Part shown: positions 1-47,862 of the stretch, piece after piece | Layout of the letters: each line of letters begins with the position of its first letter | How positions within the stretch are numbered: position 1 is the first letter of the stretch | NCBI GenBank assembly: GCA_016214655.1 | Contig: JACROC010000007.1 | Span: 80,785 to 128,646 of the forward strand | DNA: 47,862 bases | Reading direction: 5' to 3' | From: Candidatus Harrisonbacteria bacterium | GTDB taxonomy: Bacteria > Patescibacteriota > Minisyncoccia > UBA6257 > 02-FULL-45-10c | Notes under the pieces: generated by a model | Told to the model about the DNA's origin: nothing | Seen by the model: only the letters and a program-made list of their open reading frames with translations | Database searches by the model: none | Position numbers and translations under genes: made by a program

Positions 1-482
1 GCGGCGCCGGCTGCCAGACTGACAGCGCTACTGCTTGCGGCCCACTCAAAAGCCGTGTTTTCTTTATCTAAATGCCGTGTGGCTATAGCCGACCAAGACG
101 GAATATACAGCGCAAAGCCAATGGCTTTTAAAAATTGGACGAAATAAATCTGATTCATTGTTCCCGCCACCATAAAACTGAAAGCGGCAACGCTCATAAT
201 CATCAACCCGAAAATCATCGCATAAAAATCATCTTTTTCTCCGTCAGTCTTATCTAAAAATAGAGAAATCGGAATCTGCAGAATACCCTTAGTAACCCAG
301 TAAATCGTCGCCAAAAGACCAATTGACGTCAAGCTGGCGCTGGTAATATTTCGGATGACGAAAATCGAAAAAATCGGGTCAATAAATCCCCAACCGGCCC
401 ACATAATCAAATCCCCGATAATAAAATATCGGATAACCCGGTTGATTTTTGGTATTGAAATCGAACTAATTTTAAATAACAT
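1..482 (-). CDS. Polytopic membrane transporter (MFS-like), C-terminal part cut off by left window edge
   Basis: Absent from the ORF track because it has no in-window stop. Hand translation of the minus strand from ATG 482-480 gives MLFKISSISIPKINRVIRYFIIGDLIMWAGWGFIDPIFSIFVIRNITSASLTSIGLLATIYWVTKGILQIPISLFLDKTDGEKDDFYAMIFGLMIMSVAAFSFMVAG... It stays open to position 1 and has several hydrophobic helices. Its start overlaps the stop of the upstream Clp-like gene by 11 nt. Confidence 0.5.
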   Translation of the reverse strand, partial: MLFKISSISIPKINRVIRYFIIGDLIMWAGWGFIDPIFSIFVIRNITSASLTSIGLLATIYWVTKGILQIPISLFLDKTDGEKDDFYAMIFGLMIMSVAAFSFMVAGTMNQIYFVQFLKAIGFALYIPSWSAIATRHLDKENTAFEWAASSSAVSLAAGA

Positions 483-3003
483 GAAAATTTAGCTCTCCGC
501 CTTCTAATTTTACCGTTATATTACTTCCCCGGATAACTTCTTTTTTTAATATTTTTTCCGCTAAAACACTTCTTAATTTATCCGAGATAACTCCCCGGAG
601 AGGCCGGGCGCCGAAAACCGGATCATAGCCCCACTCGGCAATTTTATTCAAGCCAGCCTCATCAATAGCCAATTCAATGCCTTGGTTCTTCTTTAAATCG
701 CCGATCAGATCATTTAATAAAATCCGGGTAATCGCAATGGTATCCTCCCTAGACAGACTCTTAAAAACAATAATATCAGAAAAACGGTTAATCAACTCCG
801 GGCGGAAAAGTTCAGTCAATTTTTTCTTCAGATTTTCACTGACTTCTTGCATGCTTTTTCCCGCCTCAATCTCCGATTTAATAAAATTGGAATGCGCGTT
901 GCTGGTAGCAATAATAATGGTATTTTGAAAATCCGCCACCCGGCCGGTATTATCAGTCAGCCGTCCGTCATCAAAAACCTGCAAAAACAAATTCAAAATA
1001 TCCGGATGGGCCTTTTCAAACTCATCCAGCAATATCAGGCTATAAGGATTTTTCAGAACCGCATCGGTTAAATTACCGCTCACATTACCGTCCGGAGAAC
1101 CGATAAAGCGAAAAATACTCTGCTTATCCTGATATTCCGACATATCAAAACGGATCATCGCTTCTTTTGAACCAAACTGAATTCCGGCAAGAATCTTGGA
1201 TAATTCAGTTTTACCGACGCCAGTCGGTCCGACAAATAAAAAGGTGGCTATCGGCCCCCCTTTTCTGGAAAGGCCGCTTCTATATTCTCTAAGCGATCGC
1301 GAAACGGCTTTAACCGCCTGCTCCTGATCAACTAACCGCTTATGGATCAGCTCTTCTAAATTTAATAATTTTTCAGCTTCCGCCTCCTTAGCCTGGCGCA
1401 AAGGAATATTTACCCGTTTTTGCGCCACATCAATTACGTCATCCGCATTTAATATCTTATCGTCCTTATCTTTTGCATCCGAAAGAGCTTCTTTAAGCAA
1501 ATCCTGAGCGCTGGAAGGCAACAATTTATCGCGAAAATAACGGGAAGCAAGAAATACGGATTGCTTAATGGAGGCAAAACTGATTTTGATATGGAATTGG
1601 CGTTCCAAAATTATACTCTCATATACCATAAGACGAATTGTGTCATTGACAGAAATTTCCTGTACTGGAATTACCTCAAAAGCTTTGGAAAAATCTACCT
1701 GCGACTCGACGGTTTGTTTATATTCTTTTGGATAAGTAGATCCGACGACCGAAAAAGCGCTTGAGGCAAAAGCCGGTAAAAATATATCAGCAGCGCTAAC
1801 GCCGGTTTTACCGGAAGTCTTTAATAAATTATGAATTTCTGGGATGTATAAAATAATGTTTCCGGCCTGCGCTATCTCCTCGACTATTTTGGTAATCCTA
1901 GTCTGAAGCTCACTCTGTTCCGCCCCGGCCATCAGACTGCCGATTCTCAGCATAACCAATCTTTTGTCAAAAAGTTCCGATGGCACCTCATCTTTAGTAA
2001 TCTTGTAAGCCAGATGATTAACCAACGCCTCTCTCCCGGAACCAGGATCTCCGATTAAAAGCACATTGGGACGAGAGGGGCGCGATAAAATATCTACCAA
2101 TCTGTCATATTCAATCTCGTGGCCAATCAAAAAACCAATCTTCTCCAGCCGCGCATAGTCAGTCAAATCTTCGCTAAATCTATCTAAAGTAGGAGTTGGG
2201 CGGGCGCTCCAGGAACGGTTCATAACCCGATGGCGAATTTTATACGGCCGATAAACAAATCCTCCAATGGTTGCCGGTAAATTTTTAAGCCAGCCGAAAT
2301 TTTCGCGATAACGGCTGAAGATCAAAGCATTTTGTAAATCGCCGGGATCAATATTAAAAAATTCCAATATTTTCAAAACTGCGTTGCTTTCGCAATAACT
2401 TAAAGCAGCGAAAACATCTTTCGGTTCAATAAAGCGATTGTCCGCAAGTAAGGCCTGTTCAAAAGCAATTTTCAAAATTTTCTCAATTTCCACCAAAAGA
2501 TGTTTTTTTCTTTCTTGTTTATCGCCTGCAAATTTCTTTTCTTCCAAACTCTTTTGAAGTTCTTCTTCAACTTTATTGGCTACTTCTTCAGGATTAAGAT
2601 CCATCCTTATCAATCCTTCTTGTATGTCTTTGCGATCAACTAAGCGTTTTAAGAGAAATAAATAAAAATTTCCGTCGGTAAGTAGTGCGCGTTCAAATGC
2701 ATATTCCAAAAGCATAAAAGTGACCGAAGTGATGTATCGGGTTAAATTAATGTCGCCCCTAAATTTAACTCCCCGCAAAGACCACTCAGCTTGCCCGAAA
2801 TGTTTTGCGCGATCAGTTAAAATCAATAATAGCAGCACACCGGTCCAAAATACCCACGATATATCCGAAAGCAAAAAGGTAAAAGTTGCCGCCAGCAACA
2901 AGCCATAAGTAGAATAAAAAACTGAACGCACAAAAAACCTCCCGGCGTGGGTCATTTCCAGGCGGGGATCCTTAAAATATAAATTGATCTCCGGCCCGCT
3001 CAT
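472..3003 (-). CDS. Membrane-anchored Clp/Hsp100-family double AAA+ ATPase (ClpB/ClpC-like) with degenerate first nucleotide-binding domain
   Basis: 843 aa. N-terminal hydrophobic helices (FFVRSVFYSTYGLLLAATFTFLL, WVFWTGVLLLLIL). NBD1 aligns to ClpB, but Walker A reads GDPGSGRE (Lys to Arg, Thr to Glu) and Walker B reads ILYIPEIH (Asp to Pro). NBD2 is canonical: GPTGVGKTE, LILLDEFEKAH, IIIATSN, GARPLRGVI. Confidence 0.85.
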   Translation of the reverse strand: MSGPEINLYFKDPRLEMTHAGRFFVRSVFYSTYGLLLAATFTFLLSDISWVFWTGVLLLLILTDRAKHFGQAEWSLRGVKFRGDINLTRYITSVTFMLLEYAFERALLTDGNFYLFLLKRLVDRKDIQEGLIRMDLNPEEVANKVEEELQKSLEEKKFAGDKQERKKHLLVEIEKILKIAFEQALLADNRFIEPKDVFAALSYCESNAVLKILEFFNIDPGDLQNALIFSRYRENFGWLKNLPATIGGFVYRPYKIRHRVMNRSWSARPTPTLDRFSEDLTDYARLEKIGFLIGHEIEYDRLVDILSRPSRPNVLLIGDPGSGREALVNHLAYKITKDEVPSELFDKRLVMLRIGSLMAGAEQSELQTRITKIVEEIAQAGNIILYIPEIHNLLKTSGKTGVSAADIFLPAFASSAFSVVGSTYPKEYKQTVESQVDFSKAFEVIPVQEISVNDTIRLMVYESIILERQFHIKISFASIKQSVFLASRYFRDKLLPSSAQDLLKEALSDAKDKDDKILNADDVIDVAQKRVNIPLRQAKEAEAEKLLNLEELIHKRLVDQEQAVKAVSRSLREYRSGLSRKGGPIATFLFVGPTGVGKTELSKILAGIQFGSKEAMIRFDMSEYQDKQSIFRFIGSPDGNVSGNLTDAVLKNPYSLILLDEFEKAHPDILNLFLQVFDDGRLTDNTGRVADFQNTIIIATSNAHSNFIKSEIEAGKSMQEVSENLKKKLTELFRPELINRFSDIIVFKSLSREDTIAITRILLNDLIGDLKKNQGIELAIDEAGLNKIAEWGYDPVFGARPLRGVISDKLRSVLAEKILKKEVIRGSNITVKLEGGELNFHVI

Positions 3004-3356
3004 AAATTAGTAAAAATTTTATAAATTACATAAATAGGGACTGCGGCCCATAATATATATACAGACGCGGACAGAAAAATTATAACTGCATACACAATTA
3101 AACTGATTAAAATCCGCACAGTCCTAAAGGTAAAACCCCAAAGATAACCAATAGGGGTGTAATCTTGGTAAAGCGGCTGAAACCAATTTTTCATTGTAAT
3201 TCTCAACGCAAAATACCTATCCAATTTCTCCAAGATATTATAAGTCCAATGAACTATCCTTAAAAAACCATTAATATACCAATGCCCGAAAAAACCCAGA
3301 ATCCTCTTCCCGAGATGGGTAAAAATATAAACCAAAGAAACACTATTAATCTCCAT
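3000..3356 (-). CDS. Small hypothetical membrane protein
   Basis: 118-aa ORF whose stop overlaps the start of the downstream Clp-like gene by 4 nt (operon-like). C-terminal hydrophobic helices (ILISLIVYAVIIFLSASVYILWAAVPIYVIY). No family recognised. Confidence 0.45.
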   Translation of the reverse strand: MEINSVSLVYIFTHLGKRILGFFGHWYINGFLRIVHWTYNILEKLDRYFALRITMKNWFQPLYQDYTPIGYLWGFTFRTVRILISLIVYAVIIFLSASVYILWAAVPIYVIYKIFTNL

Positions 3357-3363
3357 TATTTAA

Positions 3364-4632
3364 TTATAGCTCAGCGAGTCTTTTCCTGTCTTGCTCATCA
3401 AATATCTTAATTACCCCAAACTCACCGTCATAACCCGGCTGAATAGTTAATTTACCTTTTCTAACCCGATCCACTCCCTCGGCAATTTCTGGCCTTGAAG
3501 CAAAGGCAATCTCTTTAATAGGCGCATTAAGTAAAATATTAAATTCGGATTTAAACATTCTAATTAATTTTTGATATTCTTTCATCACTGATTTTGTCGC
3601 CCTTCCGACATCCAGCGCCTCGCCGATAATTGAATCCAAAGTTACCAAATTTTTATAAGGAACCCGGCTTAAATCTTTAAAGCCTTCCGGCCGGTCTTTT
3701 TCCGCCAGTTGATCCACCCGGTAAACCACGCCAATCGTCAATTTCTTGCCGCATTTCGGACAAATGCCTTTATGCTTTTTGGTTTCGGCTGGGGAGAATA
3801 CCACTCCGCAGTCGCGATGGCCGTCATAATGATATTTTCCTTCTTCGGGAAAAAATTCGATCGTGGACAAAAATTTCTTCGGGTCCCTGGAGCGGATAGC
3901 ATCCATAATTCCTTTATATGAAAATTCAGTATCTAAAACATTGGCTTCTCTGCCGATCCTTTGTAAGCTATGAGAGTCTGAATTAGAAATAAAAGCAATC
4001 TTATCCAAACTCTTTATACGCCAGTTCATAGCCGGGTCAGAAGAAAGACCGGTTTCAATCGCAAAAATATTTTTTGAATATTCGCCAAAACATTCCTCCA
4101 AAGAATCAAAACCGGACATTGAACCAAACACTGAAAACCACGGCGTCCAAGCATGCGCCGGAACAATAACCGCTTCCGAATTGGAATTAAAAACTATTTT
4201 TGCCAACTCTTCGGAATCCAAACCTAAAATCGGCCGGCCATCAGAAGCTAAATTGCCGATAAATCCAAGTTGGGTATTCACTTTTTCCGCAGTTTCAAAA
4301 TCCGGTACAAAAACGATATTATGGACACGCCGCATTTTACCACCACGGGAATAAATGCAGGAAATCTCCACCGACAGCAAAAAACGCGTATCGGCAAAAG
4401 TTCCTTTCAATGTTGGCAGTTTATATTCTTTCTTAAGCTGGAAAAGTCCCAATTCTGCCGGTTCTAACTTCTGCTTCAACTCCTTAAACCAAGCTGGATG
4501 AGTAAAATCACCAGTGCCCATCACCAAAATCCCCTTATCATCCGCCCAGCGATCCAACTCTTCCAAAACCATATTTTTAGATACAGCACGAGAATATTTA
4601 GAATGAATATGTAGGTCGGCTATAAATTTCAT
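3364..4632 (-). CDS. PHP-domain protein of the endonuclease Q-like (TIGR00375-type) family
   Basis: 422 aa. N-terminal PHP metal motif ADLHIHSKYSRA, later His/Asp clusters (PAHAWTPW, SNSDSHS) and a CPKCGKK zinc-ribbon-like element. Length and motif order fit EndoQ-type PHP proteins as I recall them. Confidence 0.65.
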   Translation of the reverse strand: MKFIADLHIHSKYSRAVSKNMVLEELDRWADDKGILVMGTGDFTHPAWFKELKQKLEPAELGLFQLKKEYKLPTLKGTFADTRFLLSVEISCIYSRGGKMRRVHNIVFVPDFETAEKVNTQLGFIGNLASDGRPILGLDSEELAKIVFNSNSEAVIVPAHAWTPWFSVFGSMSGFDSLEECFGEYSKNIFAIETGLSSDPAMNWRIKSLDKIAFISNSDSHSLQRIGREANVLDTEFSYKGIMDAIRSRDPKKFLSTIEFFPEEGKYHYDGHRDCGVVFSPAETKKHKGICPKCGKKLTIGVVYRVDQLAEKDRPEGFKDLSRVPYKNLVTLDSIIGEALDVGRATKSVMKEYQKLIRMFKSEFNILLNAPIKEIAFASRPEIAEGVDRVRKGKLTIQPGYDGEFGVIKIFDEQDRKRLAEL

Positions 4633-4660
4633 TAGTTATTAATATAGCACCGTAAACCAA

Positions 4661-4686
4661 AATAAAAAACCGGGTATTGAACCCGG
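4661..4686 (-). terminator. Rho-independent terminator after the ceramidase-like gene
   Basis: Stem 4670-4675 (CCGGGT) pairs with 4681-4686 (ACCCGG) around a 5-nt loop. On the minus strand it is followed by the T-run complementary to 4661-4669. Confidence 0.55.
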
Positions 4687-4696
4687 CCTTGTTATA

Positions 4697-6028
4697 TCAA
4701 TCCATTTTGGGCGCTGCTAATCCCTGCATCGCACCGCGTATCTCCTCTCCAAATTTCGGACCCACCGACATACTAGCATGATATTTATGTTTTCCCGATT
4801 TTACGTCTTCCGGAAGTAAAATATATCCGAACTCGCCATTAGTCAGTCCAAAAATCATTTTTGGATTGCCATGTATTTTCGGCTTAACTTGCCACCAAAT
4901 TTTTGGAAATAATTCTCCCGGCACAGTTAATATTTCCGCCGGACCAATCTGAATCTTTCCGACTTCCGCCGATACCAATCCATTCTTGCTTAAAAAATTC
5001 GGTACCATTTTAGTTTTAACGGCAAAATAGAGTTCCTGCTTATTTTCAAAAGGAGCTTCGATCTTTATCTTCTTTAATTTGATATCAGTAAAACTTGGAA
5101 TAATGGGGCTCTTCATGATACGCACAATAGCATCAGCCAAATCCTCGCCCAATTTCTTTACGAAATAAGTTTCGCCTTCCAAATTTTCAGGTGGCTGTAC
5201 TCCGCCGATGGCCCCGGGAATAAATATAACCTCTCCGCCGATAAACCTAGCCAACCGCTGTTCCAAAAAATTTGGGAAGTCTTTGGAAATCTGCAAACCC
5301 TGAACAACATCGGGATGGCAAGCATAATTTACCAAGGTTACCGGCATAGAAGAAACCAGCACCTGAATTACAAAAACCTCTGCATCGGCCGGGTTTTCTT
5401 CGCGTCCATGCGCATAACCCCTAAATTCTCCTTGTCCGAAACGTATCGTCGATCGCTGCAAGCTCGCAACTGATTCGTCGATCGATTTAGCAATCGCGGC
5501 GCGAACCAGTTTCATATATCTCTTATTCTTACCGCTAGTCATTGGAATTCCCCAAAGACCCAAAGTATCCGGCCCGGAATGAGTATGCGTGGTGCTTATA
5601 AATATCTTATCTCTGTGGACCAACCTCACTTCGTCAGAAATTTTATTAATCTCATCAGGAAACAATCCAATCAAATCACAGGATACGATAACCACGATAT
5701 TTCCATTTTTATCTTGAAGCGCCAAGCTTTTTACCCATAGCCGATCCTTTATCGAAAAAGCGGGGTGAGGAGGATAATATCCGGCCACCCAAGAAAATCT
5801 CGGCGGAGTGATATCCTGCTTAGAGAAGCCGGCCTTGATCGGACTGCCAAAACTTGAAAAATCGTATTTTATAACCCTTGGAGAAAAGGTGGTTGGTTCC
5901 GGAAAATTTACCAGCCACATTAGAACATGCCAATGCCGGCTCAATAAAATAAAGGTTAAAAGAACACTGAATAAAGGAAAATAGACCAGGACGCGCTTAA
6001 TCAGCCACCACCGCTTTCTAAGCATCAC
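4697..6028 (-). CDS. Neutral/alkaline ceramidase-like hydrolase (N-terminal-domain family), membrane anchored
   Basis: 443 aa. N-terminal TM segment (VLVYFPLFSVLLTFILL) and an STTHTHSGPD motif typical of the neutral ceramidase superfamily. Confidence 0.6.
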   Translation of the reverse strand: MMLRKRWWLIKRVLVYFPLFSVLLTFILLSRHWHVLMWLVNFPEPTTFSPRVIKYDFSSFGSPIKAGFSKQDITPPRFSWVAGYYPPHPAFSIKDRLWVKSLALQDKNGNIVVIVSCDLIGLFPDEINKISDEVRLVHRDKIFISTTHTHSGPDTLGLWGIPMTSGKNKRYMKLVRAAIAKSIDESVASLQRSTIRFGQGEFRGYAHGREENPADAEVFVIQVLVSSMPVTLVNYACHPDVVQGLQISKDFPNFLEQRLARFIGGEVIFIPGAIGGVQPPENLEGETYFVKKLGEDLADAIVRIMKSPIIPSFTDIKLKKIKIEAPFENKQELYFAVKTKMVPNFLSKNGLVSAEVGKIQIGPAEILTVPGELFPKIWWQVKPKIHGNPKMIFGLTNGEFGYILLPEDVKSGKHKYHASMSVGPKFGEEIRGAMQGLAAPKMD

Positions 6029-6081
6029 TCTTTTTTAGTTTTCAAACTACAGAATCAGGGTATAAGAATAATGGACTGGTG

Positions 6082-6993
6082 TCAAAAATATCTGACCTCC
6101 TCCTCAAGATTAATTCCAAATCTTTTTTTAACTCGATCCTTCAATATTTTCGCCATTTTCTTTACATCAGCCGCTGTTGCATTTCCATTATTAACGAATA
6201 AGTTCCCGTGGAAATCGGCAATTTCAATTCCACCGCAACGCATTCCTTTTGCGCCAACTTGTTCAAGTAAATAACCGGCAGGAATCTTCCCTTCTATTAT
6301 TTTATTTTTGTCGATTAACGCTAAAGGTTTCTTTGAAATATCTTTTACTAATACATTTTTAAAGAAACTCCCCGGGCACCGGAGGCCGGGTTTATATTTT
6401 TTAAGCCGAGTTTGAATAATATCTTGAGAAATTTTCTTGAGCTCTTGCGCATTTCCTTTCTTAAATTTAAGCACTGCCCGCAAAACTACATATGGCTTTT
6501 GTTTTAAAATGCTTTCGCGATAACCAAATTCACACTTTTTATTTTTAAGCCAACATGTTTTACTATCATCTAAAATCTCAACTCCGTTCACCACTTCCGA
6601 AATCGAATGCCCATAAGCGCCGGCATTCCCGACAATCGCACCACCCAATGTTCCCGGAATTCCGGATAATGTTTCTAATCCAGATAACCCATTTTTAACT
6701 GCTAAATTAATAACTTTCGCCAATTCTACACCGGCATCAGCAATAATTTTATTGCTTTCTGCTTTTATCTTATTGCTTTTAATCCTTATAAGTAGGCAAC
6801 TTAAATTTGTATCCGGAAAAACCACGTTGCTTCCGCCGGCAATAATCTGATAAGGGACTTTAAGTTTTTTACCCCAATTAATTACTTCTAAAAGCTCTGA
6901 ATCATTTCTAACTTCGCAGAAATATTTAGCTTTATTGCCAATTTTAAAAGTAGAAAGCCCAACAATGGATATATTACGCTTAATCTTCACCAT
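6082..6993 (-). CDS. murB: UDP-N-acetylenolpyruvoylglucosamine reductase
   Basis: 303 aa. FAD-binding-type N-terminus (IIAGGSNVVF), YRESILK and PGSFFKNV motifs characteristic of MurB. Confidence 0.9.
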   Translation of the reverse strand: MVKIKRNISIVGLSTFKIGNKAKYFCEVRNDSELLEVINWGKKLKVPYQIIAGGSNVVFPDTNLSCLLIRIKSNKIKAESNKIIADAGVELAKVINLAVKNGLSGLETLSGIPGTLGGAIVGNAGAYGHSISEVVNGVEILDDSKTCWLKNKKCEFGYRESILKQKPYVVLRAVLKFKKGNAQELKKISQDIIQTRLKKYKPGLRCPGSFFKNVLVKDISKKPLALIDKNKIIEGKIPAGYLLEQVGAKGMRCGGIEIADFHGNLFVNNGNATAADVKKMAKILKDRVKKRFGINLEEEVRYF

Positions 6994-7414
6994 TTAGATA
7001 ATGACGCGAAAGTAAAATTGCGATACTGGGCAAAATTAACATTTGAAGAAGCGGTGATAAGCCGATACCGAACAGGAGAGGCATCGTCCCCGTATATGCC
7101 CATCGACTATACATATATACCGAATAATACTCAATAATTCCTTGCCAAAGCGGTAAGGCCATCGACAATATTATCCAACCGCTATTAAAAGTTTTAACCC
7201 ATTGCCAATTTCTTATCAGAAACCCAATTAACAAATATGCCACCACAACCACCAGGGCGTCTTTTAAGGAAACTTCCCAATGAATTTTTACAAAATCATT
7301 ATAATTATCCAGCGATCCCATACCCAACGGACTATAAAACCTCATCTGGCTGATCTCCCAAGCAAAATTAAGGAGAGAACTGATGAAAAATAAATCAAGT
7401 AAGAATTTTATCAT
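6980..7414 (-). CDS. Hypothetical integral membrane protein
   Basis: 144 aa with 4-5 hydrophobic helices. Its stop overlaps the murB start. No family recognised. Confidence 0.5.
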   Translation of the reverse strand: MIKFLLDLFFISSLLNFAWEISQMRFYSPLGMGSLDNYNDFVKIHWEVSLKDALVVVVAYLLIGFLIRNWQWVKTFNSGWIILSMALPLWQGIIEYYSVYMYSRWAYTGTMPLLFGIGLSPLLQMLILPSIAILLSRHYLNGED

Positions 7415-7423
7415 ATATCCCCG

Positions 7424-7460
7424 CGAGGAATTCCTGCCTGCCGGCAGGCAAGGAACCTCG
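7424..7460 (-). other. GC-rich long hairpin immediately 3' of tRNA-Arg (processing or termination structure)
   Basis: CGAGG..TTCCTGCCTGCC/GGCAGGCAAGGAA..CCTCG is a near-perfect palindrome centred at 7442/7443. It lies 9 nt downstream of the tRNA 3' end on the minus strand. No T-run follows. Confidence 0.4.
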
Positions 7461-7469
7461 ATTACCTTG

Positions 7470-7541
7470 TGCCCTCGGACCGAATCGAACGGTCATCACC
7501 TCCTTCGGAGGGAGATATTCTATCCATTGAACCACGAGGGC
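7470..7541 (-). tRNA. tRNA-Arg (anticodon CCG)
   Basis: The reverse complement reads GCCCTCGTGGTTCAATGGATAGAATATCTCCCTCCGAAGGAGGTGATGACCGTTCGATTCGGTCCGAGGGCA (72 nt). It has a 7-bp acceptor stem, a D arm GTTC/GAAT, an anticodon stem TCTCC/GGAGG with loop CTCCGAA (anticodon CCG), and a T arm GACCG-TTCGATT-CGGTC. CCA is not encoded. Confidence 0.9.
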
Positions 7542-7561
7542 ATGACAAAAATAAGATAAGA

Positions 7562-8086
7562 CTATTTACCAGAAAATTCAACTATAGCTAGGGCGACATC
7601 TCCGGGCGCCTTATTAAAAGAAGTTTTCGTTTTCACGCCGTTGAAAGTGCTCCTGATTTTCTGAGCCAGCTTATTGGCGAGCTCATTTTCCGTAACTGTT
7701 ACCGATAAATCACCGTCTTCTTTTTTAATTGCAATTAATCTATCCATCGGATCCCGGTCATAGGCGCGTTTGCAAAATCCCTCTATTAAACCAATTAATT
7801 CGCTCCGTAATTTCTCTGGAATATTCTTGATAAGCACCCTTCCCTCATACTGTTTGTTTTTAACCATAGTACAGGCCGGGCACAACGTAAATCCGACCGG
7901 CACATCCTTATTTTCACGCTTCTCAATATAAGCATCGGCACTGTGATGCCAGGCTTTCAAATAATAAAAATTACTGCACTTTTCGCAAATCAATAAACCC
8001 CTCTTACCCCTTCCGAATTCCTCAACTTCATGCTGGGATTTTGGTAATTTAACTTTACTGTAATTTGATCTGAAAGTTTTAGACAT
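7562..8086 (-). CDS. BCAM0308-family / NMD3-like zinc-ribbon protein
   Basis: 174 aa. Two CxxC pairs (CEKC, CPAC) followed by a conserved-looking C-terminal domain (DRDPMDRLIAI...LSVTVTENELANKLAQKI). Confidence 0.45.
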   Translation of the reverse strand: MSKTFRSNYSKVKLPKSQHEVEEFGRGKRGLLICEKCSNFYYLKAWHHSADAYIEKRENKDVPVGFTLCPACTMVKNKQYEGRVLIKNIPEKLRSELIGLIEGFCKRAYDRDPMDRLIAIKKEDGDLSVTVTENELANKLAQKIRSTFNGVKTKTSFNKAPGDVALAIVEFSGK

Positions 8087-8088
8087 AC

Positions 8089-9213
8089 TTATATTATAAA
8101 ATAAATAATTGCAATAAAAAATATCATTAAAAGCGTTGGGATGCTGGCACGGGTTATATTTCCAACTAATACCCGCGGCATACTTGCCATCTTATCCGCT
8201 TTCAGCCACATGAAAATTATGAAGATGCTTTCCAGCGGCAAAAATATCGATCCAACAAAGGTTACGGCCTCTATAAAATTTTGGAAACCCGACATATATA
8301 AACTTATAGGAATAATGGTTATCAAAATACGGCTTAACCAGCCAGACAAAAAAAGATCGTATTCTAAAATCCTCCTGGCATTCAAGCCAACTACTATATA
8401 AGAACTTATCAGTGATAAAAATCCTAAAATACCCAAAAGCCGTAAAACTACATCCGGCACTTGGCCAACTAATCCGGAAACCGCATCTTCGGAAACCGTT
8501 ACGGATAAGCCCAAAATCCCAAAAACAAATACTAAATAGGCAGCCGCCGGCAAAACCGCGCCAGCAATTAGAGATTTTTTTATAAAATTAATGGGTGCGG
8601 CGGATTCCCGAAAATAGCTTATCAATTCCGGCACAGCCAACGAGCCGGACAGGGCAAAAAGAATCGGGCCGGCAACTAATAATTTAGAAAGGTCCAATTT
8701 TCCCCAGTAATTAAAAACAGGCGATGAAAAATCGGTCAAACTGAATCCAAAAATTATCGCAATAATAAAAACTATTCCAGCAACGATTAAAAATTCCAAT
8801 AGGGCAATTCTTCTAGTGTTAAATAAAATTATCAAAGAACCAAATAACCAGAATGCCAGAAGCTGGTGAAGATAATTATCGCCGACGAATAATTTGGAGA
8901 AGCTCGGAGCTAAAATTAAATAGATAGTTAAAACAAAAAACGATTGGATTAAGCCGATTAATAAAGAAATCCAAAATCCGGCGTTACCTAAATACTTTTT
9001 CGCATATCCGACAAAACGATGCTCTCCCTCCGTCCTCAAAATCAAATCAGTATATAAAAAATAAATGAAAATATAAACCGAACTAAAAAACAGCAAGTAA
9101 AATAAGCCGGTTGATAAACCAGCCTCTTTAAAAACAAACGGCAGAGAAAACATCCCCGCCCCGATAATGGTACCCGCCAAAATACTAGCCGGCAGAATAA
9201 TCCTGGAATACAT
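8089..9213 (-). CDS. Amino-acid permease-like transporter (aromatic amino acid/Trp-Tyr permease type)
   Basis: 374 aa with about 10-11 TM helices. The N-terminus AGTIIGAGMFSLPFVF resembles amino-acid transporter signatures. Confidence 0.55.
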   Translation of the reverse strand: MYSRIILPASILAGTIIGAGMFSLPFVFKEAGLSTGLFYLLFFSSVYIFIYFLYTDLILRTEGEHRFVGYAKKYLGNAGFWISLLIGLIQSFFVLTIYLILAPSFSKLFVGDNYLHQLLAFWLFGSLIILFNTRRIALLEFLIVAGIVFIIAIIFGFSLTDFSSPVFNYWGKLDLSKLLVAGPILFALSGSLAVPELISYFRESAAPINFIKKSLIAGAVLPAAAYLVFVFGILGLSVTVSEDAVSGLVGQVPDVVLRLLGILGFLSLISSYIVVGLNARRILEYDLFLSGWLSRILITIIPISLYMSGFQNFIEAVTFVGSIFLPLESIFIIFMWLKADKMASMPRVLVGNITRASIPTLLMIFFIAIIYFII

Positions 9214-9247
9214 GATAATTATTTAACTGGAAAATATTAGGGGTGAT

Positions 9248-9706
9248 TCAATCTATGTCCTTTCTTTCTTCTTTTGCGAATCTCTTCACAAATTTCCGCT
9301 CAATGGGCCACAAAATTGCAAATACCAGAATAGTCAGCACGGTTGTAAAAATACTAACGGTATACATATGAAAACCAAGCGCCATTCCGATTGCCGAAGC
9401 TACCCACACTCCCGCGGCAGTAGTCAAACCCTGAACCCTTTCACCGTGAAAAACTATCAAACCCGCCCCTAAAAAACCGATGCCAGTCACAATTTGAGCT
9501 GCTATCCTAGTTGGATCGATATAAGGACCGCTCAACGCTTGGGAAATTATAGTAAAAAGAGTTGATCCTAAAGCCACCAAAGCATGGGTTCGCATGCCAG
9601 CGGATTTATGCGCCAACTCCCGTTCTACGCCAATAGCAGAACCCAAAAGAACAGCAAAAAATAATTGTCTGAAAATTTCTACTGTTTTAGGATCAAAAAA
9701 ATCCAT
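9248..9706 (-). CDS. mgtC: MgtC/SapB family membrane protein
   Basis: 152 aa. GVERELAHKSAGMRTHALVALGS matches the MgtC family core. 4-5 TM helices. Confidence 0.8.
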   Translation of the reverse strand: MDFFDPKTVEIFRQLFFAVLLGSAIGVERELAHKSAGMRTHALVALGSTLFTIISQALSGPYIDPTRIAAQIVTGIGFLGAGLIVFHGERVQGLTTAAGVWVASAIGMALGFHMYTVSIFTTVLTILVFAILWPIERKFVKRFAKEERKDID

Positions 9707-10002
9707 TAATTAAGATAAACTTTGTCGCCTTCTCTCACCTTATCTTTAACCTTAATGCCGACCTCTTTTCCTTTTGGCGCCTTATCCACCGATTTCCTGT
9801 CTACCTGCATAGAGGTAACATCTTGAGAAAAATCGGATGTTGCTCCCTGAAAAGTCAAATTTTTCCCCGCCGGAATATCTTGATTGAATTTAACTATTGC
9901 AACACCCAGATGGCTGTAATAATGAGTTACTTCACCAACCGGCTTATCCGTCCGCGGAACTTTCTTAGAAAGCCCAAGGGCTTTTAGTAATTTTTTTAGC
10001 AT
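9706..10002 (-). CDS. Translation elongation factor-like small beta-barrel protein
   Basis: 98 aa. The pattern GEVTHYYSHLGVAIVKF...GDKVYL resembles EF-Tu domain-2-like single-domain proteins. Confidence 0.4.
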   Translation of the reverse strand: MLKKLLKALGLSKKVPRTDKPVGEVTHYYSHLGVAIVKFNQDIPAGKNLTFQGATSDFSQDVTSMQVDRKSVDKAPKGKEVGIKVKDKVREGDKVYLN

Positions 10003-10014
10003 AATTTAAAATTT

Positions 10015-10611
10015 TTATCCTCGCGTAAATCGACCGTTTGCTTTTTTATCTTTTTCTATTTCTTCAACAACCATATCCAATAAATCTTTTATATCTTTCG
10101 AATAAACTACTCGTCCCGGTCCGCGATGCATCTTGGAAACAATATTTTTAAGCTCGTCAGCCGTGCCGCCGGTCCCCTCTAAAACACCAATTGGCTTATT
10201 ATCCTCAAAAGCAATTGTAAATTCGTTCAGCGTACCCATTCTACCGCAAACCGTGATCACTGCATCAGAAGAACGAGTTAGTAAAAGATTCCTACCCGAA
10301 TACTCAAAACCGGTATAAATAATTAAATCATGATAATCTGTCGGCAGCTTATAAGTTTTTAAATGCGCAGATTCCGAAGAAGCCGGCGAAAGACCGATGA
10401 CTATTCCACCTTCTTCCTTAGCCCCCTTGGCAGCCCAATAGGGAATCCCGACAGTTGCGCCAGTCACTAAAACCATTCCCCGCCTGGCAATTTCCCTTCC
10501 TAATTCTTCGGCTTTCTGAGGCGCATCAATAGCGCAATGCCCGGTATCCGCCGCTCCAGAAATGCATATTTTATATTTCAGTTGATGTCGGCGACTTAAT
10601 TTAATAGCCAT
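10015..10611 (-). CDS. TIGR00725-family (LOG / lysine-decarboxylase-like Rossmann) protein
   Basis: 198 aa. ISGAADTG, VLVTGATVGIPYWAAKGAKEEGG and CGRMGTLNEF motifs. Confidence 0.7.
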   Translation of the reverse strand: MAIKLSRRHQLKYKICISGAADTGHCAIDAPQKAEELGREIARRGMVLVTGATVGIPYWAAKGAKEEGGIVIGLSPASSESAHLKTYKLPTDYHDLIIYTGFEYSGRNLLLTRSSDAVITVCGRMGTLNEFTIAFEDNKPIGVLEGTGGTADELKNIVSKMHRGPGRVVYSKDIKDLLDMVVEEIEKDKKANGRFTRG

Positions 10612-10627
10612 ACTTATATATTATAGC

Positions 10628-10657
10628 ATAAAAATTGAGCCTGTATCAGGCTCAATT
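10628..10657 (-). terminator. Rho-independent terminator ending the ruvA / murE-like / MBL operon
   Basis: 11-bp stem, 10633-10643 (AATTGAGCCTG) pairing with 10647-10657 (CAGGCTCAATT), with loop TAT. A T-run follows on the minus strand. Confidence 0.7.
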
Positions 10658-10685
10658 TCGTTGGACAAAATTTCCGGTAAATAAA

Positions 10686-12026
10686 CTACAATTCGTATGG
10701 TTTTCCCTCCTCTGGTATAGCGGCTTCCACCGCCAGGTCGTTAATTACTCTTTGAACAAAAGCAGAGCTAGATTCGTCCTCACCCTGTACCACGAAAACC
10801 TTTTTCAAAGTAAACCGCATTGGGTGCAGCCACGATAAAAGTTGGCGCTGGTCAGCATGAGCAGAATAACCATGAATGGAAACAGCTTTACAGCGCACTA
10901 AAACTTCCTCACCGTGAATTTTAACAGTCTTTACGCCCTCTTGTATCTTCCTCCCTAAGGAGCCTCTTGCCTGATATCCGATAAATAAAATTGTACTGTT
11001 TGGGTCGGGAAAATATCTTTTCTCATGATGCAAGATTCTCCCGCCATTAGACATTCCTGATCCAGCAATAATCACTTTGGGCGGCCTTACTTCATTAATA
11101 GCCCTGGATTCCTCCGTGCTTAAAGCCTTTTTCAGCCCAGGGAAATCAAATAACATATTATCTCCTCTTAAAATATTCATCGTTGCCTCATCGAAATAAT
11201 CCTTATATTTTTTGTAAACATCGGTGACCTTTATCGCCAAAGGACTGTCCAAAAAAACCTGTACTGGCGGCACGCGTTTATTTTCTATCAATTCATTAAT
11301 ATCAAAAAGTAATTTCTGGGTACGTTCCATGGCAAATGCTGGAATCATCAGCACTCCGCCGGCTTTGATTGTATCTTCTATCACATCCTCTATCGCTCCT
11401 TGCGGCAATTCGCCGTGTATTCGGTCTCCGTAAGTTGACTCTACTATGCAATAATCCGCCTCTTCCAAAACATCATAAGGACCGATAATCGGCGCCGGGC
11501 TATTACCAAGATCACCGGAAAAAACAATTTTCTTTCCTTCAACTTCGACTAGTACAATACTGGATCCTAAAATGTGGCCAGCATTGTATAAAGTAACTTT
11601 CATCGGACCGACGCTAATTTCCTGATGATAAGGCACGCCCTCCCATTTCGCCATCAACTCTTCCACTTCTCTGACACCATAAAGCGGTGGCAATTTAAAC
11701 CGCTCCGCCTCATCCATAAGTACATGTTCCGAATCCAATAAAAGAAGATTAGCAAAATCCCTTGTGGGGGGAGTGGAATAAACCTTTCCGCGAAATCCTT
11801 CTTTAACTAACTTGGGCAGGCGGCCAGTGTGATCCACGTGAGCGTGGGTAGGAAAAACCGCATCAATATCCTTCGGATTATATGGAAATGGGCCCCAATT
11901 ATGTTTTTCGGAAAAACTGCCGCCCTGGGCTAATCCGCAGTCAATCAAAATTTTGGTGTCGCCGCTCTCCAATAAATAATTAGCGCCAGTTACCTCCTTA
12001 ACCCCGCCATGAAAAGTAAGTTTCAT
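10686..12026 (-). CDS. MBL-fold beta-CASP RNA-metabolising hydrolase (CPSF/RNase J-like)
   Basis: 446 aa. HAHVDHTGRLP (HxHxDH) motif, and a later beta-CASP-like region ending HGYSAHAD. Confidence 0.8.
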   Translation of the reverse strand: MKLTFHGGVKEVTGANYLLESGDTKILIDCGLAQGGSFSEKHNWGPFPYNPKDIDAVFPTHAHVDHTGRLPKLVKEGFRGKVYSTPPTRDFANLLLLDSEHVLMDEAERFKLPPLYGVREVEELMAKWEGVPYHQEISVGPMKVTLYNAGHILGSSIVLVEVEGKKIVFSGDLGNSPAPIIGPYDVLEEADYCIVESTYGDRIHGELPQGAIEDVIEDTIKAGGVLMIPAFAMERTQKLLFDINELIENKRVPPVQVFLDSPLAIKVTDVYKKYKDYFDEATMNILRGDNMLFDFPGLKKALSTEESRAINEVRPPKVIIAGSGMSNGGRILHHEKRYFPDPNSTILFIGYQARGSLGRKIQEGVKTVKIHGEEVLVRCKAVSIHGYSAHADQRQLLSWLHPMRFTLKKVFVVQGEDESSSAFVQRVINDLAVEAAIPEEGKPYEL

Positions 12027-12067
12027 AGATTAATTATAACAAATAAAAAAACTGACTGGAAAAATGA

Positions 12068-13300
12068 CTAAATCTCAATTGTCTCATGATTCAAAATCTT
12101 CAGTGCAACTTCTTTTTCGTTCCACGGAATCTGTTTTTCGCCGACAACCCTGATATATGACTCACAGCCCTTGCCAGTCATTATTATGGCATCGCTTTTT
12201 TTTGCCATTTTAATGGCGGCCCGGATCGCCTCTTTTCTGTCCACAATTTTTTTAACCTTTTTCTTATTATCATTCATAATGCCGGCTTCAATCTCGTCAA
12301 TTATTTCAATAGGATCCTCATCAAATGGATCTTCATTGGTTAAAATGATCTGATCGCAATAACGGGCCGCAATCTCCCCCATTACCGGCCGCTTCCAGAC
12401 ATCCCGCCCTCCGCCGGCAGAACCCAAAACACAAATCATCCTGCCGTTAACTTTCGACTTGGGACTTTTAACTTTTAAAACCTCTCTCCTAACTGTCTGA
12501 TAGACTTTTTCCAATGAATCTGGTGTATGAGCGTAATCCACAATCACCGCAAAAGGAATACGCTGCACAAATTCCAAACGGCCAGGAACGCCGTCAAACC
12601 TTTCAATCGCATCGCGGATAATATCCCAGTCAATGCCGCGACTGCGGGCAAAAGCAATAGCCGCGGCGATATTTTCACGATTAAATTCACCAATCAACTT
12701 GGTCTTAATTCTTAAAGCGGCGATATCTTTTTTATTATAAAAAATTATATTACCCAAACCCTTAACCGCTTCGGAAAAATAACTGTGATCCCGGGCATCA
12801 CTGTTGATAAAAAAATATTTAGGCTGTTTCAGTGAATTATGCGCGACATCATAAAATAATTTTACTTTGCTGGAACGATAATTTTCATAGGATCCGTGCG
12901 CCTCAATATGTTCTGGCTCCAAATTAGTCAGAAAAACCGCATCAAAATCAATAGAATTATGCCGGTGCTGCAAAATGCCCTGTGAAGTAACTTCGACAAT
13001 GGCATACTGACACCCGACATTAGAGGCTTCAAATAAAAATTTCTGCAGGAAAAATCTCCCTGGCATACTCATCCCGGTCAAATTAGATTTTGATGAACCA
13101 TTAATCTTAAAACGGACGGATGAGCTAATAGCGGTCTTTTTTCCGGCAGCCTCCAAAATAGCGTTCAATAATTCAATGACTGTAGATTTTCCCTTGGTGC
13201 CAGTCACGCCGATAACAAAAATTTTCTTAGATGGCTGATTATATATCTGGCTGCCCAGCCACGCTAGGAAATAATGATATAATGATCGTAAAAAATACAT
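12068..13300 (-). CDS. Mur ligase family protein, MurE-like (short form)
   Basis: 410 aa. P-loop GVTGTKGKST, central DYAHTPDSL and C-terminal TNEDPFDEDP, where MurE has DNPR. It lacks the usual N-terminal domain, so substrate specificity is uncertain. Confidence 0.7.
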   Translation of the reverse strand: MYFLRSLYHYFLAWLGSQIYNQPSKKIFVIGVTGTKGKSTVIELLNAILEAAGKKTAISSSVRFKINGSSKSNLTGMSMPGRFFLQKFLFEASNVGCQYAIVEVTSQGILQHRHNSIDFDAVFLTNLEPEHIEAHGSYENYRSSKVKLFYDVAHNSLKQPKYFFINSDARDHSYFSEAVKGLGNIIFYNKKDIAALRIKTKLIGEFNRENIAAAIAFARSRGIDWDIIRDAIERFDGVPGRLEFVQRIPFAVIVDYAHTPDSLEKVYQTVRREVLKVKSPKSKVNGRMICVLGSAGGGRDVWKRPVMGEIAARYCDQIILTNEDPFDEDPIEIIDEIEAGIMNDNKKKVKKIVDRKEAIRAAIKMAKKSDAIIMTGKGCESYIRVVGEKQIPWNEKEVALKILNHETIEI

Positions 13301-13303
13301 AAA

Positions 13304-13882
13304 CTACCTGTTTTTTAAAAGTCTTAATACCTCTTTTATCCTTTCTTCCATTTTTACAACCCCGGGATTAATTTTTGCCAATGCATCTTTTGCTTGTGAT
13401 TTCGTGTAGCCCAGATTTGAAAGCGCCTCCACAATATCATGATCAGCCTCCATTATGCCTACTATTTTTCCGGTTCCCTCCTGTGCTAATTTATTACGCA
13501 GCTCTAAAATAATCCGGTCAGCGGTCTTTTTGCCGACACCGGATGCTTTAGTCAGAAGCTCAGAACGACCCTCGATAATCGCTGCCCGCAATTTATCAGC
13601 CTTTTCTACCCCCAAAATCCCCATAGCCGATTTCGGACCGATGCCAGAAATACTGATTAACTTCTCAAATAAATTCAGTTCTTCTTTATCTAAAAATCCG
13701 TAAAGTTCCAGCGCATCCTCCCGGACATGTAAGTAAGTATATACATTGACTATTTGTCCAATTTGTGGCAAACTCTTCACGACATTGAAAGAAGATTTTA
13801 CCAGAAATGCCATACCGCCAATTTCTACCACAAACCAACTGCCGTGTTTTTCTAATAATGCTCCTTTTAGAGAATAAATCAT
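13304..13882 (-). CDS. ruvA: Holliday junction branch migration complex subunit RuvA
   Basis: 192 aa. MIYSLKG...HVREDALELYGF, helix-hairpin-helix motifs ISGIGPKSA and ASGVGKKTADRI. Confidence 0.9.
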   Translation of the reverse strand: MIYSLKGALLEKHGSWFVVEIGGMAFLVKSSFNVVKSLPQIGQIVNVYTYLHVREDALELYGFLDKEELNLFEKLISISGIGPKSAMGILGVEKADKLRAAIIEGRSELLTKASGVGKKTADRIILELRNKLAQEGTGKIVGIMEADHDIVEALSNLGYTKSQAKDALAKINPGVVKMEERIKEVLRLLKNR

Positions 13883-13899
13883 TATATTAAGTATATTCT

Positions 13900-15693
13900 A
13901 TGTTTAAACTAGTCTCCAACTTTAAACCAACCGGCGACCAGCCCAAAGCAATAGAAAGTCTGGTCAATGGAATCCAATCCGGGATAAAAGACCAGGTTCT
14001 TTTGGGCGTCACCGGCTCCGGAAAAACCTTTACCATGGCCTCGGTTATTGAAAAACTAAATCTGCCAACACTGATAATCTCTCCGAATAAAATATTGGCG
14101 GCTCAACTTTATCAGGAATTCAAACAATTTTTTCCTAACAATGCCGTGCATTATTTCGTTTCTTATTATGACTATTATCAACCGGAAGCCTATCTGCCCC
14201 ATACTAATATTTATATCCAAAAAGACGCCCGAATTAATAAAGAAATAGATAAATTACGCCACGCAGCAATCCAAAGCGTTCTTAGCCGAAAAGATACCCT
14301 AGTAATTGCTTCTGTTTCTTGTATTTATGGGGTCGGCGATCCATCTGAATACCAGAGAATCCGGCTCGAATTAAAAGTCGGGCAAGTAATTGGAATGGCG
14401 GATTTGGCTCGGCACTTCAATTTTCTGCAATATGAACGCACCACTCGCGAGCCGGACCAGGGACAATTTAAAATCTTGAAAGATAAAGTAGTAATTAACT
14501 CTGTGACCGGGGAATTGTTCACTGTGGAATTCCGAAATAAAAAAATAATCCAAATTTTGGGAACAAATTTCACTCCAGTTGAAAGTATAGCTATCTATCC
14601 GGCAAAATTCTGGGTGACTCCCCAGCAAAAGTTGAAATTAGCTCTCCAGAATATCAAAACGGAAATGGAAGAAAGGGTTGAGGAGCTTCAGTCAGCGAAT
14701 AAATTTGAGGAAGCCGACCGCATAGAAAAAAGAACACTCTTTGACTTGGAAATGCTGAAGAAAAACGGGTACGTGAATGGTATTGAAAATTATTCGCGGC
14801 ACTTGGCTTTCCGGCAGCCAGGCGAACCGCCATCAACTTTGCTGGATTATTTCCCGAAACCGTTTCTTCTATTTACTGATGAATCTCATATTGCCGTCCC
14901 CCAGCTCAATGCCATGCAAGAAGGCGACCGCCGGCGCAAGACCACGTTGGTAGATTACGGTTTCCGCCTGCCATCAGCTTTGGATAACCGACCGCTGAAA
15001 TTCAACGAATTTAATTCCCGGATCGGGCAGACTATTTATGTTTCCGCCACCCCAGGTCCTTATGAACTCGAAAAAGCCGGAGAAAACATCGCCGAACAAT
15101 TAGTCCGTCCAACCGGAATCTTGGATCCGGAAATTGAAATAAGACCGGTAGAAACCCAAGTTATTGATTTACTGAAAGAAATTGAGAGGCGGATAGATTT
15201 GGATGAGCGGGTGTTGGCTCTTACCTTAACCAAGCGCTCAGCTGAAGATTTAACGGAATTCTTGCTTAATAAAGGGATTAAAGCCCACTACCTCCACTCC
15301 GAAATCAAAACCTTGAAACGGCCGGAAATTTTAAACGACCTTAGAAAAGGAAAGGTGGATGTGATAGTGGGTGTAAATCTTCTCCGCGAAGGATTGGATT
15401 TGCCAGAAGTAAGTTTAATGGCGATTCTCAATGCTGACCGGGAAGGGTTTCTCCGCAACTACCGCGGCCTGATCCAAATGGCAGGCAGAGCAGCTAGATC
15501 TATAAATGGAAAAGTTATTCTGTACGCAGACAAAATCACCGACTCGATCAAAAAAGCAATTATAGAAACTGAGCGCCGGAGAAAAATACAAAAAAAATAC
15601 AATGAAAAACTCGGTAGAGAGCCATTCGCTATTAAAAAAGCTATCACCGAATCAGATCTGACAAGATTAGCTAATATTCAGACTAAATCCTAG
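13900..15693 (+). CDS. uvrB: Excinuclease ABC subunit B, lacking the C-terminal UVR coiled-coil domain
   Basis: 597 aa. FKPTGDQPKAI, Walker A GVTGSGKT, DESH box, helicase motif VGVNLLREGLDLPEV and QMAGRAAR. The protein ends about 30 aa after the YNEK... segment, with no LEFEEAA-type UVR motif. Confidence 0.9.
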   Translation: MFKLVSNFKPTGDQPKAIESLVNGIQSGIKDQVLLGVTGSGKTFTMASVIEKLNLPTLIISPNKILAAQLYQEFKQFFPNNAVHYFVSYYDYYQPEAYLPHTNIYIQKDARINKEIDKLRHAAIQSVLSRKDTLVIASVSCIYGVGDPSEYQRIRLELKVGQVIGMADLARHFNFLQYERTTREPDQGQFKILKDKVVINSVTGELFTVEFRNKKIIQILGTNFTPVESIAIYPAKFWVTPQQKLKLALQNIKTEMEERVEELQSANKFEEADRIEKRTLFDLEMLKKNGYVNGIENYSRHLAFRQPGEPPSTLLDYFPKPFLLFTDESHIAVPQLNAMQEGDRRRKTTLVDYGFRLPSALDNRPLKFNEFNSRIGQTIYVSATPGPYELEKAGENIAEQLVRPTGILDPEIEIRPVETQVIDLLKEIERRIDLDERVLALTLTKRSAEDLTEFLLNKGIKAHYLHSEIKTLKRPEILNDLRKGKVDVIVGVNLLREGLDLPEVSLMAILNADREGFLRNYRGLIQMAGRAARSINGKVILYADKITDSIKKAIIETERRRKIQKKYNEKLGREPFAIKKAITESDLTRLANIQTKS

Positions 15694-15718
15694 ATTCTGC
15701 ATTTTTAGAAAAAAAGAA

Positions 15719-15748
15719 GCCCCTCCGCGACCTAAGTCGCAGAGGAGC
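15719..15748 (-). terminator. GC-rich hairpin terminator of the GC-rich ORF (may also serve uvrB on the plus strand)
   Basis: GCCCCTCCGCGAC-CTAA-GTCGCAGAGGAGC (11 of 13 positions paired). A T-run follows on the minus strand (complement of AGAAAAAAAGAA at 15707-15718), and TTTGTG follows on the plus strand. Confidence 0.55.
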
Positions 15749-15754
15749 TTTGTG

Positions 15755-16042
15755 TTAAGCCGCAGCGGGCGGCGCGGACGACACCTCCGCCTTCTTCCTC
15801 TCGATCCACTGCACCGGCACGATCCGGAACTTGCCGTTCTCGCCCAGCACCTTCTGGGTCTGGATCGCGGCCAGCACCCTGCCAAGCTCGTACTTCTCGG
15901 CGTACACCTGAGCTGCCGCGAAGCCGCTCGACTGGATGATCCGGCGAAGGACTTTGTCCGGATGCTTATCGCGCGCCGGATAGGCCCTGTTATCCGGCTT
16001 CCGCTTCTTGGCCGTCTCCTTCTTCTTCTGCTGTTGCGCCAT
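15755..16042 (-). CDS. Hypothetical 95-aa basic protein encoded in a high-GC island (probable foreign gene)
   Basis: By hand count this frame has about 63% GC and about 86% G/C at third codon positions, far above the flanks. GGAAGGGGGTGG (Shine-Dalgarno-like) lies 4 nt upstream of the ATG. A hairpin terminator follows downstream. Lys/Arg-rich N-terminal tail (AQQQKKKETAKKRKPD). No family recognised. Confidence 0.6.
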   Translation of the reverse strand: MAQQQKKKETAKKRKPDNRAYPARDKHPDKVLRRIIQSSGFAAAQVYAEKYELGRVLAAIQTQKVLGENGKFRIVPVQWIERKKAEVSSAPPAAA

Positions 16043-16130
16043 ATGCCACCCCCTTCCATTTTATTAAGGACCGACTGTGTAAATAAATACTATCACAAAA
16101 CCACATATCTGTCAATATTGACCTTTTTGT

Positions 16131-16163
16131 CTAAACCCTATACCCTAAACCCTATACCCTAAC
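16131..16163. repeat. Tandem 14-mer CTAAACCCTATACC, 2.4 copies (CTA every 7 nt, five times)
   Basis: Perfect direct repeat read from the sequence, ending 1 nt before the rpsT ATG. It gives TAA in all three plus frames and TAG in all three minus frames. Confidence 0.9.
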
Positions 16164-16164
16164 A

Positions 16165-16425
16165 ATGATCACTCAATCAGCTAAAAAAGCTTACCGCCAA
16201 AACCTCAAAAGACGCGCAGTCAATCTTAAAAGGAAAGAAGCATTGAAAAAGATTTTAAAAAACTATAAAAAACTGGTTTCCGCCGGCAAATTAGATGAGG
16301 CCAAAAAAGAACTGCCAAGTGTTTATAAAATTCTAGATAAATCAGCTAAAGTAAACCTCCTCAAAAAGAACACTGCCTCGCGGCTTAAGTCTCGCTTAAC
16401 AAAGCTTCTAGTCACTAGTCACTAG
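16165..16425 (+). CDS. rpsT: 30S ribosomal protein S20
   Basis: 86 aa. SAKKAYRQNLKRRAVNLKRK... is a typical basic helical S20 sequence. Confidence 0.9.
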   Translation: MITQSAKKAYRQNLKRRAVNLKRKEALKKILKNYKKLVSAGKLDEAKKELPSVYKILDKSAKVNLLKKNTASRLKSRLTKLLVTSH

Positions 16426-16428
16426 TCG
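16408..16428. repeat. Heptamer array CTAGTCA-CTAGTCA-CTAGTCG at the rpsT/holA convergent junction
   Basis: Three consecutive 7-mers. The rpsT stop is the TAG at 16423-16425. The holA stop is the CTA at 16429-16431. TAG/CTA fall in all three frames on both strands. Confidence 0.9.
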
Positions 16429-17238
16429 CTAATTACTCATCACTAAATCTAAAAGGGCTTCATCATACTCCAGTTTTCCCGATTTAACTGCCGCGTCATA
16501 ATCCGCAACTTTTTCTTTCCAGCCTTTGTCAGCATAAGGAGAAACCGCCATAATATTAAAAATTACAGCCGCATCTTCGCTTCTGGATAAAAGTTCTTCT
16601 AATAAAGATAGGCGCTCGCTTTTTCTGGAGGAATTCCGAATCTGATTAATTATGAAAAAAATATTTACCGGCAACGAAGCGTCTAGGTGATCTTCTAAGA
16701 TTTTTAAACTAATTTTCTTTTCATCGAGCAAAGATAATTTATCCAATTCAGTTACCAAACCCCAACCATCATTCATAAAAGCCCCCAATAACAGATCTTT
16801 GGCCGCGCTATTAAAATTTAAATCCCTTGACTTTGCTTCCCGATCAAAAAACTCACCAAGCTCTGCACCAAATAAATTTTCAAATTCCTGATGCAATGCC
16901 GGTTTTTCCAATAAAAATTTAAATTCTTTAGTTGGTTTTTTGTCTTGGCTGATTACCAAAACCTGTTCTTTAACTTTTAAATTTTCTTTTAATAACTCTA
17001 TATATTCTTTTTGTGCAGTTTTTTCCAAATTACTGCCGCCTTTAACTATTCCCAATTTAAAATTGTCAAAAAGCGATCTGGCCTTAACGAAGTCTTTTAA
17101 TTTATCCAATCCGCCGTCATCTTCTAAATTGAAATGCTCAATGGAAAAGCCGGAATGTTTTTCCTTATATTCCAAAACAATTTCCTTTAATTTTTGCTGG
17201 CGCCGATAAGAATCGGGGCCATATAAAAAAATGATCAT
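16429..17238 (-). CDS. holA: DNA polymerase III delta subunit
   Basis: The track ORF 16429-17334 overlaps the fpg 3' end. The internal ATG at 17238 gives MIIFLYGPDSYRRQQK..., the typical HolA N-terminus, and lies 7 nt after the fpg stop. Confidence 0.75.
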   Translation of the reverse strand: MIIFLYGPDSYRRQQKLKEIVLEYKEKHSGFSIEHFNLEDDGGLDKLKDFVKARSLFDNFKLGIVKGGSNLEKTAQKEYIELLKENLKVKEQVLVISQDKKPTKEFKFLLEKPALHQEFENLFGAELGEFFDREAKSRDLNFNSAAKDLLLGAFMNDGWGLVTELDKLSLLDEKKISLKILEDHLDASLPVNIFFIINQIRNSSRKSERLSLLEELLSRSEDAAVIFNIMAVSPYADKGWKEKVADYDAAVKSGKLEYDEALLDLVMSN

Positions 17239-17245
17239 AATTTTA

Positions 17246-18163
17246 TTATCTCTGGCATTTCGGACAAAAATGAGCTGATCTTCCCCCAACAGTAATTCGC
17301 TTGATTTTAACTCTACATCTCCTGCACGGTTCACCTTCGCGCTGATAAACTAAGCGCTCCTCAGTATATCCTCCTTTCTTACCAGCAGTGTCCCGATAAT
17401 CGCTGGTAGAAGTACCGCGAAGTTTTACTGCTTTACTCAAAATTTCCCGCATAGCTTTCCATAACCCATTCAGCTCCTTAATGCTTAACTTATTCGCCGA
17501 TTTAAGCGGATGAACTTTGGCCTTCCATAAAATGTCATCTGAATAAATATTACCAATACCGGCAATCACTTCCTGATCCATCAAAACTTGTTTGATCTTC
17601 CGTTTTTCATCCTTTATTAACTTTACGAACTTTATAAACTCAAAACTCTTGTCTAATGGTTCTGGCCCTAATTTTTGAAGTTCTGGCAAATTTTCAATTT
17701 GTTCCTTATTCCCCAAAATAGCTTTGCCGAATTTACGAACATCAGAATATCCCAACATTTTTCCACTATCCAAATAAAAAATTAAATGGATGTATTGATT
17801 ATATGAATCCTCCACGGCCTCTCGCGGCTCAAGTGGTATAACCATTTCTTTTCCCTTTTTACTTTCTACTTTCCACCTTCCCACAATTAGGTGTCCGGTC
17901 ATTTTCAGATGAACCAGCATCATATAACCGCCACTTAAATAAATAAGTATATTCTTGGCGCGCCTCTTTACTTCCAAAATCTTTTTATCCTTGATAACTT
18001 TTTTAAAAACCTCTACATGCTTATGCGCGACTTTATTTCTCTGCTGATCCAATGGATCTTTCAGCATCTTTGGCCAATCAAACCAAACACCAACAATCCT
18101 TCGGCCACGGACCTTTTTATTTAAATCACTTACTATTGTTTGTACCTCTGGTAACTCTGGCAT
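17246..18163 (-). CDS. mutM: Formamidopyrimidine-DNA glycosylase
   Basis: 305 aa. MPELPEVQT catalytic N-terminus, H2TH region, and C-terminal zinc finger CRRC...CPKCQ. Confidence 0.9.
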   Translation of the reverse strand: MPELPEVQTIVSDLNKKVRGRRIVGVWFDWPKMLKDPLDQQRNKVAHKHVEVFKKVIKDKKILEVKRRAKNILIYLSGGYMMLVHLKMTGHLIVGRWKVESKKGKEMVIPLEPREAVEDSYNQYIHLIFYLDSGKMLGYSDVRKFGKAILGNKEQIENLPELQKLGPEPLDKSFEFIKFVKLIKDEKRKIKQVLMDQEVIAGIGNIYSDDILWKAKVHPLKSANKLSIKELNGLWKAMREILSKAVKLRGTSTSDYRDTAGKKGGYTEERLVYQREGEPCRRCRVKIKRITVGGRSAHFCPKCQR

Positions 18164-18168
18164 AAATA

Positions 18169-19386
18169 CTATTCCTGTCCGCCGGCAATTTGTTTTTGCG
18201 GTATCAGGCGGTCATCAGTCGGCAGGGTAAAATGAAAAGTAGTGCCACGGCTTAAAACCGAATCAACCCAAATCTGCCCGCCATGGCGGGTAATAACATT
18301 TTTAACGATATAAAGCCCCAATCCGGAACCAGCAGTTTCTTTAGTAACCGCGTTATCCGCCCTAAAGAATTTAGTGAAAAGCTTATCCAAAGCATCCTCG
18401 GGAATACCCAATCCGGTATCTGCAATATTCACCTGAATAAAAGGCGCATCGGTTCTCCGCTCTAAACTGATTACCACCTGACCGTTTTCCACATTATATT
18501 TAATGCCATTCTCCAGAAGATTAACAACCGCCAGTCCGAGCTTTTCTGGATCAAATTCAATTAATATTGAAGGTTCTTTGGGTGGTTCCATAAAAAGATT
18601 TACTTTATATTCTTTCGCGGCTGGCAATGCCTGGTCCAAAGTAGATTGTAAAAACTTAATCAAATCGTTTTGCTGGAAATTATAGCCGTGTCTGCCCTCC
18701 TCCACTTTAGCGATATTCAGCAAATCCTCAACAATTTTTACTAGATTAGAAGCCGCCGCCAAACCAGTCTGGGATAATTCTTTCTGGCTATCAGTTAAAG
18801 GTTCGCCCAAAAGAGACTGAAAAACCCAATTAATCGCGGAAAGAGGGGTTCTTAATTGATGCGCCGCAATAGTAATAAATTCACTTTTAGATCTCACCAA
18901 ATCTACCGATCGAGTTCTATCATGAATGACTTTTAAAAAACCAGTCATCTCCCCTTTCTCGTCCAAAATATGATGCGTAGTCACCCGCACCTCCAAATGC
19001 GGATCATCAAAAGAAATATCCACCACGTTAGGCTCAACTCCCGGCGCAGATTGCCGGACTACTACCGGAGCCAATGACGGGAAAAAAACCTTAGCCACGG
19101 TGCCTAAACGAAGATCCCGGACGCTCTCCGGTGATAATTTTTGCCCCACCGCCTCTGCGGGAGTTAAGTTAAAAATTCTTTCGGCTGTGCCGCTAAAAAG
19201 CAGAATTTTAAAATCCTGATCGTAAATAATCACCGCATCCGACATGCTGGAAATAATATTGTCTAGCCTAGACTTTTCCAGCCTAACCCCCCTCAACACC
19301 CTGGCTTGCTGATTAATTTTAAAAAAAAGGAAACTGGCAAGCCCCGCAGCTGCCAAAAATAAAATTATTAAAATTATATTCAACAT
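18169..19386 (-). CDS. Sensor histidine kinase (TM + PAS-like + HisKA + HATPase_c)
   Basis: 405 aa. N-terminal TM helix, H-box ITIAAHQLRTPLSAI, N-box LLENGIKYN, G-boxes DTGLGI and GSGLGL. No response regulator is adjacent. Confidence 0.85.
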   Translation of the reverse strand: MLNIILIILFLAAAGLASFLFFKINQQARVLRGVRLEKSRLDNIISSMSDAVIIYDQDFKILLFSGTAERIFNLTPAEAVGQKLSPESVRDLRLGTVAKVFFPSLAPVVVRQSAPGVEPNVVDISFDDPHLEVRVTTHHILDEKGEMTGFLKVIHDRTRSVDLVRSKSEFITIAAHQLRTPLSAINWVFQSLLGEPLTDSQKELSQTGLAAASNLVKIVEDLLNIAKVEEGRHGYNFQQNDLIKFLQSTLDQALPAAKEYKVNLFMEPPKEPSILIEFDPEKLGLAVVNLLENGIKYNVENGQVVISLERRTDAPFIQVNIADTGLGIPEDALDKLFTKFFRADNAVTKETAGSGLGLYIVKNVITRHGGQIWVDSVLSRGTTFHFTLPTDDRLIPQKQIAGGQE

Positions 19387-19387
19387 A

Positions 19388-20842
19388 TTATTCCAATTCC
19401 CCCCAGTTTTTGCCGACTTTAACTATTATTTTAATAGGAACCTCCAGCTCATAAGCACTCTCCATAATCTTACGAATTAAACTAGTTGCCTCCTTCATTA
19501 TATCCTCGCTTATTTCGAACAACAATTCATCGTGAATGGTTAAAAGCATTCTGACTTTATCTTGCCATTTTCGCCTTTTTAATTCTTCAGCAACCCTAAC
19601 CATCGCTATTTTTATGATGTCCGCTGCCAAACCCTGCACCGGCATATTGATTGCCGCCCTTTCTGCTTCAGCCGCCTCACCGCGGAACATTGAAGTGGCC
19701 GACAAAAGCCAGCGCCGGCGTCTGTTAAGATTTGTTACATAACCCATAGTGCGCGCTTGCGATTTTACCTCCTCTTGCCACTCTTTAATTTTTTTAAAAT
19801 CATTAAAATATTCTTCAATAAATTTTTTAGCCTCAGAAAAACTTAGTCCGCTGGTTTTTGCAAAAGCATTTGCCCCCATTCCATAAACTACGCCGAAGTT
19901 TAAAGTTTTGGCCAAGCGACGCATCTCTGGTGTCACTTTTTCCAGTGAAACATTAAAAACACTTGCGGCCGTTAGTTTATGAATATCCTGATCGTTATTA
20001 AATGCCTTCATCATCTCTGGGTCGCCGGAAAGCGAAGCCAAAATCCTAAGTTCCATCTGCGAATAATCAAACGCAACTATCTGATATCCTTTTTCCGCAA
20101 CAAAAGCTTTTCTCAGTTCTTTTGCCCATTCACCCTCAGCCGGAATATTCTGCAAATTCGGATTTTGTGAACTCAAACGGCCAGTAGCAGTTCCAGTTTG
20201 GATATAAGTAGTGTGCACCCTGTTATTTTTGTCGGCCAGTTCTTGAAGCGGCCGGACATAGGTTGACTGCAGTTTAAACAATTCCCGATATTCCAGAATA
20301 TATTTAACGATCGGGTGGCGATCCCGGATAGTAAGCAAAGTTTCTACGTCTGTAGAAATAGCGCCTCCGCGGGTTTTTTTGACTCCCCTGATATCAATAT
20401 TTAATTTTTCAAAAAAAATTTTACCGAGCTGCTTTGGCGAATTAATGTTAAAAACTTCTCCGGCTTCCTTATAAATACTTTTGGCTAGACCCGATAGATT
20501 TTTCTCCAATTTCTTATCTAAATCTTTTAATTTCTTAACATTCAACTTTATGCCCAATATTTCCATATCTGCCAGCACTGCCAGCAGTGGTATTTCCACT
20601 TCATAAAAAAGCTTCTCCAATTTATATTCCTTCAATTTTTTAACGGCATAATTATACAATTCTTTATTAGTAGCGCCATCTTGGTGCAAATATCGGTTAC
20701 TTAAAAATTCCAGAGAATATTTTTCTTCGTCCGGATTAAGCATCCAAAAAGCGACGCCAAGATCAAAATATTCTGCAGGCAATTTCTTGCCGACCCTCCT
20801 CGGTTCTTTAAATTTTTCTTTGAGATTAAAGTCAATAAGCAT
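19388..20842 (-). CDS. polA: DNA polymerase I, polymerase domain only (no 5'-3' exonuclease, at most a vestigial 3'-5' exonuclease domain)
   Basis: 484 aa. Family-A motifs DYSQMELRILA (A), RRLAKTLNFGVVYG (B) and TIHDELLFE (C). Confidence 0.9.
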   Translation of the reverse strand: MLIDFNLKEKFKEPRRVGKKLPAEYFDLGVAFWMLNPDEEKYSLEFLSNRYLHQDGATNKELYNYAVKKLKEYKLEKLFYEVEIPLLAVLADMEILGIKLNVKKLKDLDKKLEKNLSGLAKSIYKEAGEVFNINSPKQLGKIFFEKLNIDIRGVKKTRGGAISTDVETLLTIRDRHPIVKYILEYRELFKLQSTYVRPLQELADKNNRVHTTYIQTGTATGRLSSQNPNLQNIPAEGEWAKELRKAFVAEKGYQIVAFDYSQMELRILASLSGDPEMMKAFNNDQDIHKLTAASVFNVSLEKVTPEMRRLAKTLNFGVVYGMGANAFAKTSGLSFSEAKKFIEEYFNDFKKIKEWQEEVKSQARTMGYVTNLNRRRRWLLSATSMFRGEAAEAERAAINMPVQGLAADIIKIAMVRVAEELKRRKWQDKVRMLLTIHDELLFEISEDIMKEATSLIRKIMESAYELEVPIKIIVKVGKNWGELE

Positions 20843-20936
20843 TTTCTAGTATTTATTTCAATTCTACCACGATATCCTTGTAAAAAGGTGGCAATATTCT
20901 TATACTCTTAATAGCCAAATTTGATAATCTATAATC

Positions 20937-21677
20937 ATGGGACCAACCCTACTCGATCTGCTTTTCCAGAATAGATCTAAATTCAGCGACGTCATGCCAA
21001 AAGCACTTTTGAGAAAACCGCATCGTGAAGTAGGTCTGGCGGAGGAGTTTTTTAAATTTAAAAAACGGCATCCTCGACTGAAACTTACTACCAAAGACGC
21101 TGCTGATCCTGGAAAATACGTTAATCTAGTTGACCGAATTCACCAAGATTTAGGCGTAGCTTGGACTTATGGCGGCTGGCTGGAAAATCGCGAACAACTA
21201 TTCGCCGACACCTACCTCCAAGAAACCGGTGCCTGGATACATTTAGGAATCGATATCAATGTTCCAGTTGGAACGCCAATACTAGCAGCGCTCAAAGGAA
21301 CTGTTTATCTAGTAAACACTGACTATCCGGAACCGGGCGGTTGGGGAAACTTTGTTATTGTTAAACATGAAATCAAAAAAGTGGTTTTTTACAGCATTTA
21401 TGGACACCTGGCTTCTTCGGGGTTAGTAAGTAGCGGAGTCAATGTAATAAATGGTCGAGTCCTAGGCAAAGTTGGGACGTATAATGAAAACGGCTTTTGG
21501 CGACCACATACACATTTCCAATTCATCTCCGAAGCCGAGATGAAAAAGCGAGAGAATCCCTTCACGCTTGACGGTTATGGCAAACCAGAAGATCTGCCTT
21601 ACCTAAGACAACATTATCCCGATCCGCTAGTATGTCTGCCAATGACAGATCTTCCAAAAAAGAAAGCGGCTCATTGA
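20937..21677 (+). CDS. M23-family (LytM-type) metallopeptidase
   Basis: 246 aa. GIDINVPVGTPILAALKGTVYLV, YGHL and PHTHFQF motifs. The true start may be the internal Met at residue 20. Confidence 0.7.
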   Translation: MGPTLLDLLFQNRSKFSDVMPKALLRKPHREVGLAEEFFKFKKRHPRLKLTTKDAADPGKYVNLVDRIHQDLGVAWTYGGWLENREQLFADTYLQETGAWIHLGIDINVPVGTPILAALKGTVYLVNTDYPEPGGWGNFVIVKHEIKKVVFYSIYGHLASSGLVSSGVNVINGRVLGKVGTYNENGFWRPHTHFQFISEAEMKKRENPFTLDGYGKPEDLPYLRQHYPDPLVCLPMTDLPKKKAAH

Positions 21678-21685
21678 GCCGCTTT
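21663..21685. terminator. Bidirectional hairpin terminator between the convergent M23 and 5'-3' exonuclease genes
   Basis: AAAGCGGCTC-ATT-GAGCCGCTTT, with T-runs on both strands. The M23 stop codon lies in the loop. Confidence 0.65.
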
Positions 21686-22576
21686 TTATAATCTTTCCAC
21701 TAAACTCTTGAAACCAAGTTCTTCAAAATATTTTTTAAGCGCTTCTCTGTCTAACGTCTCTTGTTTTAAGTCATCTAAAGTTATTTCTAAAGGCGCATCT
21801 CGTTTTATCATCGCAAGTTTTTTAGATAAAAATGCGCTCTCGCGTCCGGCTTCCAATTTTTTCCGCAGAACCTCTTTTGGAATCAAACCGACTTCTTCGT
21901 ATATTTTTTCTATTGATCCATATTCTTTAATCAAATCTGTAGCGCCTTTCGGGCCAATGCCAGTTACGCCAGGAATATTATCCGAGGCATCACCAATTAA
22001 TGCCTTATAATCTACCAGCTGCTCCGGCGTAAAACCATACTCCTGTAAAAATAGCGCCTTATCATATGTAATAGTTTTACTGACTCCGGTTTTTAAAAGC
22101 TCTACAAAAACTTTACCCCCATCAATCAATTGAAGATTATCTTTATCTCCGGAAAAAATGATAATTTTGAGCTCAAAATTATCACCCTGAGTGTGTCGAA
22201 GGGTTTCCGAATTCTTAAATTTCTCGGCCAAAGTGCCCACTATGTCATCCGCCTCTAATCCCACTTTCTCAACTACCTTAATTCCAAATTTTTCAAAAGT
22301 TTCATGCGCTTTAATGAGTTGTGAAACTAATTCGTTAGCGGTCGGAGGACGATGCGCTTTATAGTCTTTGTACATATCATCTCGAAATGTAGGTTCCGGC
22401 CGGTCAAATGCCGCTGCCACATAATCCGGGTTATGCTCGCGCAATAATTTCATTAAAATAGAAGAGAGTCCGTAAACCGCATTTATCGGTTCTCCTTTCG
22501 GCGTTGTCAGCGGCGGCAACGCATGAAACGAACGATGGATTAAAGAATTGGCGTCTATAAGAAGGAGTTTTTTCAT
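21686..22576 (-). CDS. Stand-alone 5'-3' exonuclease / flap endonuclease (Pol I N-terminal domain homologue)
   Basis: 296 aa. KKLLLIDANSLIHRSFHA, GLEADDIVGT, and the H3TH segment LIGDASDNIPGVTGIGPKGA. Confidence 0.9.
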   Translation of the reverse strand: MKKLLLIDANSLIHRSFHALPPLTTPKGEPINAVYGLSSILMKLLREHNPDYVAAAFDRPEPTFRDDMYKDYKAHRPPTANELVSQLIKAHETFEKFGIKVVEKVGLEADDIVGTLAEKFKNSETLRHTQGDNFELKIIIFSGDKDNLQLIDGGKVFVELLKTGVSKTITYDKALFLQEYGFTPEQLVDYKALIGDASDNIPGVTGIGPKGATDLIKEYGSIEKIYEEVGLIPKEVLRKKLEAGRESAFLSKKLAMIKRDAPLEITLDDLKQETLDREALKKYFEELGFKSLVERL

Positions 22577-22577
22577 A

Positions 22578-22765
22578 TTATTTTACTTCCAATATACCTA
22601 AATCGCGACAAATTTTTCTTACAATAAAATTATTAATCTCGCTGTGTCGTGGAACCGTTGATGTTCGCCGAGTTTTGGGATTAAAAAAACGCTATGCTTA
22701 GCGCCTTCTCGCAAAAGAAGGCATCTTTCTTTTTTGAGATGCCTTAACAGATCGCTTCTTTTCAT
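22578..22765 (-). pseudogene. hicA: hicA toxin gene disrupted by a frameshift at a T7 homopolymer
   Basis: From ATG 22765 the frame gives MKRSDLLRHLKKERCLLLREGAKHSVF, then runs out of family. With one extra T in the T7 run (plus-strand A7 at 22683-22689) it continues FNPKTRRTSTVPRHSEINNFIVRKICRDLGILEVK*, a textbook HicA C-terminus. The start forms an ATGA overlap with the hicB stop. Confidence 0.65.
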
Positions 22766-23007
22766 TTTACCGAAACTGCAATAAGTTCACGAGTGACTCG
22801 TTTATTTTCTTTTAACGTTAAAAGCCGATTAGTTTCAAGAACCAATTTAAGCGCCTCTCGAAGATTTTCTTTAGCCTCTTTGGGTGTCTCTCCTTGTGTA
22901 TTCACCCCTGGTATTTCTTCCACCCAGGCCGAATACCATTTACCTGTTTTCTTATAAACCGCAGTAAACTGTTTTTTCATATTTTCAATATACCTCTTTT
23001 TAATCAA
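22762..23007 (-). CDS. hicB: HicB-family antitoxin (UPF0150-type)
   Basis: 81 aa. The segment YSAWVEEIPGVNTQGETPKEAKENLREALKLVLE is typical of the HicB N-terminal domain. The true start may be Met10. Confidence 0.7.
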   Translation of the reverse strand: MIKKRYIENMKKQFTAVYKKTGKWYSAWVEEIPGVNTQGETPKEAKENLREALKLVLETNRLLTLKENKRVTRELIAVSVK

Positions 23008-24089
23008 GCCCGCAACGCATTATAGACTCTAATATATAAACAGGCGCTCCAAAGCTGATCATGCGAACCGCCGCCCTTACCGGTTACTGGGTCATAAAAT
23101 TCTCTAAATCCATCCAATAGATTCCATTTCTTGAATTGCTTTTTTGCCTTATCAATCTTGCCGCTGCTTAAAAGCGCTAAAATCATGAAGCCATTGATAA
23201 ACGGCCAAATAATCGAATGCTGCGGGGTCCGATTCATAATCTCTTCTTCCTCTTTATTTTTTGGCGGCAAAGTTACTCCATTCACCATATATCCAAATTT
23301 TGTGTTTACGCATTCAACCTCATTAAATATTGATTCGGTTTGTTTCTTATCGGCAACGCCATAAATAACAGCCAAAGCATTTCCAAGAGTATCAAAAGCA
23401 TTTTCATCCGAGCCCCCGCCTAAATAGTTACGATAATATTTTCCGTTCCAAAATCTCTGATTTATTGACTCTTTAAGCTTTTTAGACTTTTCAGATTCTC
23501 CTAACAGCTTATATGCCCAGTATAAAGAACAATTATTGGTAAGTAGGAACTTATGATCTAAATCCGGGCGAGTGTCCCGCCAATCACCTCCATAAACTAA
23601 TTCATTTTCCATTAAAACATTCTCTATGTAATCTAATGCTATTTTGATTTTTGGCCTTACTTCAGCTAAAAATTTTTTATCGTTGGTCTTATTTACATAA
23701 TTCATTAACCCTAATATATAAAGTATTTCCGAATCCCGAGTCCAAGAACTTAAATCTCCGATTCCGCCTTTACTGAAAAATTTAGCTAATAAGAAAGACT
23801 TTCTCCGTTGAATAATGCTTTTCCAAATTTTGGATAACAACCAGCGCGAAGTATTGTCTAAAAACATAATGGGAATTTGGCCATTTGCCCATTGCTTATC
23901 GCCTAAATTCTTTAAATGATTTTTCACAGTTTCTGGCCTATCAGAGTTTAATAAGACATCTTCGACTGCAATAACAAAATCCCGCGTCCAGCACTGGTCC
24001 TTATATCTCGGAATTCCTGCCCAAACTCCCTTTTTACCAATACAACTCTCTAAAATTTTATAAACTTCTCGTAATTTATTTTGATTCAT
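23004..24089 (-). CDS. (alpha/alpha)6-barrel glycoside hydrolase, glycogen-debranching/amylo-alpha-1,6-glucosidase-like
   Basis: 361 aa. CWTRDFVIA and WTRDSE motifs and a general GDE_C/invertase-like pattern. The exact family is not resolved. Confidence 0.5.
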   Translation of the reverse strand: MNQNKLREVYKILESCIGKKGVWAGIPRYKDQCWTRDFVIAVEDVLLNSDRPETVKNHLKNLGDKQWANGQIPIMFLDNTSRWLLSKIWKSIIQRRKSFLLAKFFSKGGIGDLSSWTRDSEILYILGLMNYVNKTNDKKFLAEVRPKIKIALDYIENVLMENELVYGGDWRDTRPDLDHKFLLTNNCSLYWAYKLLGESEKSKKLKESINQRFWNGKYYRNYLGGGSDENAFDTLGNALAVIYGVADKKQTESIFNEVECVNTKFGYMVNGVTLPPKNKEEEEIMNRTPQHSIIWPFINGFMILALLSSGKIDKAKKQFKKWNLLDGFREFYDPVTGKGGGSHDQLWSACLYIRVYNALRA

Positions 24090-24107
24090 AGATTAATAGT
24101 AAACTTA

Positions 24108-24135
24108 CTAGTCGCCAGTCGCTAGTCGCTAGTCA
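24108..24135. repeat. Heptamer array CTAGTCG-CCAGTCG-CTAGTCG-CTAGTCA
   Basis: Four consecutive 7-mers of the same unit as at 16408-16428. The tsaE stop is the CTA at 24122-24124. Confidence 0.9.
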
Positions 24136-24586
24136 CTGTGATAATGCGTTCTTTCTCGCTTTTACCATGCTCAAACTCTATCCAAATCGTATCTTTTGGT
24201 AAAATCTTTTTTACTCTCTCCGGCCATTCAATAAGCAAAATATTATGCGGATCGCTGATAATTTTTTTGAATCCTAAATCTAAAAGCTCCTTTGGTTTTT
24301 GAATTCTATACAAATCAAAATGGTACGCATGGTGAAAATGTATAAAACCCCTCTTAATCGGAGTGGAAATTTCATATTTCCGGACAATTAAAAAGGTGGG
24401 GCTTGTTACGCGATGTCTTACGCCCAATGCCCCCATAAACCCCTGTGTAAACGTAGTTTTACCAGTGCCAAGATCACCGCGGAGAGCAATCACCTTTGTC
24501 AATTTAAGGTCTTGCGATGACCTTAAAATTTTTTTGGCAAATCGTACCGCCAATTTTTGAGTTTGTAACTTAGATTTACTTAACAT
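24122..24586 (-). CDS. tsaE: tRNA threonylcarbamoyladenosine biosynthesis ATPase TsaE
   Basis: 154 aa. LRGDLGTGKTTFTQG P-loop and SPTFLIV motif. Confidence 0.85.
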   Translation of the reverse strand: MLSKSKLQTQKLAVRFAKKILRSSQDLKLTKVIALRGDLGTGKTTFTQGFMGALGVRHRVTSPTFLIVRKYEISTPIKRGFIHFHHAYHFDLYRIQKPKELLDLGFKKIISDPHNILLIEWPERVKKILPKDTIWIEFEHGKSEKERIITVTSD

Positions 24587-24672
24587 GTTATATAAAATGC
24601 ATTAGGACAATTTTATTATACCCGCGCTTTAACGCGTCAAAGTGTCACCAATTCAATTCTTCAAATGATTTC

Positions 24673-25182
24673 TCAAAACAATTTCGTATCTAACCTCTTT
24701 TCTAATTGTAAAACAATATACAAGCCAAGTCCCGCCAAAATCACTGCGATTAAAAAGTTTATAAAGAAAAAATTGTTAGTAATTAAAAATTGGTAATTAG
24801 TGATTGGCTCACTAATAGCTAAAGTATTATTTAAAACCATATTGTCATCTGTCGTTTGGTTACCAGTCATTTGTGATTTATTGATAATTTGTCCCTCACT
24901 CGCCTGCCCGGAATAACTTAACTCGTCAACTAATTTTCCCGTATCATCATATAAAAAAATTTGCTCGCCATTATTATTTAAAGAAATTTTAGTCTCTGAA
25001 TATGGCAAAGTTAATGCCAAACCACTCTCTAAATTACCGCTTAAATTAAAAATCTTTCCGGAAGCATCTTTCAATTTCCAGCCATCTAATAAAACGCTGG
25101 TATTTCCATCATTTAGAATCTTTATATACTCGCCTTCTTTGTCGCTGCCGACCGGATTAGGCAGAAATTCCTTAATCTGCAT
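24673..25182 (-). CDS. Lamin-tail-domain (LTD) protein with C-terminal TM anchor
   Basis: 169 aa. The N-terminus IKEFLPNPVGSDKEGEYIKILNDGNTSVLLDGWKLKD is the LTD signature. C-terminal helix FFFINFLIAVILAGLGLYIVL. Confidence 0.75.
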   Translation of the reverse strand: MQIKEFLPNPVGSDKEGEYIKILNDGNTSVLLDGWKLKDASGKIFNLSGNLESGLALTLPYSETKISLNNNGEQIFLYDDTGKLVDELSYSGQASEGQIINKSQMTGNQTTDDNMVLNNTLAISEPITNYQFLITNNFFFINFLIAVILAGLGLYIVLQLEKRLDTKLF

Positions 25183-25210
25183 GATTATAAAATAACCGCA
25201 ATTATTATTT

Positions 25211-25240
25211 TTTGCAAAAAAGAGACCCCTAGGGTCTCTT
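25211..25240 (-). terminator. Rho-independent terminator of the HD-domain gene
   Basis: AAGAGACCC-cta-GGGTCTCTT, followed by a T-run on the minus strand. The gene's stop codon sits in the loop. Confidence 0.65.
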
Positions 25241-25882
25241 AGATAATGATTTTTCGATTTTATCGCACTCTCCGAAAATCTGTATCTCCAAATATTCTGC
25301 GTGCCACAGCTCTTTCCGGTTTAGCTTCTTTTTCAACACAGCAATCACCTTGGAAAGCTTTTCTCTGGTTTCCAGAATCTGCCCCAATTGTTTCTCTCGC
25401 TTGCAGCCCTTAAGCGTCCGCAGATTATGAAGCCGATCGCAACATTTCACCAAAAGCACGTCCGGGTCAGAGCTTAAAAGATTAGAGAAATAGTCCTTAT
25501 CACCTTCCTTGGTCAAGGCCCGCACCCAGCGGACAACCTTTTTCCCAAAAAAATCTTCTACATCTTCCCAGGTAGCAATGAAAGAATCTTCCTGAAGATC
25601 ATGTAAAAGCGCGCTGGCAATCGTGTCGGAACGGAAAATTCCAAGTTCCTGGATGACAATCAAAGCGACGGCTTTAGGATGTTCAAAGTAGCGCCCCCCG
25701 CAATCCCGCGCCTGGCCCCGATGACCATACTTAGCTAAACGATATGCGCGCATCACCTTCTTAAAATCCGAAGGCGCTAGCCGATGCTTAATCAAAGCTT
25801 CAAATTGCTGGCGGCCAACCCGATATCTCTTAAGCTGCTCAGCTGAATCCTTGCAAACGGCAAGCTTCTGAACACTGGTCAT
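25229..25882 (-). CDS. HD-domain (p)ppGpp pyrophosphohydrolase-like protein (RelA/SpoT hydrolase domain only)
   Basis: 217 aa. YGHRGQARDCGGRYFEHPKAV and ALLHDLQED match the SpoT-type HD hydrolase. Strong GGGAGGTGAG SD upstream. Confidence 0.75.
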   Translation of the reverse strand: MTSVQKLAVCKDSAEQLKRYRVGRQQFEALIKHRLAPSDFKKVMRAYRLAKYGHRGQARDCGGRYFEHPKAVALIVIQELGIFRSDTIASALLHDLQEDSFIATWEDVEDFFGKKVVRWVRALTKEGDKDYFSNLLSSDPDVLLVKCCDRLHNLRTLKGCKREKQLGQILETREKLSKVIAVLKKKLNRKELWHAEYLEIQIFGECDKIEKSLSKRP

Positions 25883-25949
25883 CTCACCTCCCTTCTGTAA
25901 TTTTTAAGGTAATTATACAATACAATAAAATTGAGATTTCTGCAAATTC

Positions 25950-26966
25950 CTACAAAAGAATTCCTTCTTCCGGAATTTTATAACCAAGGTGCTTGTAGGC
26001 GGCGGAAGTAACTAGCCGTCCAGCCGGAGTACGGTTAAGCAAGCCGATACTCATCAAATAAGGCTCATAAACATCTTCAATTATTCCCCGGTCATCATTA
26101 AGAGCTGCAGCTAAAGTTTGAATACCAACCGGTCCGCCATGAAATTTTTCAATGATAGCAGTTAAAAGCTGTCGGTCAGTCGGCTCAAGTCCAAGATGAT
26201 CAATTTCCAACATTTCCAAAGTGGCCTTCGCCGCTTGTTCATCAATCTCCGGCAAATTATTAACTTCGGCATAATCGCGGACCCTTTTTAAAAGCCGGTT
26301 AGCGGCCCGCGGAGTAAACCGCGCTGCCCTGGCAACTAAGGCTATTGCTGGACCGGCAATTTTAACGTTTAAAAGCTTGGCAGAGCGGCGCACGATCGCC
26401 TCAATATCAGAAACATTGTAATAATCCAGCTTAAAAGATGCTCCAAAGCGCGATCTTAGCGGTCCGGATAATAAATTAGCCCTAGTAGTCGCGGCAATTA
26501 AAGTAAACGGCGGCAGATCCAAAGAAAGAGTGCGGGCTCCCGGACCCTTGCCGACAACTAAATGTAATTTTCTGCTTTCAAGCGCCGGGTACAAAACTTC
26601 TTCAATCTGGCGATTCAGCCGATGCGCCTCATCAATAAACAAAACTTCTCCTTTTTCCAGATTACTTAAAATCGCAGCGAGGTCTCCCATTTTTTCTAAA
26701 GTTGGCCCGGAGGTGATCTTCAATGATGCCCCCATCTCTTTTGCAACTAAATACGCCAAAGTGGTTTTGCCTAATCCGGCTTGTCCATAAAATAAAAGGT
26801 GGTCGCAAGGTTCGCCGCGCTTTTTAGAAGCATCTAAAATAATGCGCAAATTTTTCTTTACCTTTTCTTGCCCGACATAATCGGGCCAAACAGTCGGCCT
26901 AAGTGCCAAATCAATGTGTCCGTCTTCCTCGTTGCGTTTTATAGAAGTTATTTTTTTGATTTCCAT
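25950..26966 (-). CDS. ruvB: Holliday junction DNA helicase RuvB
   Basis: 338 aa. LRPTVWPDYVGQEKVK, Walker A GQAGLGKTT, Walker B LFIDEAHRL, and the IIEDVYEPYLMSIGLLNRTPAGR C-terminus. Confidence 0.95.
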   Translation of the reverse strand: MEIKKITSIKRNEEDGHIDLALRPTVWPDYVGQEKVKKNLRIILDASKKRGEPCDHLLFYGQAGLGKTTLAYLVAKEMGASLKITSGPTLEKMGDLAAILSNLEKGEVLFIDEAHRLNRQIEEVLYPALESRKLHLVVGKGPGARTLSLDLPPFTLIAATTRANLLSGPLRSRFGASFKLDYYNVSDIEAIVRRSAKLLNVKIAGPAIALVARAARFTPRAANRLLKRVRDYAEVNNLPEIDEQAAKATLEMLEIDHLGLEPTDRQLLTAIIEKFHGGPVGIQTLAAALNDDRGIIEDVYEPYLMSIGLLNRTPAGRLVTSAAYKHLGYKIPEEGILL

Positions 26967-27038
26967 TATGATATAATTTATATCTACACCGGCGTCTTAC
27001 CTATATTTAGCTCCATTTTTATACCAAGCGCAATAGGC

Positions 27039-27067
27039 TTGACAAACATATTTTTTTATGCTATATT
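27039..27067 (+). promoter_or_regulatory. Near-consensus sigma70-type promoter directed at the structured element downstream
   Basis: TTGACA (27039-27044), 17-nt spacer, TATATT (27062-27067), preceded by TGC (extended -10). No protein gene lies downstream on this strand. Confidence 0.5.
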
Positions 27068-27111
27068 ACTTATAACCCTAATTAGATCTTTTTTGTTCTA
27101 TTTGGGAAGAT

Positions 27112-27268
27112 AAAAAACTTTGTTCTGTGGGCGGGAATTGTCTCTAGATGGATGACTTGGCTTAGGCGGGGTCACTCCTCAGAGTAATTCTATCCTTTTC
27201 TAAAATTTATTTTAGGAAAGTTCCACTTTTCCCTTGCTCGGGAGATTGCCCACAGAACAAAGTTTTTT
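27112..27268 (+). ncRNA. Candidate structured small RNA (alternative reading: MITE-like inverted-repeat element)
   Basis: 27112-27132 (AAAAAACTTTGTTCTGTGGGC) is perfectly complementary to 27248-27268 (21/21). An internal 11-bp hairpin lies at 27195-27220. T-runs follow. A consensus promoter lies about 45 nt upstream. Both flanking genes are on the minus strand. Confidence 0.4.
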
Positions 27269-27299
27269 ATTATTTTTTAATAAGTCCAAATAGGATTTA

Positions 27300-28973
27300 T
27301 TAAAAATTTATCGGTCCGGTTACTTTTTCGACCTCATCCAGAGTAGTCAAGCCTCCAATAACCTTCAAAACTCCGTCTTGCTGCATAGTAACCATTCCTT
27401 GTTTCATGGCATATTCTACGATTTCTAATTCTCCGCCGCCTTTGCTCATTAATTGTTCAATTTCTTTGGTAACCATTAATAACTCATAAATACCGACTCT
27501 TCCTTTATAACCAGCCGATCGGCATTTCTCGCAGCCTTTTGGTTCATAAACATCAATTTCTTTATAATCATTCCGGTCAACTCTTTCCGGTAGACTTTTT
27601 ATATATTTTTCAAATTTATTTTTTATTTCAGAATCTAATTTACTTTTAACCTTGCAATTTCCGCAGAGCCGCTTGACCAGCCGTTGGGCAATAATCAAAT
27701 TTAATGCCGGACCAATGCTGGTCGGTTTCACCCCCAGATCAACTAGACGCGGCAAAGCGCCGGCTGCTTGATTGGCGTGCACCGTCGAAAAAACCAAATG
27801 ACCAGTAAGAGCCGCCTGAATAGCTATTTCCGCGGTTTCTTTATCGCGGATTTCACCGATTAAAATCACATCTGGATCTTGGCGCATCAATGAGCGCAAA
27901 CCGTTGGCAAAAGTATAATTAGCTTCCGGATTAACCTGGGTCTGCTCAATTCCTATCACATGGTATTCGATTGGATCTTCAATGGTAATAATCTTTACTT
28001 CCGGAGAACTTTTATCCTTTAAAAAAGCGTATAACGTAGTGGTCTTGCCGGAACCAGTGGGGCCAGTATTCAAAATCAATCCATTTGGCTTTTTTAATTC
28101 TCCCTCAACTATTTCCAAATCGTCCTTACGGAGGCCCAAGTCCTGCATGCTTAAATTAATCGCATCCGGATCCAATACCCTCATTACGATAACTTCGCCG
28201 AATTCTGATGGCGCAATAGCTATGCGAAGTTCAATTTCTTTATTACCAAAACCGATTGTAAAACGGCCATCCTGAGCCTCATCGCGGACATTTAATTTTA
28301 AGTTGGAAAGTAATTTAATCCTGGAAACTAAGTGACCATAAATCGGCTTTAAAAGATCGTCCATAACATCGTGTAAATCTCCGTCTATCCGATAGCGCAA
28401 TTTTGCGCTTTTCTCCGCAGATTCAAAATGAATATCCGAGGCGCGACTTGCTAAGGCGCCGGCTAGGACTATTTCTAATATCTGCGCTGTCGGATATTTC
28501 CGAAAATCAAAAGCGTTGATCTCTTCTCTAACTTTTTTTAAAGTAGTTAATCTTTCTTTTAAACCTTCAATTCTCTCTTTATCAATATTAATTCTGCCAG
28601 TAATCGGAGCGGCCTTGGCAATAACATACCTATAAAACTCCCAGGCACGGTTAAGACTGGATAAAGAAACAACAAAGGTTTTTAGCTTCAATCCCCTTTT
28701 TTCTAAATCTTCGGTAATCTTTTTTACCAGACTAGCGGTTGGATCAAAAACGACAAGCACCACCCGGTCAGCTTTTTTTTCAATAGTAGCAACTTGAGCA
28801 GCCCTGGCTTCCTCTTCCGGAATGAGTTCTAAAGCATCAGTCTCTACTGGCTGGGTTGCCAAATTGATATAAGCAATTCCCGCTTCTTTTGCCCTCCTTT
28901 CCGCGTCTCTCTCCTCGGCCTCTTTCCGGCCTTTATCTAATATGCTCTTTATTCTTAAACCATCATCCGCCAT
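27300..28973 (-). CDS. pilB: GspE/PilB-family type II secretion / type IV pilus assembly ATPase
   Basis: 557 aa. Walker A GPTGSGKTT, Asp box ITIEDPIE, Walker B ILIGEIRD, His box TGHLVFSTVH, and a tetracysteine CGNC...CEKC motif. Confidence 0.9.
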   Translation of the reverse strand: MADDGLRIKSILDKGRKEAEERDAERRAKEAGIAYINLATQPVETDALELIPEEEARAAQVATIEKKADRVVLVVFDPTASLVKKITEDLEKRGLKLKTFVVSLSSLNRAWEFYRYVIAKAAPITGRINIDKERIEGLKERLTTLKKVREEINAFDFRKYPTAQILEIVLAGALASRASDIHFESAEKSAKLRYRIDGDLHDVMDDLLKPIYGHLVSRIKLLSNLKLNVRDEAQDGRFTIGFGNKEIELRIAIAPSEFGEVIVMRVLDPDAINLSMQDLGLRKDDLEIVEGELKKPNGLILNTGPTGSGKTTTLYAFLKDKSSPEVKIITIEDPIEYHVIGIEQTQVNPEANYTFANGLRSLMRQDPDVILIGEIRDKETAEIAIQAALTGHLVFSTVHANQAAGALPRLVDLGVKPTSIGPALNLIIAQRLVKRLCGNCKVKSKLDSEIKNKFEKYIKSLPERVDRNDYKEIDVYEPKGCEKCRSAGYKGRVGIYELLMVTKEIEQLMSKGGGELEIVEYAMKQGMVTMQQDGVLKVIGGLTTLDEVEKVTGPINF

Positions 28974-29036
28974 TAACTACATACTAGGATGGGGGTCTTA
29001 ATTTAATCAAGGAAAAATGTGGATAATTGATTTTAC

Positions 29037-29065
29037 TTGACAAATATTAATTAATATATTATAAT
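29037..29065 (+). promoter_or_regulatory. Consensus sigma70-type promoter of the lipoprotein gene
   Basis: TTGACA (29037-29042), 17-nt spacer, TATAAT (29060-29065). AAGGGGGT SD lies 6 nt before ATG 29094. Confidence 0.6.
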
Positions 29066-29093
29066 AGAAAAAGGTTCGAAAAGGGGGTGTGCT

Positions 29094-29606
29094 ATGAGAA
29101 AAATAAGGCTGGTACTACCTTGCTTTGCTATATTGGCAATGGGGTGCGCTGCGGTTAGCAATCATTCACCGAAAGTAATGGTATATACGAATATACCCTT
29201 TTTCTTTAACAACACAATTGAGGTTCAAAATTCTGCCGGGCAGCAAATTGTCATTGTGCCAAAAAATGCCGAAGGTGAGTTCGCCGCGGAATACAAGTAT
29301 GGAGAGAGAATTTGGTGGACCCTGTGGATTATCAGGGAAAAGATCCCGACAAAAATACTAGGCCTTAGCCATGGCCAGCACATTACCCTTCCTCTTTACT
29401 ATGGAACAAGTCAGTATACGGTGGAAGTTCCATTTTCAGTAAGAGTAATCGAGGACGGGAAGGTGCTTGGATTTTTCAATGATTGTTATTCCGTCTATCC
29501 GCAAAGAAGCAATCGTTTTACCTTCCATTTCGGAAGGGAAGAACTTCGGCGAATAAAACGCGGAGATCCCGGAAGATTGTGCTCTAATAGTTCTAGGTGG
29601 TATTAG
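29094..29606 (+). CDS. Hypothetical lipoprotein
   Basis: 170 aa. Signal peptide with lipobox-like LAMGC. No family recognised. Monocistronic, with its own promoter and terminator. Confidence 0.6.
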   Translation: MRKIRLVLPCFAILAMGCAAVSNHSPKVMVYTNIPFFFNNTIEVQNSAGQQIVIVPKNAEGEFAAEYKYGERIWWTLWIIREKIPTKILGLSHGQHITLPLYYGTSQYTVEVPFSVRVIEDGKVLGFFNDCYSVYPQRSNRFTFHFGREELRRIKRGDPGRLCSNSSRWY

Positions 29607-29620
29607 ATGATGATTATGAA

Positions 29621-29645
29621 GCCCCGTCGAGTGACGGGGCTTTCT
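29621..29645 (+). terminator. Rho-independent terminator of the lipoprotein gene
   Basis: GCCCCGTC-GAGT-GACGGGGC followed by TTTCT. Confidence 0.75.
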
Positions 29646-29697
29646 GTTGCTTCTTATTGTTAAAAAATATAAAATGATGGTAAAAATCCGTCTCCTT

Positions 29698-30219
29698 ATG
29701 TCAGGACATAGTAAATGGGCGCAAATAAAAAGACAAAAAGGGGTAACCGATAAAAAACGCGGTCAGCTTTTTTCTAAACTCTTAAAAGCCATTTCCATTT
29801 CAGCCAAAACCGAACCAAATCCCCAATTCAATCCCCGACTACGTTCGGCCATAGAAACCGCCAAGGCCGCAAATATTCCGAACGACAACATTCAAAGAGC
29901 GGTTTCCAAAGCTGCGGAAGCTAAAATATTGGAAGAATTTATGGTGGAAGCTTATGGGCCGGAAGGGGTAGCTTTGATAATCGAGGGGGTCACGGATAAT
30001 ACCAACCGAAGTATTTCAGAAATCAAACATATTCTTTCGGAAAATAACGCTAAAATAGCCGATCCCGGCAGCGTGCTCTGGGCATTTGAAAGGATTGATA
30101 ATGAGTGGCAACCAAAATTTCTGCAGGAAATTTCCGAAGATGGTCAAAGAAAAATCACAGAATTAATTGATGTATTAGAGAACCACGAAGATGTCTTAAG
30201 AATAACTCCAAACTTTTAA
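29698..30219 (+). CDS. yebC: YebC/PmpR-family regulator (short form)
   Basis: The in-frame ATG at 29698 gives MSGHSKWAQIKRQKG..., the canonical YebC N-terminus. The track ORF starts earlier, at a TTG. At 173 aa it is shorter than the usual ~240 aa. Confidence 0.8.
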   Translation: MSGHSKWAQIKRQKGVTDKKRGQLFSKLLKAISISAKTEPNPQFNPRLRSAIETAKAANIPNDNIQRAVSKAAEAKILEEFMVEAYGPEGVALIIEGVTDNTNRSISEIKHILSENNAKIADPGSVLWAFERIDNEWQPKFLQEISEDGQRKITELIDVLENHEDVLRITPNF

Positions 30220-30222
30220 ACT

Positions 30223-30690
30223 ATGATTATTTTGGGAATTGATCCGGGTAGTACAAGGATTGGTTATGGCATAATTGAGAACAATAAAAACCTGGAGTTA
30301 ATAGATTATGGGGTGATAGAAGTCAAAAGAAAAGAAAGCGCATTATTATTAAAGGAAATAGCCGCCAAATTATCTGACCTCATTCAAAAATACAAACCCG
30401 AATTAGCTGGCATTGAAAAACTCTATTTTTCTAAAAATGTAAAAACTGGTATTGAAGTTGCTCAAGCTCGAGGGGCAATAATACTGGAAATAAGCAGACA
30501 CCAAATTCCAATAAAAGAATTCAGCCCATCAGAAATAAAAATTGCCGTAACTAATTACGGCCTGGCCGATAAAAAATCGGTTGCGAAAATGGTCTCCAGA
30601 ATTTTAAATGTAGAAAAGCTAGGGGGGTTTGACGATGCCAGCGATGCCCTAGCAATCGCTATTACAACCGCAATGCATAAAGAGTATTGA
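30223..30690 (+). CDS. ruvC: Crossover junction endodeoxyribonuclease RuvC
   Basis: 155 aa. ILGIDPGSTRIGYG, GIEKLYF and DASDALAIAI catalytic-acid motifs. Confidence 0.9.
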   Translation: MIILGIDPGSTRIGYGIIENNKNLELIDYGVIEVKRKESALLLKEIAAKLSDLIQKYKPELAGIEKLYFSKNVKTGIEVAQARGAIILEISRHQIPIKEFSPSEIKIAVTNYGLADKKSVAKMVSRILNVEKLGGFDDASDALAIAITTAMHKEY

Positions 30691-30760
30691 CACAATTTAA
30701 AGCTATTTATATACTTGCCCAAAAGGTCGTGCTTGCAAACCAAATCTCTTAACTTTTAAA

Positions 30761-30919
30761 ATGGCAAAGAAAAAAAGAGATAATTTAGACGATGAGCTGG
30801 ACGGGAAACTGGATTATCCGGCCAATGAATCAGTAGATGAAGGGGGTACGGATTTACTTGAAGACGAAGAATTGTTGGATGAAGAACTAGAAGAATCGGG
30901 CGACGGAGAGGAATTTTAA
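30761..30919 (+). CDS. Possible 52-aa highly acidic small protein
   Basis: Below the ORF-track size cut-off. Hand translation: MAKKKRDNLDDELDGKLDYPANESVDEGGTDLLEDEELLDEELEESGDGEEF*. A strong terminator follows 15 nt downstream. No obvious SD. Confidence 0.35.
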   Translation: MAKKKRDNLDDELDGKLDYPANESVDEGGTDLLEDEELLDEELEESGDGEEF

Positions 30920-30934
30920 AAAATAAACAAAAGG

Positions 30935-30968
30935 CAATAGGGCTCCGCACTGCGGAGCCCTATTGTTT
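30935..30968 (+). terminator. Rho-independent terminator
   Basis: CAATAGGGCTCCGC-ACT-GCGGAGCCCTATTG (14-bp stem) followed by TTTC. Confidence 0.75.
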
Positions 30969-30997
30969 CATATAAGAGTTATAATAAGATTATTACT

Positions 30998-33499
30998 ATG
31001 CTGAAACGATTTAAAAAAATAACTAAGAAATGGGCTTTGGCGGCTTTATTTTCTGCCTTAATTGCTGTCGCAACTACATCAGTTACCCTTGCAATTATTT
31101 TAGCCGACCTACCAAATCCAGAACAGTTTGAGACCAGGCAAATCGCGCAATCCACAAAAATTTACGACCGCGATAATAAAATACTCCTTTACGAAATACA
31201 CGGCGAAGAAAAGCGGACAACTATACCCTTCGAAGAAATTCCCAGTTATGTCAAACGGGCGGCTATCGCGATAGAAGACAGTAATTTTTACAATAATCCC
31301 CCGTTTGATTTTAAAGCAATCATCAGGGCCCTTCTTGCTAATTTGGCCCAAGGACGCATTGTTCAGGGCGGATCAACTATAACGCAACAACTCGCGAAAA
31401 ACGCATTTTTATCACCCGAACGGACAATTATCAGAAAAATAAAGGAATTAATTGTGGCTTTTGAATTAGAGAAACGCTATTCCAAAAATCAAATTTTGAA
31501 TTTATACCTTAATCAAATTCCTTATGGCGGCAATGCTTATGGTATCGAGGCCGCAGCTCAAACTTTTTTCAATAAACGGGCAAAAGATTTAAATTTAGCC
31601 GAGTCCGCCTTACTTGCTAGCCTACCCAGAGCAACTAGTTATTATTCTCCATGGGGAAATCATATTGATGAATTATTGAAACGTAAAGATAGGGTCTTAG
31701 AAAAAATGGGGGAATTAGGATTTATCGATACAAAAGAAAAGGAAATTGCTAAAAAAATAAAACTGGAATTTTCTCAACCGATTACTAATATTAAAGCTCC
31801 CCATTTTGTTTTGGGCGTGCAAGAATATCTGAATAAAAAATACGGGGAAGAATTTATCCGTACTGCCGGCCTGAATATACAGACCACCTTAGATTGGAAT
31901 CTGCAGCAAACAGCGGAAAAAGCAGTTAAAGACGGCGCAGAAAGAAACAGAGAGCTATATAAAGGTTATAATGCCGCTCTTGTAGCTCAAGATGCCAAAA
32001 CTGGGCAAATTCTCGCGTTAGTCGGGTCCAAAGATTACTTTTCTCCACCGGAACCAGAAAACTGTCAGCCGGGAGTTAATTGTCATTTTGAGGGAAATTT
32101 TAACGTAGCAACCCAAGGATTAAGACAACCGGGATCGGCCATGAAGCCATTCGCTTATTTAACTGCTTTCCAAAAAGGTTTTACACCAGACACCATTGTC
32201 TTTGATGTCCCAACTGAATTTGCGGCTAATAATGAAAAGTGCCCGCTAATTGTAGATTTTAATAATGAAGAAAGGGACTGTTTTCATCCGCATAACTTTG
32301 ATGAGCAATTCAGGGGTCCAGTAAAACTTAGGACCGCCCTTGCTCAATCTATTAATATTCCAGCGGTTAAAACTCTTTATCTTGCGGGAATCGATAACAC
32401 CTTAAAAAATGCCCAAAACCTCGGAATCAACACCTTGACTGAACGCAGCCGTTACGGCCTTTCGCTAGTTCTGGGAGGGGGGGAGGTAATTTTGAAAGAA
32501 CTAGTTGGAGCTTATTCGGTTTTTGCTCAAGAAGGATTAAAACATGAACAGATTATGATTTTAAAAATAACCGATTCAAACGGAAATACCTTAGAAGAAT
32601 ACAAAGACTCATCTGCTCCGGTAATTAATTCCCAATATCCTAGATTAATTAACGATATTTTGACTGATATTGACGAGAGATCGGGGCTTTTCAGCTCCAG
32701 TCTTCCCTTAACCGTTTTTCCTGGACATGAAGTGGCGTTAAAAACCGGCACCACCAATGATTACCGCGATGCTTGGGCCTTAGGTTACACGCCAGATTTG
32801 GTAGTAGGGGTTTGGGCTGGCAATAACGACAACTCACCCATGGAACGCCGGGGATCAAGCATTCTTGCCGCTGTTCCAATTTGGAGCGATTTTCTGAAAG
32901 AAACGCTACGGGATAAACAATTCACATCCTTTAACAAACCCGATCCAATACTCAGTCAGTCGCCAATACTGCGCGGAGAATATATTGTAAACTATAAAAC
33001 CGTTAATCAAAACTACTCCCAAATCCACAATATTTTATATTATCTAAATAAAAACAATCCCCAAACCACTGCGCCGACTAATCCGGAAAACGATCCACAA
33101 TTCAGTAATTGGGAAACAGGAGTTTTAAGATGGGCGGAACAAAACATTCCCAATTTTACCATTGCTTACAACCAGCCAATTCCATTTGGAGCGCAGCTGG
33201 AATCTGCAAATGCAAGTCCGGACTTTGTGATTGAAATTCCCAGTCCGAAAAACGGAGATTATATTAAATCAACCAATATTGAAATTGCCGCTCTAATCAG
33301 CAGTCAAACAGATATTAAAAATATTCAGTTGATTTTTAATAATGAAATGATGGATCAGCGCGAGGGCAGCTTTGGAAAAACGGTAAATTACCAATTTAAT
33401 CTTATTCCTAAAAATTGGGAACTGCAAAATTCATTAAAAATAAAAATTACTGATATAGCTAATAATGAAAAAAATAAGGAAGTAATTGTCTTCAGATAA
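30998..33499 (+). CDS. Class A penicillin-binding protein (PBP1A-type transglycosylase/transpeptidase) with extended C-terminal region
   Basis: 833 aa. N-terminal TM. GT51 motifs EDSNFYNN, GGSTITQQLAKN and RKIKELIVAFELEKRYSK. Transpeptidase motifs SAMKPF (SxxK) and KTGTTN. Confidence 0.9.
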   Translation: MLKRFKKITKKWALAALFSALIAVATTSVTLAIILADLPNPEQFETRQIAQSTKIYDRDNKILLYEIHGEEKRTTIPFEEIPSYVKRAAIAIEDSNFYNNPPFDFKAIIRALLANLAQGRIVQGGSTITQQLAKNAFLSPERTIIRKIKELIVAFELEKRYSKNQILNLYLNQIPYGGNAYGIEAAAQTFFNKRAKDLNLAESALLASLPRATSYYSPWGNHIDELLKRKDRVLEKMGELGFIDTKEKEIAKKIKLEFSQPITNIKAPHFVLGVQEYLNKKYGEEFIRTAGLNIQTTLDWNLQQTAEKAVKDGAERNRELYKGYNAALVAQDAKTGQILALVGSKDYFSPPEPENCQPGVNCHFEGNFNVATQGLRQPGSAMKPFAYLTAFQKGFTPDTIVFDVPTEFAANNEKCPLIVDFNNEERDCFHPHNFDEQFRGPVKLRTALAQSINIPAVKTLYLAGIDNTLKNAQNLGINTLTERSRYGLSLVLGGGEVILKELVGAYSVFAQEGLKHEQIMILKITDSNGNTLEEYKDSSAPVINSQYPRLINDILTDIDERSGLFSSSLPLTVFPGHEVALKTGTTNDYRDAWALGYTPDLVVGVWAGNNDNSPMERRGSSILAAVPIWSDFLKETLRDKQFTSFNKPDPILSQSPILRGEYIVNYKTVNQNYSQIHNILYYLNKNNPQTTAPTNPENDPQFSNWETGVLRWAEQNIPNFTIAYNQPIPFGAQLESANASPDFVIEIPSPKNGDYIKSTNIEIAALISSQTDIKNIQLIFNNEMMDQREGSFGKTVNYQFNLIPKNWELQNSLKIKITDIANNEKNKEVIVFR

Positions 33500-33515
33500 T
33501 CAAATAAAAGTATTT

Positions 33516-34622
33516 CTAGCTTTTAATCGGCATCAAGATATAAAAGTAAGAATTGTCGGCTGAATTTTTAAGCAAAGCCGGTCGATTATCGCCGTTTATT
33601 CCGAATACCATTTCTTGAGAAGAAAAATTCTTCAGTCCGTCTATTAGATATCGCCAATTAAAGGAAACATTAAAATCCTTTCCCTTTGCTTTTGTAGGAA
33701 CTAGATACTTATTCTCACCCAGATACTGATTGGCAGAATAAATTTCCAAAAATTTCTTTCCATCTTTTAAGCTGATTTTCACGTCATTAATTTTGCCGCT
33801 AAAAGTACTTACCAGTTTTACGGCATTAACCAAATGTTCCCGTTCAAAAACTAAATCCGTTTCCAATGATTTGGGAATTATCTGTTCATAATCCGGATAA
33901 GTTCCGTCAATTAATCTGGATATTATTTCCAGATCATCACTTTTAAAAAGCATTTGATTAGGATCGATAAAAATCGTGACTATCTCACTCATTGAGATCC
34001 TTAATAATTCCTGAGCGGTTTTCAGAGGAATAATGATTTTAAATCCGCGCTGAAAAGTAGATTTAAATTCGTTTTCATTAATAGTTTTCTCTGCTAAACG
34101 AAAGCTGTCCGTACCAACTAATTTAAAGTTAGTAACCTGAAAATCAAACAACACCCCGCTGATTTCCGGCCTGATTTCCGATATTTGGACCGCATTGATT
34201 ACTTTGGATAAACTGTCTTTTAATATTTCAGAATTAATTTGCAGATAGTTACTGATATTCTCTAATTTTGGGATAATCGGAAATTCTTCTTCTGGTAAAC
34301 CTTGGATAACGGCTTCATAATTATCAGTTTTAAACAGTAAGGTGTTATTTTCTACGTTTAAATTTATTCTTTCGTTATTGGTATTATTGGTAATACTTAA
34401 AAGAGTTGAAAGCGGAGCAGTAATACTCCCTTCCTCAATGATTTTACCGGAAACAAATCTAGTGATGGCTAATTCCAGATTAGTCGCGGATAACTGGATT
34501 TTATTGTTAAAAGTCCTGATTAATACATTTTTTAATATAGGTAAATTGGTATTTTCAGTAACTGTTCTTTCTAGGGCATTAAGTCCGTCGCGCAAATTGT
34601 TTTTTAATATTACTAATTTCAT
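33516..34622 (-). CDS. dnaN: DNA polymerase III beta sliding clamp
   Basis: 368 aa. MKLVILKNNLRDGLNALERTV..., three-domain length, located directly downstream of dnaA. Confidence 0.9.
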   Translation of the reverse strand: MKLVILKNNLRDGLNALERTVTENTNLPILKNVLIRTFNNKIQLSATNLELAITRFVSGKIIEEGSITAPLSTLLSITNNTNNERINLNVENNTLLFKTDNYEAVIQGLPEEEFPIIPKLENISNYLQINSEILKDSLSKVINAVQISEIRPEISGVLFDFQVTNFKLVGTDSFRLAEKTINENEFKSTFQRGFKIIIPLKTAQELLRISMSEIVTIFIDPNQMLFKSDDLEIISRLIDGTYPDYEQIIPKSLETDLVFEREHLVNAVKLVSTFSGKINDVKISLKDGKKFLEIYSANQYLGENKYLVPTKAKGKDFNVSFNWRYLIDGLKNFSSQEMVFGINGDNRPALLKNSADNSYFYILMPIKS

Positions 34623-34657
34623 TTTAGTATTTATATATTTAGTTGTTGTTATAGTGT

Positions 34658-34809
34658 TGTGGATAGTGTGGATAAATAGAAAAACTACTCCTGTTTTTAA
34701 TTATTTCAAAAAGAATATTTTGTTATTAATTTAGTATTGGTTGTGGATGGATTTTGATAACAAAATATATTTTTGGAATTAATACATCTTTATTAACTTA
34801 TAATCCACA
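34658..34809. promoter_or_regulatory. DnaA-box cluster / candidate oriC segment in the dnaA-dnaN intergenic region
   Basis: Abutting boxes TGTGGATAG (34658-34666, 1 mismatch) and TGTGGATAA (34667-34675, perfect complement of TTATCCACA). Also TGTGGATGG (34742-34750, 2 mismatches) and TAATCCACA (34801-34809, 1 mismatch). AT-rich tracts lie between them. Confidence 0.6.
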
Positions 34810-34823
34810 GACTACCTGATAAT

Positions 34824-36179
34824 TTATTCTTTGTAGATGATGTCTTTGATAGCAATGACTTTTTGGTTTAAATCTTGATTTTTATTTATTTCACCGGAAA
34901 GCTTGCTATAGGCATAAATTGCCGTGGTGTGATCCCGTTTTCCTAATTTTAACCCGATATCCGGATAAGATAATCCTAAAATATCGCGAAGCAGGTACAT
35001 AGTTACTTGGCGGGGCTCTACTACGCTTTTTTGGCGGCAACGTCCGGTAAGATCGTTTGGGGAAATCTGAAAATAGTCAGCAACTGCCTTGATTACCTGA
35101 TTAGGATTGATATTTTTAGTTGGCTGCTGAATAGTCTCGTTGACTATTTCTTCTACGGCCCGGAGGGAAATGCCTGATTTTGCCTGTTGATAAAATATAA
35201 TGCGATTTAATACCCCCTCCAACTCCCGAAGATTCTTTTGGACTTTATTAGCGACAAATTCCACTATATTTTCAGGCAAATCAGCACCACGATCCTGAAT
35301 TTTGGTTCTTAGTATGGCCAAACGTAGTTCGTAGTCGGGGTACCCTATATCAGCAAGCATTCCGCCTTCAAAGCGGGAGCTCAAGCGTTCCTGCAGGGTT
35401 GGGATGAATTTAGGCGGGCGGTCCGAGGAAATAATAATTTGCTTGTTATTTTCGTATAATGCATTAAAAGTATGGAAAAATTCTTCTTCGGTAGAGGTTT
35501 TACCGCCGATAAATTGGATGTCATCGATAATAAGGACGTCAACGTTGCGGTATTTTTCTTTCATATCTTCCATCCTCTTATTTCTGATTCCGTAAATAAC
35601 ATCATTAGTAAATTTTTCAGAGGAAACATATTTTACCCGGACATTGTTGTCGTATTTCTTTTTAATCTCATTTCCGATTCCTTGGATAAGGTGGGTTTTG
35701 CCCAGCCCCACTCCGCCGTAAATGAAAAACGGATTATATTTTCTTCCAATTTCGTCAATAACCGCGCTGGCGGCGGCGAACGCCAATTCATTGGATTTGC
35801 CGACTACAAAAGAACTTAAGTTGTAACGGGGATTTAGATTGGTTTCCGGGTCGATTTTTAATTCTTCAAAAGCTAACTGGGATTTTGAAACGGTATTTGA
35901 GATTTTTTTCTTTAGATTATCAGCTGACCCCTGTTTATTGGTGACGGTGAACTCAATTTTCTTAGTAGATTCATCCAGATTCCTAAGTACGCTGAGAATT
36001 ACTTTATAATATTTATTTTCTACCCACTCTTTGGCAAAGTTATTCGGCAGGCTAACGAGCGCTATTCCGTCTTGCTTATCGATCAGGTGGCTGTTTTTCA
36101 GCCAGGTTACATAATTCGGTCTGGAAATTTGCAATTCTATTTCCGAAAGCGCGTTTTGCCAAAGTTGATCAAATTCCAT
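34824..36179 (-). CDS. dnaA: Chromosomal replication initiator protein DnaA
   Basis: 451 aa. Walker A GGVGLGKTHL, Walker B LIIDDIQF, sensor SSDRPP, and the C-terminal DNA-binding DHTTAIYA motif. Confidence 0.95.
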   Translation of the reverse strand: MEFDQLWQNALSEIELQISRPNYVTWLKNSHLIDKQDGIALVSLPNNFAKEWVENKYYKVILSVLRNLDESTKKIEFTVTNKQGSADNLKKKISNTVSKSQLAFEELKIDPETNLNPRYNLSSFVVGKSNELAFAAASAVIDEIGRKYNPFFIYGGVGLGKTHLIQGIGNEIKKKYDNNVRVKYVSSEKFTNDVIYGIRNKRMEDMKEKYRNVDVLIIDDIQFIGGKTSTEEEFFHTFNALYENNKQIIISSDRPPKFIPTLQERLSSRFEGGMLADIGYPDYELRLAILRTKIQDRGADLPENIVEFVANKVQKNLRELEGVLNRIIFYQQAKSGISLRAVEEIVNETIQQPTKNINPNQVIKAVADYFQISPNDLTGRCRQKSVVEPRQVTMYLLRDILGLSYPDIGLKLGKRDHTTAIYAYSKLSGEINKNQDLNQKVIAIKDIIYKE

Positions 36180-36370
36180 GTTTTAAAAAATTAAAAAAAT
36201 TTTGTAAATCTTTTGATTTAACCGCGATACAATTAATTTTACTGCCAGGTTACAGATAGTCAAATTACAAAAGATGAACAATCTGTGAATTTCCTGTGGA
36301 AAACTATTTTCGGAGTTTTAAAAAGCAACTATGCAGTAATTATGCGCAGAAAGAAGGCTGAGTGTCTATA

Positions 36371-36398
36371 CCCCCACACCAAAATTTTGGTATGGGGG
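36371..36398. promoter_or_regulatory. 28-bp near-perfect palindrome in the dnaA-rpmH intergenic region
   Basis: CCCCCACACCAAAA/TTTTGGTATGGGGG (13 of 14 arm positions complementary, no loop). It is a GC-rich patch in an otherwise AT-rich spacer. Confidence 0.4.
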
Positions 36399-36457
36399 CG
36401 TGGCAATTTGCATTTTTAGGCAAAAAGTTGGGAAATACAGTATAAACTTCCAATTTT

Positions 36458-36478
36458 TAATTACTAATTTCTAAAAAA
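36458..36478. repeat. Heptamer array TAATTAC-TAATTTC-TAAAAAA (left bracket of the rpmH promoter)
   Basis: TAA at 36458, 36465 and 36472 (period 7). Confidence 0.7.
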
Positions 36479-36485
36479 GTTCATC

Positions 36486-36514
36486 TTGCAAGGCTATTAA
36501 AAGTCGATTATACT
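36486..36514 (+). promoter_or_regulatory. Putative rpmH operon promoter
   Basis: TTGCAA (36486-36491), 17-nt spacer, TATACT (36509-36514), about 45 nt upstream of the rpmH ATG. Confidence 0.45.
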
Positions 36515-36520
36515 GATATA

Positions 36521-36548
36521 ATTAGAAATTAGATATTAGTCATTAGTA
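36521..36548. repeat. Heptamer array ATTAGAA-ATTAGAT-ATTAGTC-ATTAGTA (right bracket of the rpmH promoter)
   Basis: ATTAG at 36521, 36528, 36535 and 36542 (period 7). It is in inverted orientation relative to the 36458-36478 array. Confidence 0.85.
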
Positions 36549-36559
36549 ATTTTTGCAAT

Positions 36560-36694
36560 ATGTCTCAAACATATCAACCCAAAAAACGGAAAAGGGCAAG
36601 AACGCACGGATTTTTGGTCCGGAGCAGAACTCCTGGTGGGAGGCGGGTTTTAAGAGAAAGAAGGCGGAAAGGAAGGCACCGATTGTCGGTTTAA
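36560..36694 (+). CDS. rpmH: 50S ribosomal protein L34
   Basis: Below the ORF-track cut-off. Hand translation: [44 protein letters not shown] (44 aa). Canonical L34, in the canonical position upstream of rnpA. Confidence 0.95.
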
Positions 36695-36791
36695 ATCCCA
36701 AACTTTAATTTCTAAATACTAAATAATCTTAAAATTTCAATTCCTAAAATCCAAAACTTTTTAAGTTTCGGGTTTTAAATATTGGAATTTG

Positions 36792-36819
36792 TTTAGGATT
36801 TAGTGCTTAGTGATTAGAA
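36792..36819. repeat. Heptamer array TTTAGGA-TTTAGTG-CTTAGTG-ATTAGAA upstream of rnpA
   Basis: TTAG every 7 nt, four times. The 23-mer ATTGGAATTTGTTTAGGATTTAG (36781-36803) recurs with one mismatch at 44643-44665. Confidence 0.85.
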
Positions 36820-36830
36820 TTTTTTTAACT

Positions 36831-37166
36831 ATGCTCAAAAAGAAATACCGTCTTCCGATTCAAGCGATGCTTGGCAAGAAAGGCCAAACTCTCAAAACCT
36901 CTTTTTTATCGCTAAAAATTTTCCCCAGCAATCTTTCTTATTCCAGATTTGGAGCGGTGATCAGTAAAAAAGTTGCCGCTAAGGCTACGGCCAGAAATAA
37001 ATTACGCCGAATAATTTTTTCAGCCATTGAACCTTATTTCGGAGAAGAAAAAAAGTTCTTTATAGATAAAAGAGATTTTTTAGTTATTATTTATCCGGCA
37101 GTAAAAGATTTATCTAGAGAAGAAATAAAAATGCATTTGCGGGAGATTTTTGATAAGCTTAAATAA
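36831..37166 (+). CDS. rnpA: Ribonuclease P protein component
   Basis: ATG at 36831 (the track ORF starts at an upstream GTG inside the stop-rich repeat). MLKKKYRLP..., RNKLRRIIF (the RNR motif region). 111 aa. Confidence 0.85.
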   Translation: MLKKKYRLPIQAMLGKKGQTLKTSFLSLKIFPSNLSYSRFGAVISKKVAAKATARNKLRRIIFSAIEPYFGEEKKFFIDKRDFLVIIYPAVKDLSREEIKMHLREIFDKLK

Positions 37167-37167
37167 T

Positions 37168-37899
37168 ATGTTTCAAACATTTTTATACAACCCGTTATTT
37201 AACGCGTTGGTGTTTCTTTATAATACGGCCGCATTTCAAGACTTGGGATTAGCAATAATTTTCTTGACTATTGTTATCAGGATAATTTTTATGCCGCTCT
37301 TTTATCGGAGTACCAAGAATCAAATTTTGCTCCAGCGATTACAGCCGGAATTAGCAAAAATCCAGCATGACCATAAAGATGATCGAGAAAAGCAGGCACA
37401 GGCCATGATGGATCTTTATAAAAAGCATAACGTTAATCCATTCTCCGGGTTTTTATTGCTTCTTATTCAATTGCCGGTATTAATTGCATTATACAGGGTA
37501 TTTTTTGGAGGTTTTTCGCCGGAGCTGTTTGATCGTTTATACTCTTTCGTGCTTAGACCCGAAGCTTTAAATGCCACTCTTTTGGGCTTGATTGATTTGG
37601 CAAAACCGAGTATTCTTATGGTTAGTTTGGCTGCGGTTATGCAATATATCCAGGGACGCACAGCTCTTCTGAAAACCGATAAAAACAAGCCACTGTCTCA
37701 GCCGGAAAAAATGGCCAAGCAAATGATTTATTTTGGGCCGGTCATGACTGTTCTGGTTTTAAGTAATCTGCCTTCCGCCATTGGCCTTTATTGGCTGGTG
37801 ACCTCGGCTTTTTCAGTAGTGCAGCAGGTTTATATAAACAAAACTATCAATATCAAAGAAGAAAAAAAGGAACATGGAGCAATTAAAACAAACAATTGA
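37168..37899 (+). CDS. yidC: Membrane protein insertase YidC (short Oxa1-type)
   Basis: ATG at 37168, 1 nt after the rnpA stop. LAIIFLTIVIRIIFMPL, NPFSGFLLLLIQLPVLIALY and the GLYWLVTSAFSVVQQ signature. Confidence 0.9.
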   Translation: MFQTFLYNPLFNALVFLYNTAAFQDLGLAIIFLTIVIRIIFMPLFYRSTKNQILLQRLQPELAKIQHDHKDDREKQAQAMMDLYKKHNVNPFSGFLLLLIQLPVLIALYRVFFGGFSPELFDRLYSFVLRPEALNATLLGLIDLAKPSILMVSLAAVMQYIQGRTALLKTDKNKPLSQPEKMAKQMIYFGPVMTVLVLSNLPSAIGLYWLVTSAFSVVQQVYINKTINIKEEKKEHGAIKTNN

Positions 37900-38299
37900 A
37901 CAAATATTGGGAGCCAGCGGACTTAGTTTTTCCGTTGAAGTAGAGCCCGAGGCCAATCGGGTGAACATTTTTATTCACGATGAGGGTTTGACTAAGGAGT
38001 TTTTGCCCCGCTTGGTTGCGGATTTAGAACACGTTATTAAGATCGCCGCTAAAAAACTTGGCATTGAGAAGGTGGGTGTAGATGTGAATAATTATAAAAG
38101 AGAGCGGGAGCGGCTGATTGGCGAACTTGCAAAGGCGGCGGCAAGGAAAGTTTTAGCCGAGAAAAAAGAAATTGAACTCCCAGCCATGAATGCTTATGAG
38201 CGGAGGATTGTTCACGTGGAACTGGCAACCCGCCCCGATGTGAAAACGGAGAGCGTCGGCGAAGGAACAGACCGTCACATTATCGTCAGGCCACTATAG
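37874..38299 (+). CDS. jag: Jag/KhpB-like R3H-domain RNA-binding protein
   Basis: 141 aa. KH-like region plus R3H motif (MNAYERRIVHVELA). Canonical position after yidC. Confidence 0.8.
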   Translation: MEQLKQTIEQILGASGLSFSVEVEPEANRVNIFIHDEGLTKEFLPRLVADLEHVIKIAAKKLGIEKVGVDVNNYKRERERLIGELAKAAARKVLAEKKEIELPAMNAYERRIVHVELATRPDVKTESVGEGTDRHIIVRPL

Positions 38300-38302
38300 C
38301 GC

Positions 38303-38338
38303 GATACTAATATACGAATGCATACTAATGATACAAAT
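38303..38338. repeat. Left arm of the imperfect inverted repeat bracketing the GxxExxY gene
   Basis: GATACTAATATACGAATGCATACTAATGATACAAAT matches the reverse complement of 38719-38754 at 30 of 36 positions (hand alignment). It contains the gene's ATG. Confidence 0.8.
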
Positions 38339-38716
38339 GGGAAATTAATTTATCCCGAGTTGTCTTATTTTTTATCTGGTATCTGTTTTGATGTTCATAA
38401 TGAGTTGGGGAGATATGGCCGCGAAAAACAATATGGGGATTTGATTGAAAAGAAATTGCAAAATATAAATCTTCCTTATAAAAGAGAATTTAGTATAGGA
38501 AAAACTGGCAATGTAGTTGATTTTGTTATAGAGGATAAAATTATTTTAGAATTAAAAACTAAACCCTTGATAGTTAAAGAAGATTATTATCAAACACAAA
38601 GATACTTGCAATCTTCTAAAATAAGGCTCGCTTTGCTAATAAATTTCAGAAATAGATATTTAAAGCCTACTAGAGTTGTAAGAATAGATACCGATGTGAG
38701 GAATAAATTTTTCTAA
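38318..38716 (+). CDS. GxxExxY-family protein (PD-(D/E)XK nuclease-like fold)
   Basis: 132 aa. [22 protein letters not shown] is a typical family N-terminus, and [15 protein letters not shown] is a D...E-x-K-type motif. Confidence 0.75.
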
Positions 38717-38718
38717 TT

Positions 38719-38754
38719 ATTAGTATAATTAGTATTGATTAGTATATTGGTATC
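38719..38754. repeat. Right arm of the inverted repeat bracketing the GxxExxY gene
   Basis: ATTAGTATAATTAGTATTGATTAGTATATTGGTATC. See the left arm at 38303-38338. Confidence 0.8.
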
Positions 38755-38767
38755 GATTCTAGTCTAC

Positions 38768-39862
38768 TTATTCTAACCGCAGGCCATAGAGTTTTCCATC
38801 TAGACGGTTTTTGAATAGGAGGCTGTCTTGGTGTAACTCTAAATGTTCGGCGTCAAAAATTATTTCCGATCCAATTTCCAATTTGATAGTTTGTCTGGAT
38901 TCCAAGTCAATTAAATAAAGCGCGTCATCAAAATAAACTGCTTTTTTGTAATAATCATCCGGCCAGCGAACTTCCGGATTAATATTTTTTGGTACGGCGC
39001 AGTAGATTTTTAATTTATCAATTAAACACTTGGACGGGAGGGTCAGGAAGCTGAAAGTCTCCTGTGTAGCTCCGTCTTTATTTATGAGACTTAGGTACAC
39101 CTTCCCTTCTTTGTTGAAAAGCTTTATTCCTAAATCACTGTTTTTGAACCATCTGAGGGTTAAGCCGTTTTCATCTTGGATTAAAGGCGCAAGATTTTTT
39201 TGAGTAAGATTAAGCAACCAAAGTGAGGAATTTAACTCAAAAGTCGGCGGAGTTGAGAGCAGTGCCGTAGTGGAAGAAACCCAGGCAATTTCCACCTCTT
39301 TTTGAGAGAGATCTAAAATTTTATCAAATTTTTGTTTTATTATGTTAAAAATATTAAGCGATTTGTCATCGGCAAATAATAGTTCCGGAGAATTGGGCGA
39401 CCAGGCGGCAGAAATTGTACCGGCTGGCAGCGGCTGCCAGTTGGTCGATGTCGTATCAAAGATTGCAAAGATCGGCGAGTTCGGGAAATTAAATTTTGCC
39501 AGACCAAAAGATCCGTCATTACTCGCTTCAACTCTATTTAACTTGGTTAGGGTTCTAGAATTAACCAGTTCTTCAGAGTTATCGGAAAATCGTATTACTT
39601 GGCCGAATTCGTTCAGGTAATAAACAGCGTTATTTTGAGAATTGATCCAATAATCAAAAATAGGGGCCTGAGTTATTGAATAAAACTTGGGTTTTGCTGA
39701 TTGACCTTCGGGGACGGTCCGCTCCGGAACCGGTTTGCCAGAGGGAAAAATTCCGCTTACCAATTTTTGAACTGCGGGGGTTTTGTAAAAAAATGAATAG
39801 ATCAGCCAAACAACAGCAGCTATTATAATAAGGACCGCTAAAATTTTAAGATATTTTTTCAT
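38768..39862 (-). CDS. TM-anchored hypothetical protein, beta-propeller-like ectodomain (last gene of the T4SS-like cluster)
   Basis: The internal ATG at 39862 gives MKKYLKILAVLIIIAAVVWLIYSFF (signal anchor) and removes the overlap with the upstream gene. The rest is beta-rich with TolB/WD-like repeats (AAWSPNSPELLFADD). Confidence 0.55.
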   Translation of the reverse strand: MKKYLKILAVLIIIAAVVWLIYSFFYKTPAVQKLVSGIFPSGKPVPERTVPEGQSAKPKFYSITQAPIFDYWINSQNNAVYYLNEFGQVIRFSDNSEELVNSRTLTKLNRVEASNDGSFGLAKFNFPNSPIFAIFDTTSTNWQPLPAGTISAAWSPNSPELLFADDKSLNIFNIIKQKFDKILDLSQKEVEIAWVSSTTALLSTPPTFELNSSLWLLNLTQKNLAPLIQDENGLTLRWFKNSDLGIKLFNKEGKVYLSLINKDGATQETFSFLTLPSKCLIDKLKIYCAVPKNINPEVRWPDDYYKKAVYFDDALYLIDLESRQTIKLEIGSEIIFDAEHLELHQDSLLFKNRLDGKLYGLRLE

Positions 39863-39864
39863 AA

Positions 39865-40725
39865 CTATTTTTTTATTACCGGTTGGCAGCCGCCCAGCAC
39901 CGCATCTTCTTGCCCAGGCGGGCAGATGCAGTTGCCATCTTTTAATGTTTTTGGAAGGGGACAATTAGTTTCTTTGGGTTTATTTGTGGGCGGTGTGGTT
40001 ACTGCCGGGGGAGGAACATTTTGTAGAGTTATAAATAACTCCGGATTATTTGCTCCGGGATTTATTATATTGAGGAATCCGGGATCAATAGTGTATAAAA
40101 TTGTTGCGGCGCCTAGAAGCAGGATTAATCCATAAATTGCGCTTCTGATTTGTTCTTTAGCTTCGTCGATACTGGTAAAACTGCCGGCTGCCAGTATATA
40201 TTGTAGAGCGCCAAAGGTTATGGACCCAAAAGCAAGTAGTCCGACGATCATTAATCCGAATTGATATATACGGACTATATATCTGCCCGGCGTAGCTCCT
40301 TCTCCGCCGGCGATCTTTGGACAATCCCCCCCAAATATCGGCGAGCAGGGAATGTCATATTTTACCTCGTATGTTTTAACTCCTTCTTTTATGTCACCAA
40401 GAGTTCCGAATATACCCAAACCATTTACCACGTCTTCATAGGCTTTTGCTGAGGCCTCATAAGCATCCCCGACTCTTTTGGCATTTTTGAAAACCTCTTC
40501 ATATTCTCTGGTTCCTTTTTTAATGCATTTTTCAATACGCGTAACAGTACCCGCCTCTTCTTTAACTGCCGGTTCAAATTTAAATAATATGGAATCCTCC
40601 TCGCATTTTCCATTGATCGGGCTTACTATGTTTGCGGCAAAACTTATTAAAAAGGAATTTAGTAAGATAAGGATGGATGATAAAATTGCCCAGCTCATTT
40701 TATTTTTTAACTTATTACTATACAT
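39865..40725 (-). CDS. T4SS pilin-like (VirB2/TrbC-analogous, CPR-type) protein with large N-terminal extension and Cys-rich tail
   Basis: 286 aa. Signal peptide and a Cys pair (DIPCSPIFGGDC). Then two hydrophobic helices separated by an AKEQIRSAIYG linker (IYQFGLMIVGLLAFGSITFGALQYILAAG / LILLLGAATILYTIDP). C-terminal Pro/Thr spacer and a 4-Cys knot. Confidence 0.55.
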   Translation of the reverse strand: MYSNKLKNKMSWAILSSILILLNSFLISFAANIVSPINGKCEEDSILFKFEPAVKEEAGTVTRIEKCIKKGTREYEEVFKNAKRVGDAYEASAKAYEDVVNGLGIFGTLGDIKEGVKTYEVKYDIPCSPIFGGDCPKIAGGEGATPGRYIVRIYQFGLMIVGLLAFGSITFGALQYILAAGSFTSIDEAKEQIRSAIYGLILLLGAATILYTIDPGFLNIINPGANNPELFITLQNVPPPAVTTPPTNKPKETNCPLPKTLKDGNCICPPGQEDAVLGGCQPVIKK

Positions 40726-40727
40726 AA

Positions 40728-41429
40728 TTAAAACGTGGTCACAAAATAAGCCCTTTTTATTGCCGACTCAAACTCGTTAAAAAAATTTTTTATTGTTACT
40801 GATAAAACAATATCTCCATTGCCAGACGGAACCTGCGAGCCCAAATCTAAGTTTAGCGACTCTGGATTATCGGCGGAAGCGGAAATTCGTTCCCCGTTTA
40901 TTTTCCAATCAAAAGATAATTCACTGGAATTAGCTGCGTTAAAAAAATAAGGGAGAGCGGTAAGGGTATGCTTCCCGAATTTAATTTTTTTGTTTAATAA
41001 TTTGCTTTCAATCATTATTTCCGGACGAAGGGATGGGATTATTACGCTACTCGTTAGATTTTGCTCCTTGTAATCTAAGACGGTTATCCGTACGGCTTGT
41101 TCTTGGCTGCCACTATTAAAACGGGCAGTTTTTAATCCTATTCCGGAAGTCAAAAACTTCCCGTTTAATTCCCAGCTAATCTCGCTTTTGGATAAGTTAA
41201 TTACTTTACCATTATCAATTACGTCAAACCCGACTTCTACCGGGGTATTATTGGTGGGAAAAATTTTTCCTTGGTAGCCAGCTGGCACATAGCTTAGGGC
41301 TTTCCAGGAAATCAAAAGCTGCGGCGTGGTTTGGGCAAAAGCATTATCAATAATTAGTAAATAGTAAATAGTAACTAGGAACAGTATTTTAATAATCGCA
41401 TTTATATTTTTATAATTTATAATTACCAT
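40728..41429 (-). CDS. Secreted hypothetical protein with two tandem beta-sandwich-like repeats
   Basis: 233 aa. Signal peptide ending AFA-Q. Internal duplication (SEISWELNGKFL... versus SELSFDWKINGERI...). Confidence 0.5.
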   Translation of the reverse strand: MVIINYKNINAIIKILFLVTIYYLLIIDNAFAQTTPQLLISWKALSYVPAGYQGKIFPTNNTPVEVGFDVIDNGKVINLSKSEISWELNGKFLTSGIGLKTARFNSGSQEQAVRITVLDYKEQNLTSSVIIPSLRPEIMIESKLLNKKIKFGKHTLTALPYFFNAANSSELSFDWKINGERISASADNPESLNLDLGSQVPSGNGDIVLSVTIKNFFNEFESAIKRAYFVTTF

Positions 41430-41440
41430 TTTCTAATTTA

Positions 41441-41782
41441 TTATTTAACGGCTGGTTTGGGGCCAGTTCCGGCACTGGTTTTTTGAACCGCCGCAGTTGC
41501 AATTTCTTGAAGCCCGCTGCGGTCTACGATAACGGTAGCTATCCAGCCGATGGTGAACATCGGCAGTATTCCGATCGGAGTTGCCTCAAAAACTTTAGCG
41601 ATCAAGTCGGGTATCAAACTAACTCCCTTCATTCTGAGATAAAAGGTGCTTAACGAGCTGATTATGACTAATATAAAACCAAATCCTACAGCTGCTAAAC
41701 CCACACTAATGACATCAAATAGGATAAAAACCAATCCTACATAAACTATTTCACTGGTGGAAATTTTTGGTTCGTGTTTCAT
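41441..41782 (-). CDS. Small 3-TM membrane protein
   Basis: 113 aa. Hydrophobic helices VYVGLVFILFDVISVGLAAVGFGFILVII and GILPMFTIGWIATVIV. Located directly downstream of VirB4. Confidence 0.5.
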   Translation of the reverse strand: MKHEPKISTSEIVYVGLVFILFDVISVGLAAVGFGFILVIISSLSTFYLRMKGVSLIPDLIAKVFEATPIGILPMFTIGWIATVIVDRSGLQEIATAAVQKTSAGTGPKPAVK

Positions 41783-41807
41783 ATATCAATTATAATATAA
41801 TATGATA

Positions 41808-43520
41808 TTACCCTTTTTGCTGTTCTAGAATTTGTTCCGGCCGAGTAGTTACGATTTTATCTTCCAAATATGAGGCAATGATTTGAATGGACACGTGATT
41901 TAATCCTGCAAAGAACAATCCTTGGCCTACCCTTGCCTCCAAGAGCAAGCTTTTTTCGCCCTCGGTCAAATTGAAGGTCTTGGCAACTAAGTCCACCATT
42001 GCCGGAGATTGTTTTAAAAGCAGCTGAAGCGAGGAATTGGTGATAATTGGCCGGCCGTAAGGAGAGCGGAGGAAATCTTCCACGTCTTGGGTAATGGTAG
42101 TGACGCCAAGATAATACTTTCTGCATCTTTTAACCAGGCCGAATAAGAAAGACGCGCCGTCTTCGTACTTCATTAACACCCAAGCCTCATCAATGATTAA
42201 AACCCTTCTTTTAAGCTGTGCTCTGATTAAGCTCCAAATGAAGTTTAGCACTATATACATGGCAATCGGCCGAAGTGAGTCCTCTAAGTCTCGGATAGAA
42301 AAGACAATCAGTCGATTTTTGATGTCTACGTTGGATGGTTGGTTGGTGAATCCGGCGTAGCTGCCTTGGGTAAATTTATAAAGCCGTTCGGCTATGCCGC
42401 GTCCGCCTTCCATATTTTCCAGAACTTTTTGCAGTTCTTCCAAGAGTGGCGGAGTGGCTGTGGAGAAATCTTTTCCGGGAATGATATCATGGGCGGCATA
42501 AGTCTCACTCAGGGCTCGGTCCAGAACAGCATCTTCTTCCGGAGTAATCTGACCAACCATGATTTTTAAAAGTCCGGATAAATTTACTATGTGCGATCTA
42601 AGTACATCGGCCGGGTCTTCATTTGGAGGTATAATGGGAATTTCAAAAGGATTGATGTGGTGGTCTGAAGTCAGAGAAATTTTGAAAAAACTTCCCCCAA
42701 CCGCCGAAGCCAGATTTTGATATTCATTTTCCGGGTCAATGATTAAGACATCAACCCCGAACATTAAAAGCCTTAAAATTTCCAGTTTGCTGGCATAAGA
42801 TTTTCCGCTGCCGGATTTGGCAAAAATTACCATGTTGGCATTTTCCAAAGAGAAGCGGTCAAAAATGACGAGGGTGTTGTTGTGCTGGTTGACCCCGTAC
42901 ATTATGCCGGTATTAGAGGTCAGTTCAGTTGAGGTGAATGGGAAGATTGAGGAAAATGGCCCGGAGTTTAGCGGTGTGTGAATAAGCAACCTATCTAAAC
43001 CGAGCGGCAAAGTTGAATTGAACCCGTCTAATTGCTGGAATAATGCCGGTTTTATATAGATGAGCCGGCTTTCCAGCAAAACTTCGATTTTTCCTTCCAA
43101 TTTACGTAATTCTTCCAGGGTATCAGCGTAAATAGTCATATAAACACTGACATTGAATAAATTTTCTCTTGCTTGCTGGAGTGAGTCCCGGAGTGATTCG
43201 ATATCCTGAAAGGCAGTTTCTAGAATCGGGTCGCGCACCATTCCCTTTTGCTGTTTTTCAATTATCTGAGATTCTATCTGAGCAGCTTTTTTTCTTAGTT
43301 TTTTAAGCGCGACGGGAGTAGCCACGGGGTGGGCAAAAATTGAAATATCTATGAGTTCCGGCATATCAATTATTCCGGAAAACCAGCCGGTAGCAAGATA
43401 TCTTGGATAGCTAAAAATAAATAAAGTTTTGGTGAACTTATCTCCGACTTTCAGATAATTGGAATCAATCTCAATTCCCGGCGGGGCAATTATGTTTACT
43501 ATATTTTTTTTGTCATCCAT
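41808..43520 (-). CDS. virB4: VirB4/TraC/TrbE-family T4SS ATPase (middle and C-terminal ATPase portion)
   Basis: 570 aa. YPRYLATGWFSGIIDMPELIDISIF (VirB4 N-terminal-region pattern), Walker A FAKSGSGKSY, Walker B VLIIDEAW, and GVTTITQD. Confidence 0.85.
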   Translation of the reverse strand: MDDKKNIVNIIAPPGIEIDSNYLKVGDKFTKTLFIFSYPRYLATGWFSGIIDMPELIDISIFAHPVATPVALKKLRKKAAQIESQIIEKQQKGMVRDPILETAFQDIESLRDSLQQARENLFNVSVYMTIYADTLEELRKLEGKIEVLLESRLIYIKPALFQQLDGFNSTLPLGLDRLLIHTPLNSGPFSSIFPFTSTELTSNTGIMYGVNQHNNTLVIFDRFSLENANMVIFAKSGSGKSYASKLEILRLLMFGVDVLIIDPENEYQNLASAVGGSFFKISLTSDHHINPFEIPIIPPNEDPADVLRSHIVNLSGLLKIMVGQITPEEDAVLDRALSETYAAHDIIPGKDFSTATPPLLEELQKVLENMEGGRGIAERLYKFTQGSYAGFTNQPSNVDIKNRLIVFSIRDLEDSLRPIAMYIVLNFIWSLIRAQLKRRVLIIDEAWVLMKYEDGASFLFGLVKRCRKYYLGVTTITQDVEDFLRSPYGRPIITNSSLQLLLKQSPAMVDLVAKTFNLTEGEKSLLLEARVGQGLFFAGLNHVSIQIIASYLEDKIVTTRPEQILEQQKG

Positions 43521-43542
43521 GTTTATTTCAATTATTAATCCT

Positions 43543-44208
43543 TTATTTATTAACTTGCGTTTCCAAGTCTACTTTTTTGGCTACGGTGGACGGATTATAT
43601 AGATTATAGAAAAGCTCTATTAATTCGTCATTTTCCAGGGAAACGGCGCGGAGACCGATTTGATTTAAGCCATCTATAATTTGTGATACACGCGCATTTA
43701 ATTGCTGCAGGCTCTCTTCAAATTTCTCATCTTTTTTTTCCTGGGCGGTTTTTTTGGATTTTCCCCAACTAAATAGAGCATCGGCGATATTTAATCCGGC
43801 ACCTGGAACTGCGATCGGGTCGTACGGGACAACCACGAAAAATCTTTTTTGCATAATGGCATTTTCTCTTACCACCGTTTTGACAAATTCCCGGTATTCA
43901 AGAATTTGATTTTTTAAAAGGCTGTTTTCTTCCTGAATTTCGCGCTCTTCGAGAGTTTTAATATAATCATCAATATTAAGCTTTCTGGAATGGATAAAGA
44001 ATTGAACGGTAAAATCCAGAGAATTCAAGAATCCCTGGAAAGCCTGAGTAATCATTTCTTGCTCTTCCGTGGATTTTAGAGAGAAATTGGTTCCGGAAAC
44101 CAGAATAATTTTTCTTAGACCCCCGCCCTTCAATTTGATTGTATCGTTTTCTACGGATTCAATTTCTATAAACTGTTGTGTGGGTAAAGACCCTTCTCTA
44201 TTCGGCAT
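43543..44208 (-). CDS. VirB4 N-terminal-domain-like protein (separate ORF)
   Basis: 221 aa. FIEIESVENDTIKLKGGGLRKIILVSGTNFSLKSTEEQEMITQAFQGFLNSLDFTVQFFIHSRKLNID resembles the extreme N-terminus of Gram-positive VirB4 homologues (Tn916 Orf16/TcpF type). 221+570 aa is about the size of a full-length VirB4. Confidence 0.5.
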   Translation of the reverse strand: MPNREGSLPTQQFIEIESVENDTIKLKGGGLRKIILVSGTNFSLKSTEEQEMITQAFQGFLNSLDFTVQFFIHSRKLNIDDYIKTLEEREIQEENSLLKNQILEYREFVKTVVRENAIMQKRFFVVVPYDPIAVPGAGLNIADALFSWGKSKKTAQEKKDEKFEESLQQLNARVSQIIDGLNQIGLRAVSLENDELIELFYNLYNPSTVAKKVDLETQVNK

Positions 44209-44220
44209 ATACTTTATTAT

Positions 44221-44254
44221 AAACCCTAAATTCTAATATCTAAACTCTAAACAA
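44221..44254. repeat. Left arm (CTAA heptamer array) of the inverted repeat bracketing the four-helix-bundle gene
   Basis: AAACCCTAAATTCTAATATCTAAACTCTAAACAA has CTAA at 44226, 44233, 44240 and 44247. It matches the reverse complement of 44651-44684 at 29 of 34 positions. Confidence 0.85.
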
Positions 44255-44284
44255 TTATAAAATTCCAATTATCAAATTTAGAAA

Positions 44285-44644
44285 CTATTTTGACCCTTCT
44301 ACTATCGACCCGAAAATTTTCGTAAGCTCTCCAGATTCTTTGATTAAATATTCTCTTTCTGATTCAGATTCCGTTTTGGGGGCGCTAAGTTTTAACCACA
44401 AGCAGCTCTCTTTCGATTCTTTTCGGCATATTTTTATTCTTATAACGAAATCTTTTTTACTAAGCGCCTCGTTAGCTTCTATATAATTAGCGGCAACCGA
44501 ACCCGAGGACCGAACTAATTGTTTTCCGTTCTCTATGTTGGTAATTATTTTAGGTAAACTATTGACGTACCCATTTACCCTTTTCGCGAAATTAAAAGTT
44601 CTTTCTTCTAGATCATATTTTTTTGTATTTGGAGATTGGTCCAT
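44285..44644 (-). CDS. Four-helix-bundle protein (TIGR02436 / 23S rRNA intervening-sequence protein family)
   Basis: 119 aa. FNFAKRVNGYVNSLPK...QLVRSSGSVAANYIEANEA.SKKDF..KI.ICRKESKES..WL is the typical family pattern. Confidence 0.8.
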   Translation of the reverse strand: MDQSPNTKKYDLEERTFNFAKRVNGYVNSLPKIITNIENGKQLVRSSGSVAANYIEANEALSKKDFVIRIKICRKESKESCLWLKLSAPKTESESEREYLIKESGELTKIFGSIVEGSK

Positions 44645-44650
44645 TGGAGT

Positions 44651-44684
44651 TTGTTTAGGATTTAGAAATTAGGATTTAGAGTTT
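44651..44684. repeat. Right arm (TTAG heptamer array) of the inverted repeat bracketing the four-helix-bundle gene
   Basis: TTGTTTAGGATTTAGAAATTAGGATTTAGAGTTT has TTAG at 44655, 44662, 44669 and 44676. Confidence 0.85.
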
Positions 44685-45196
44685 TAACGGTAATCTACTC
44701 TCCGGGCCACTTCTCTTTCCCCGGTTATTTTTCTCATCATTTCAAAGCGTTCCTTGCTGCTTACGGCCCTGTCCAGGATGGCTGGTTCTATGGACTTTTC
44801 TCTTTTAGGAAGCGGTTTGCGGCTGGTTTTAAGCTGTTCCCATAGATCATTCAATCTAGACTTGGCGGGAGAAATTCCGGATTCCGGCAATTTGATTTGC
44901 GGAATTTTTTCAGATGCAATCTTACTCTGCCAGAGATAAAAATGCGGCTTAAGGTAAAAATTAAGAGCTGAAAAAGCAATGGTGGTAAATGATTGGCCGT
45001 TAATTTTAATAAATGCAAAAGAGGCGGCAATTATTCCCAGGAAAAGAGTGATAATCAGCCAAAGTATAAATTGCAAAAAGAAAAATAAAGCGAAACTTAT
45101 GCCTCCGGCCACGGCCAGAAATAAAAATTGCTTGATGGTCAGCGGACCAACAATTTTGTCTTCGGTTTCTATAAATTGTGGAACTTGAAAATTCAT
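44684..45196 (-). CDS. PrgI-family (VirB3-like) membrane protein
   Basis: 170 aa. The N-terminus VPQFIETEDKIVGPLTIKQFLFLAVAGGISFALFFF followed by a second TM helix is the PrgI-family pattern. Confidence 0.7.
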   Translation of the reverse strand: MNFQVPQFIETEDKIVGPLTIKQFLFLAVAGGISFALFFFLQFILWLIITLFLGIIAASFAFIKINGQSFTTIAFSALNFYLKPHFYLWQSKIASEKIPQIKLPESGISPAKSRLNDLWEQLKTSRKPLPKREKSIEPAILDRAVSSKERFEMMRKITGEREVARRVDYR

Positions 45197-45211
45197 ACGC
45201 TTACGCTTATC

Positions 45212-45288
45212 CGATACGAAACTACAAATTGATGCGAATCTACAAATGATTTATTCGTTGATTCGGATGTATTCGTAGTTTTGGATCG
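45212..45288. repeat. Long imperfect hairpin (cargo-less inverted repeat) between the PrgI-like and proline-rich genes
   Basis: Hand pairing of 45212-45249 with 45251-45288 gives 29 Watson-Crick plus 2 G-U pairs out of 38 positions. ATACGAA/TTCGTAT-type units are as in the GxxExxY flanks. Confidence 0.7.
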
Positions 45289-45292
45289 CTGT

Positions 45293-46228
45293 TTATTTTT
45301 TACGTAAATCTACAATGCCCCCATCTGGCTTCGGTTCGGTTTTAAACATTTTTCTAAGATCCACGGTGTTGGTTTCTTCTGGCTTAGGCGTCCCAGCGGC
45401 CGTGAGTGGTGTATTCGGGCCGCTGTAGTTAACAATTTTTGTATGGGTAGCCCCCAATCTTTCTTGCTCCCTGGATGATTCAAGTTCTTTTTTAGCTGGA
45501 AGGGGCGGCAGAGTTGATTTTGCTGGTGCCGGTTTTTCTTCTAAGGGCGTCCGCAGGTTGCTATAGTGAACCACCCTGGGTGGAGCTTCAAGTTTAATTA
45601 CGGCTGGTCTTGGCGGTGTTGGCGTTGTTGGCTGGGTTGGCGTCAATTCAATGTGGGCTGCCATTTTTGGTTTGGAAATTTCCTGCGGGGTAGGATAAGA
45701 CGCTGTTTCCTGGTGAAGCATAAACGGGGACGGGCCTTTTATTTCAAAAGATTGCAAATCAATTTTCGGTTCCGCTGGTTTGAGTGGGGCTGGCGGCGCT
45801 GGTTTTGGCGGTAATGGCGGTTGGGGTATTTTTGTAACCGGAATTACAGTCCTCCGAATAAGAGGAATTTCTGGCGCTTCTTCCGGCAATTCAATCGGAT
45901 TATAGATTTTTCCTAGTTCATTTTTGATCGCGGAAAAAACTTTCTGATTTAGTTCATTAGTAATTTTATCTGCAATATCAAGCCGGATATCAAAAAAAGC
46001 GTTTAATTCTTGGGCCATTTCTTCTGGTAGTAGATAACCCAAAAGCACCTCGCCTACAATTTGGGCAACGGCAGAAACTTTTTCTTCGCCTAAACCATAA
46101 TTGTGGCCGAGGATCTCAATAAGTTCCGAGGTTTTTGAAGATGTCAATTCTTTTCTGATTACTTCCGGTAATGACTCAAATCGGTTTTTAATATCTTCTG
46201 TCGCTTTTGAATATTTTTGTTCCGGCAT
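45293..46228 (-). CDS. Hypothetical protein: helical N-domain plus proline-rich repetitive C-terminal half
   Basis: 311 aa. PQPPLPPKPAPPAPLKPAEP tract. Duplicated motifs VVHYSNLRTPL/IVNYSGPNTPL and TVDLRKMFK/IVDLRKK. No TM segment. Confidence 0.5.
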   Translation of the reverse strand: MPEQKYSKATEDIKNRFESLPEVIRKELTSSKTSELIEILGHNYGLGEEKVSAVAQIVGEVLLGYLLPEEMAQELNAFFDIRLDIADKITNELNQKVFSAIKNELGKIYNPIELPEEAPEIPLIRRTVIPVTKIPQPPLPPKPAPPAPLKPAEPKIDLQSFEIKGPSPFMLHQETASYPTPQEISKPKMAAHIELTPTQPTTPTPPRPAVIKLEAPPRVVHYSNLRTPLEEKPAPAKSTLPPLPAKKELESSREQERLGATHTKIVNYSGPNTPLTAAGTPKPEETNTVDLRKMFKTEPKPDGGIVDLRKK

Positions 46229-46253
46229 TTTATTGTTGATTTTTATGGATCAT

Positions 46254-47862
46254 TTATGTAGTTGGCGGCGGTGTGAGATTAATTCCCGAGACTGGGGTGG
46301 TCGATGAAGTTGGTCCCGTAGGTGGGGAAGCTTGTGGCTGCATTTGCGCTATTCTTTCTGCGGCTTCAGTTGCTTCTTTGGCGGCATCTATTGCGGTTTT
46401 TGTTGTGCCTTTTTGAGACGCTAATTTTTCTGCTATATTTGCAGCTGCCTTAGCTGCTTTAGCCGCCTGTTGTATACCCGCCAAATCTCCTTTTGATTTT
46501 GCCAAGTTCGCTTTAGTTTCTTCCGCCACCGCCGCTGTCTTTGCTGTATTTACCGAATTTTCTATATCTGCCGCCGACTCCATGGATTTCATTTTAGATT
46601 TATAAGATTCCCTCGCAGATTTAATTGATTCGGTGGTTTCAGTCATAGCTTTGCGGGATTGTTTCTGTGAAACACCCCCAGTTTTTATTTCTTTAGCAAT
46701 TCGATCTGCTTCGAATTTCGCATCTTCGGCTTCTTGAAGTTTTTTATCGGCCCCGACAAAGTCTCCTGTTTTTATTAGTCGTTCTGCGTCAGCAGTTGCT
46801 GCTGTGGCAATAGTGGTATGACCCATCACCTGACCAGCCCTGCTTTGATCAGCCCTTCTTTGTTTCCGCAAGCTTTTAGCTTCTTCTTTGTCTTTCTCTC
46901 TTTCTTCAAACCACCTAGTTGAGACACCCATTCCGGCGACTGTTCCTTTAACTACGGAGTTCATTAAATCTGGCGGTTTGGCGGCTGCTCCCCTAGCTAA
47001 AACCGCGGCCCCGGCTATTCCCCTAAGTGGCGCAGCTGCTTGTTTTGCGAGCCAGCCGGTAACGCCCTTGCCACCAATTCCAGCTTGAGAAAGTGCATTA
47101 ACTGCCTGTCTTCCAAGCCCAGTCCTAAGCGGTGACGTAAGGGCTTGTCCAGTCTTGCCGCCTAACCATTTAACTGATCCCGTGGCGAATCCGGTAGCGG
47201 TGGCGGTTGCTACTTTAGCAAAACCAACCCCGGTTTTTTCTGAAGCAATCAGTCCCCCGAAAAGGATCCCGATAACCGCTATCATTTGGCCGATGGTTTC
47301 TCCTAGATTTGGCATTAATATGCCGGTTGCAGCTAGCGACTCTTTTTGAAGGGCGTACTGGCTGGCGGTACCTGGCGGGGCAACTATGCTTAAAGATAAA
47401 TAGATAAAAAATGCGGAGGCGGGCGCAAACCAAACCCATTTTAAGAAATTATCCCACCATTCTTGCCAAAATTTTTCTAAATCTGGCCAGATCCACATCA
47501 GCCAGGCAATTGGCATTAAAATAAGCAAAATAGTCAGGGCAATATATCTTATAAGAAGCATTATTGCCAGCCCCAGCATGGCAATGGTGGCAATAACCGT
47601 GAAGATGGCTATAAAAATTAGCGATGCCACAAATGGCATAATAAATAGGCCGGTCATTCCTTTCAATTTTTCTTGAATTGCGTTTGGATCTTCGGTTACT
47701 TGTAAAAAGGTTTGAACCCGGAAGGCATTGGCGAAATTTTTGCCCACTTCATGCAAACTTCCTCCAGTTGCTTTAGCTAAAAAGAAATCAGTTAAAACTC
47801 CGGAAAAATCAACAAAAACTCCGGCAATCACTAAGCTAAAGTTTATTAACAGAGCCGCAATA
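46254..47862 (-). CDS. VirB6/TrbL-like polytopic membrane protein with long Ala/Lys-rich coiled-coil tail; 5' end beyond the window
   Basis: The frame stays open upstream of the track's GTG to the window edge (…IAALLINFSLVIAGV…). There are 5-6 TM helices (e.g. LFIMPFVASLIFIAIFTVIATIAMLGLAIMLLIRYIALTILLILMPIAWLMWIW), then about 280 aa of low-complexity helical sequence and a Pro/Thr tail. Confidence 0.55.
   Translation of the reverse strand, partial: IAALLINFSLVIAGVFVDFSGVLTDFFLAKATGGSLHEVGKNFANAFRVQTFLQVTEDPNAIQEKLKGMTGLFIMPFVASLIFIAIFTVIATIAMLGLAIMLLIRYIALTILLILMPIAWLMWIWPDLEKFWQEWWDNFLKWVWFAPASAFFIYLSLSIVAPPGTASQYALQKESLAATGILMPNLGETIGQMIAVIGILFGGLIASEKTGVGFAKVATATATGFATGSVKWLGGKTGQALTSPLRTGLGRQAVNALSQAGIGGKGVTGWLAKQAAAPLRGIAGAAVLARGAAAKPPDLMNSVVKGTVAGMGVSTRWFEEREKDKEEAKSLRKQRRADQSRAGQVMGHTTIATAATADAERLIKTGDFVGADKKLQEAEDAKFEADRIAKEIKTGGVSQKQSRKAMTETTESIKSARESYKSKMKSMESAADIENSVNTAKTAAVAEETKANLAKSKGDLAGIQQAAKAAKAAANIAEKLASQKGTTKTAIDAAKEATEAAERIAQMQPQASPPTGPTSSTTPVSGINLTPPPTT

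Follow-up and report, generated by a model that had tools for sequence, protein, structure and literature searches.

Heptamer-phased arrays in a patescibacterial genome: a probable lineage version of prokaryotic heptanucleotide repeats, partly linked to a four-helix-bundle cassette

Heptamer direct repeats have been known since 1990 (STRR). Work by Mazel (1990) and Mrazek (2007), as cited in PMC4692102, reportedly concerns the cyanobacterial STRR and an over-representation of heptameric long simple sequence repeats (SSRs). The TAACTGA repeats of Beggiatoaceae, Cyanobacteria and Bacteroidetes are exact 7-nt tandem units, present in 2-6 copies and mainly intergenic; most stand a few nucleotides upstream of start codons lacking a Shine-Dalgarno (SD) sequence, those of ribosomal protein genes included; some overlap the stop codon of the upstream gene and some lie in frame inside ORFs, in reverse orientation (PMC4679880). 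Between strains there are indels of 7 nt, the spacers of close relatives are shorter and repeat-free, and the presence of stops in every one of the three frames has been noted for these repeats (MacGregor 2015, PMC4679880). The heptamers of Xanthomonas (GGGAATC) and Nostoc (GGGGAYT) are intergenic, located 0-50 bp from starts or stops, single or in inverted pairs, and period 7 is the sole over-represented long SSR period; their positions are kept across species, while length and sequence vary (Rehm 2015, PMC4692102).

A further system is found in the 23S rRNA intervening sequences (IVS) of Coxiella and Leptospira that carry an S23p ORF. Like the cassette described below, they are about 430-460 nt long, encode a PF05635/TIGR02436 ORF enclosed by terminal inverted repeats, carry heptamers in tandem immediately upstream of the start codon, and have a poor or absent SD (PMC4990558). 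RNase III cuts out the Coxiella S23p IVS (PMC4990558).

The arrays described here resemble the TAACTGA repeats in the exact 7-nt tandem unit, the mainly intergenic location, the position before SD-less starts, the overlap with upstream stops, the stops in all three frames, the in-frame copies and the repeat-free spacers of close relatives. With the Xanthomonas and Nostoc heptamers they share the placement, inverted pairs included, and the exclusive excess of period 7. The original prediction held that no natural element of this design had been described; both groups of repeats contradict this (PMC4679880, PMC4692102). On the other hand, the present arrays differ from the TAACTGA repeats in their units (CTAAAYC, CTAGTCR, AATTAGA), in their host (Patescibacteria) and in that many of them form inverted pairs; the description of the TAACTGA repeats reports no link to four-helix-bundle genes (PMC4679880). 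Xanthomonas and Nostoc units are G-rich and quadruplex-capable, whereas the units here are AT-rich and stop-rich (PMC4692102). No earlier report of heptamer repeats in Patescibacteria was found in the literature searched. What is new is that some heptamer arrays are the inverted arms of a four-helix-bundle cassette found in several phyla.

The window, i.e. the whole stretch of 47,862 nt that was analyzed, covers the replication origin region. Nine arrays had been pointed out in it, and we found every one of them in its place. Not among these nine were a coding array at 41351-41382 (TAAATAG x4; peptide LVTIYYLLII), a degenerate coding array at 17848-17881 within fpg, and two left arms (36445-36474 and 36700-36759) whose right arms were already listed. 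The features are as follows.

16131-16163, forward strand: CTAAACC/CTATACC array, a 14-mer repeated 2.3 times, overlapping the spacer, the -10 element and the short SD-less rpsT leader
16408-16449, forward strand: CTAGTCA array of three perfect and three degenerate units, spanning the convergent rpsT and holA ends
17848-17881, reverse strand: degenerate in-frame heptamer array in fpg, in the variable loop after GKW
24103-24135, forward strand: CTAGTCG array with the tsaE stop, about 20 nt upstream of the ATG of a reverse-strand glycoside-hydrolase-like gene
36445-36474, forward strand: ATTTTTA ATTACTA ATTTCTA array, left arm of the inverted pair bracketing the rpmH promoter
36520-36551, forward strand: AATTAGA x4.6 array, right arm of the rpmH-promoter pair, filling the leader from the -10 element to the ATG at 36560
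36700-36826, forward strand: ORF-less palindrome in the rpmH-rnpA spacer, arms 36700-36759 (CTAAA) and 36763-36822 (TTTAG), then T7
41351-41382, reverse strand: in-frame heptamer array, sense CTATTTA; it codes for a signal peptide's hydrophobic core
44221-44254, forward strand: cassette arm, about 12 nt upstream of the TraC-like ATG; with respect to the orientation of the four-helix-bundle gene it lies downstream
44285-44644, reverse strand: four-helix-bundle gene (S23p, i.e. 23S rRNA intervening-sequence protein; PF05635, TIGR02436, PDB 2RLD)
44651-44684, forward strand: second cassette arm, directly upstream of the four-helix-bundle ATG and abutting the PrgI-like stop

The perfect 14-mer tandem repeat before rpsT (16131-16163, x2.3) is also a period-7 array of 4.6 units (TRF and our own scan). 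The stops of rpsT and holA both fall within the 16408-16431 array, 3 nt apart, as had been noticed (TAG at 16423-16425 and the complement of 16429-16431). The array at 24108-24134 does supply the tsaE stop (complement of 24122-24124); of its 3.9 CTAGTCG units one reads CCAGTCG. The arrays at 36458-36478, 36521-36548, 36792-36819, 44226-44250 and 44655-44679 have period 7 with 3-4.6 units each. The 23-mer said to recur with one mismatch does so, and it sits inside a longer direct repeat of 66 nt (36758-36823 and 44620-44685, 71% identity).

Period-7 runs with a score of at least 12 occurred four times in the window and not once in 30 dinucleotide-preserving shuffles, while the other periods from 4 to 15, with the exception of 14, gave no runs. 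In 21 relatives (320 kb) we observed 34 period-7 arrays compared to at most five for any other period except 14, and an extra 103 kb of CPR loci had 12 compared to at most four. The excess over shuffled controls, which the original prediction had proposed as a check, is thus present in the window, and in the relatives period 7 exceeds the other periods. In the pooled 367 kb there were 46 arrays, with a density about 10 times higher in intergenic DNA. The number of copies per array was 3.4-4.7, with a match of 84-100% (TRF and own scan). Unit families were genome-specific and dispersed: pairs with at most one mismatch made up 20% within genomes compared to 7% between genomes (permutation p = 0.0005). 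The earlier view of these arrays as related copies rather than AT-rich noise agrees with the strict 7-nt phase of this dispersed family and with the absence of runs in the shuffles. Avoidance of CTAG was rejected as a cause, since the count of CTAG in the window, 74, shows no depletion against the 75 expected. No Rfam family matched the arrays or the palindromes. The CTAAACCCTATACCCTAAACC metagenome scan was swamped by long (CCCTAAA)n arrays, read as eukaryotic telomere-type because their unit equals the plant-type telomere repeat; useful loci were few (L041, L106 and L118, and inverted pairs in higher-GC bacteria).

The rpsT array ends 2 nt before the ATG at 16165, and the promoter that it overlaps (TTGAC-N17-TAnnnT) is kept in 11 relatives. 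Between the window and relative L001 the array is identical at 31 of 31 nt, compared to an identity of just 0.41-0.43 at four-fold sites (saturated). Therefore, the rpsT array does not drift freely; it is under sequence constraint and is more than tolerated. Its position is shared by at least four species, and in L002 it shows a concerted change, from CTATACC to CTATACG in all copies. As to conservation at homologous junctions, the rpsT array is kept as just described, and the arrays of the rpmH leader and of the rpmH-rnpA spacer are absent from L156 and L159.

At the 3' ends of genes, ORFs run into an array until a stop is reached. CTAGTCA is repeated 3.4 times at 16408-16431, with a degenerate extension (CTAATTA CTCATCA CTAAATC) to 16449, and the rpsT and holA ORFs both enter it, with tails ...LVTSH* and ...VMSN*. 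The same junction in L009 reads CTAGTCG CTAATCG CTATATT; other relatives have a hairpin terminator there. Folding of the rpsT/holA array was no better than that of shuffles (z -1.2). Inside genes, the variable loop of fpg carries TGGAAAG x3 in L002 and GTCAGGT x5 in L013, and the TsaE loop has in-frame arrays in L004 (KSQKSKV from AAAAGTC) and L013 (ATCAAGC x6). Because some arrays run in frame through conserved housekeeping proteins, they supply variation to protein loops and signal peptides.

A cassette of 463 bp has the TTTAGGA/CTAAATC arrays (family CTAAAYC/TTTAGRR) as its inverted arms. The arms (44221-44254 and 44651-44684) are 34 nt long, 85% complementary and 396 nt apart, and they enclose a gene scoring 40.4 bits with PF05635 (cut-off 33.8) and 58.2 bits with TIGR02436 (cut-off 24). 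The closest solved structure is PDB 2RLD (E = 4e-9), which has five chains. The cassette neighbors are PrgI-like and TraC-like genes of a type IV secretion-like operon, with no rRNA in the window. In this it differs from the S23p IVS, which lies in a 23S rRNA helix (25 or 45; the Coxiella/Leptospira comparison concerns helix 45), and it differs further in that its arms are themselves heptamer arrays. The duplex of the 34-nt window arms has -32.7 kcal/mol; the arm duplex energy was about -27 kcal/mol compared to -14 +/- 3.8 for shuffled arms. RNAalifold gave a single compensatory pair, the arms being conserved in sequence, and own and cross pairings of the arms were equally stable. In the arms, every unit keeps a core and leaves two positions free. 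The S23p intervening sequences of 23S rRNA serve as a model here: in the transcript the arms probably form a duplex that RNase III would cut.

Nine further CPR contexts showed this architecture. In 492 kb the arm motif was present 30 times, each time either at a four-helix-bundle gene or in an ORF-less inverted pair. At the PrgI|TraC-like junction, L154 has the cassette while L156, L157 and L158 have empty junctions of 17-41 nt. The closest relatives do not carry the cassette. Scored by a lag-7 excess statistic, arrays flank four-helix-bundle genes upstream in 12 of 18 cases and downstream in 12 of 18, compared to 31 and 26 of 389 controls (Fisher 5e-9 and 9e-10). The flanked genes belong to CPR, Cyanobacteria, Chloroflexota and Bacteroidota, and their 7-nt units differ. 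Strict automated calling of inverted related units recovered just 4 of the 18 cassettes because the arrays are degenerate.

The spacers around rpmH carry two more inverted pairs. One brackets the rpmH promoter (TTGCAA-17-TATACT at 36486-36514) with arms at 36428-36474 and 36522-36568 that are 70% complementary; the folding of this dnaA-rpmH pair was no better than that of shuffles (z -1.5). The other, in the rpmH-rnpA spacer, has 60-nt arms, also 70% complementary, with dG -33.7 kcal/mol (z -5.3), followed by seven T and by the rnpA ATG at 36832. It is an ORF-less derivative of the four-helix-bundle cassette. With its T7 tract it probably attenuates read-through into rnpA; a terminator consensus scan left it uncalled because the stem is AT-rich. 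The same spacer is array-free in L156 (13 nt) and in L159 (21 nt), the latter having a DnaA 92% identical, and it holds a different inverted heptamer pair in L158. The rpmH leader of L159 has no array, its ATG being 7 nt past the -10 element, and an array is present elsewhere in its rpmH region.

Taken together, we consider the arrays to be probably a lineage version of the intergenic heptanucleotide direct repeats of prokaryotes, of the TAACTGA, STRR and Xanthomonas GGGAATC kind. Units of exactly 7 nt would arise and change their copy number by a strongly 7-nt-biased process, and would persist where they are tolerated or useful. Slipped-strand mispairing is the usual proposal for such changes in copy number. 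Four placements were observed: promoter-proximal, G-poor, SD-less leaders directly 5' of starts (rpsT, rpmH and the four-helix-bundle, TraC-like and glycoside-hydrolase-like genes); gene 3' ends (rpsT/holA and tsaE); inverted pairs folding into long hairpins (the rpmH-rnpA and dnaA-rpmH spacers); and in-frame positions in protein loops and a signal peptide. The arrays in leaders may have a function there. The arrays are imperfect, with the core kept and two positions variable per unit, a pattern better explained by selection for a phased motif than by recent slippage; this, and the constraint on the rpsT array, count against the explanation given here. Array gain, loss and concerted unit change were seen in comparisons between species; the genome itself is present in one groundwater run at 3-5x, as contigs only.

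The original prediction had also suggested a protein- or RNA-binding repeat or the footprint of a mobile element, and each of these two is supported for a subset of the arrays. A reading that we regard as possible, and that is compatible with the lineage-repeat explanation, takes the phased heptamers as sites for a protein binding single-stranded DNA or RNA with one subunit per 7 nt. Such a factor would govern translation or stability of SD-less mRNAs, the candidate being the pentameric four-helix-bundle protein. Many arrays end 2-20 nt before an SD-less ATG (rpsT, rpmH, groEL in L041, fpg in L016 and L017), and the 3.4-4.7 units per array, the conserved core with two free positions and the purifying constraint on the rpsT array all agree with this reading, as do the heptamer arrays that flank four-helix-bundle genes in the four groups named above. 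Besides the five chains of 2RLD, S23p is reported to be a homopentamer (PMC4990558), and a heptamer-binding regulator was already proposed for the TAACTGA repeats (PMC4679880). However, the loci examined have far more arrays than four-helix-bundle genes, the cassette arms are unlike the CTAGTCR and coding arrays, and S23p is probably unexpressed in Coxiella (PMC4990558). Unit sequences vary widely among genomes, and therefore the binding specificity would have to co-evolve.

Given the location of their genes between inverted arrays of 7-nt units in Patescibacteria, Cyanobacteria, Chloroflexota and Bacteroidota and, as the literature has it, in the Coxiella IVS, we tentatively propose that S23p/TIGR02436 four-helix-bundle proteins could be the partner that heptamer repeats of prokaryotes have so far lacked. 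The units vary in sequence among these cases, with 7 as the constant period. In one version, the pentamer would bind phased heptamers of RNA or single-stranded DNA, one subunit to each unit, with the dispersed solo arrays and hairpins as its targets. In the other, heptamer arrays would be seeded and spread by the cassette as their vehicle.

That every array derives from a single small mobile element, as one of its ends or as a remnant, with the cassette and MITE-like ORF-less copies as its forms, seems improbable to us. The cassette does vary in presence among relatives, its arms are conserved in ten contexts, the ORF-less rpmH-rnpA palindrome has the 66-nt repeat in common with a cassette arm, and the arm motif occurs without the ORF on 10 IMG/VR viral contigs. 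Short intergenic inverted repeats, ORF-less copies and presence or absence in relatives are also typical of MITEs and REP-type palindromes. Unlike in these, neither a partner transposase (none in the window) nor a clear target-site duplication (against the empty sites) was seen, and the arms are made of phased 7-nt units. Moreover, the CTAGTCR, rpsT-promoter and in-frame coding arrays have a different unit and no inverted partner, and the rpsT array keeps its position across at least four species. As to the cassette itself, its presence at the PrgI|TraC junction of L154 makes vertical inheritance followed by loss possible.

A still weaker case can be made for arrays selected as insulators, with stop codons that end translation in each of the six frames where genes are packed closely together. 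Most arrays had been said to block six frames, and seven of the nine do (those at 24108 and 36458 block five each), compared to 0-1% of the 21-33 nt windows in other intergenic DNA of the window. A stop on at least one strand was found in all 26 intergenic arrays, compared to a fraction of 0.60 for random intergenic heptamers, and a stop on both strands in 16 of 26, compared to 0.22 (p = 1.6e-5). Two arrays supply the stops of three genes. Sorting into intergenic and coding arrays by ORFs, however, skews the intergenic class to stop-bearing units. With both classes pooled, stop-bearing units are still enriched, at 20 of 46 compared to 0.22 (p = 9e-4), a result that counts against the lineage-repeat explanation. 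Nevertheless, period-7 arrays run in frame, without coding-strand stops, within Fpg, TsaE and the signal peptide; the arrays at 16131, 36458 and 36521 lie in leaders and divergent promoter regions with no ORF in need of a stop; and relatives, the closest included, have array-free spacers of 13-21 nt or ordinary hairpin terminators at the same junctions. Families in other phyla often have no stops on one strand (e.g., AAGTAAA, AATCCCC). These observations speak against the proposed role in translational insulation, which we regard as very unlikely. Stops appear in every frame because 7 is 1 mod 3 and because the core is CTAR/YTAG. An array with a stop on one strand is barred from genes on that strand and is therefore bound to gene boundaries. 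Six-frame stops are thus a by-product of the period and the core, which selection sharpens only by filtering. An array at a gene end would stay harmless when changing by 7 nt.

Chance clustering has practically nothing to recommend it: the intergenic DNA is rich in AT, with TAA and TAG frequent, but the shuffles gave no period-7 runs, no other period is in excess, and the unit families recur in relatives.

These genomes are small and about 92% coding, and the arrays take a large share of their scarce non-coding DNA, in the origin region and in ribosomal protein gene leaders among other places. That heptamer arrays and four-helix-bundle genes go together in several phyla yields a concrete and testable candidate for what lies behind heptamer repeats, be it a factor or a vehicle. 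A function is thereby also suggested for a protein family that has more than 8000 close homologues and for which we know of no role outside diversity-generating retroelements. If true, either mechanism would explain both the purpose of the STRR and TAACTGA repeats and the role of the abundant stand-alone four-helix-bundle genes.

The window has a GC content of ~40% and a coding share of ~92%. Its Fpg shares 84% identity with the Fpg of Ca. Paceibacter sp. DYGE01 and 76-80% with those of Ca. Harrisonbacteria MAGs; therefore, the window belongs to a Patescibacteria (CPR) genome. It covers the origin region, and the sign of the GC skew switches at ~30-36 kb. The main features of this region, including a four-helix-bundle gene set between inverted heptamer-array arms (the cassette), are the following.

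34824-36179, - strand: dnaN and dnaA
36560, + strand: rpmH
36832, start ATG: rnpA
after rnpA, in the origin region: yidC
after yidC: type IV secretion-like cluster with PrgI-like, TraC-like and VirB4-like genes
44221-44683: whole cassette, 463 bp
44285-44644: four-helix-bundle gene (PF05635, TIGR02436, PDB 2RLD)

The likely oriC is the dnaA-dnaN spacer (34623-34823), judged by the GC-skew switch and by two features of the spacer: a cluster of DnaA-box-like 9-mers (TGTGGATAG, TGTGGATAA, TTGTGGATGG, TAATCCACAG) and an inverted repeat of 30 nt (34700-34729 / 34754-34783). The gene names of the original prediction were kept for rpsT (PF01649), holA (TIGR01128, 85 bits at a cut-off of 80) and tsaE (PF02367), and the start of rnpA was moved from GTG 36810 to its ATG. 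The holA ORF as listed (16429-17334) has a GTG start and an 89-nt overlap with fpg (17246-18163). Since relatives and TIGR01128 match it only from near residue 31-34 onward, the true start is probably ~90 nt further downstream.

Three other regions drew attention. The 333-nt spacer at 26967-27299 has a perfect 23-nt inverted repeat (27110-27132 / 27248-27270, 115 nt between) and resembles a structured non-coding RNA or element; no Rfam family matched it at the gathering threshold. Upstream of the PrgI-like gene (45197-45292), an 18-nt unit occurs four times, two direct and two inverted (GATACGAAACTACAAATT, GATGTATTCGTAGATTCG), and might serve the secretion cluster as an operator or iteron-like site. 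Within the 307-nt 'spacer' at 30691-30997, a small ORF encodes a very acidic peptide (MAKKKRDNLDDELDGKLDYPANESVDEGGTDLLEDEELLDEELEESGDGEEF); a hairpin terminator comes next.

All nine arrays that had been placed at gene junctions were confirmed in position (9/9), and most were also called by TRF. We scanned periods 4-15 with a simple lag-match score, counting runs with a score of at least 12, against 30 dinucleotide-preserving shuffles. The predicted period-7 excess was real, with 4 runs in the window compared to 0 in the 30 shuffles; every other period gave 0 runs, save 14 (= 2 x 7). The reported recurrence of a 23-mer held as well and belongs to a 66-nt direct repeat. Degenerate units prolong the rpsT/holA array to 16449. 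The original listing lacked two arrays in coding DNA (41351-41382 and 17848-17881), and of two inverted pairs it lacked the left arms. Only one tandem repeat between genes of the window departs from period 7: it lies in the convergent spacer 38717-38767 (ATTAGTAT repeats, period 9-10 (18)).

Heptamer arrays are lineage-wide and extend beyond gene boundaries. In 21 loci of relatives (320 kb) we observed 34 period-7 arrays compared to at most 5 for any other period but 14; additional CPR loci (103 kb) had 12, with at most 4 for other periods. The window and the 21 loci pooled gave 46 arrays, 23 intergenic (9% of DNA) and 23 coding, so the predicted placement at gene boundaries was too narrow. 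For example, the variable loop of TsaE is encoded in frame by AAAAGTC x4.4 in relative L004 (KSQKSKVKSQ) and by ATCAAGC x6.4 in L013, with arrays likewise in L003, L008, L009 and L020. In-frame arrays encode an Fpg loop in L002, L008, L013 and the window, and in the window one also encodes the hydrophobic core of a signal peptide. Array units vary from genome to genome, yet recur at unlinked sites inside one genome: 20% of unit pairs within a genome are at most one mismatch apart, compared to 7% between genomes (p = 0.0005).

Most arrays had been proposed to block all six reading frames, possibly as insulators between packed genes. Six-frame stops were found within 21-33 nt in 7 of 9 arrays, though not in the remaining two; equal-length windows of the other intergenic DNA of the window reach only 0-1%. 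Such blocking is arithmetic, because CTAA, CTAG and TTAG carry stops on both strands and three units cover three frames. Among intergenic arrays the units bear stops in 26/26 cases and on both strands in 16/26 (expected 0.22), and among all arrays on both strands in 20/46 (0.22 expected), counts that include homologous, mutually non-independent arrays. In part, this enrichment is a sorting effect, because a stop-less array beside a gene gets absorbed into the ORF. Plausibly, arrays are filtered: gene-end arrays with stops in every frame would remain harmless on a +/-7 nt change, and stop-bearing arrays would not survive within genes. An insulator by design fails because arrays are also present in coding DNA and in divergent promoters, and because homologous junctions in close relatives, where conservation had been suggested as a check, are array-free.

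Upstream of rpsT, TTGAC-N17(18)-TAnnnT is common to 11 relatives; a divergent TTGACA promoter, also called by a consensus scan, is placed back to back with it. The rpsT array begins in the promoter spacer, provides the -10-like TACCCT and ends 2 nt before the ATG; the leader in the window has no SD. A CTAAACC/CTATAMC 14-mer is common to the window and relatives L001, L003 and L011. In L002 every copy is CTATACG, a concerted change, and more distant relatives have one unit only. The array is under sequence constraint, since 31/31 nt are identical between the window and L001, compared to only 0.41-0.43 at four-fold degenerate sites (uvrB, fpg). At the rpsT/holA junction both ORFs run into the array; in relatives this junction is formed by gene ends that overlap, by a hairpin terminator or, in L009, by a CTAGTCG array related to that of the window.

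Arrays turn over between relatives. The rpmH promoter TTGCAA-17-TATACT (36486-36514) is followed by AATTAGA x4.6 and the ATG. In L159, the closest relative (DnaA 92% identical), the rpmH leader has no array and the ATG is 7 nt past the -10 element; L159 has an AATTTCT array beside the dnaA start, a place without an array in the window. The rpmH-rnpA spacer of the window is a palindrome with 60-nt arms (-33.7 kcal/mol, z = -5.3); after it come seven T and then the ATG of rnpA. This spacer is only 13 nt long in locus L156 and 21 nt in L159, and has another inverted heptamer pair in L158 and a CGACTAG-like stretch in L157. Many arrays in relatives stop 4-20 nt short of an SD-less ATG, among them those of fpg (L016, L017), holA (L008) and groEL (metagenomic locus L041). 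The dnaA-rpmH spacer (36361-36398) has a GC-rich hairpin (CCCCCACACCAAAATTTTGGTATGGGGG), which L156 and L158 lack; L159 retains it, with differences in loop and stem (…AAAATTTGGTGTGGGGG).

In the cassette of the window, the arms on either side of the four-helix-bundle gene measure 34 nt and are 85% complementary. One end abuts the PrgI-like stop; the other lies 12 nt before the TraC-like ATG. In the three closest relatives compared there (DnaA 80-85% identical), the PrgI-like and TraC-like genes are only 17-41 nt apart and the junction is empty; L154, a genome further removed, carries a cassette in this position. CPR homologs of the protein (65-74% identity) are very abundant (>8000 at E < 1e-10). 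In nine that we inspected, the neighbors were different each time (including gyrA|SBP, pilin-like|ligA, release factor|glycosyltransferase and NADH dehydrogenase|glutamate synthase) and the plan was the same in 9/9. The upstream arm has 3-5 CTAAANN units, the last being (C)TAAACAA, then ~5 nt and the ATG; 20-35 nt past the ORF stop, the downstream arm has TTGTTTAGRATTTAG and more TTAGRAT units. The arm duplexes average -27 kcal/mol compared to -14 +/- 3.8 for shuffled arms. Pairings between arms of different cassettes were as stable as their own and RNAalifold found one compensatory pair; therefore, conservation of the arms is at the sequence level. All 30 occurrences of the arm motif in 492 kb of CPR loci were at four-helix-bundle genes or ORF-less inverted pairs. 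The motif (TTGTTTAGGATTTAG...) is also present on 10 IMG/VR contigs classed viral (L172-L181), without the ORF and in some as a tight inverted pair.

A tblastn search of plasmids with the four-helix-bundle protein gave 13 records, mostly from filamentous cyanobacteria. Their genes are flanked by inverted heptamer arrays with unrelated units.

Heptamer units flanking four-helix-bundle genes in other phyla (upstream; downstream)
Nostoc flagelliforme, Aulosira laxa: AATTCAA x4-5; TTGAATT x4-5
Anabaena cylindrica, Nostoc sp. TCL26-01: AAGTAAA; CTTTTTA
Planktothrix agardhii: AATCCCC x6 then AATCGTA x4; CGATTTA-type
Ca. Chlorohelix (Chloroflexota): ATGAAGG...; TCATAAT...
Chondrinema (Bacteroidota): TAACTGA-type units; TAACTGA-type units

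An automated test for a period-7 run within 130 nt of the gene compared 18 cassettes with 389 control genes, all from CPR, so that the array background of other phyla is only partly controlled. Upstream runs were found in 12/18 cassettes and 31/389 controls (Fisher 5e-9), downstream runs in 12/18 and 26/389 (Fisher 9e-10). The lag-7 excess was 0.17 compared to 0.019 upstream (Mann-Whitney 3e-7) and 0.155 compared to 0.005 downstream (Mann-Whitney 6e-11). A 50-kb stretch of the Nostoc plasmid has 8 period-7 arrays, two of which are the pair around the single four-helix-bundle gene. On plasmids of Anabaena, Nostoc and Pseudanabaena (L161, L162, L163), the array-flanked gene lies between or beside cas2 and cas1; in Anabaena cylindrica and Nostoc TCL26-01 it is between them.

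The claim that no such natural element had been described did not survive: the TAACTGA direct repeats of MacGregor, three-frame stops included, share nearly all features of the window arrays (PMC4679880). MacGregor suggested that S1, Csp or CsrA regulates them post-transcriptionally, and pointed out that each CspB protein binds one heptamer (PMC4679880). The heptamers of Xanthomonas and Nostoc are alike in occurring singly or as inverted pairs near starts and stops (Rehm et al., PMC4692102). Given both likenesses, the window arrays belong to a known kind of heptamer repeat. Mrazek 2007, as cited by Rehm et al., found heptameric SSRs to be generally over-represented and suggested polymerase slippage (PMC4692102). 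The cassette resembles the S23p intervening sequence (IVS) of 23S rRNA, but lies outside rRNA and so lacks the defining IVS feature. In Coxiella, the tandem heptamers ahead of the IVS ORF differ in copy number between strains, and the inverted repeats that enclose them are cleaved by RNase III (PMC4990558). The limited literature searched gave no paper connecting the four-helix-bundle family with heptamer repeats in general.

The arrays may originate by 7-nt slippage and could act in the leader or promoter. The cassette arms would be processed by RNase III, the rpmH-rnpA palindrome may cause attenuation, and binding by the four-helix-bundle protein, of whatever kind, is conceivable.

CCCTAAA is the telomere repeat of plant and algal type, and the unit of the rpsT array (16131-16163) is the same. 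A metagenome search with this unit (loci L022-L141) returned mainly long (CCCTAAA)n arrays resembling eukaryotic telomeres. In automated screens, the CCCTAAA arrays of CPR could pass for eukaryotic contamination.

Follow-up and report, generated by a model that had tools for sequence, protein, structure and literature searches.

Gene content of the locus

The window analysed here is the whole 47,862-nt stretch of a Candidatus Harrisonbacteria contig. Ten ORFs lie at positions 38768-47862, where a preliminary description had placed them. All are co-directional and carried by the minus strand. The inter-gene gaps calculated from their coordinates, in transcription order, are 25, 96, 39, 76, 22, 25, 11, 2 and 2 nt, in agreement with the range of 2-96 nt given before; the last value assumes that the β-propeller gene starts at ATG 39862. 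The features are listed below with the evidence for each.

46254..47862, minus strand: polytopic membrane protein resembling VirB6/TrbL, its gene cut at the 5' end by the window boundary (weak TrbL matches, hydropathy)
45293..46228, minus strand: proline-rich protein (14% Pro, orthologues in synteny)
44684..45196, minus strand: PrgI/VirB3-like membrane protein (PF12666)
44221..44684, minus strand: inserted four-helix-bundle cassette of the 23S-rRNA-IVS-protein family (ORF 44285-44644)
43543..44208, minus strand: TrsD-like protein corresponding to the N-terminal domain of VirB4, encoded on its own (VirB4_plasma, VirB4_CagE and TrsD profiles)
41808..43520, minus strand: VirB4-type ATPase (NF045971; Walker A GSGKS, Walker B LIIDEAW)
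41441..41782, minus strand: small membrane protein, called 3-TM below (2-3 TM segments by hydropathy, family from 63/84 loci)
40728..41429, minus strand: exported protein made of tandem Ig-like (β-sandwich) domains behind an N-terminal signal/anchor helix (AF2 model)
39865..40725, minus strand: extended VirB2-type pilin-domain protein, 286 aa (PF18895)
38768..39862, minus strand: membrane-anchored TolB-like β-propeller protein (family profile against TolB)
38302..38755, plus strand: PD-(D/E)XK (PDDEXK_3) cassette (ORF 38318-38716)
34623..38299, no strand assigned: origin-proximal housekeeping block (same neighbours in relatives)
37874-38299, plus strand: jag
37150-37899, plus strand: yidC
36810-37166, plus strand: rnpA
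36560-36694, plus strand: rpmH
34824-36179, minus strand: dnaA

Two of these features are no part of the T4SS machine. The four-helix-bundle ORF matches TIGR02436 (E 8e-16) and PF05635 (E 3.8e-10), and its cassette is bracketed by 34-nt inverted repeats (arms 44221-44254 and 44651-44684, 85% complementary) whose RNA is predicted to form a terminal stem closing around the ORF. The cassette is missing from the closest syntenic relatives and occurs at varying positions in 17 other loci. The PDDEXK_3 ORF (PF13366, E 5.6e-18) is likewise bracketed by inverted repeats, of 37 nt (arms 38302-38338 and 38719-38755). This second cassette adjoins the 3' end of the operon; it is sporadic in relatives, at times within the T4SS operon.

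Membrane, ATPase and surface components

The VirB4 protein matches NF045971, the NCBI model of the CD1110 family, with 372 bits (E 6e-111, cut-off 325), as well as P-loop_TraG (E 1.6e-25). More than 8000 homologues are found at E < 1e-50. Among the matches listed, those named by organism are almost all from Patescibacteria, the others from unclassified MAGs, with 73-94% identity. The best plasmid-borne VirB4s, from Firmicutes and Actinobacteria, belong to the CD1110 family and share 32-35% identity. Comparisons across relatives used a set of 84 loci chosen by VirB4 similarity. VirB4 is more conserved than DnaA in 44/44 loci, which points to a cellular role under strong selection, although this way of picking the loci may inflate its apparent conservation. 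The neighbouring TrsD-like ORF matches VirB4_plasma (E 3e-11), VirB4_CagE (E 5.7e-7) and TrsD (E 1.5e-6), all under the curated cut-offs. Its orthologues carry a PF26593 TraC-like match and, in some homologues, the N-domain and VirB4 are fused into proteins of about 780-795 aa. The PrgI protein exceeds the PF12666 threshold (42 bits, cut-off 27, E 1.3e-10), possesses two TM-like segments and is found in 73/84 loci. The ATPase, its separately encoded N-domain and the PrgI/VirB3-like protein had all been recognised in the preliminary description, and the three assignments hold.

Sequence support for the fourth assignment of this group, VirB6/TrbL, is weaker. The protein shows at least four hydrophobic segments by hydropathy and a sub-threshold match to TrbL_4 (E 0.003-0.004). 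TrbL matches occur in 5/31 of its orthologues, and precomputed TrbL_3 matches exist for those of loci L003 and L004. Comparison with a Firmicutes VirB6 using hhalign found no similarity. The tail of about 280 aa had been described as a coiled coil; its length stands, but it is better described as hydrophilic and rich in Ala, Lys, Glu and Thr. The 3-TM protein, with hydrophobic stretches at about residues 12-50 and 65-87, represents a family that always immediately follows VirB4 in the 63 loci where it occurs. Its conserved motifs are KIS..E, D, KGV and E.IP…LP..T, and it has no match in Pfam, NCBIfam or PDB.

The pilin-domain protein matches PF18895 above the cut-off (28.9 bits against 26.6), a profile also matched by 42 of its 43 orthologues (best E 8.6e-13). 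A signal peptide is followed by a Cys-containing domain of about 115 aa, then by the two-helix pilin hairpin (residues 153-212) and a Pro/Cys-rich tail. With large extra domains in its 286 aa, it may not polymerise like VirB2. Among relatives, the gene at this position is hypervariable, both in sequence and in the length of its product (123-484 aa, with giant forms of 820-2075 aa), and two of the 43 orthologues include a peptidase M15 domain.

The product of the gene upstream is modelled by AF2, from an alignment of 73 sequences, as an N-terminal helix and two Ig-like domains (pLDDT 84.9, pTM 0.70). Foldseek relates this model to Ig/FN3/BIg arrays, the best being SiiE (2yn3, E 6.6e-6); the TM-scores are low, at about 0.3. 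The protein is found in 66/84 loci. The propeller gene, always the last of the locus in the 56/84 loci that include it, encodes a protein with one N-terminal TM segment. Single sequences give only weak β-propeller matches while the family profile matches PDB TolB chains (E 3.6e-9 to 3.5e-7). Its longest ORF starts at TTG 39964; ATG 39862 is the likely start, judging from the MKK… consensus of the orthologues. Thus the 286-aa pilin-like protein, the secreted tandem β-sandwich protein and the TM-anchored propeller-like protein postulated from the letters alone are all recovered by profile or model.

The proline-rich protein lacks TM segments by hydropathy and matches nothing in Pfam, NCBIfam or PDB. 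Its orthologue lies between VirB6 and PrgI in 69/84 loci. A helical domain makes up its first 110 or so residues, and the Pro-rich region after it is probably disordered; in a poor single-sequence AF2 model (pLDDT 47), helices are confined to residues 5-109. At least five partners had been said to belong to no nameable family. This stays true of several, but two are now placed, as a TolB-like β-propeller and a tandem Ig-like protein.

Conserved position and the absence of DNA-processing genes

The order VirB6–Pro-rich–PrgI–TrsD–VirB4–3TM–Ig–pilin–propeller, then jag–yidC–rnpA, then dnaA–dnaN is conserved. About 80 related Paceibacteria species, with VirB4 identity down to 56%, share the same gene order and the same site beside jag-yidC-rnpA-dnaA. 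This fixed order and chromosomal position indicate that the locus is not an island; its GC content is the same as that of its surroundings. A DnaA-box cluster (34658-34809) occupies the dnaA-dnaN spacer and the remainder of the window is composed of housekeeping genes. The core-chromosome context read from the adjacent jag, yidC, rnpA, rpmH and dnaA is thus confirmed by annotation and by the synteny survey. The window also encodes a PilB-type ATPase.

The machine had been called minimal. However, the VirB6-like ORF has no in-frame stop through base 47862 and its product is about 125 N-terminal residues shorter than the orthologues (627-847 aa), so the locus is truncated by the window edge. In the approximately 80 relatives, two more conserved genes precede VirB6, with ksgA and uvrD still further upstream; their upstream 10 kb carries these two exported proteins, which have no assigned role, ksgA, uvrD and a LysM-M23 peptidase. 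The conserved locus therefore comprises at least 11 core genes, two of which lie beyond the window together with the 5' end of VirB6. In this lineage six genes (Pro-rich, 3-TM, tandem Ig-like, TolB-like propeller and the two upstream exported proteins) are as syntenic as the named ones.

Neither VirD4, relaxase nor integrase is present among the 30 other ORFs of the window, as previously noted. Such genes could have been located just past the window, but none was found within 10 kb in the relatives. When all ORFs of the window and of the 84 loci were searched with a Firmicutes VirD4, no homologue was identified. Another part of the genome could still encode a T4CP or relaxase: VirD4 homologues are known from 2,918 Patescibacteria genomes, and only 148 of 5,713 are encoded near virB4 (PMC12102498).

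We propose, with a probability of about 0.8, that the locus is a resident, vertically inherited T4SS of a Paceibacteria-class bacterium, belonging to the Patescibacteria clade of T4SSs, derived from the MPF-FATA conjugation machinery of monoderms and devoted to contact-dependent exchange with a host rather than to conjugation. The VirB4, TrsD, PrgI and pilin matches support the Gram-positive-type (MPF-FATA-like) system suggested at the outset. How the parts assemble, whether a pilus exists, and what is moved in which direction are here extrapolated from what homologous components do in T4SSs that have been studied. VirB4 and its separate N-domain (TrsD) would dock on PrgI/VirB3 and VirB6 to form an inner-membrane translocon. 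Pilin-domain subunits would be pulled from the membrane by VirB4 to build a pilus or conduit across the cell wall. The Ig-like protein, the propeller, the small membrane protein and the two exported proteins from outside the window may constitute a lineage-specific extracytoplasmic scaffold replacing the VirB8/VirB1/adhesin modules of Gram-positive systems; the roles of five partners are guesses drawn from fold and topology. As the locus lacks a relaxase and a coupling protein, the machine would not be used for conjugation. Its real job is probably the exchange of material with the host bacterium, either exporting proteins to it or taking up its macromolecules.

A dedicated import device, like archaeal Ced or Helicobacter ComB, pulling in DNA or other macromolecules to supply nucleotides, is a possible though less likely reading. 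Patescibacteria lack nucleotide biosynthesis, the T4SS of S. epibionticum is essential whereas comEC is dispensable for growth (PMC10633639), and this hypothesis is favoured in PMC12102498. However, the weak and partial matches of the ATPase to CedB and CedD (37 against 700 bits and 24 against 600) are far under the cut-offs and cover only the generic P-loop region, profile searches recognised no CedA-like or ComB-type component, and transport direction is not readable from sequence. It is unlikely that the locus builds only an adhesive surface filament for host attachment, without substrate translocation. The absent coupling protein, the exported Ig-like protein and the hypervariability at the pilin position, a pattern expected of a host-contact surface protein, would fit such a filament, but adhesion in this phylum has already been linked to type IV pili (PMC12206443), a PilB-type ATPase is encoded in this window, and the extreme VirB4 conservation and retained VirB6/VirB3 would exceed the needs of adhesion. 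Of the roles first offered (uptake, attachment or delivery, conjugation), classical conjugation ranks last: one could suspect an integrated conjugative element, or the conjugation module of one, because VirB4 scores above the cut-off for a model whose name refers to conjugative elements and the window stops within the locus, but this is very improbable and largely refuted by the relatives' flanks, the VirD4 search, the fixed oriC-adjacent site and gene order, and the absence of a GC shift.

Relation to known type IV secretion systems

Flagged at first as a candidate for an uncharacterised system, the locus is an ordinary copy of a known chromosomal T4SS, present beside the replication origin in nearly all ultra-small CPR/Patescibacteria and described in papers of 2020-2025 (among them McLean 2020). 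It has been suggested to act as a conduit or in uptake (PMC12857230).

One system compared is the MPF-FATA conjugative T4SS of Firmicutes (CD1110/CD1112/CD1115 type), exemplified by C. botulinum pCDC3875. VirB4 belongs to the same NCBIfam family (32-35% identity), and both loci have their genes locally arranged as VirB6 – PrgI – x – VirB4 – small protein. However, the pCDC3875 conjugation module includes VirD4, an SLT transglycosylase and a MOBP relaxase (MOB-suite plasmid typing), with a fused, full-length VirB4 and no VirB2 pilin. The window locus has none of the first three, its VirB4 is split, and it adds a pilin along with the Ig-like and propeller proteins; its accessory genes show no detectable similarity to those of this module. 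As for Tol-Pal, the propeller family profile matches the TolB β-propeller (E 3.6e-9), but the protein carries one N-terminal TM anchor in a monoderm, has no match to the TolB N-terminal domain and has no Tol-Pal genes near it. It is a fold-level relative of TolB, not a Tol-Pal component.

A further system compared is the T4SS of Ca. Southlakia epibionticum ML1 (SEML1_0004/0006-0019). By Tn-seq, epibiotic growth requires the Saccharibacteria T4SS with its pilins, but not comEC (Wang 2023, PMC10633639). Both clusters adjoin dnaA-dnaN and are transcribed toward them, share the order VirB6 … PrgI – TrsD-like – VirB4 … exported Ig-like protein, carry PF18895 pilins and lack a relaxase and coupling protein. 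SEML1_0005, which is essential and exported, combines an Ig-like (E-set) first domain with a second β domain and is, by analogy, the likely counterpart of the window Ig-like protein. In the S. epibionticum cluster, virB4 is followed by lysozyme/peptidase (VirB1-like) genes; the cluster also encodes an NTF2-like (VirB8-like) protein, another large VirB6-like protein and six short pilins in an array. The window locus instead exhibits a single extended pilin-domain protein, the TolB-like propeller, the 3-TM and Pro-rich proteins and no hydrolase in the operon.

No essential difference separates the locus from the Paceibacteria arrangement published by Quiñonero-Coronel 2025 (PMC12102498), who found the same T4SS, without relaxase and near dnaA, in 2,407 Patescibacteria assemblies. 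In both, VirB4 comes with a TrsD-like N-domain encoded separately, with PrgI/VirB3 and VirB6 and, beside virB4, with a VirB2-like pilin; both lack a relaxase and T4CP nearby and lie close to dnaA, dnaN, rnpA, rpmH and ksgA. To this arrangement, the present analysis adds six syntenic partner genes and fold assignments for two of them.

Organisation of the T4SS locus and its recognised core

The preliminary description had claimed a co-directional T4SS-like machine of ten genes. This machine is real, according both to the ORF list (ten co-directional minus-strand ORFs from base 38768 to the window end) and to the matches with Pfam and NCBIfam profiles. VirB4 (CD1110), PrgI and T4SS_pilin score above their cut-offs while TrsD/VirB4_plasma remains below.

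Features of the T4SS locus, in order of transcription, and of its origin-side neighbourhood (window coordinates, strand, description)
46254-47862, minus: VirB6/TrbL-like protein near virB4, cut by the window edge (TrbL_4, E 0.003-0.004, sub-threshold; the weakest family call of the locus)
45293-46228, minus: proline-rich (Pro-rich) protein
44684-45196, minus: PrgI/VirB3 homologue (PF12666, 42 bits versus a cut-off of 27)
44285-44644, minus: four-helix-bundle/23S-rRNA-IVS protein (TIGR02436, E 8e-16)
43543-44208, minus: TrsD, free-standing VirB4 N-terminal domain (VirB4_plasma E 3e-11, TrsD E 1.5e-6, both below curated cut-offs)
41808-43520, minus: VirB4 ATPase (NCBIfam "VirB4-like conjugal transfer ATPase, CD1110 family", E 6e-111, 372 bits versus a curated cut-off of 325)
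41441-41782, minus: small membrane protein (3-TM protein)
40728-41429, minus: tandem beta-sandwich (Ig-like) protein
39865-40725, minus: pilin, with a T4SS_pilin hairpin at residues 153-212 (PF18895, 28.9 bits versus 26.6)
38768-39862, minus: TolB-like beta-propeller protein, the last gene
36560-36694: rpmH, a 44-aa ORF
34824-36179: dnaA

Intergenic gaps along the operon are 25, 96, 39, 76, 22, 25, 11, 2 and 2 nt, the last of these assuming that the propeller gene starts at ATG 39862, a start backed by the "MKK…" consensus of 40 orthologues. Promoter and terminator scans gave counts no higher than shuffled controls and are uninformative on operon structure. The VirB6-like ORF reads through to base 47862 without meeting an in-frame stop, and its orthologues are longer by ~125 N-terminal residues. 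The window therefore truncates the locus, and gene content upstream of base 47862 is taken from relatives only. For this comparison, we used 84 related loci, including 80 species from GTDB genomes with a VirB4 identity of 56-85%; iterative HMMs were made for every gene and run on the ORFs of these loci.

The VirB4 ATPase carries the motifs GSGKS and LIIDEAW. It has more than 8000 homologues, the best 120 being 72-94% identical. Among the matches listed, nearly all that name an organism are from Patescibacteria (Harrisonbacteria, Wolfebacteria, Zambryskibacteria, Paceibacterota), the others being unclassified MAGs. The best plasmid-borne VirB4s belong to the CD1110 family of Firmicutes and Actinobacteria and share 32-35% identity. 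Judged by this similarity gap rather than by a tree, the protein appears to group with the Patescibacteria VirB4s of MPF-FATA. In each of the 44 loci holding both, VirB4 exceeds DnaA in conservation (median identity to the window proteins 66% versus 59%), a comparison possibly biased toward high VirB4 conservation since the loci were picked through VirB4 similarity. It is also better conserved than DnaN, YidC and PBP. Conservation above that of DnaA would agree with an essential cellular role.

TrsD orthologues carry a recorded PF26593 match. TrsD and VirB4 form a separate pair of 221 and 570 aa in most relatives, and fused forms of ~790 aa coexist with it. The recurrence of this split beside the fused forms rules out a frameshift or pseudogene; the split is an evolved state.

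The VirB6 assignment made in the preliminary description is tentative: position and topology are consistent with VirB6, and profile matches are weak. TrbL is matched by 5/31 orthologues, at E 2.4e-4 or worse, and two orthologues have a precomputed TrbL_3 match. The family profile found no meaningful match in the PDB. Its hhalign comparison with the CD1112 VirB6 of C. botulinum pCDC3875, a weak test with a single-sequence template, detected no similarity.

A fixed position beside the replication origin

Gene order is constant in the relatives. The 5' part runs LysM-M23 peptidase (opposite strand) – uvrD – ksgA – ~255-aa exported protein – ~500-aa exported protein – VirB6, and is followed by Pro-rich – PrgI – TrsD – VirB4 – 3-TM – Ig-like – pilin – propeller. 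Beyond the propeller gene lie the convergent jag-yidC-rnpA genes, then dnaA-dnaN-PBP. The upstream helicase is of the UvrD/PcrA type. No cell-wall hydrolase is found inside the operon, the LysM-M23 peptidase gene of the relatives being divergent and upstream. The locus occupies the same position beside oriC in ~80 species and GC content is unchanged across it. The rest of the window encodes housekeeping functions (ClpB-like ATPase, MurB, Mur ligase, RuvA/B/C, UvrB, Fpg, histidine kinase, split PolA, TsaE, PilB-type ATPase, YebC, class A PBP, DnaN and DnaA). The invariant order and position point to a fixed chromosomal feature and not an island, in agreement with the core-chromosome context proposed earlier.

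Relaxase families were detected neither among the window ORFs (Pfam, NCBIfam) nor among the called genes in the flanks of the relatives, and integrases or recombinases gave no matches in the window or in these flanks. The coupling protein (T4CP; VirD4/TcpA) has no Pfam or NCBIfam match in the window, and phmmer with a Firmicutes CD1115 VirD4, at E up to 10, retrieved nothing from any ORF of the 84 loci or the window. VirB11 was not found among the window ORFs. Domain searches of these ORFs thus bear out the reported lack of VirD4, VirB11, relaxase and recombinase. Past the window edge, the 10 kb surveyed in relatives likewise contain no relaxase, coupling protein or integrase. Conjugation is an unlikely role because neither a relaxase nor a T4CP occurs in the window and the loci of the relatives. 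An ICE or conjugative MPF-FATA element is highly improbable given synteny and gene content (no relaxase, T4CP or integrase in the window and these loci; fixed site in ~80 species). As for the archaeal Ced system, CedB matches at 37 bits versus a cut-off of 700 and CedD at 24 bits versus 600, and there are no CedA-like matches.

The T4SS operon (38768-47862) is transcribed toward dnaA/oriC (~34.6-36.8 kb), head-on to the replication fork that departs from the origin. The relatives keep this orientation in all loci with both flanks (e.g. loci L001, L003 and L013), and it is likewise observed in S. epibionticum (SEML1_0004-0013, minus strand, beside dnaA). Operons that are long and apparently essential usually run in the same direction as replication. 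Three DnaA-box matches, one of them perfect (TTATCCACA), cluster at 34658-34809 in the 200-bp dnaA-dnaN spacer; at no more than one mismatch the whole window holds 25 matches versus 11.7 expected by chance.

Other features of the window were also recorded. A PilB/GspE-type ATPase gene (27300-28973, minus strand; T2SSE, E 1.8e-118), coding for a type IV pilus assembly motor, lies ~10 kb from the T4SS locus. DNA polymerase I is apparently split into a DNA_pol_A-only gene (19388-20842, minus strand) and a 5'-3' exonuclease gene (21686-22576, minus strand), an M23 peptidase gene (20937-21677) lying between them in opposite orientation. Three domain matches are odd for a reduced genome, all on the minus strand: an NMD3 family match (7562-8086, E 3.7e-7), a lamin-tail-domain protein (24673-25182, E 3.3e-13) and a SLOG LDcluster4 protein (10015-10611, E 2.5e-37).

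Pilin, accessory proteins and inverted-repeat cassettes

The PF18895 match is present in 42/43 pilin orthologues. The gene at this position is hypervariable: its product measures 123-484 aa in most relatives and 820-2075 aa in some Zambryskibacteria-like genomes (loci L052, L053, L056, L057, L069, L079 and L084; alignment A9 of the pilin-position gene). Two of the 43 orthologues carry a cell-wall peptidase domain (Peptidase_M15_4) fused to the VirB2-type hairpin.

The propeller protein has one N-terminal TM helix. Single sequences give weak propeller matches only, whereas the family profile matches a TolB beta-propeller in the PDB (E 3.6e-9). For the Ig-like protein (233 aa), a homologue search from the single sequence gave 3 proteins and a locus-derived alignment was used instead. 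AlphaFold with this 73-sequence alignment produced a model (pLDDT 84.9, pTM 0.70) with an N-terminal helix followed by two beta-sandwich domains. Its Foldseek matches are Ig/FN3/BIg arrays, for example the SiiE adhesin (E 6.6e-6), and have low TM-scores. The protein is predicted from this model to be a generic tandem Ig-like exported protein. In the T4SS cluster of S. epibionticum, SEML1_0005, a protein that is both exported and essential, has an Ig-like (E-set) domain followed by another beta domain; it is probably the analogue, likened by its domains rather than by its sequence.

Two conserved genes, located beyond base 47862, precede VirB6 in 45-46/84 loci (~3.6-5.9 kb in L001/L003). The product of ~255 aa has an N-terminal TM helix; that of ~500 aa is exported, contains Cys, Trp and Gly residues that are invariant, and has a coiled coil at its C-terminus. 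No NTF2-like (VirB8-like) protein was identified in the locus, and one of these two proteins may be the missing VirB8 analogue. Neither they nor the Pro-rich protein match Pfam, NCBIfam or PDB sequences, and searches of the PDB with the three family profiles yielded nothing or coiled-coil noise (coronavirus spike heptad repeats). Pfam and NCBIfam searches with the 3-TM protein were also without match. The single-sequence AlphaFold model of the Pro-rich protein (pLDDT 47, helices at the N-terminus only) is unusable. Comparison by hhalign of the 3-TM, Ig-like and Pro-rich families with their positional equivalents in C. botulinum pCDC3875 showed no similarity, again a weak test with single-sequence templates. 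The gene-by-gene comparison of loci indicates that the six unnamed genes (Pro-rich, 3-TM, Ig-like, propeller and the two upstream genes) belong to the core of the Paceibacteria locus and are no less fixed than its recognised T4SS genes.

The four-helix-bundle gene, previously described as an inserted cassette, is a true insertion in the operon: it is missing from the closest syntenic relatives and occupies different intergenic positions in 17 other loci. Imperfect inverted repeats of 34-37 nt bracket both this cassette (44221-44684) and a PD-(D/E)XK (PDDEXK_3) cassette (38302-38755), right at the ORF borders. The repeats are built from short units (TTAGGATTTAGA; ACTAAT). Four-helix-bundle cassettes of other loci, among them L008, L016, L026, L027, L048 and L072, show the same feature. 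Across 18 four-helix-bundle cassettes the median score of the flanking inverted repeats is 15.75, versus 7-8 for control genes, and RNA folding predicts a stem of ~38 bp that encloses the ORF. This layout looks like a 23S rRNA intervening sequence, in which a stem carries the ORF in its loop, placed here at varying intergenic positions of an operon of protein-coding genes. The cassette may be a small element that is mobile or processed by RNase III.

Proposed function and relation to known systems

Quiñonero-Coronel et al. described a VirB4 clade of Patescibacteria that is monophyletic, lies within MPF-FATA and is present in 2,407/3,035 assemblies (PMC12102498). In these T4SS, TrsD, PrgI/VirB3, VirB6 and VirB2-like pilins adjoin virB4, a relaxase is almost never present, and the Paceibacteria loci sit near dnaA, dnaN, rnpA, rpmH and ksgA (PMC12102498). 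Wang et al. found by Tn-seq that epibiotic growth requires the Saccharibacteria T4SS with its pilins, and remarked on the absence of coupling and relaxase proteins; S. epibionticum is the only species in which this requirement for host-dependent growth has been shown (PMC10633639). The locus is the system of Quiñonero-Coronel et al. (PMC12102498). It is therefore not the uncharacterised system that the preliminary description had proposed, since its kind is already published, including the two features that had most struck the author of that description (PMC12102498; PMC10633639).

From the roles of the homologous parts, VirB4 and TrsD would form a cytoplasmic motor seated on PrgI/VirB3 and VirB6 as its membrane platform. 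This motor would dislocate VirB2-type subunits to build a filament or conduit. The Ig-like, propeller, 3-TM and upstream exported proteins might then constitute a lineage-specific wall-spanning scaffold. We rate the function as a non-conjugative exchange with the host, import and export being indistinguishable on sequence.

A more specific reading, which we regard as rather improbable, is that the Paceibacteria T4SS swapped the wall-spanning parts of Gram-positive systems (VirB8, VirB1, adhesin) for another, strictly conserved extracytoplasmic module (TolB-like propeller, tandem Ig-like protein, extended VirB2-hairpin protein, 3-TM protein and the two upstream exported proteins) and works in reverse, as a feeding tube importing host macromolecules. 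If true, it would account for the stronger constraint on VirB4 than on DnaA and for an operon kept at the origin despite head-on transcription.

To our knowledge, no T4SS before that of the Patescibacteria had been shown to be indispensable for survival of the bacterium carrying it. The Patescibacteria system may be the conduit by which these ultra-small epibionts live off their hosts. The window provides a clean Paceibacteria example and no new kind of system. The additions made here are modest: putative folds for two partners (TolB-like propeller and tandem Ig-like), the probable core status of the six unnamed genes and the truncation of the locus by the window. The six fixed partner genes and the two folds are concrete targets for dissecting the machine.

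In common with the Patescibacteria-clade T4SS (PMC12102498), the locus has a TrsD-like gene adjoining virB4, a PrgI/VirB3 and a VirB2-like pilin (PF18895; PF18895 or PF04956 in that clade); it likewise has no relaxase or T4CP in the cluster and lies near dnaA/rnpA/rpmH. The C. botulinum plasmid module, of ancestral type, is ordered VirD4 – x – VirB6 – PrgI – x – VirB4 – x – SLT hydrolase. The core order is common to both. The locus lacks the coupling protein and the hydrolase of this module and adds a pilin, an Ig-like protein and a propeller.

Follow-up and report, generated by a model that had tools for sequence, protein, structure and literature searches.

The T4SS-like operon that we analysed, from a Harrisonbacteria-like bacterium of the Candidate Phyla Radiation (CPR), carries, between its PrgI-family gene and its VirB4-N gene, a cassette of ~470 nt in which a gene for a four-helix-bundle (4HB) protein of the S23p family is framed by inverted arrays of heptamers. 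As judged from the comparison of related sequences, the 4HB gene is an insertion in this intercistronic spacer, and the arms together with the ORF form a portable unit. The reading that we favour, at a probability of roughly 60%, is that of a portable, promoterless S23p cassette that would be looped out in the RNA of the host operon and would there be a substrate of RNase III. Coordinates refer to the window, meaning the whole stretch of 47,862 nucleotides that was analysed.

A cassette between PrgI and VirB4-N

The cassette and both of its neighbouring genes lie on the minus strand. The upstream host gene (44684..45196) encodes a PrgI-family (VirB3-like) protein (PF12666, E 1.3e-10; synteny in 80 loci), and its stop codon touches the 5′ arm, the first base of the arm being the last base of the stop. 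This arm (44651..44684; AAACTCTAAATCCTAATTTCTAAATCCTAAACAA on the coding strand) has five heptamer units anchored on AA, contains the CTAA core four times and ends 6 nt ahead of the ATG of the cargo ORF (44285..44644); its consensus recurs in 70 non-redundant sister cassettes. The 4HB stop codon is separated from the 3′ arm by a T-rich spacer (44255..44284; coding strand TTTCTAAATTTGATAATTGGAATTTTATAA) whose heptamer-like units are degenerate, and a similar TTTGRA-rich stretch was seen by eye at this position in most sister cassettes. The 3′ arm (44221..44254; TTGTTTAGAGTTTAGATATTAGAATTTAGGGTTT on the coding strand) has four TTAG cores at period 7, covaries with the 5′ arm and adjoins the TATAAT box (44216-44221) of the next gene. 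This box, 7 nt before the VirB4-N ATG, marks the host spacer that was kept from the empty site (44209..44220), while the 3′ arm contributes a -35-like TTTAGA, for a promoter-like match of 10/12. The downstream host gene (43543..44208) is VirB4 N-terminal-like, as indicated by a weak, sub-threshold TraC N-terminal (TraC_F_IV) match and by the conserved synteny PrgI-B4N-B4C. It is followed by the gene of the VirB4/TraG P-loop ATPase (41808-43520), VirB4 being a split gene here.

The initial annotation had placed a 119-aa gene of the 23S-IVS family between the PrgI-like and VirB4-N genes, and profile matches above the cut-offs agree: the protein scored 40.4 bits against PF05635 (E 3.8e-10, cut-off 33.8) and 58.2 bits against TIGR02436 (cut-off 24), which places it in the S23p or "23S rRNA intervening sequence protein" family. 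An AlphaFold model of the monomer consisted of four helices (pLDDT 93), and the top Foldseek matches were the S23p structures 2RLD (30% identity, TM 0.68-0.76) and 2GSC with Avd next, in keeping with the fold that had been proposed to be shared with Avd. The protein is basic (pI 9.1, with a family median of 9.3). Given a dN/dS of 0.04-0.12 across sister copies of its gene, the 4HB protein is under purifying selection and evidently functional. Two absences reported initially were confirmed, in that the window has no rRNA gene (Rfam found one tRNA only) and none of its ORFs of at least 90 aa, all of which were Pfam-scanned, matched a reverse transcriptase. Template or variable repeats were likewise lacking near the 4HB gene.

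In most of the 80 syntenic loci, PrgI is directly followed by VirB4-N. Indeed, the site is empty in the closest relatives, L001 and L002, whose VirB4 proteins are 85% and 83% identical to that of the window; a third relative, L003 (VirB4 82%), has a masked, unreadable spacer. Empty-site spacers are 18-45 nt long and end in a TATAAT-like box and an ATG, the box lying 5-9 nt before the ATG. The window 4HB protein has its nearest homologues, 65-74% identical, in the other CPR lineages Levybacteria, Daviesbacteria and Liptonbacteria, the genes of which share the arms and the inner motif CTAAACAAA..ATG / TTGTTTAG of the window cassette and sit in contexts unrelated to the T4SS, such as between laminin-G protein and GIY-YIG genes or between DsbD and cupredoxin genes. 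These empty sites, and the same arms and ORF in unrelated contexts, bear out the earlier suggestion of a portable insertion.

The same observations speak against an ancestral T4SS accessory gene with fortuitous low-complexity flanks. An intact 4HB gene does occur near PrgI in 17/80 loci, 16 of them co-oriented with the operon, and two further loci hold pseudogenes. However, these genes are spread over three different spacers, and the copies that L004 and L044 have at this very site are only 42% and 34% identical to the window protein, that is, further from it than the homologues outside any T4SS; moreover, the arms covary. Contradicted by the empty sites and by the contexts of the homologues, this origin was rejected, and we regard it as extremely improbable.

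Across the family, 56/66 cassettes sit behind a co-oriented gene, which ends a median of 45 nt before the ATG, in line with a dependence on host transcription, and one sister cassette follows tRNA genes. Cassettes inside CPR rRNA genes were sought and dismissed, as there was none in the window or in the 20 sister loci with odd flanks, around which no rRNA genes were found. A phage vector was also discarded, since the profile patterns that we applied to viral contigs retrieved no cassette relatives.

Paired arms and the anatomy of the family

An inverted-repeat search recovered the arms (44221-44254 and 44651-44684) as 34-nt sequences 396 nt apart and complementary at 29/34 positions (85%), the same figure as had been obtained by hand. 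The period-7 arrays described at the outset were also found as stated, with CTAA four times at a spacing of 7 on the left of the plus strand (44226-44250) and TTAG four times on the right (44655-44679). Over the whole window, runs of CTAA, TTAG or CTAG formed six arrays at period 7; periods 4-6 and 8-11 gave no such array, and period 12 gave a single one. The inverted-repeat score of the cassette flanks was reached by 0/200 flank shuffles. The fold of the whole region had a z-score of just -1.65, because the interior of the ORF is unstructured and the arms alone are structured; as this score was uninformative, we therefore tested the arm duplex itself against shuffles. The duplex had an energy of -32.2 kcal/mol compared with -12.0±2.9 kcal/mol in 1000 shuffles (z -6.9; best shuffle -23.3), and a chance origin of the arm pairing is excluded. 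In a 482-nt transcript, the mean predicted pair probability was 0.88 over the 34 arm pairs. Thus, the arms are predicted to form a stable stem of ~32-34 bp around the ORF, much as the ~34-bp stem initially envisaged, and relatives add covariation to this prediction.

In the family, an arm is a string of five heptamers, (AAAYYCN)n in the 5′ arm and its complement in the 3′ arm, along which an invariant AA (or TT) dinucleotide recurs at period 7, exactly five times per arm. The core bases were complementary between the arms in 48/57 cassettes (T:A in 29, G:C in 10, C:G in 5 and A:T in 4) and discordant in the other 9; a recognisable second arm was absent from 13/70 cassettes. In an alignment of 28 sequences, in which pairing of the arms ceases 32 bp out, the covariation score was 0.227 versus 0.146±0.012 after shuffling (0/500), with slid controls at or below 0.13. 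The stem is thus the conserved feature of the cassettes. From cassette to cassette, the heptamers of the two arms all vary together, and the type of arm is only loosely tied to the protein tree.

Three further roles or signatures of the arms were considered and rejected. An extended stem masking the 4HB start codon found little backing, as pairing of the start-codon region with the spacer was weak and inconsistent (10/34 cassettes beat 95% of shuffles), covered the ATG in just 11/34 cassettes and was not conserved. The mismatch spectrum held no RNA-strand signature either: on the sense strand, G:U and A:C mismatches numbered 32 and 38, or 51 and 46 in a second count, and in the absence of a G:U excess it may be in DNA that the helix is under selection or just arises. 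Translational insulation, the other role initially suggested, held for this copy, which has TAA or TAG in every frame of both strands, but not for the family: such stops are missing from sister cassettes whose cores are CGAA/TTCG, CCAA/TTGG or CAAA/TTTG, and an all-frame stop-codon insulator was therefore rejected as a general function.

Flanking inverted repeats (score of at least 16) accompanied 8/18 4HB genes versus 7/874 other genes. Arrays were concentrated at period 7 (n=82, compared with 11, 6, 6 and 1 at periods 6, 8, 9 and 10), and 55/82 were intergenic. ORF-less hairpins built of the same heptamers occur in neighbouring spacers of relatives, and two loci, L008 and L070, hold pseudogenes inside retained arms. 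The large family to which the window cassette thus belongs also gives rise to hairpins without an ORF and to copies in decay. Beyond CPR, all 12 of the 12 PF05635 genes that we examined on plasmids of cyanobacteria, Chloroflexota and Bacteroidota had period-7 flanks, mostly inverted; overall, PF05635 cargo goes with period 7 in five phyla, with differing heptamer sequences. A second, nuclease-like cargo, GxxExxY, was found in cassettes in the same T4SS spacers of other genomes, the inverted arms of which lack period 7.

The window itself holds three more elements, all on the plus strand. In the rpmH-rnpA spacer lies a long hairpin (36704..36822; MFE -33.7 kcal/mol, z -6.0, 0/200 shuffles) that is an ORF-less derivative of the cassette family: over its full length it can be aligned with sister cassettes from which the ORF has been deleted (score 68, null maximum 37). 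A cassette of the second type (38302..38755) has 37-nt inverted arms (38302-38338 and 38719-38755; 84% complementary), whose unit, ATACNAAT, is not of period 7, and encloses a 132-aa GxxExxY / PDDEXK_3 ORF (38318-38716; PF13366, E 5.6e-18); sister copies with matching arms were found at L023 and L026. Finally, a solo array of CTAAACC/CTATACC heptamers (16131..16165; TRF period 7/14) has no fold of its own (-1.2 kcal/mol) and stops 3 nt short of the start codon (ATG, 16166) of a small ORF read by eye as rpsT. The GxxExxY cassette, and the heptamer arrays and ORF-less hairpins found elsewhere in the window, had been absent from the initial annotation.

A candidate mechanism and its rivals

In the proposed mechanism, the cassette would be transcribed by read-through from the host operon, and the arms would pair in the operon RNA so that the whole insertion loops out. 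The upstream stop and the downstream start would then return to about their original distance, which could make the insertion nearly silent for its host. The long, perfect-core duplex would be a substrate of RNase III, by analogy with the IVSs of Coxiella and Leptospira, and a cut there would set the cassette RNA free and part the cistrons on either side of it. The 4HB protein would be made and be under selection, with possible roles in binding the repeats or in helping spread or maintenance. [quoted passage not shown] With a TATAAT that it seems to possess beside its ATG, the downstream gene may not need read-through, which weakens the argument that looping-out restores coupling.

The arms might instead work in DNA only, as terminal inverted repeats for a recombinase or transposase acting in trans (MITE or REP/RAYT-like) or as single-stranded hairpins or cruciforms, with RNA pairing as a by-product. 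We consider this possible, if somewhat unlikely. It is clear that the cassette moves from genome to genome and from site to site, its ORF-less derivatives recall those of MITEs, the arm mismatches are not biased towards G:U over A:C, and the concerted change of heptamers in both arms suggests homogenisation at the DNA level. A strong sense-orientation bias with respect to host genes (56/66) and arms that adjoin stop and start codons nevertheless fit poorly with such an element. No transposase domain was found, the cargoes being the 119-aa helical bundle or the GxxExxY / PD-(D/E)XK-like protein, and the sequences beyond the arms of 28 aligned cassettes (alignment columns 1-6 and 75-80) shared no direct repeat indicative of a target-site duplication, although where exactly the element ends is uncertain; in addition, processing at the RNA level has been demonstrated for the homologous rRNA elements (PMC4990558).

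Quite unlikely, in our estimate, is recognition of the repeats by their own cargo, whereby a pentameric 4HB ring would bind the five heptamers of an arm in the manner of the TRAP ring on its triplet repeats, for autoregulation, for protection from RNase III or as a mark for spread, with period 7 as the footprint of one subunit. This would account for the association of PF05635 with period 7 across five phyla despite differing heptamers, for the inverted arms without period 7 around GxxExxY, and for the exactly five invariant dinucleotides per arm; the family is basic, its solved homologue Xcc0516 is a homopentameric toroid (cited in PMC4990558), and the homologue Avd sits in the solved DGR reverse-transcriptase ribonucleoprotein (8UB7). 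The case is purely correlative, however, and arms persist in ORF-less hairpins and in pseudogene copies, neither of which encodes the protein in cis, the arm type follows the protein tree only loosely, and the number of units varies, with 2-3 plus 1 in Coxiella. That the arms are generic intergenic punctuation, namely STRR-like heptamer hairpins that stabilise host transcripts, terminate them weakly or couple cistrons, the 4HB gene being a captured passenger, strikes us as very unlikely. Arms, ORF and spacer move together to unrelated loci, the closest relatives have no hairpin at all at the site, and the alignment of the ORF-less hairpin of the window shows it to be derived from ORF-bearing cassettes by deletion, even though arrays cluster in the 2 kb ahead of VirB4-C across many lineages (40/76), several operons have a hairpin in each spacer and transcript stabilisation or translational coupling has been proposed for similar 7-bp repeat hairpins between cyanobacterial genes (PMC2670836).

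We therefore retain the portable, looped-out cassette as the preferred reading. The ORF of rRNA IVSs, the common four-helix-bundle genes and the intergenic heptanucleotide hairpins have been three separate puzzles, each without a mechanism, and our data suggest that they are one kind of element. The broader generalisation is unlikely in our view: PF05635 genes, ORF-bearing rRNA IVSs and STRR-type hairpins might form a single ancient, phylum-spanning class of mobile self-looping cassettes, residing in any transcribed spacer or RNA helix, in which the pentamer would read the five heptamers of its own arm by a TRAP-like code while the specificity base N in CNAA/TTN′G co-evolves. The anatomy of the element is now defined by inverted arms of five heptamers, a specificity base that covaries between them, a promoterless cargo and ORF-less as well as decayed derivatives. 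Such cassettes split operons, that of the T4SS here and those of cas1/cas2, restriction-modification and efflux elsewhere, and are worth recognising in annotation, as their arms could be mistaken for regulatory sites.

Relation to known hairpins and intervening sequences

Several known systems share parts of this design. The Correia/NEMIS elements of Neisseria are hairpins that are cut by RNase III, have no ORF and are flanked by a TA target duplication; like other MITE-like repeats, they resemble the cassettes in being small, bounded by terminal inverted repeats, located beside genes and co-transcribed with them, with ORF-less copies dispersed. Correia arms, however, are not heptamer arrays, whereas the window cassette carries an ORF between arms that are. 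In the early operon of phage T7, hairpins between the cistrons of a polycistronic transcript serve as RNase III processing sites, but these are short, fixed and immobile with a gene-free loop, while the window cassette is mobile and has a gene in its loop. Avd of the DGRs is likewise basic and has the same four-helix-bundle fold (Foldseek 8UB7 and 4DWL, TM ~0.6-0.7), although the window protein is nearer to the S23p group (2RLD/2GSC) in both sequence and fold, and its gene lacks a neighbouring reverse transcriptase, template or variable repeat.

The STRR sequences (short tandemly repeated repetitive heptanucleotides) of filamentous cyanobacteria are tandem 7-bp intergenic repeats that can form hairpins between co-transcribed genes (PMC2670836), and the cyanobacterial PF05635 genes that we examined were flanked by exactly such arrays. 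The cassette design thus also has cyanobacterial copies. STRRs have been described as a cyanobacterial class of repeats, in contrast to the window arrays, which occur in CPR and in a Paceibacterota/Harrisonbacteria-like host that is no heterocyst-forming cyanobacterium; the arrays of the window family are moreover paired, inverted and travel with an ORF. The literature that we searched on PF05635, S23p, GxxExxY and STRR contained no link between STRR repeats and a cargo gene or IVS.

The closest parallel is with the 23S rRNA IVSs of Coxiella burnetii and Leptospira, and the architecture of the cassette is that of the ORF-bearing IVSs. The Coxiella IVS has a 28-bp terminal stem around an S23p ORF, with three or four tandem heptamers, depending on the strain, before the start codon, and RNase III cuts within the stem and thereby excises the IVS (PMC4990558). 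The IVS parallel drawn in the initial annotation is therefore real and reaches to the heptamer repeats. Both kinds of element encode an S23p-family protein in the loop, have terminal inverted repeats of ~28-34 bp around the ORF and tandem heptamers immediately upstream of its start codon, and show a sporadic distribution, signs of horizontal transfer and decay of the ORF in some copies (PMC4990558). They differ in that the IVS interrupts an rRNA gene, whereas the window cassette lies between protein-coding cistrons, and in that the Coxiella ORF is thought to be unexpressed, while the ORF of the window cassette is under purifying selection. Likewise, excision by RNase III has been demonstrated for the IVS and would extend to the window cassette by homology.

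Anatomy and insertion site of the cassette

The gene for a 119-aa four-helix-bundle (4HB, S23p-family) protein occupies positions 44285-44644 on the minus strand and lies, as the initial annotation had claimed, between two inverted arms (44221-44254 and 44651-44684) of 34 nt each, which are 396 nt apart and 85% complementary. The described heptamer arrays were likewise present, with CTAA occurring four times at a spacing of 7 in the left arm and TTAG four times at a spacing of 7 in the right arm; across the whole window, runs of such tetramers had period 7 only, save one at period 12. The PrgI-family gene upstream (44684-45196) and the genes for a VirB4 N-terminal-like protein (VirB4-N; 43543-44208), the VirB4 ATPase (41808-43520) and a T4SS pilin-like protein (39865-40725) are all on the same strand as the 4HB gene. 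The spacer 5' of the PrgI gene (45213-45286) carries two adjoining period-18 tandem repeats, GATACGAAACTACAAATT and GATGTATTCGTAGATTCG, which are partially complementary to one another.

Membership of PF05635 and an Avd-like fold, both proposed earlier, were borne out by profile matches above cut-off (PF05635, 40.4 bits, cut-off 33.8; TIGR02436, 58.2 bits, cut-off 24) and by an AlphaFold model (pLDDT 93) that predicts a four-helix bundle preceded by 12 disordered N-terminal residues, with 2RLD and 2GSC (S23p group) as the top structural matches and the DGR protein Avd after them. As also noted initially, the window contains no rRNA gene, and no reverse transcriptase match was found among its ORFs of at least 90 aa. 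Stable folding of the arms held up against shuffled controls, given that the duplex energy was -32.2 kcal/mol versus -12.0±2.9 in 1000 shuffles and that arm base pairs had a mean probability of 0.88 in the predicted fold of a 482-nt transcript; the arms paired in both the MFE and the centroid structure, with a z-score for the whole region of just -1.65.

Using the VirB4 ATPase as anchor, we fetched 80 syntenic loci from Paceibacterota/Parcubacteria genomes, among which the best matches came from Candidatus Harrisonbacteria. VirB4-N directly follows PrgI in most of them. In the nearest relatives (loci L001 and L002; VirB4 identity 85% and 83%) the PrgI|VirB4-N spacer is 18-45 nt long, with a TATAAT-like box at its end, 5-9 nt ahead of the ATG; in locus L003 (82%) this stretch is masked. 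The window cassette exactly occupies the gap between the PrgI stop codon and the TATAAT box and has no counterpart at this site in L001 and L002. Judged by this comparison, it is an insertion in the T4SS-like operon. An intact PF05635-like gene was present in 17 of the 80 loci, and pseudogenes in two more (L008 and L070). The intact genes lie in the p311|PrgI, PrgI|VirB4-N and VirB4-N|VirB4 ATPase spacers, with one elsewhere on the other strand, and their products share only 34-42% identity with the window protein.

Within the window, a Shine-Dalgarno-like motif accompanies only 4 of 49 genes, and a TATAAT-like box lies within ~20 nt of the start codon in 11 of 49, as in the relatives' empty PrgI|VirB4-N spacers; the scarcity of the former and the start-proximal position of the latter hint, at the sequence level, at leaderless or near-leaderless mRNAs.

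Portability and conservation of the helix

In a database search, hundreds of sequences sharing 65-74% identity with the window 4HB protein were recovered, hosted by Levybacteria, Daviesbacteria, Liptonbacteria and other Patescibacteria. Three genomic contexts of these close homologues were unrelated: one has a laminin-G surface protein on one side and a GIY-YIG gene on the other, the second pairs an unknown gene with a purple-acid-phosphatase-like one, and the third has DsbD and a cupredoxin as neighbours. The window and these homologues nevertheless have a common 5' flank, AAATYCTAA...CTAAACAAAYNCAA followed by the ATG, and a common 3' flank, a short T-rich spacer followed by TTGTTTAGRRTTTAG...TTAG. 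The suggested portable cassette, to which the arms belong, is well supported by arms and ORF shared across unrelated contexts and by the empty sites in relatives.

From 80 further metagenome loci we obtained 70 non-redundant cassettes of the same design, and 56 of the 66 having an upstream gene were co-oriented with it. Since that gene ends a median of 45 nt before the 4HB ATG, the arm fills the gap 5' of the 4HB gene; in one sister cassette the upstream stop codon is the TAA of the first heptamer. At locus L154, a sister cassette (~1501) lies directly 3' of three tRNA genes (112-1221), and cassettes are therefore not confined to mRNA operons.

The second base of the CNAA core varies among cassettes, yet for the most part stays the same throughout an arm and has its complement in the opposite arm (57 scorable cassettes: T:A 29, G:C 10, C:G 5, A:T 4; discordant 9). 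Anchored arm pairs from 28 cassettes, aligned without gaps over 80 columns and given an imposed 38-pair structure, had a covariation score of 0.227 versus 0.146±0.012 when shuffled (0 of 500 reached it) and at most 0.13 with the partner slid by 1-3 columns; cells changed on both sides numbered 103 versus 68±7. The four N positions are occupied by UA, GC and CG pairs, few cells being unpaired; mismatches are frequent at the three variable bases of the middle heptamers. The stem is ~32 bp, because the six outermost pairs are mostly unpaired, and each arm holds exactly five invariant AA (or TT) dinucleotides at period 7. As these alignments indicate, the conserved feature of the cassettes is the helix. 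On the protein tree the arm types are dispersed, which implies several arm-type switches. Heptamers at the T4SS loci are quite different (GAATTAT, AGAGCTT, AAATAGT, ACGAGTT, AAGTTTA, CCACTAG) but still inverted around the 4HB gene. A flanking inverted-repeat score of at least 16 was found for 8 of 18 4HB genes versus 7 of 874 other genes, these seven being mostly operon genes between two hairpins. Purifying selection acts on the 4HB protein (dN/dS 0.04-0.12 between copies sharing 75-83% identity), and the family is basic (median pI 9.3). Anatomy, insertion, portability of arms and ORF, helix covariation, orientation bias and protein selection are thereby established.

Beyond CPR bacteria, tblastn of plasmids retrieved PF05635 genes from Nostoc, Anabaena, Dolichospermum, Planktothrix, Gloeocapsa and Pseudanabaena, as well as Chlorohelix (Chloroflexota), Bernardetia and Chondrinema (Bacteroidota). 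All twelve plasmid genes examined (loci L171-L182) are located between operon genes, at sites including cas2|cas1 (twice), DISARM DrmD|MmeI, DUF1156|Swt1-HEPN (two phyla), helicase|N6-methylase, RND adaptor|permease and KAS III|M20 hydrolase. Period-7 arrays flank 12 of 12, the mean best 28-nt self-match in the flanks being 0.82 at period 7 and 0.45-0.54 at periods 5, 6, 8, 9 and 10, and the arrays are mostly inverted, such as (TAATTCG)n at 33/33, (AATTCAA)n at 31/31 and (GTCGGAG)n at 38/44 positions. These plasmid cassettes were repeatedly seen inside defence operons, with one further site upstream of cas1; in the two cas2|cas1 cases the PF05635 gene is antisense to the cas genes.

Derivatives, a second cargo and other repeats

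ORF-less hairpins of the same heptamers, with 5-100-nt loops, occur in neighbouring spacers of syntenic loci (L057, L078, L062, L063, L042 and L054). Across the window and the 80 loci, 82 arrays had period 7, compared with 11, 6, 6 and 1 at periods 6, 8, 9 and 10; 55 of the 82 are intergenic, while intergenic DNA makes up just ~6%, and the 2 kb upstream of the VirB4 ATPase hold 40 of 76. Good arms are retained around the pseudogenes of L008 and L070, and in L069 the arms surround a GxxExxY protein (TIGR04256, 63.5 bits) in place of 4HB. GxxExxY cassettes also occupy PrgI|VirB4-N or VirB4-N|VirB4 ATPase spacers in L023 (twice), L025, L026 and L072, their arms being inverted repeats of ATACNAAT units without a period-7 signal. 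The window itself carries a GxxExxY/PDDEXK_3 cassette (38302-38755; 132-aa gene, 37-nt arms, 84% complementary) at the end of the rpmH-rnpA-yidC-jag operon, and its ATACNAAT-unit arms recur in T4SS spacers of L023 and L026.

In the rpmH-rnpA spacer, an ORF-less hairpin (36695-36830; -33.7 kcal/mol, z -6.0) can be aligned along its entire length with 4HB cassettes from which the ORF was deleted (score 68 versus a null maximum of 37). Forms that lack the ORF, have decayed or carry an alternative cargo are thus established. Inverted CTAA/TTAG arrays at 36428-36568 (47-nt arms, 70% complementary) enclose a 47-nt segment that carries a promoter-like TTGCAA-17-TATACT immediately 5' of rpmH and fold no better than shuffles (z -1.2). 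Three solo arrays lack self-complementarity: CTAAACC/CTATACC (16131-16165), just 5' of the ATG at 16166 of a small ORF read as rpsT by eye; CTAGTCA (16408-16432), at the 3' end of that ORF; and CTAGTCG (24105-24139), between tsaE and glycoside-hydrolase-like genes.

Other repeats were also noted. Syntenic locus L010 has a distinct family of GC-rich palindromes, GTCATTGCGAG...CTCGCAATGAC (758-857, 2601-2706 and 3148-3236; inverted-repeat score 33), flanking the VirB4 ATPase gene, and in L082 comparable GTCATTC...GAATGAC units are found close to a small GIY-YIG gene. In the window, a perfect 23-nt inverted repeat (27110-27132 and 27248-27270, 115 nt apart) sits in the 333-nt spacer 5' of a PilB/T2SSE ATPase gene, a region in which Rfam gave no match at the gathering threshold. 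The region of the replication origin is probably the dnaN-dnaA spacer (34623-34823), in which a 30-nt inverted repeat accompanies several DnaA-box-like motifs of the TGTGGATA type. DNA polymerase I is apparently split into polymerase domain (19388-20842) and 5'-3' exonuclease (21686-22576) genes with an oppositely oriented M23 peptidase gene between them, and 22577-23003 (427 nt) contains no ORF of at least 90 aa.

Possible RNA processing and relation to known elements

By analogy with the rRNA homologues and from its geometry, the cassette would be transcribed by read-through, its paired arms would loop it out of the operon RNA, returning the PrgI stop and VirB4-N start to about their empty-site distance, and RNase III would cut the arm duplex. 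Such processing is plausible, but several points count against a role specific to RNA: mismatches in the arms are not enriched for G:U relative to A:C (32 versus 38; 51 versus 46), VirB4-N seems to retain its own TATAAT, and the 4HB start codon is not consistently sequestered. Translational insulation was the alternative first put forward; insulation by stop codons we judge incidental. As to mobility, neither a transposase nor a visible target duplication was found, and viral contigs yielded no relatives; the repeated use of the same spacers would, speculatively, be explained if incoming cassettes recombined with hairpins already in place. The solved homologue Xcc0516 forms a homopentameric ring, which the five units of each arm match in number, a possible lead on period 7.

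An older suggestion holds that intervening sequences (IVSs) of 23S rRNA are remnants of mobile elements whose ORF once served mobility. The Coxiella burnetii IVS is 428 nt long and lies in helix 45 of 23S rRNA, and horizontal acquisition was proposed for it; it has an S23p ORF, a 28-bp terminal stem cut by RNase III, and three tandem GACAGAT heptamers plus a degenerate fourth before the start codon, their number differing between strains (PMC4990558). In filamentous cyanobacteria, hairpins of 7-bp repeats (STRR) lie between genes, and it has been suggested that they stabilize transcripts or couple translation (PMC2670836). Our literature search found no paper linking PF05635 genes, STRR-type arrays and non-rRNA locations. 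The phenomenon is real and more general than the initial reading could show. S23p ORF, terminal stem and heptamers are common to the Coxiella IVS and the window cassette, whereas the former resides in 23S rRNA and the latter in an operon; the element is best filed with the IVS kind, as an S23p cassette with heptamer arms resident in mRNA operons, and has clear links to STRR-type hairpins.
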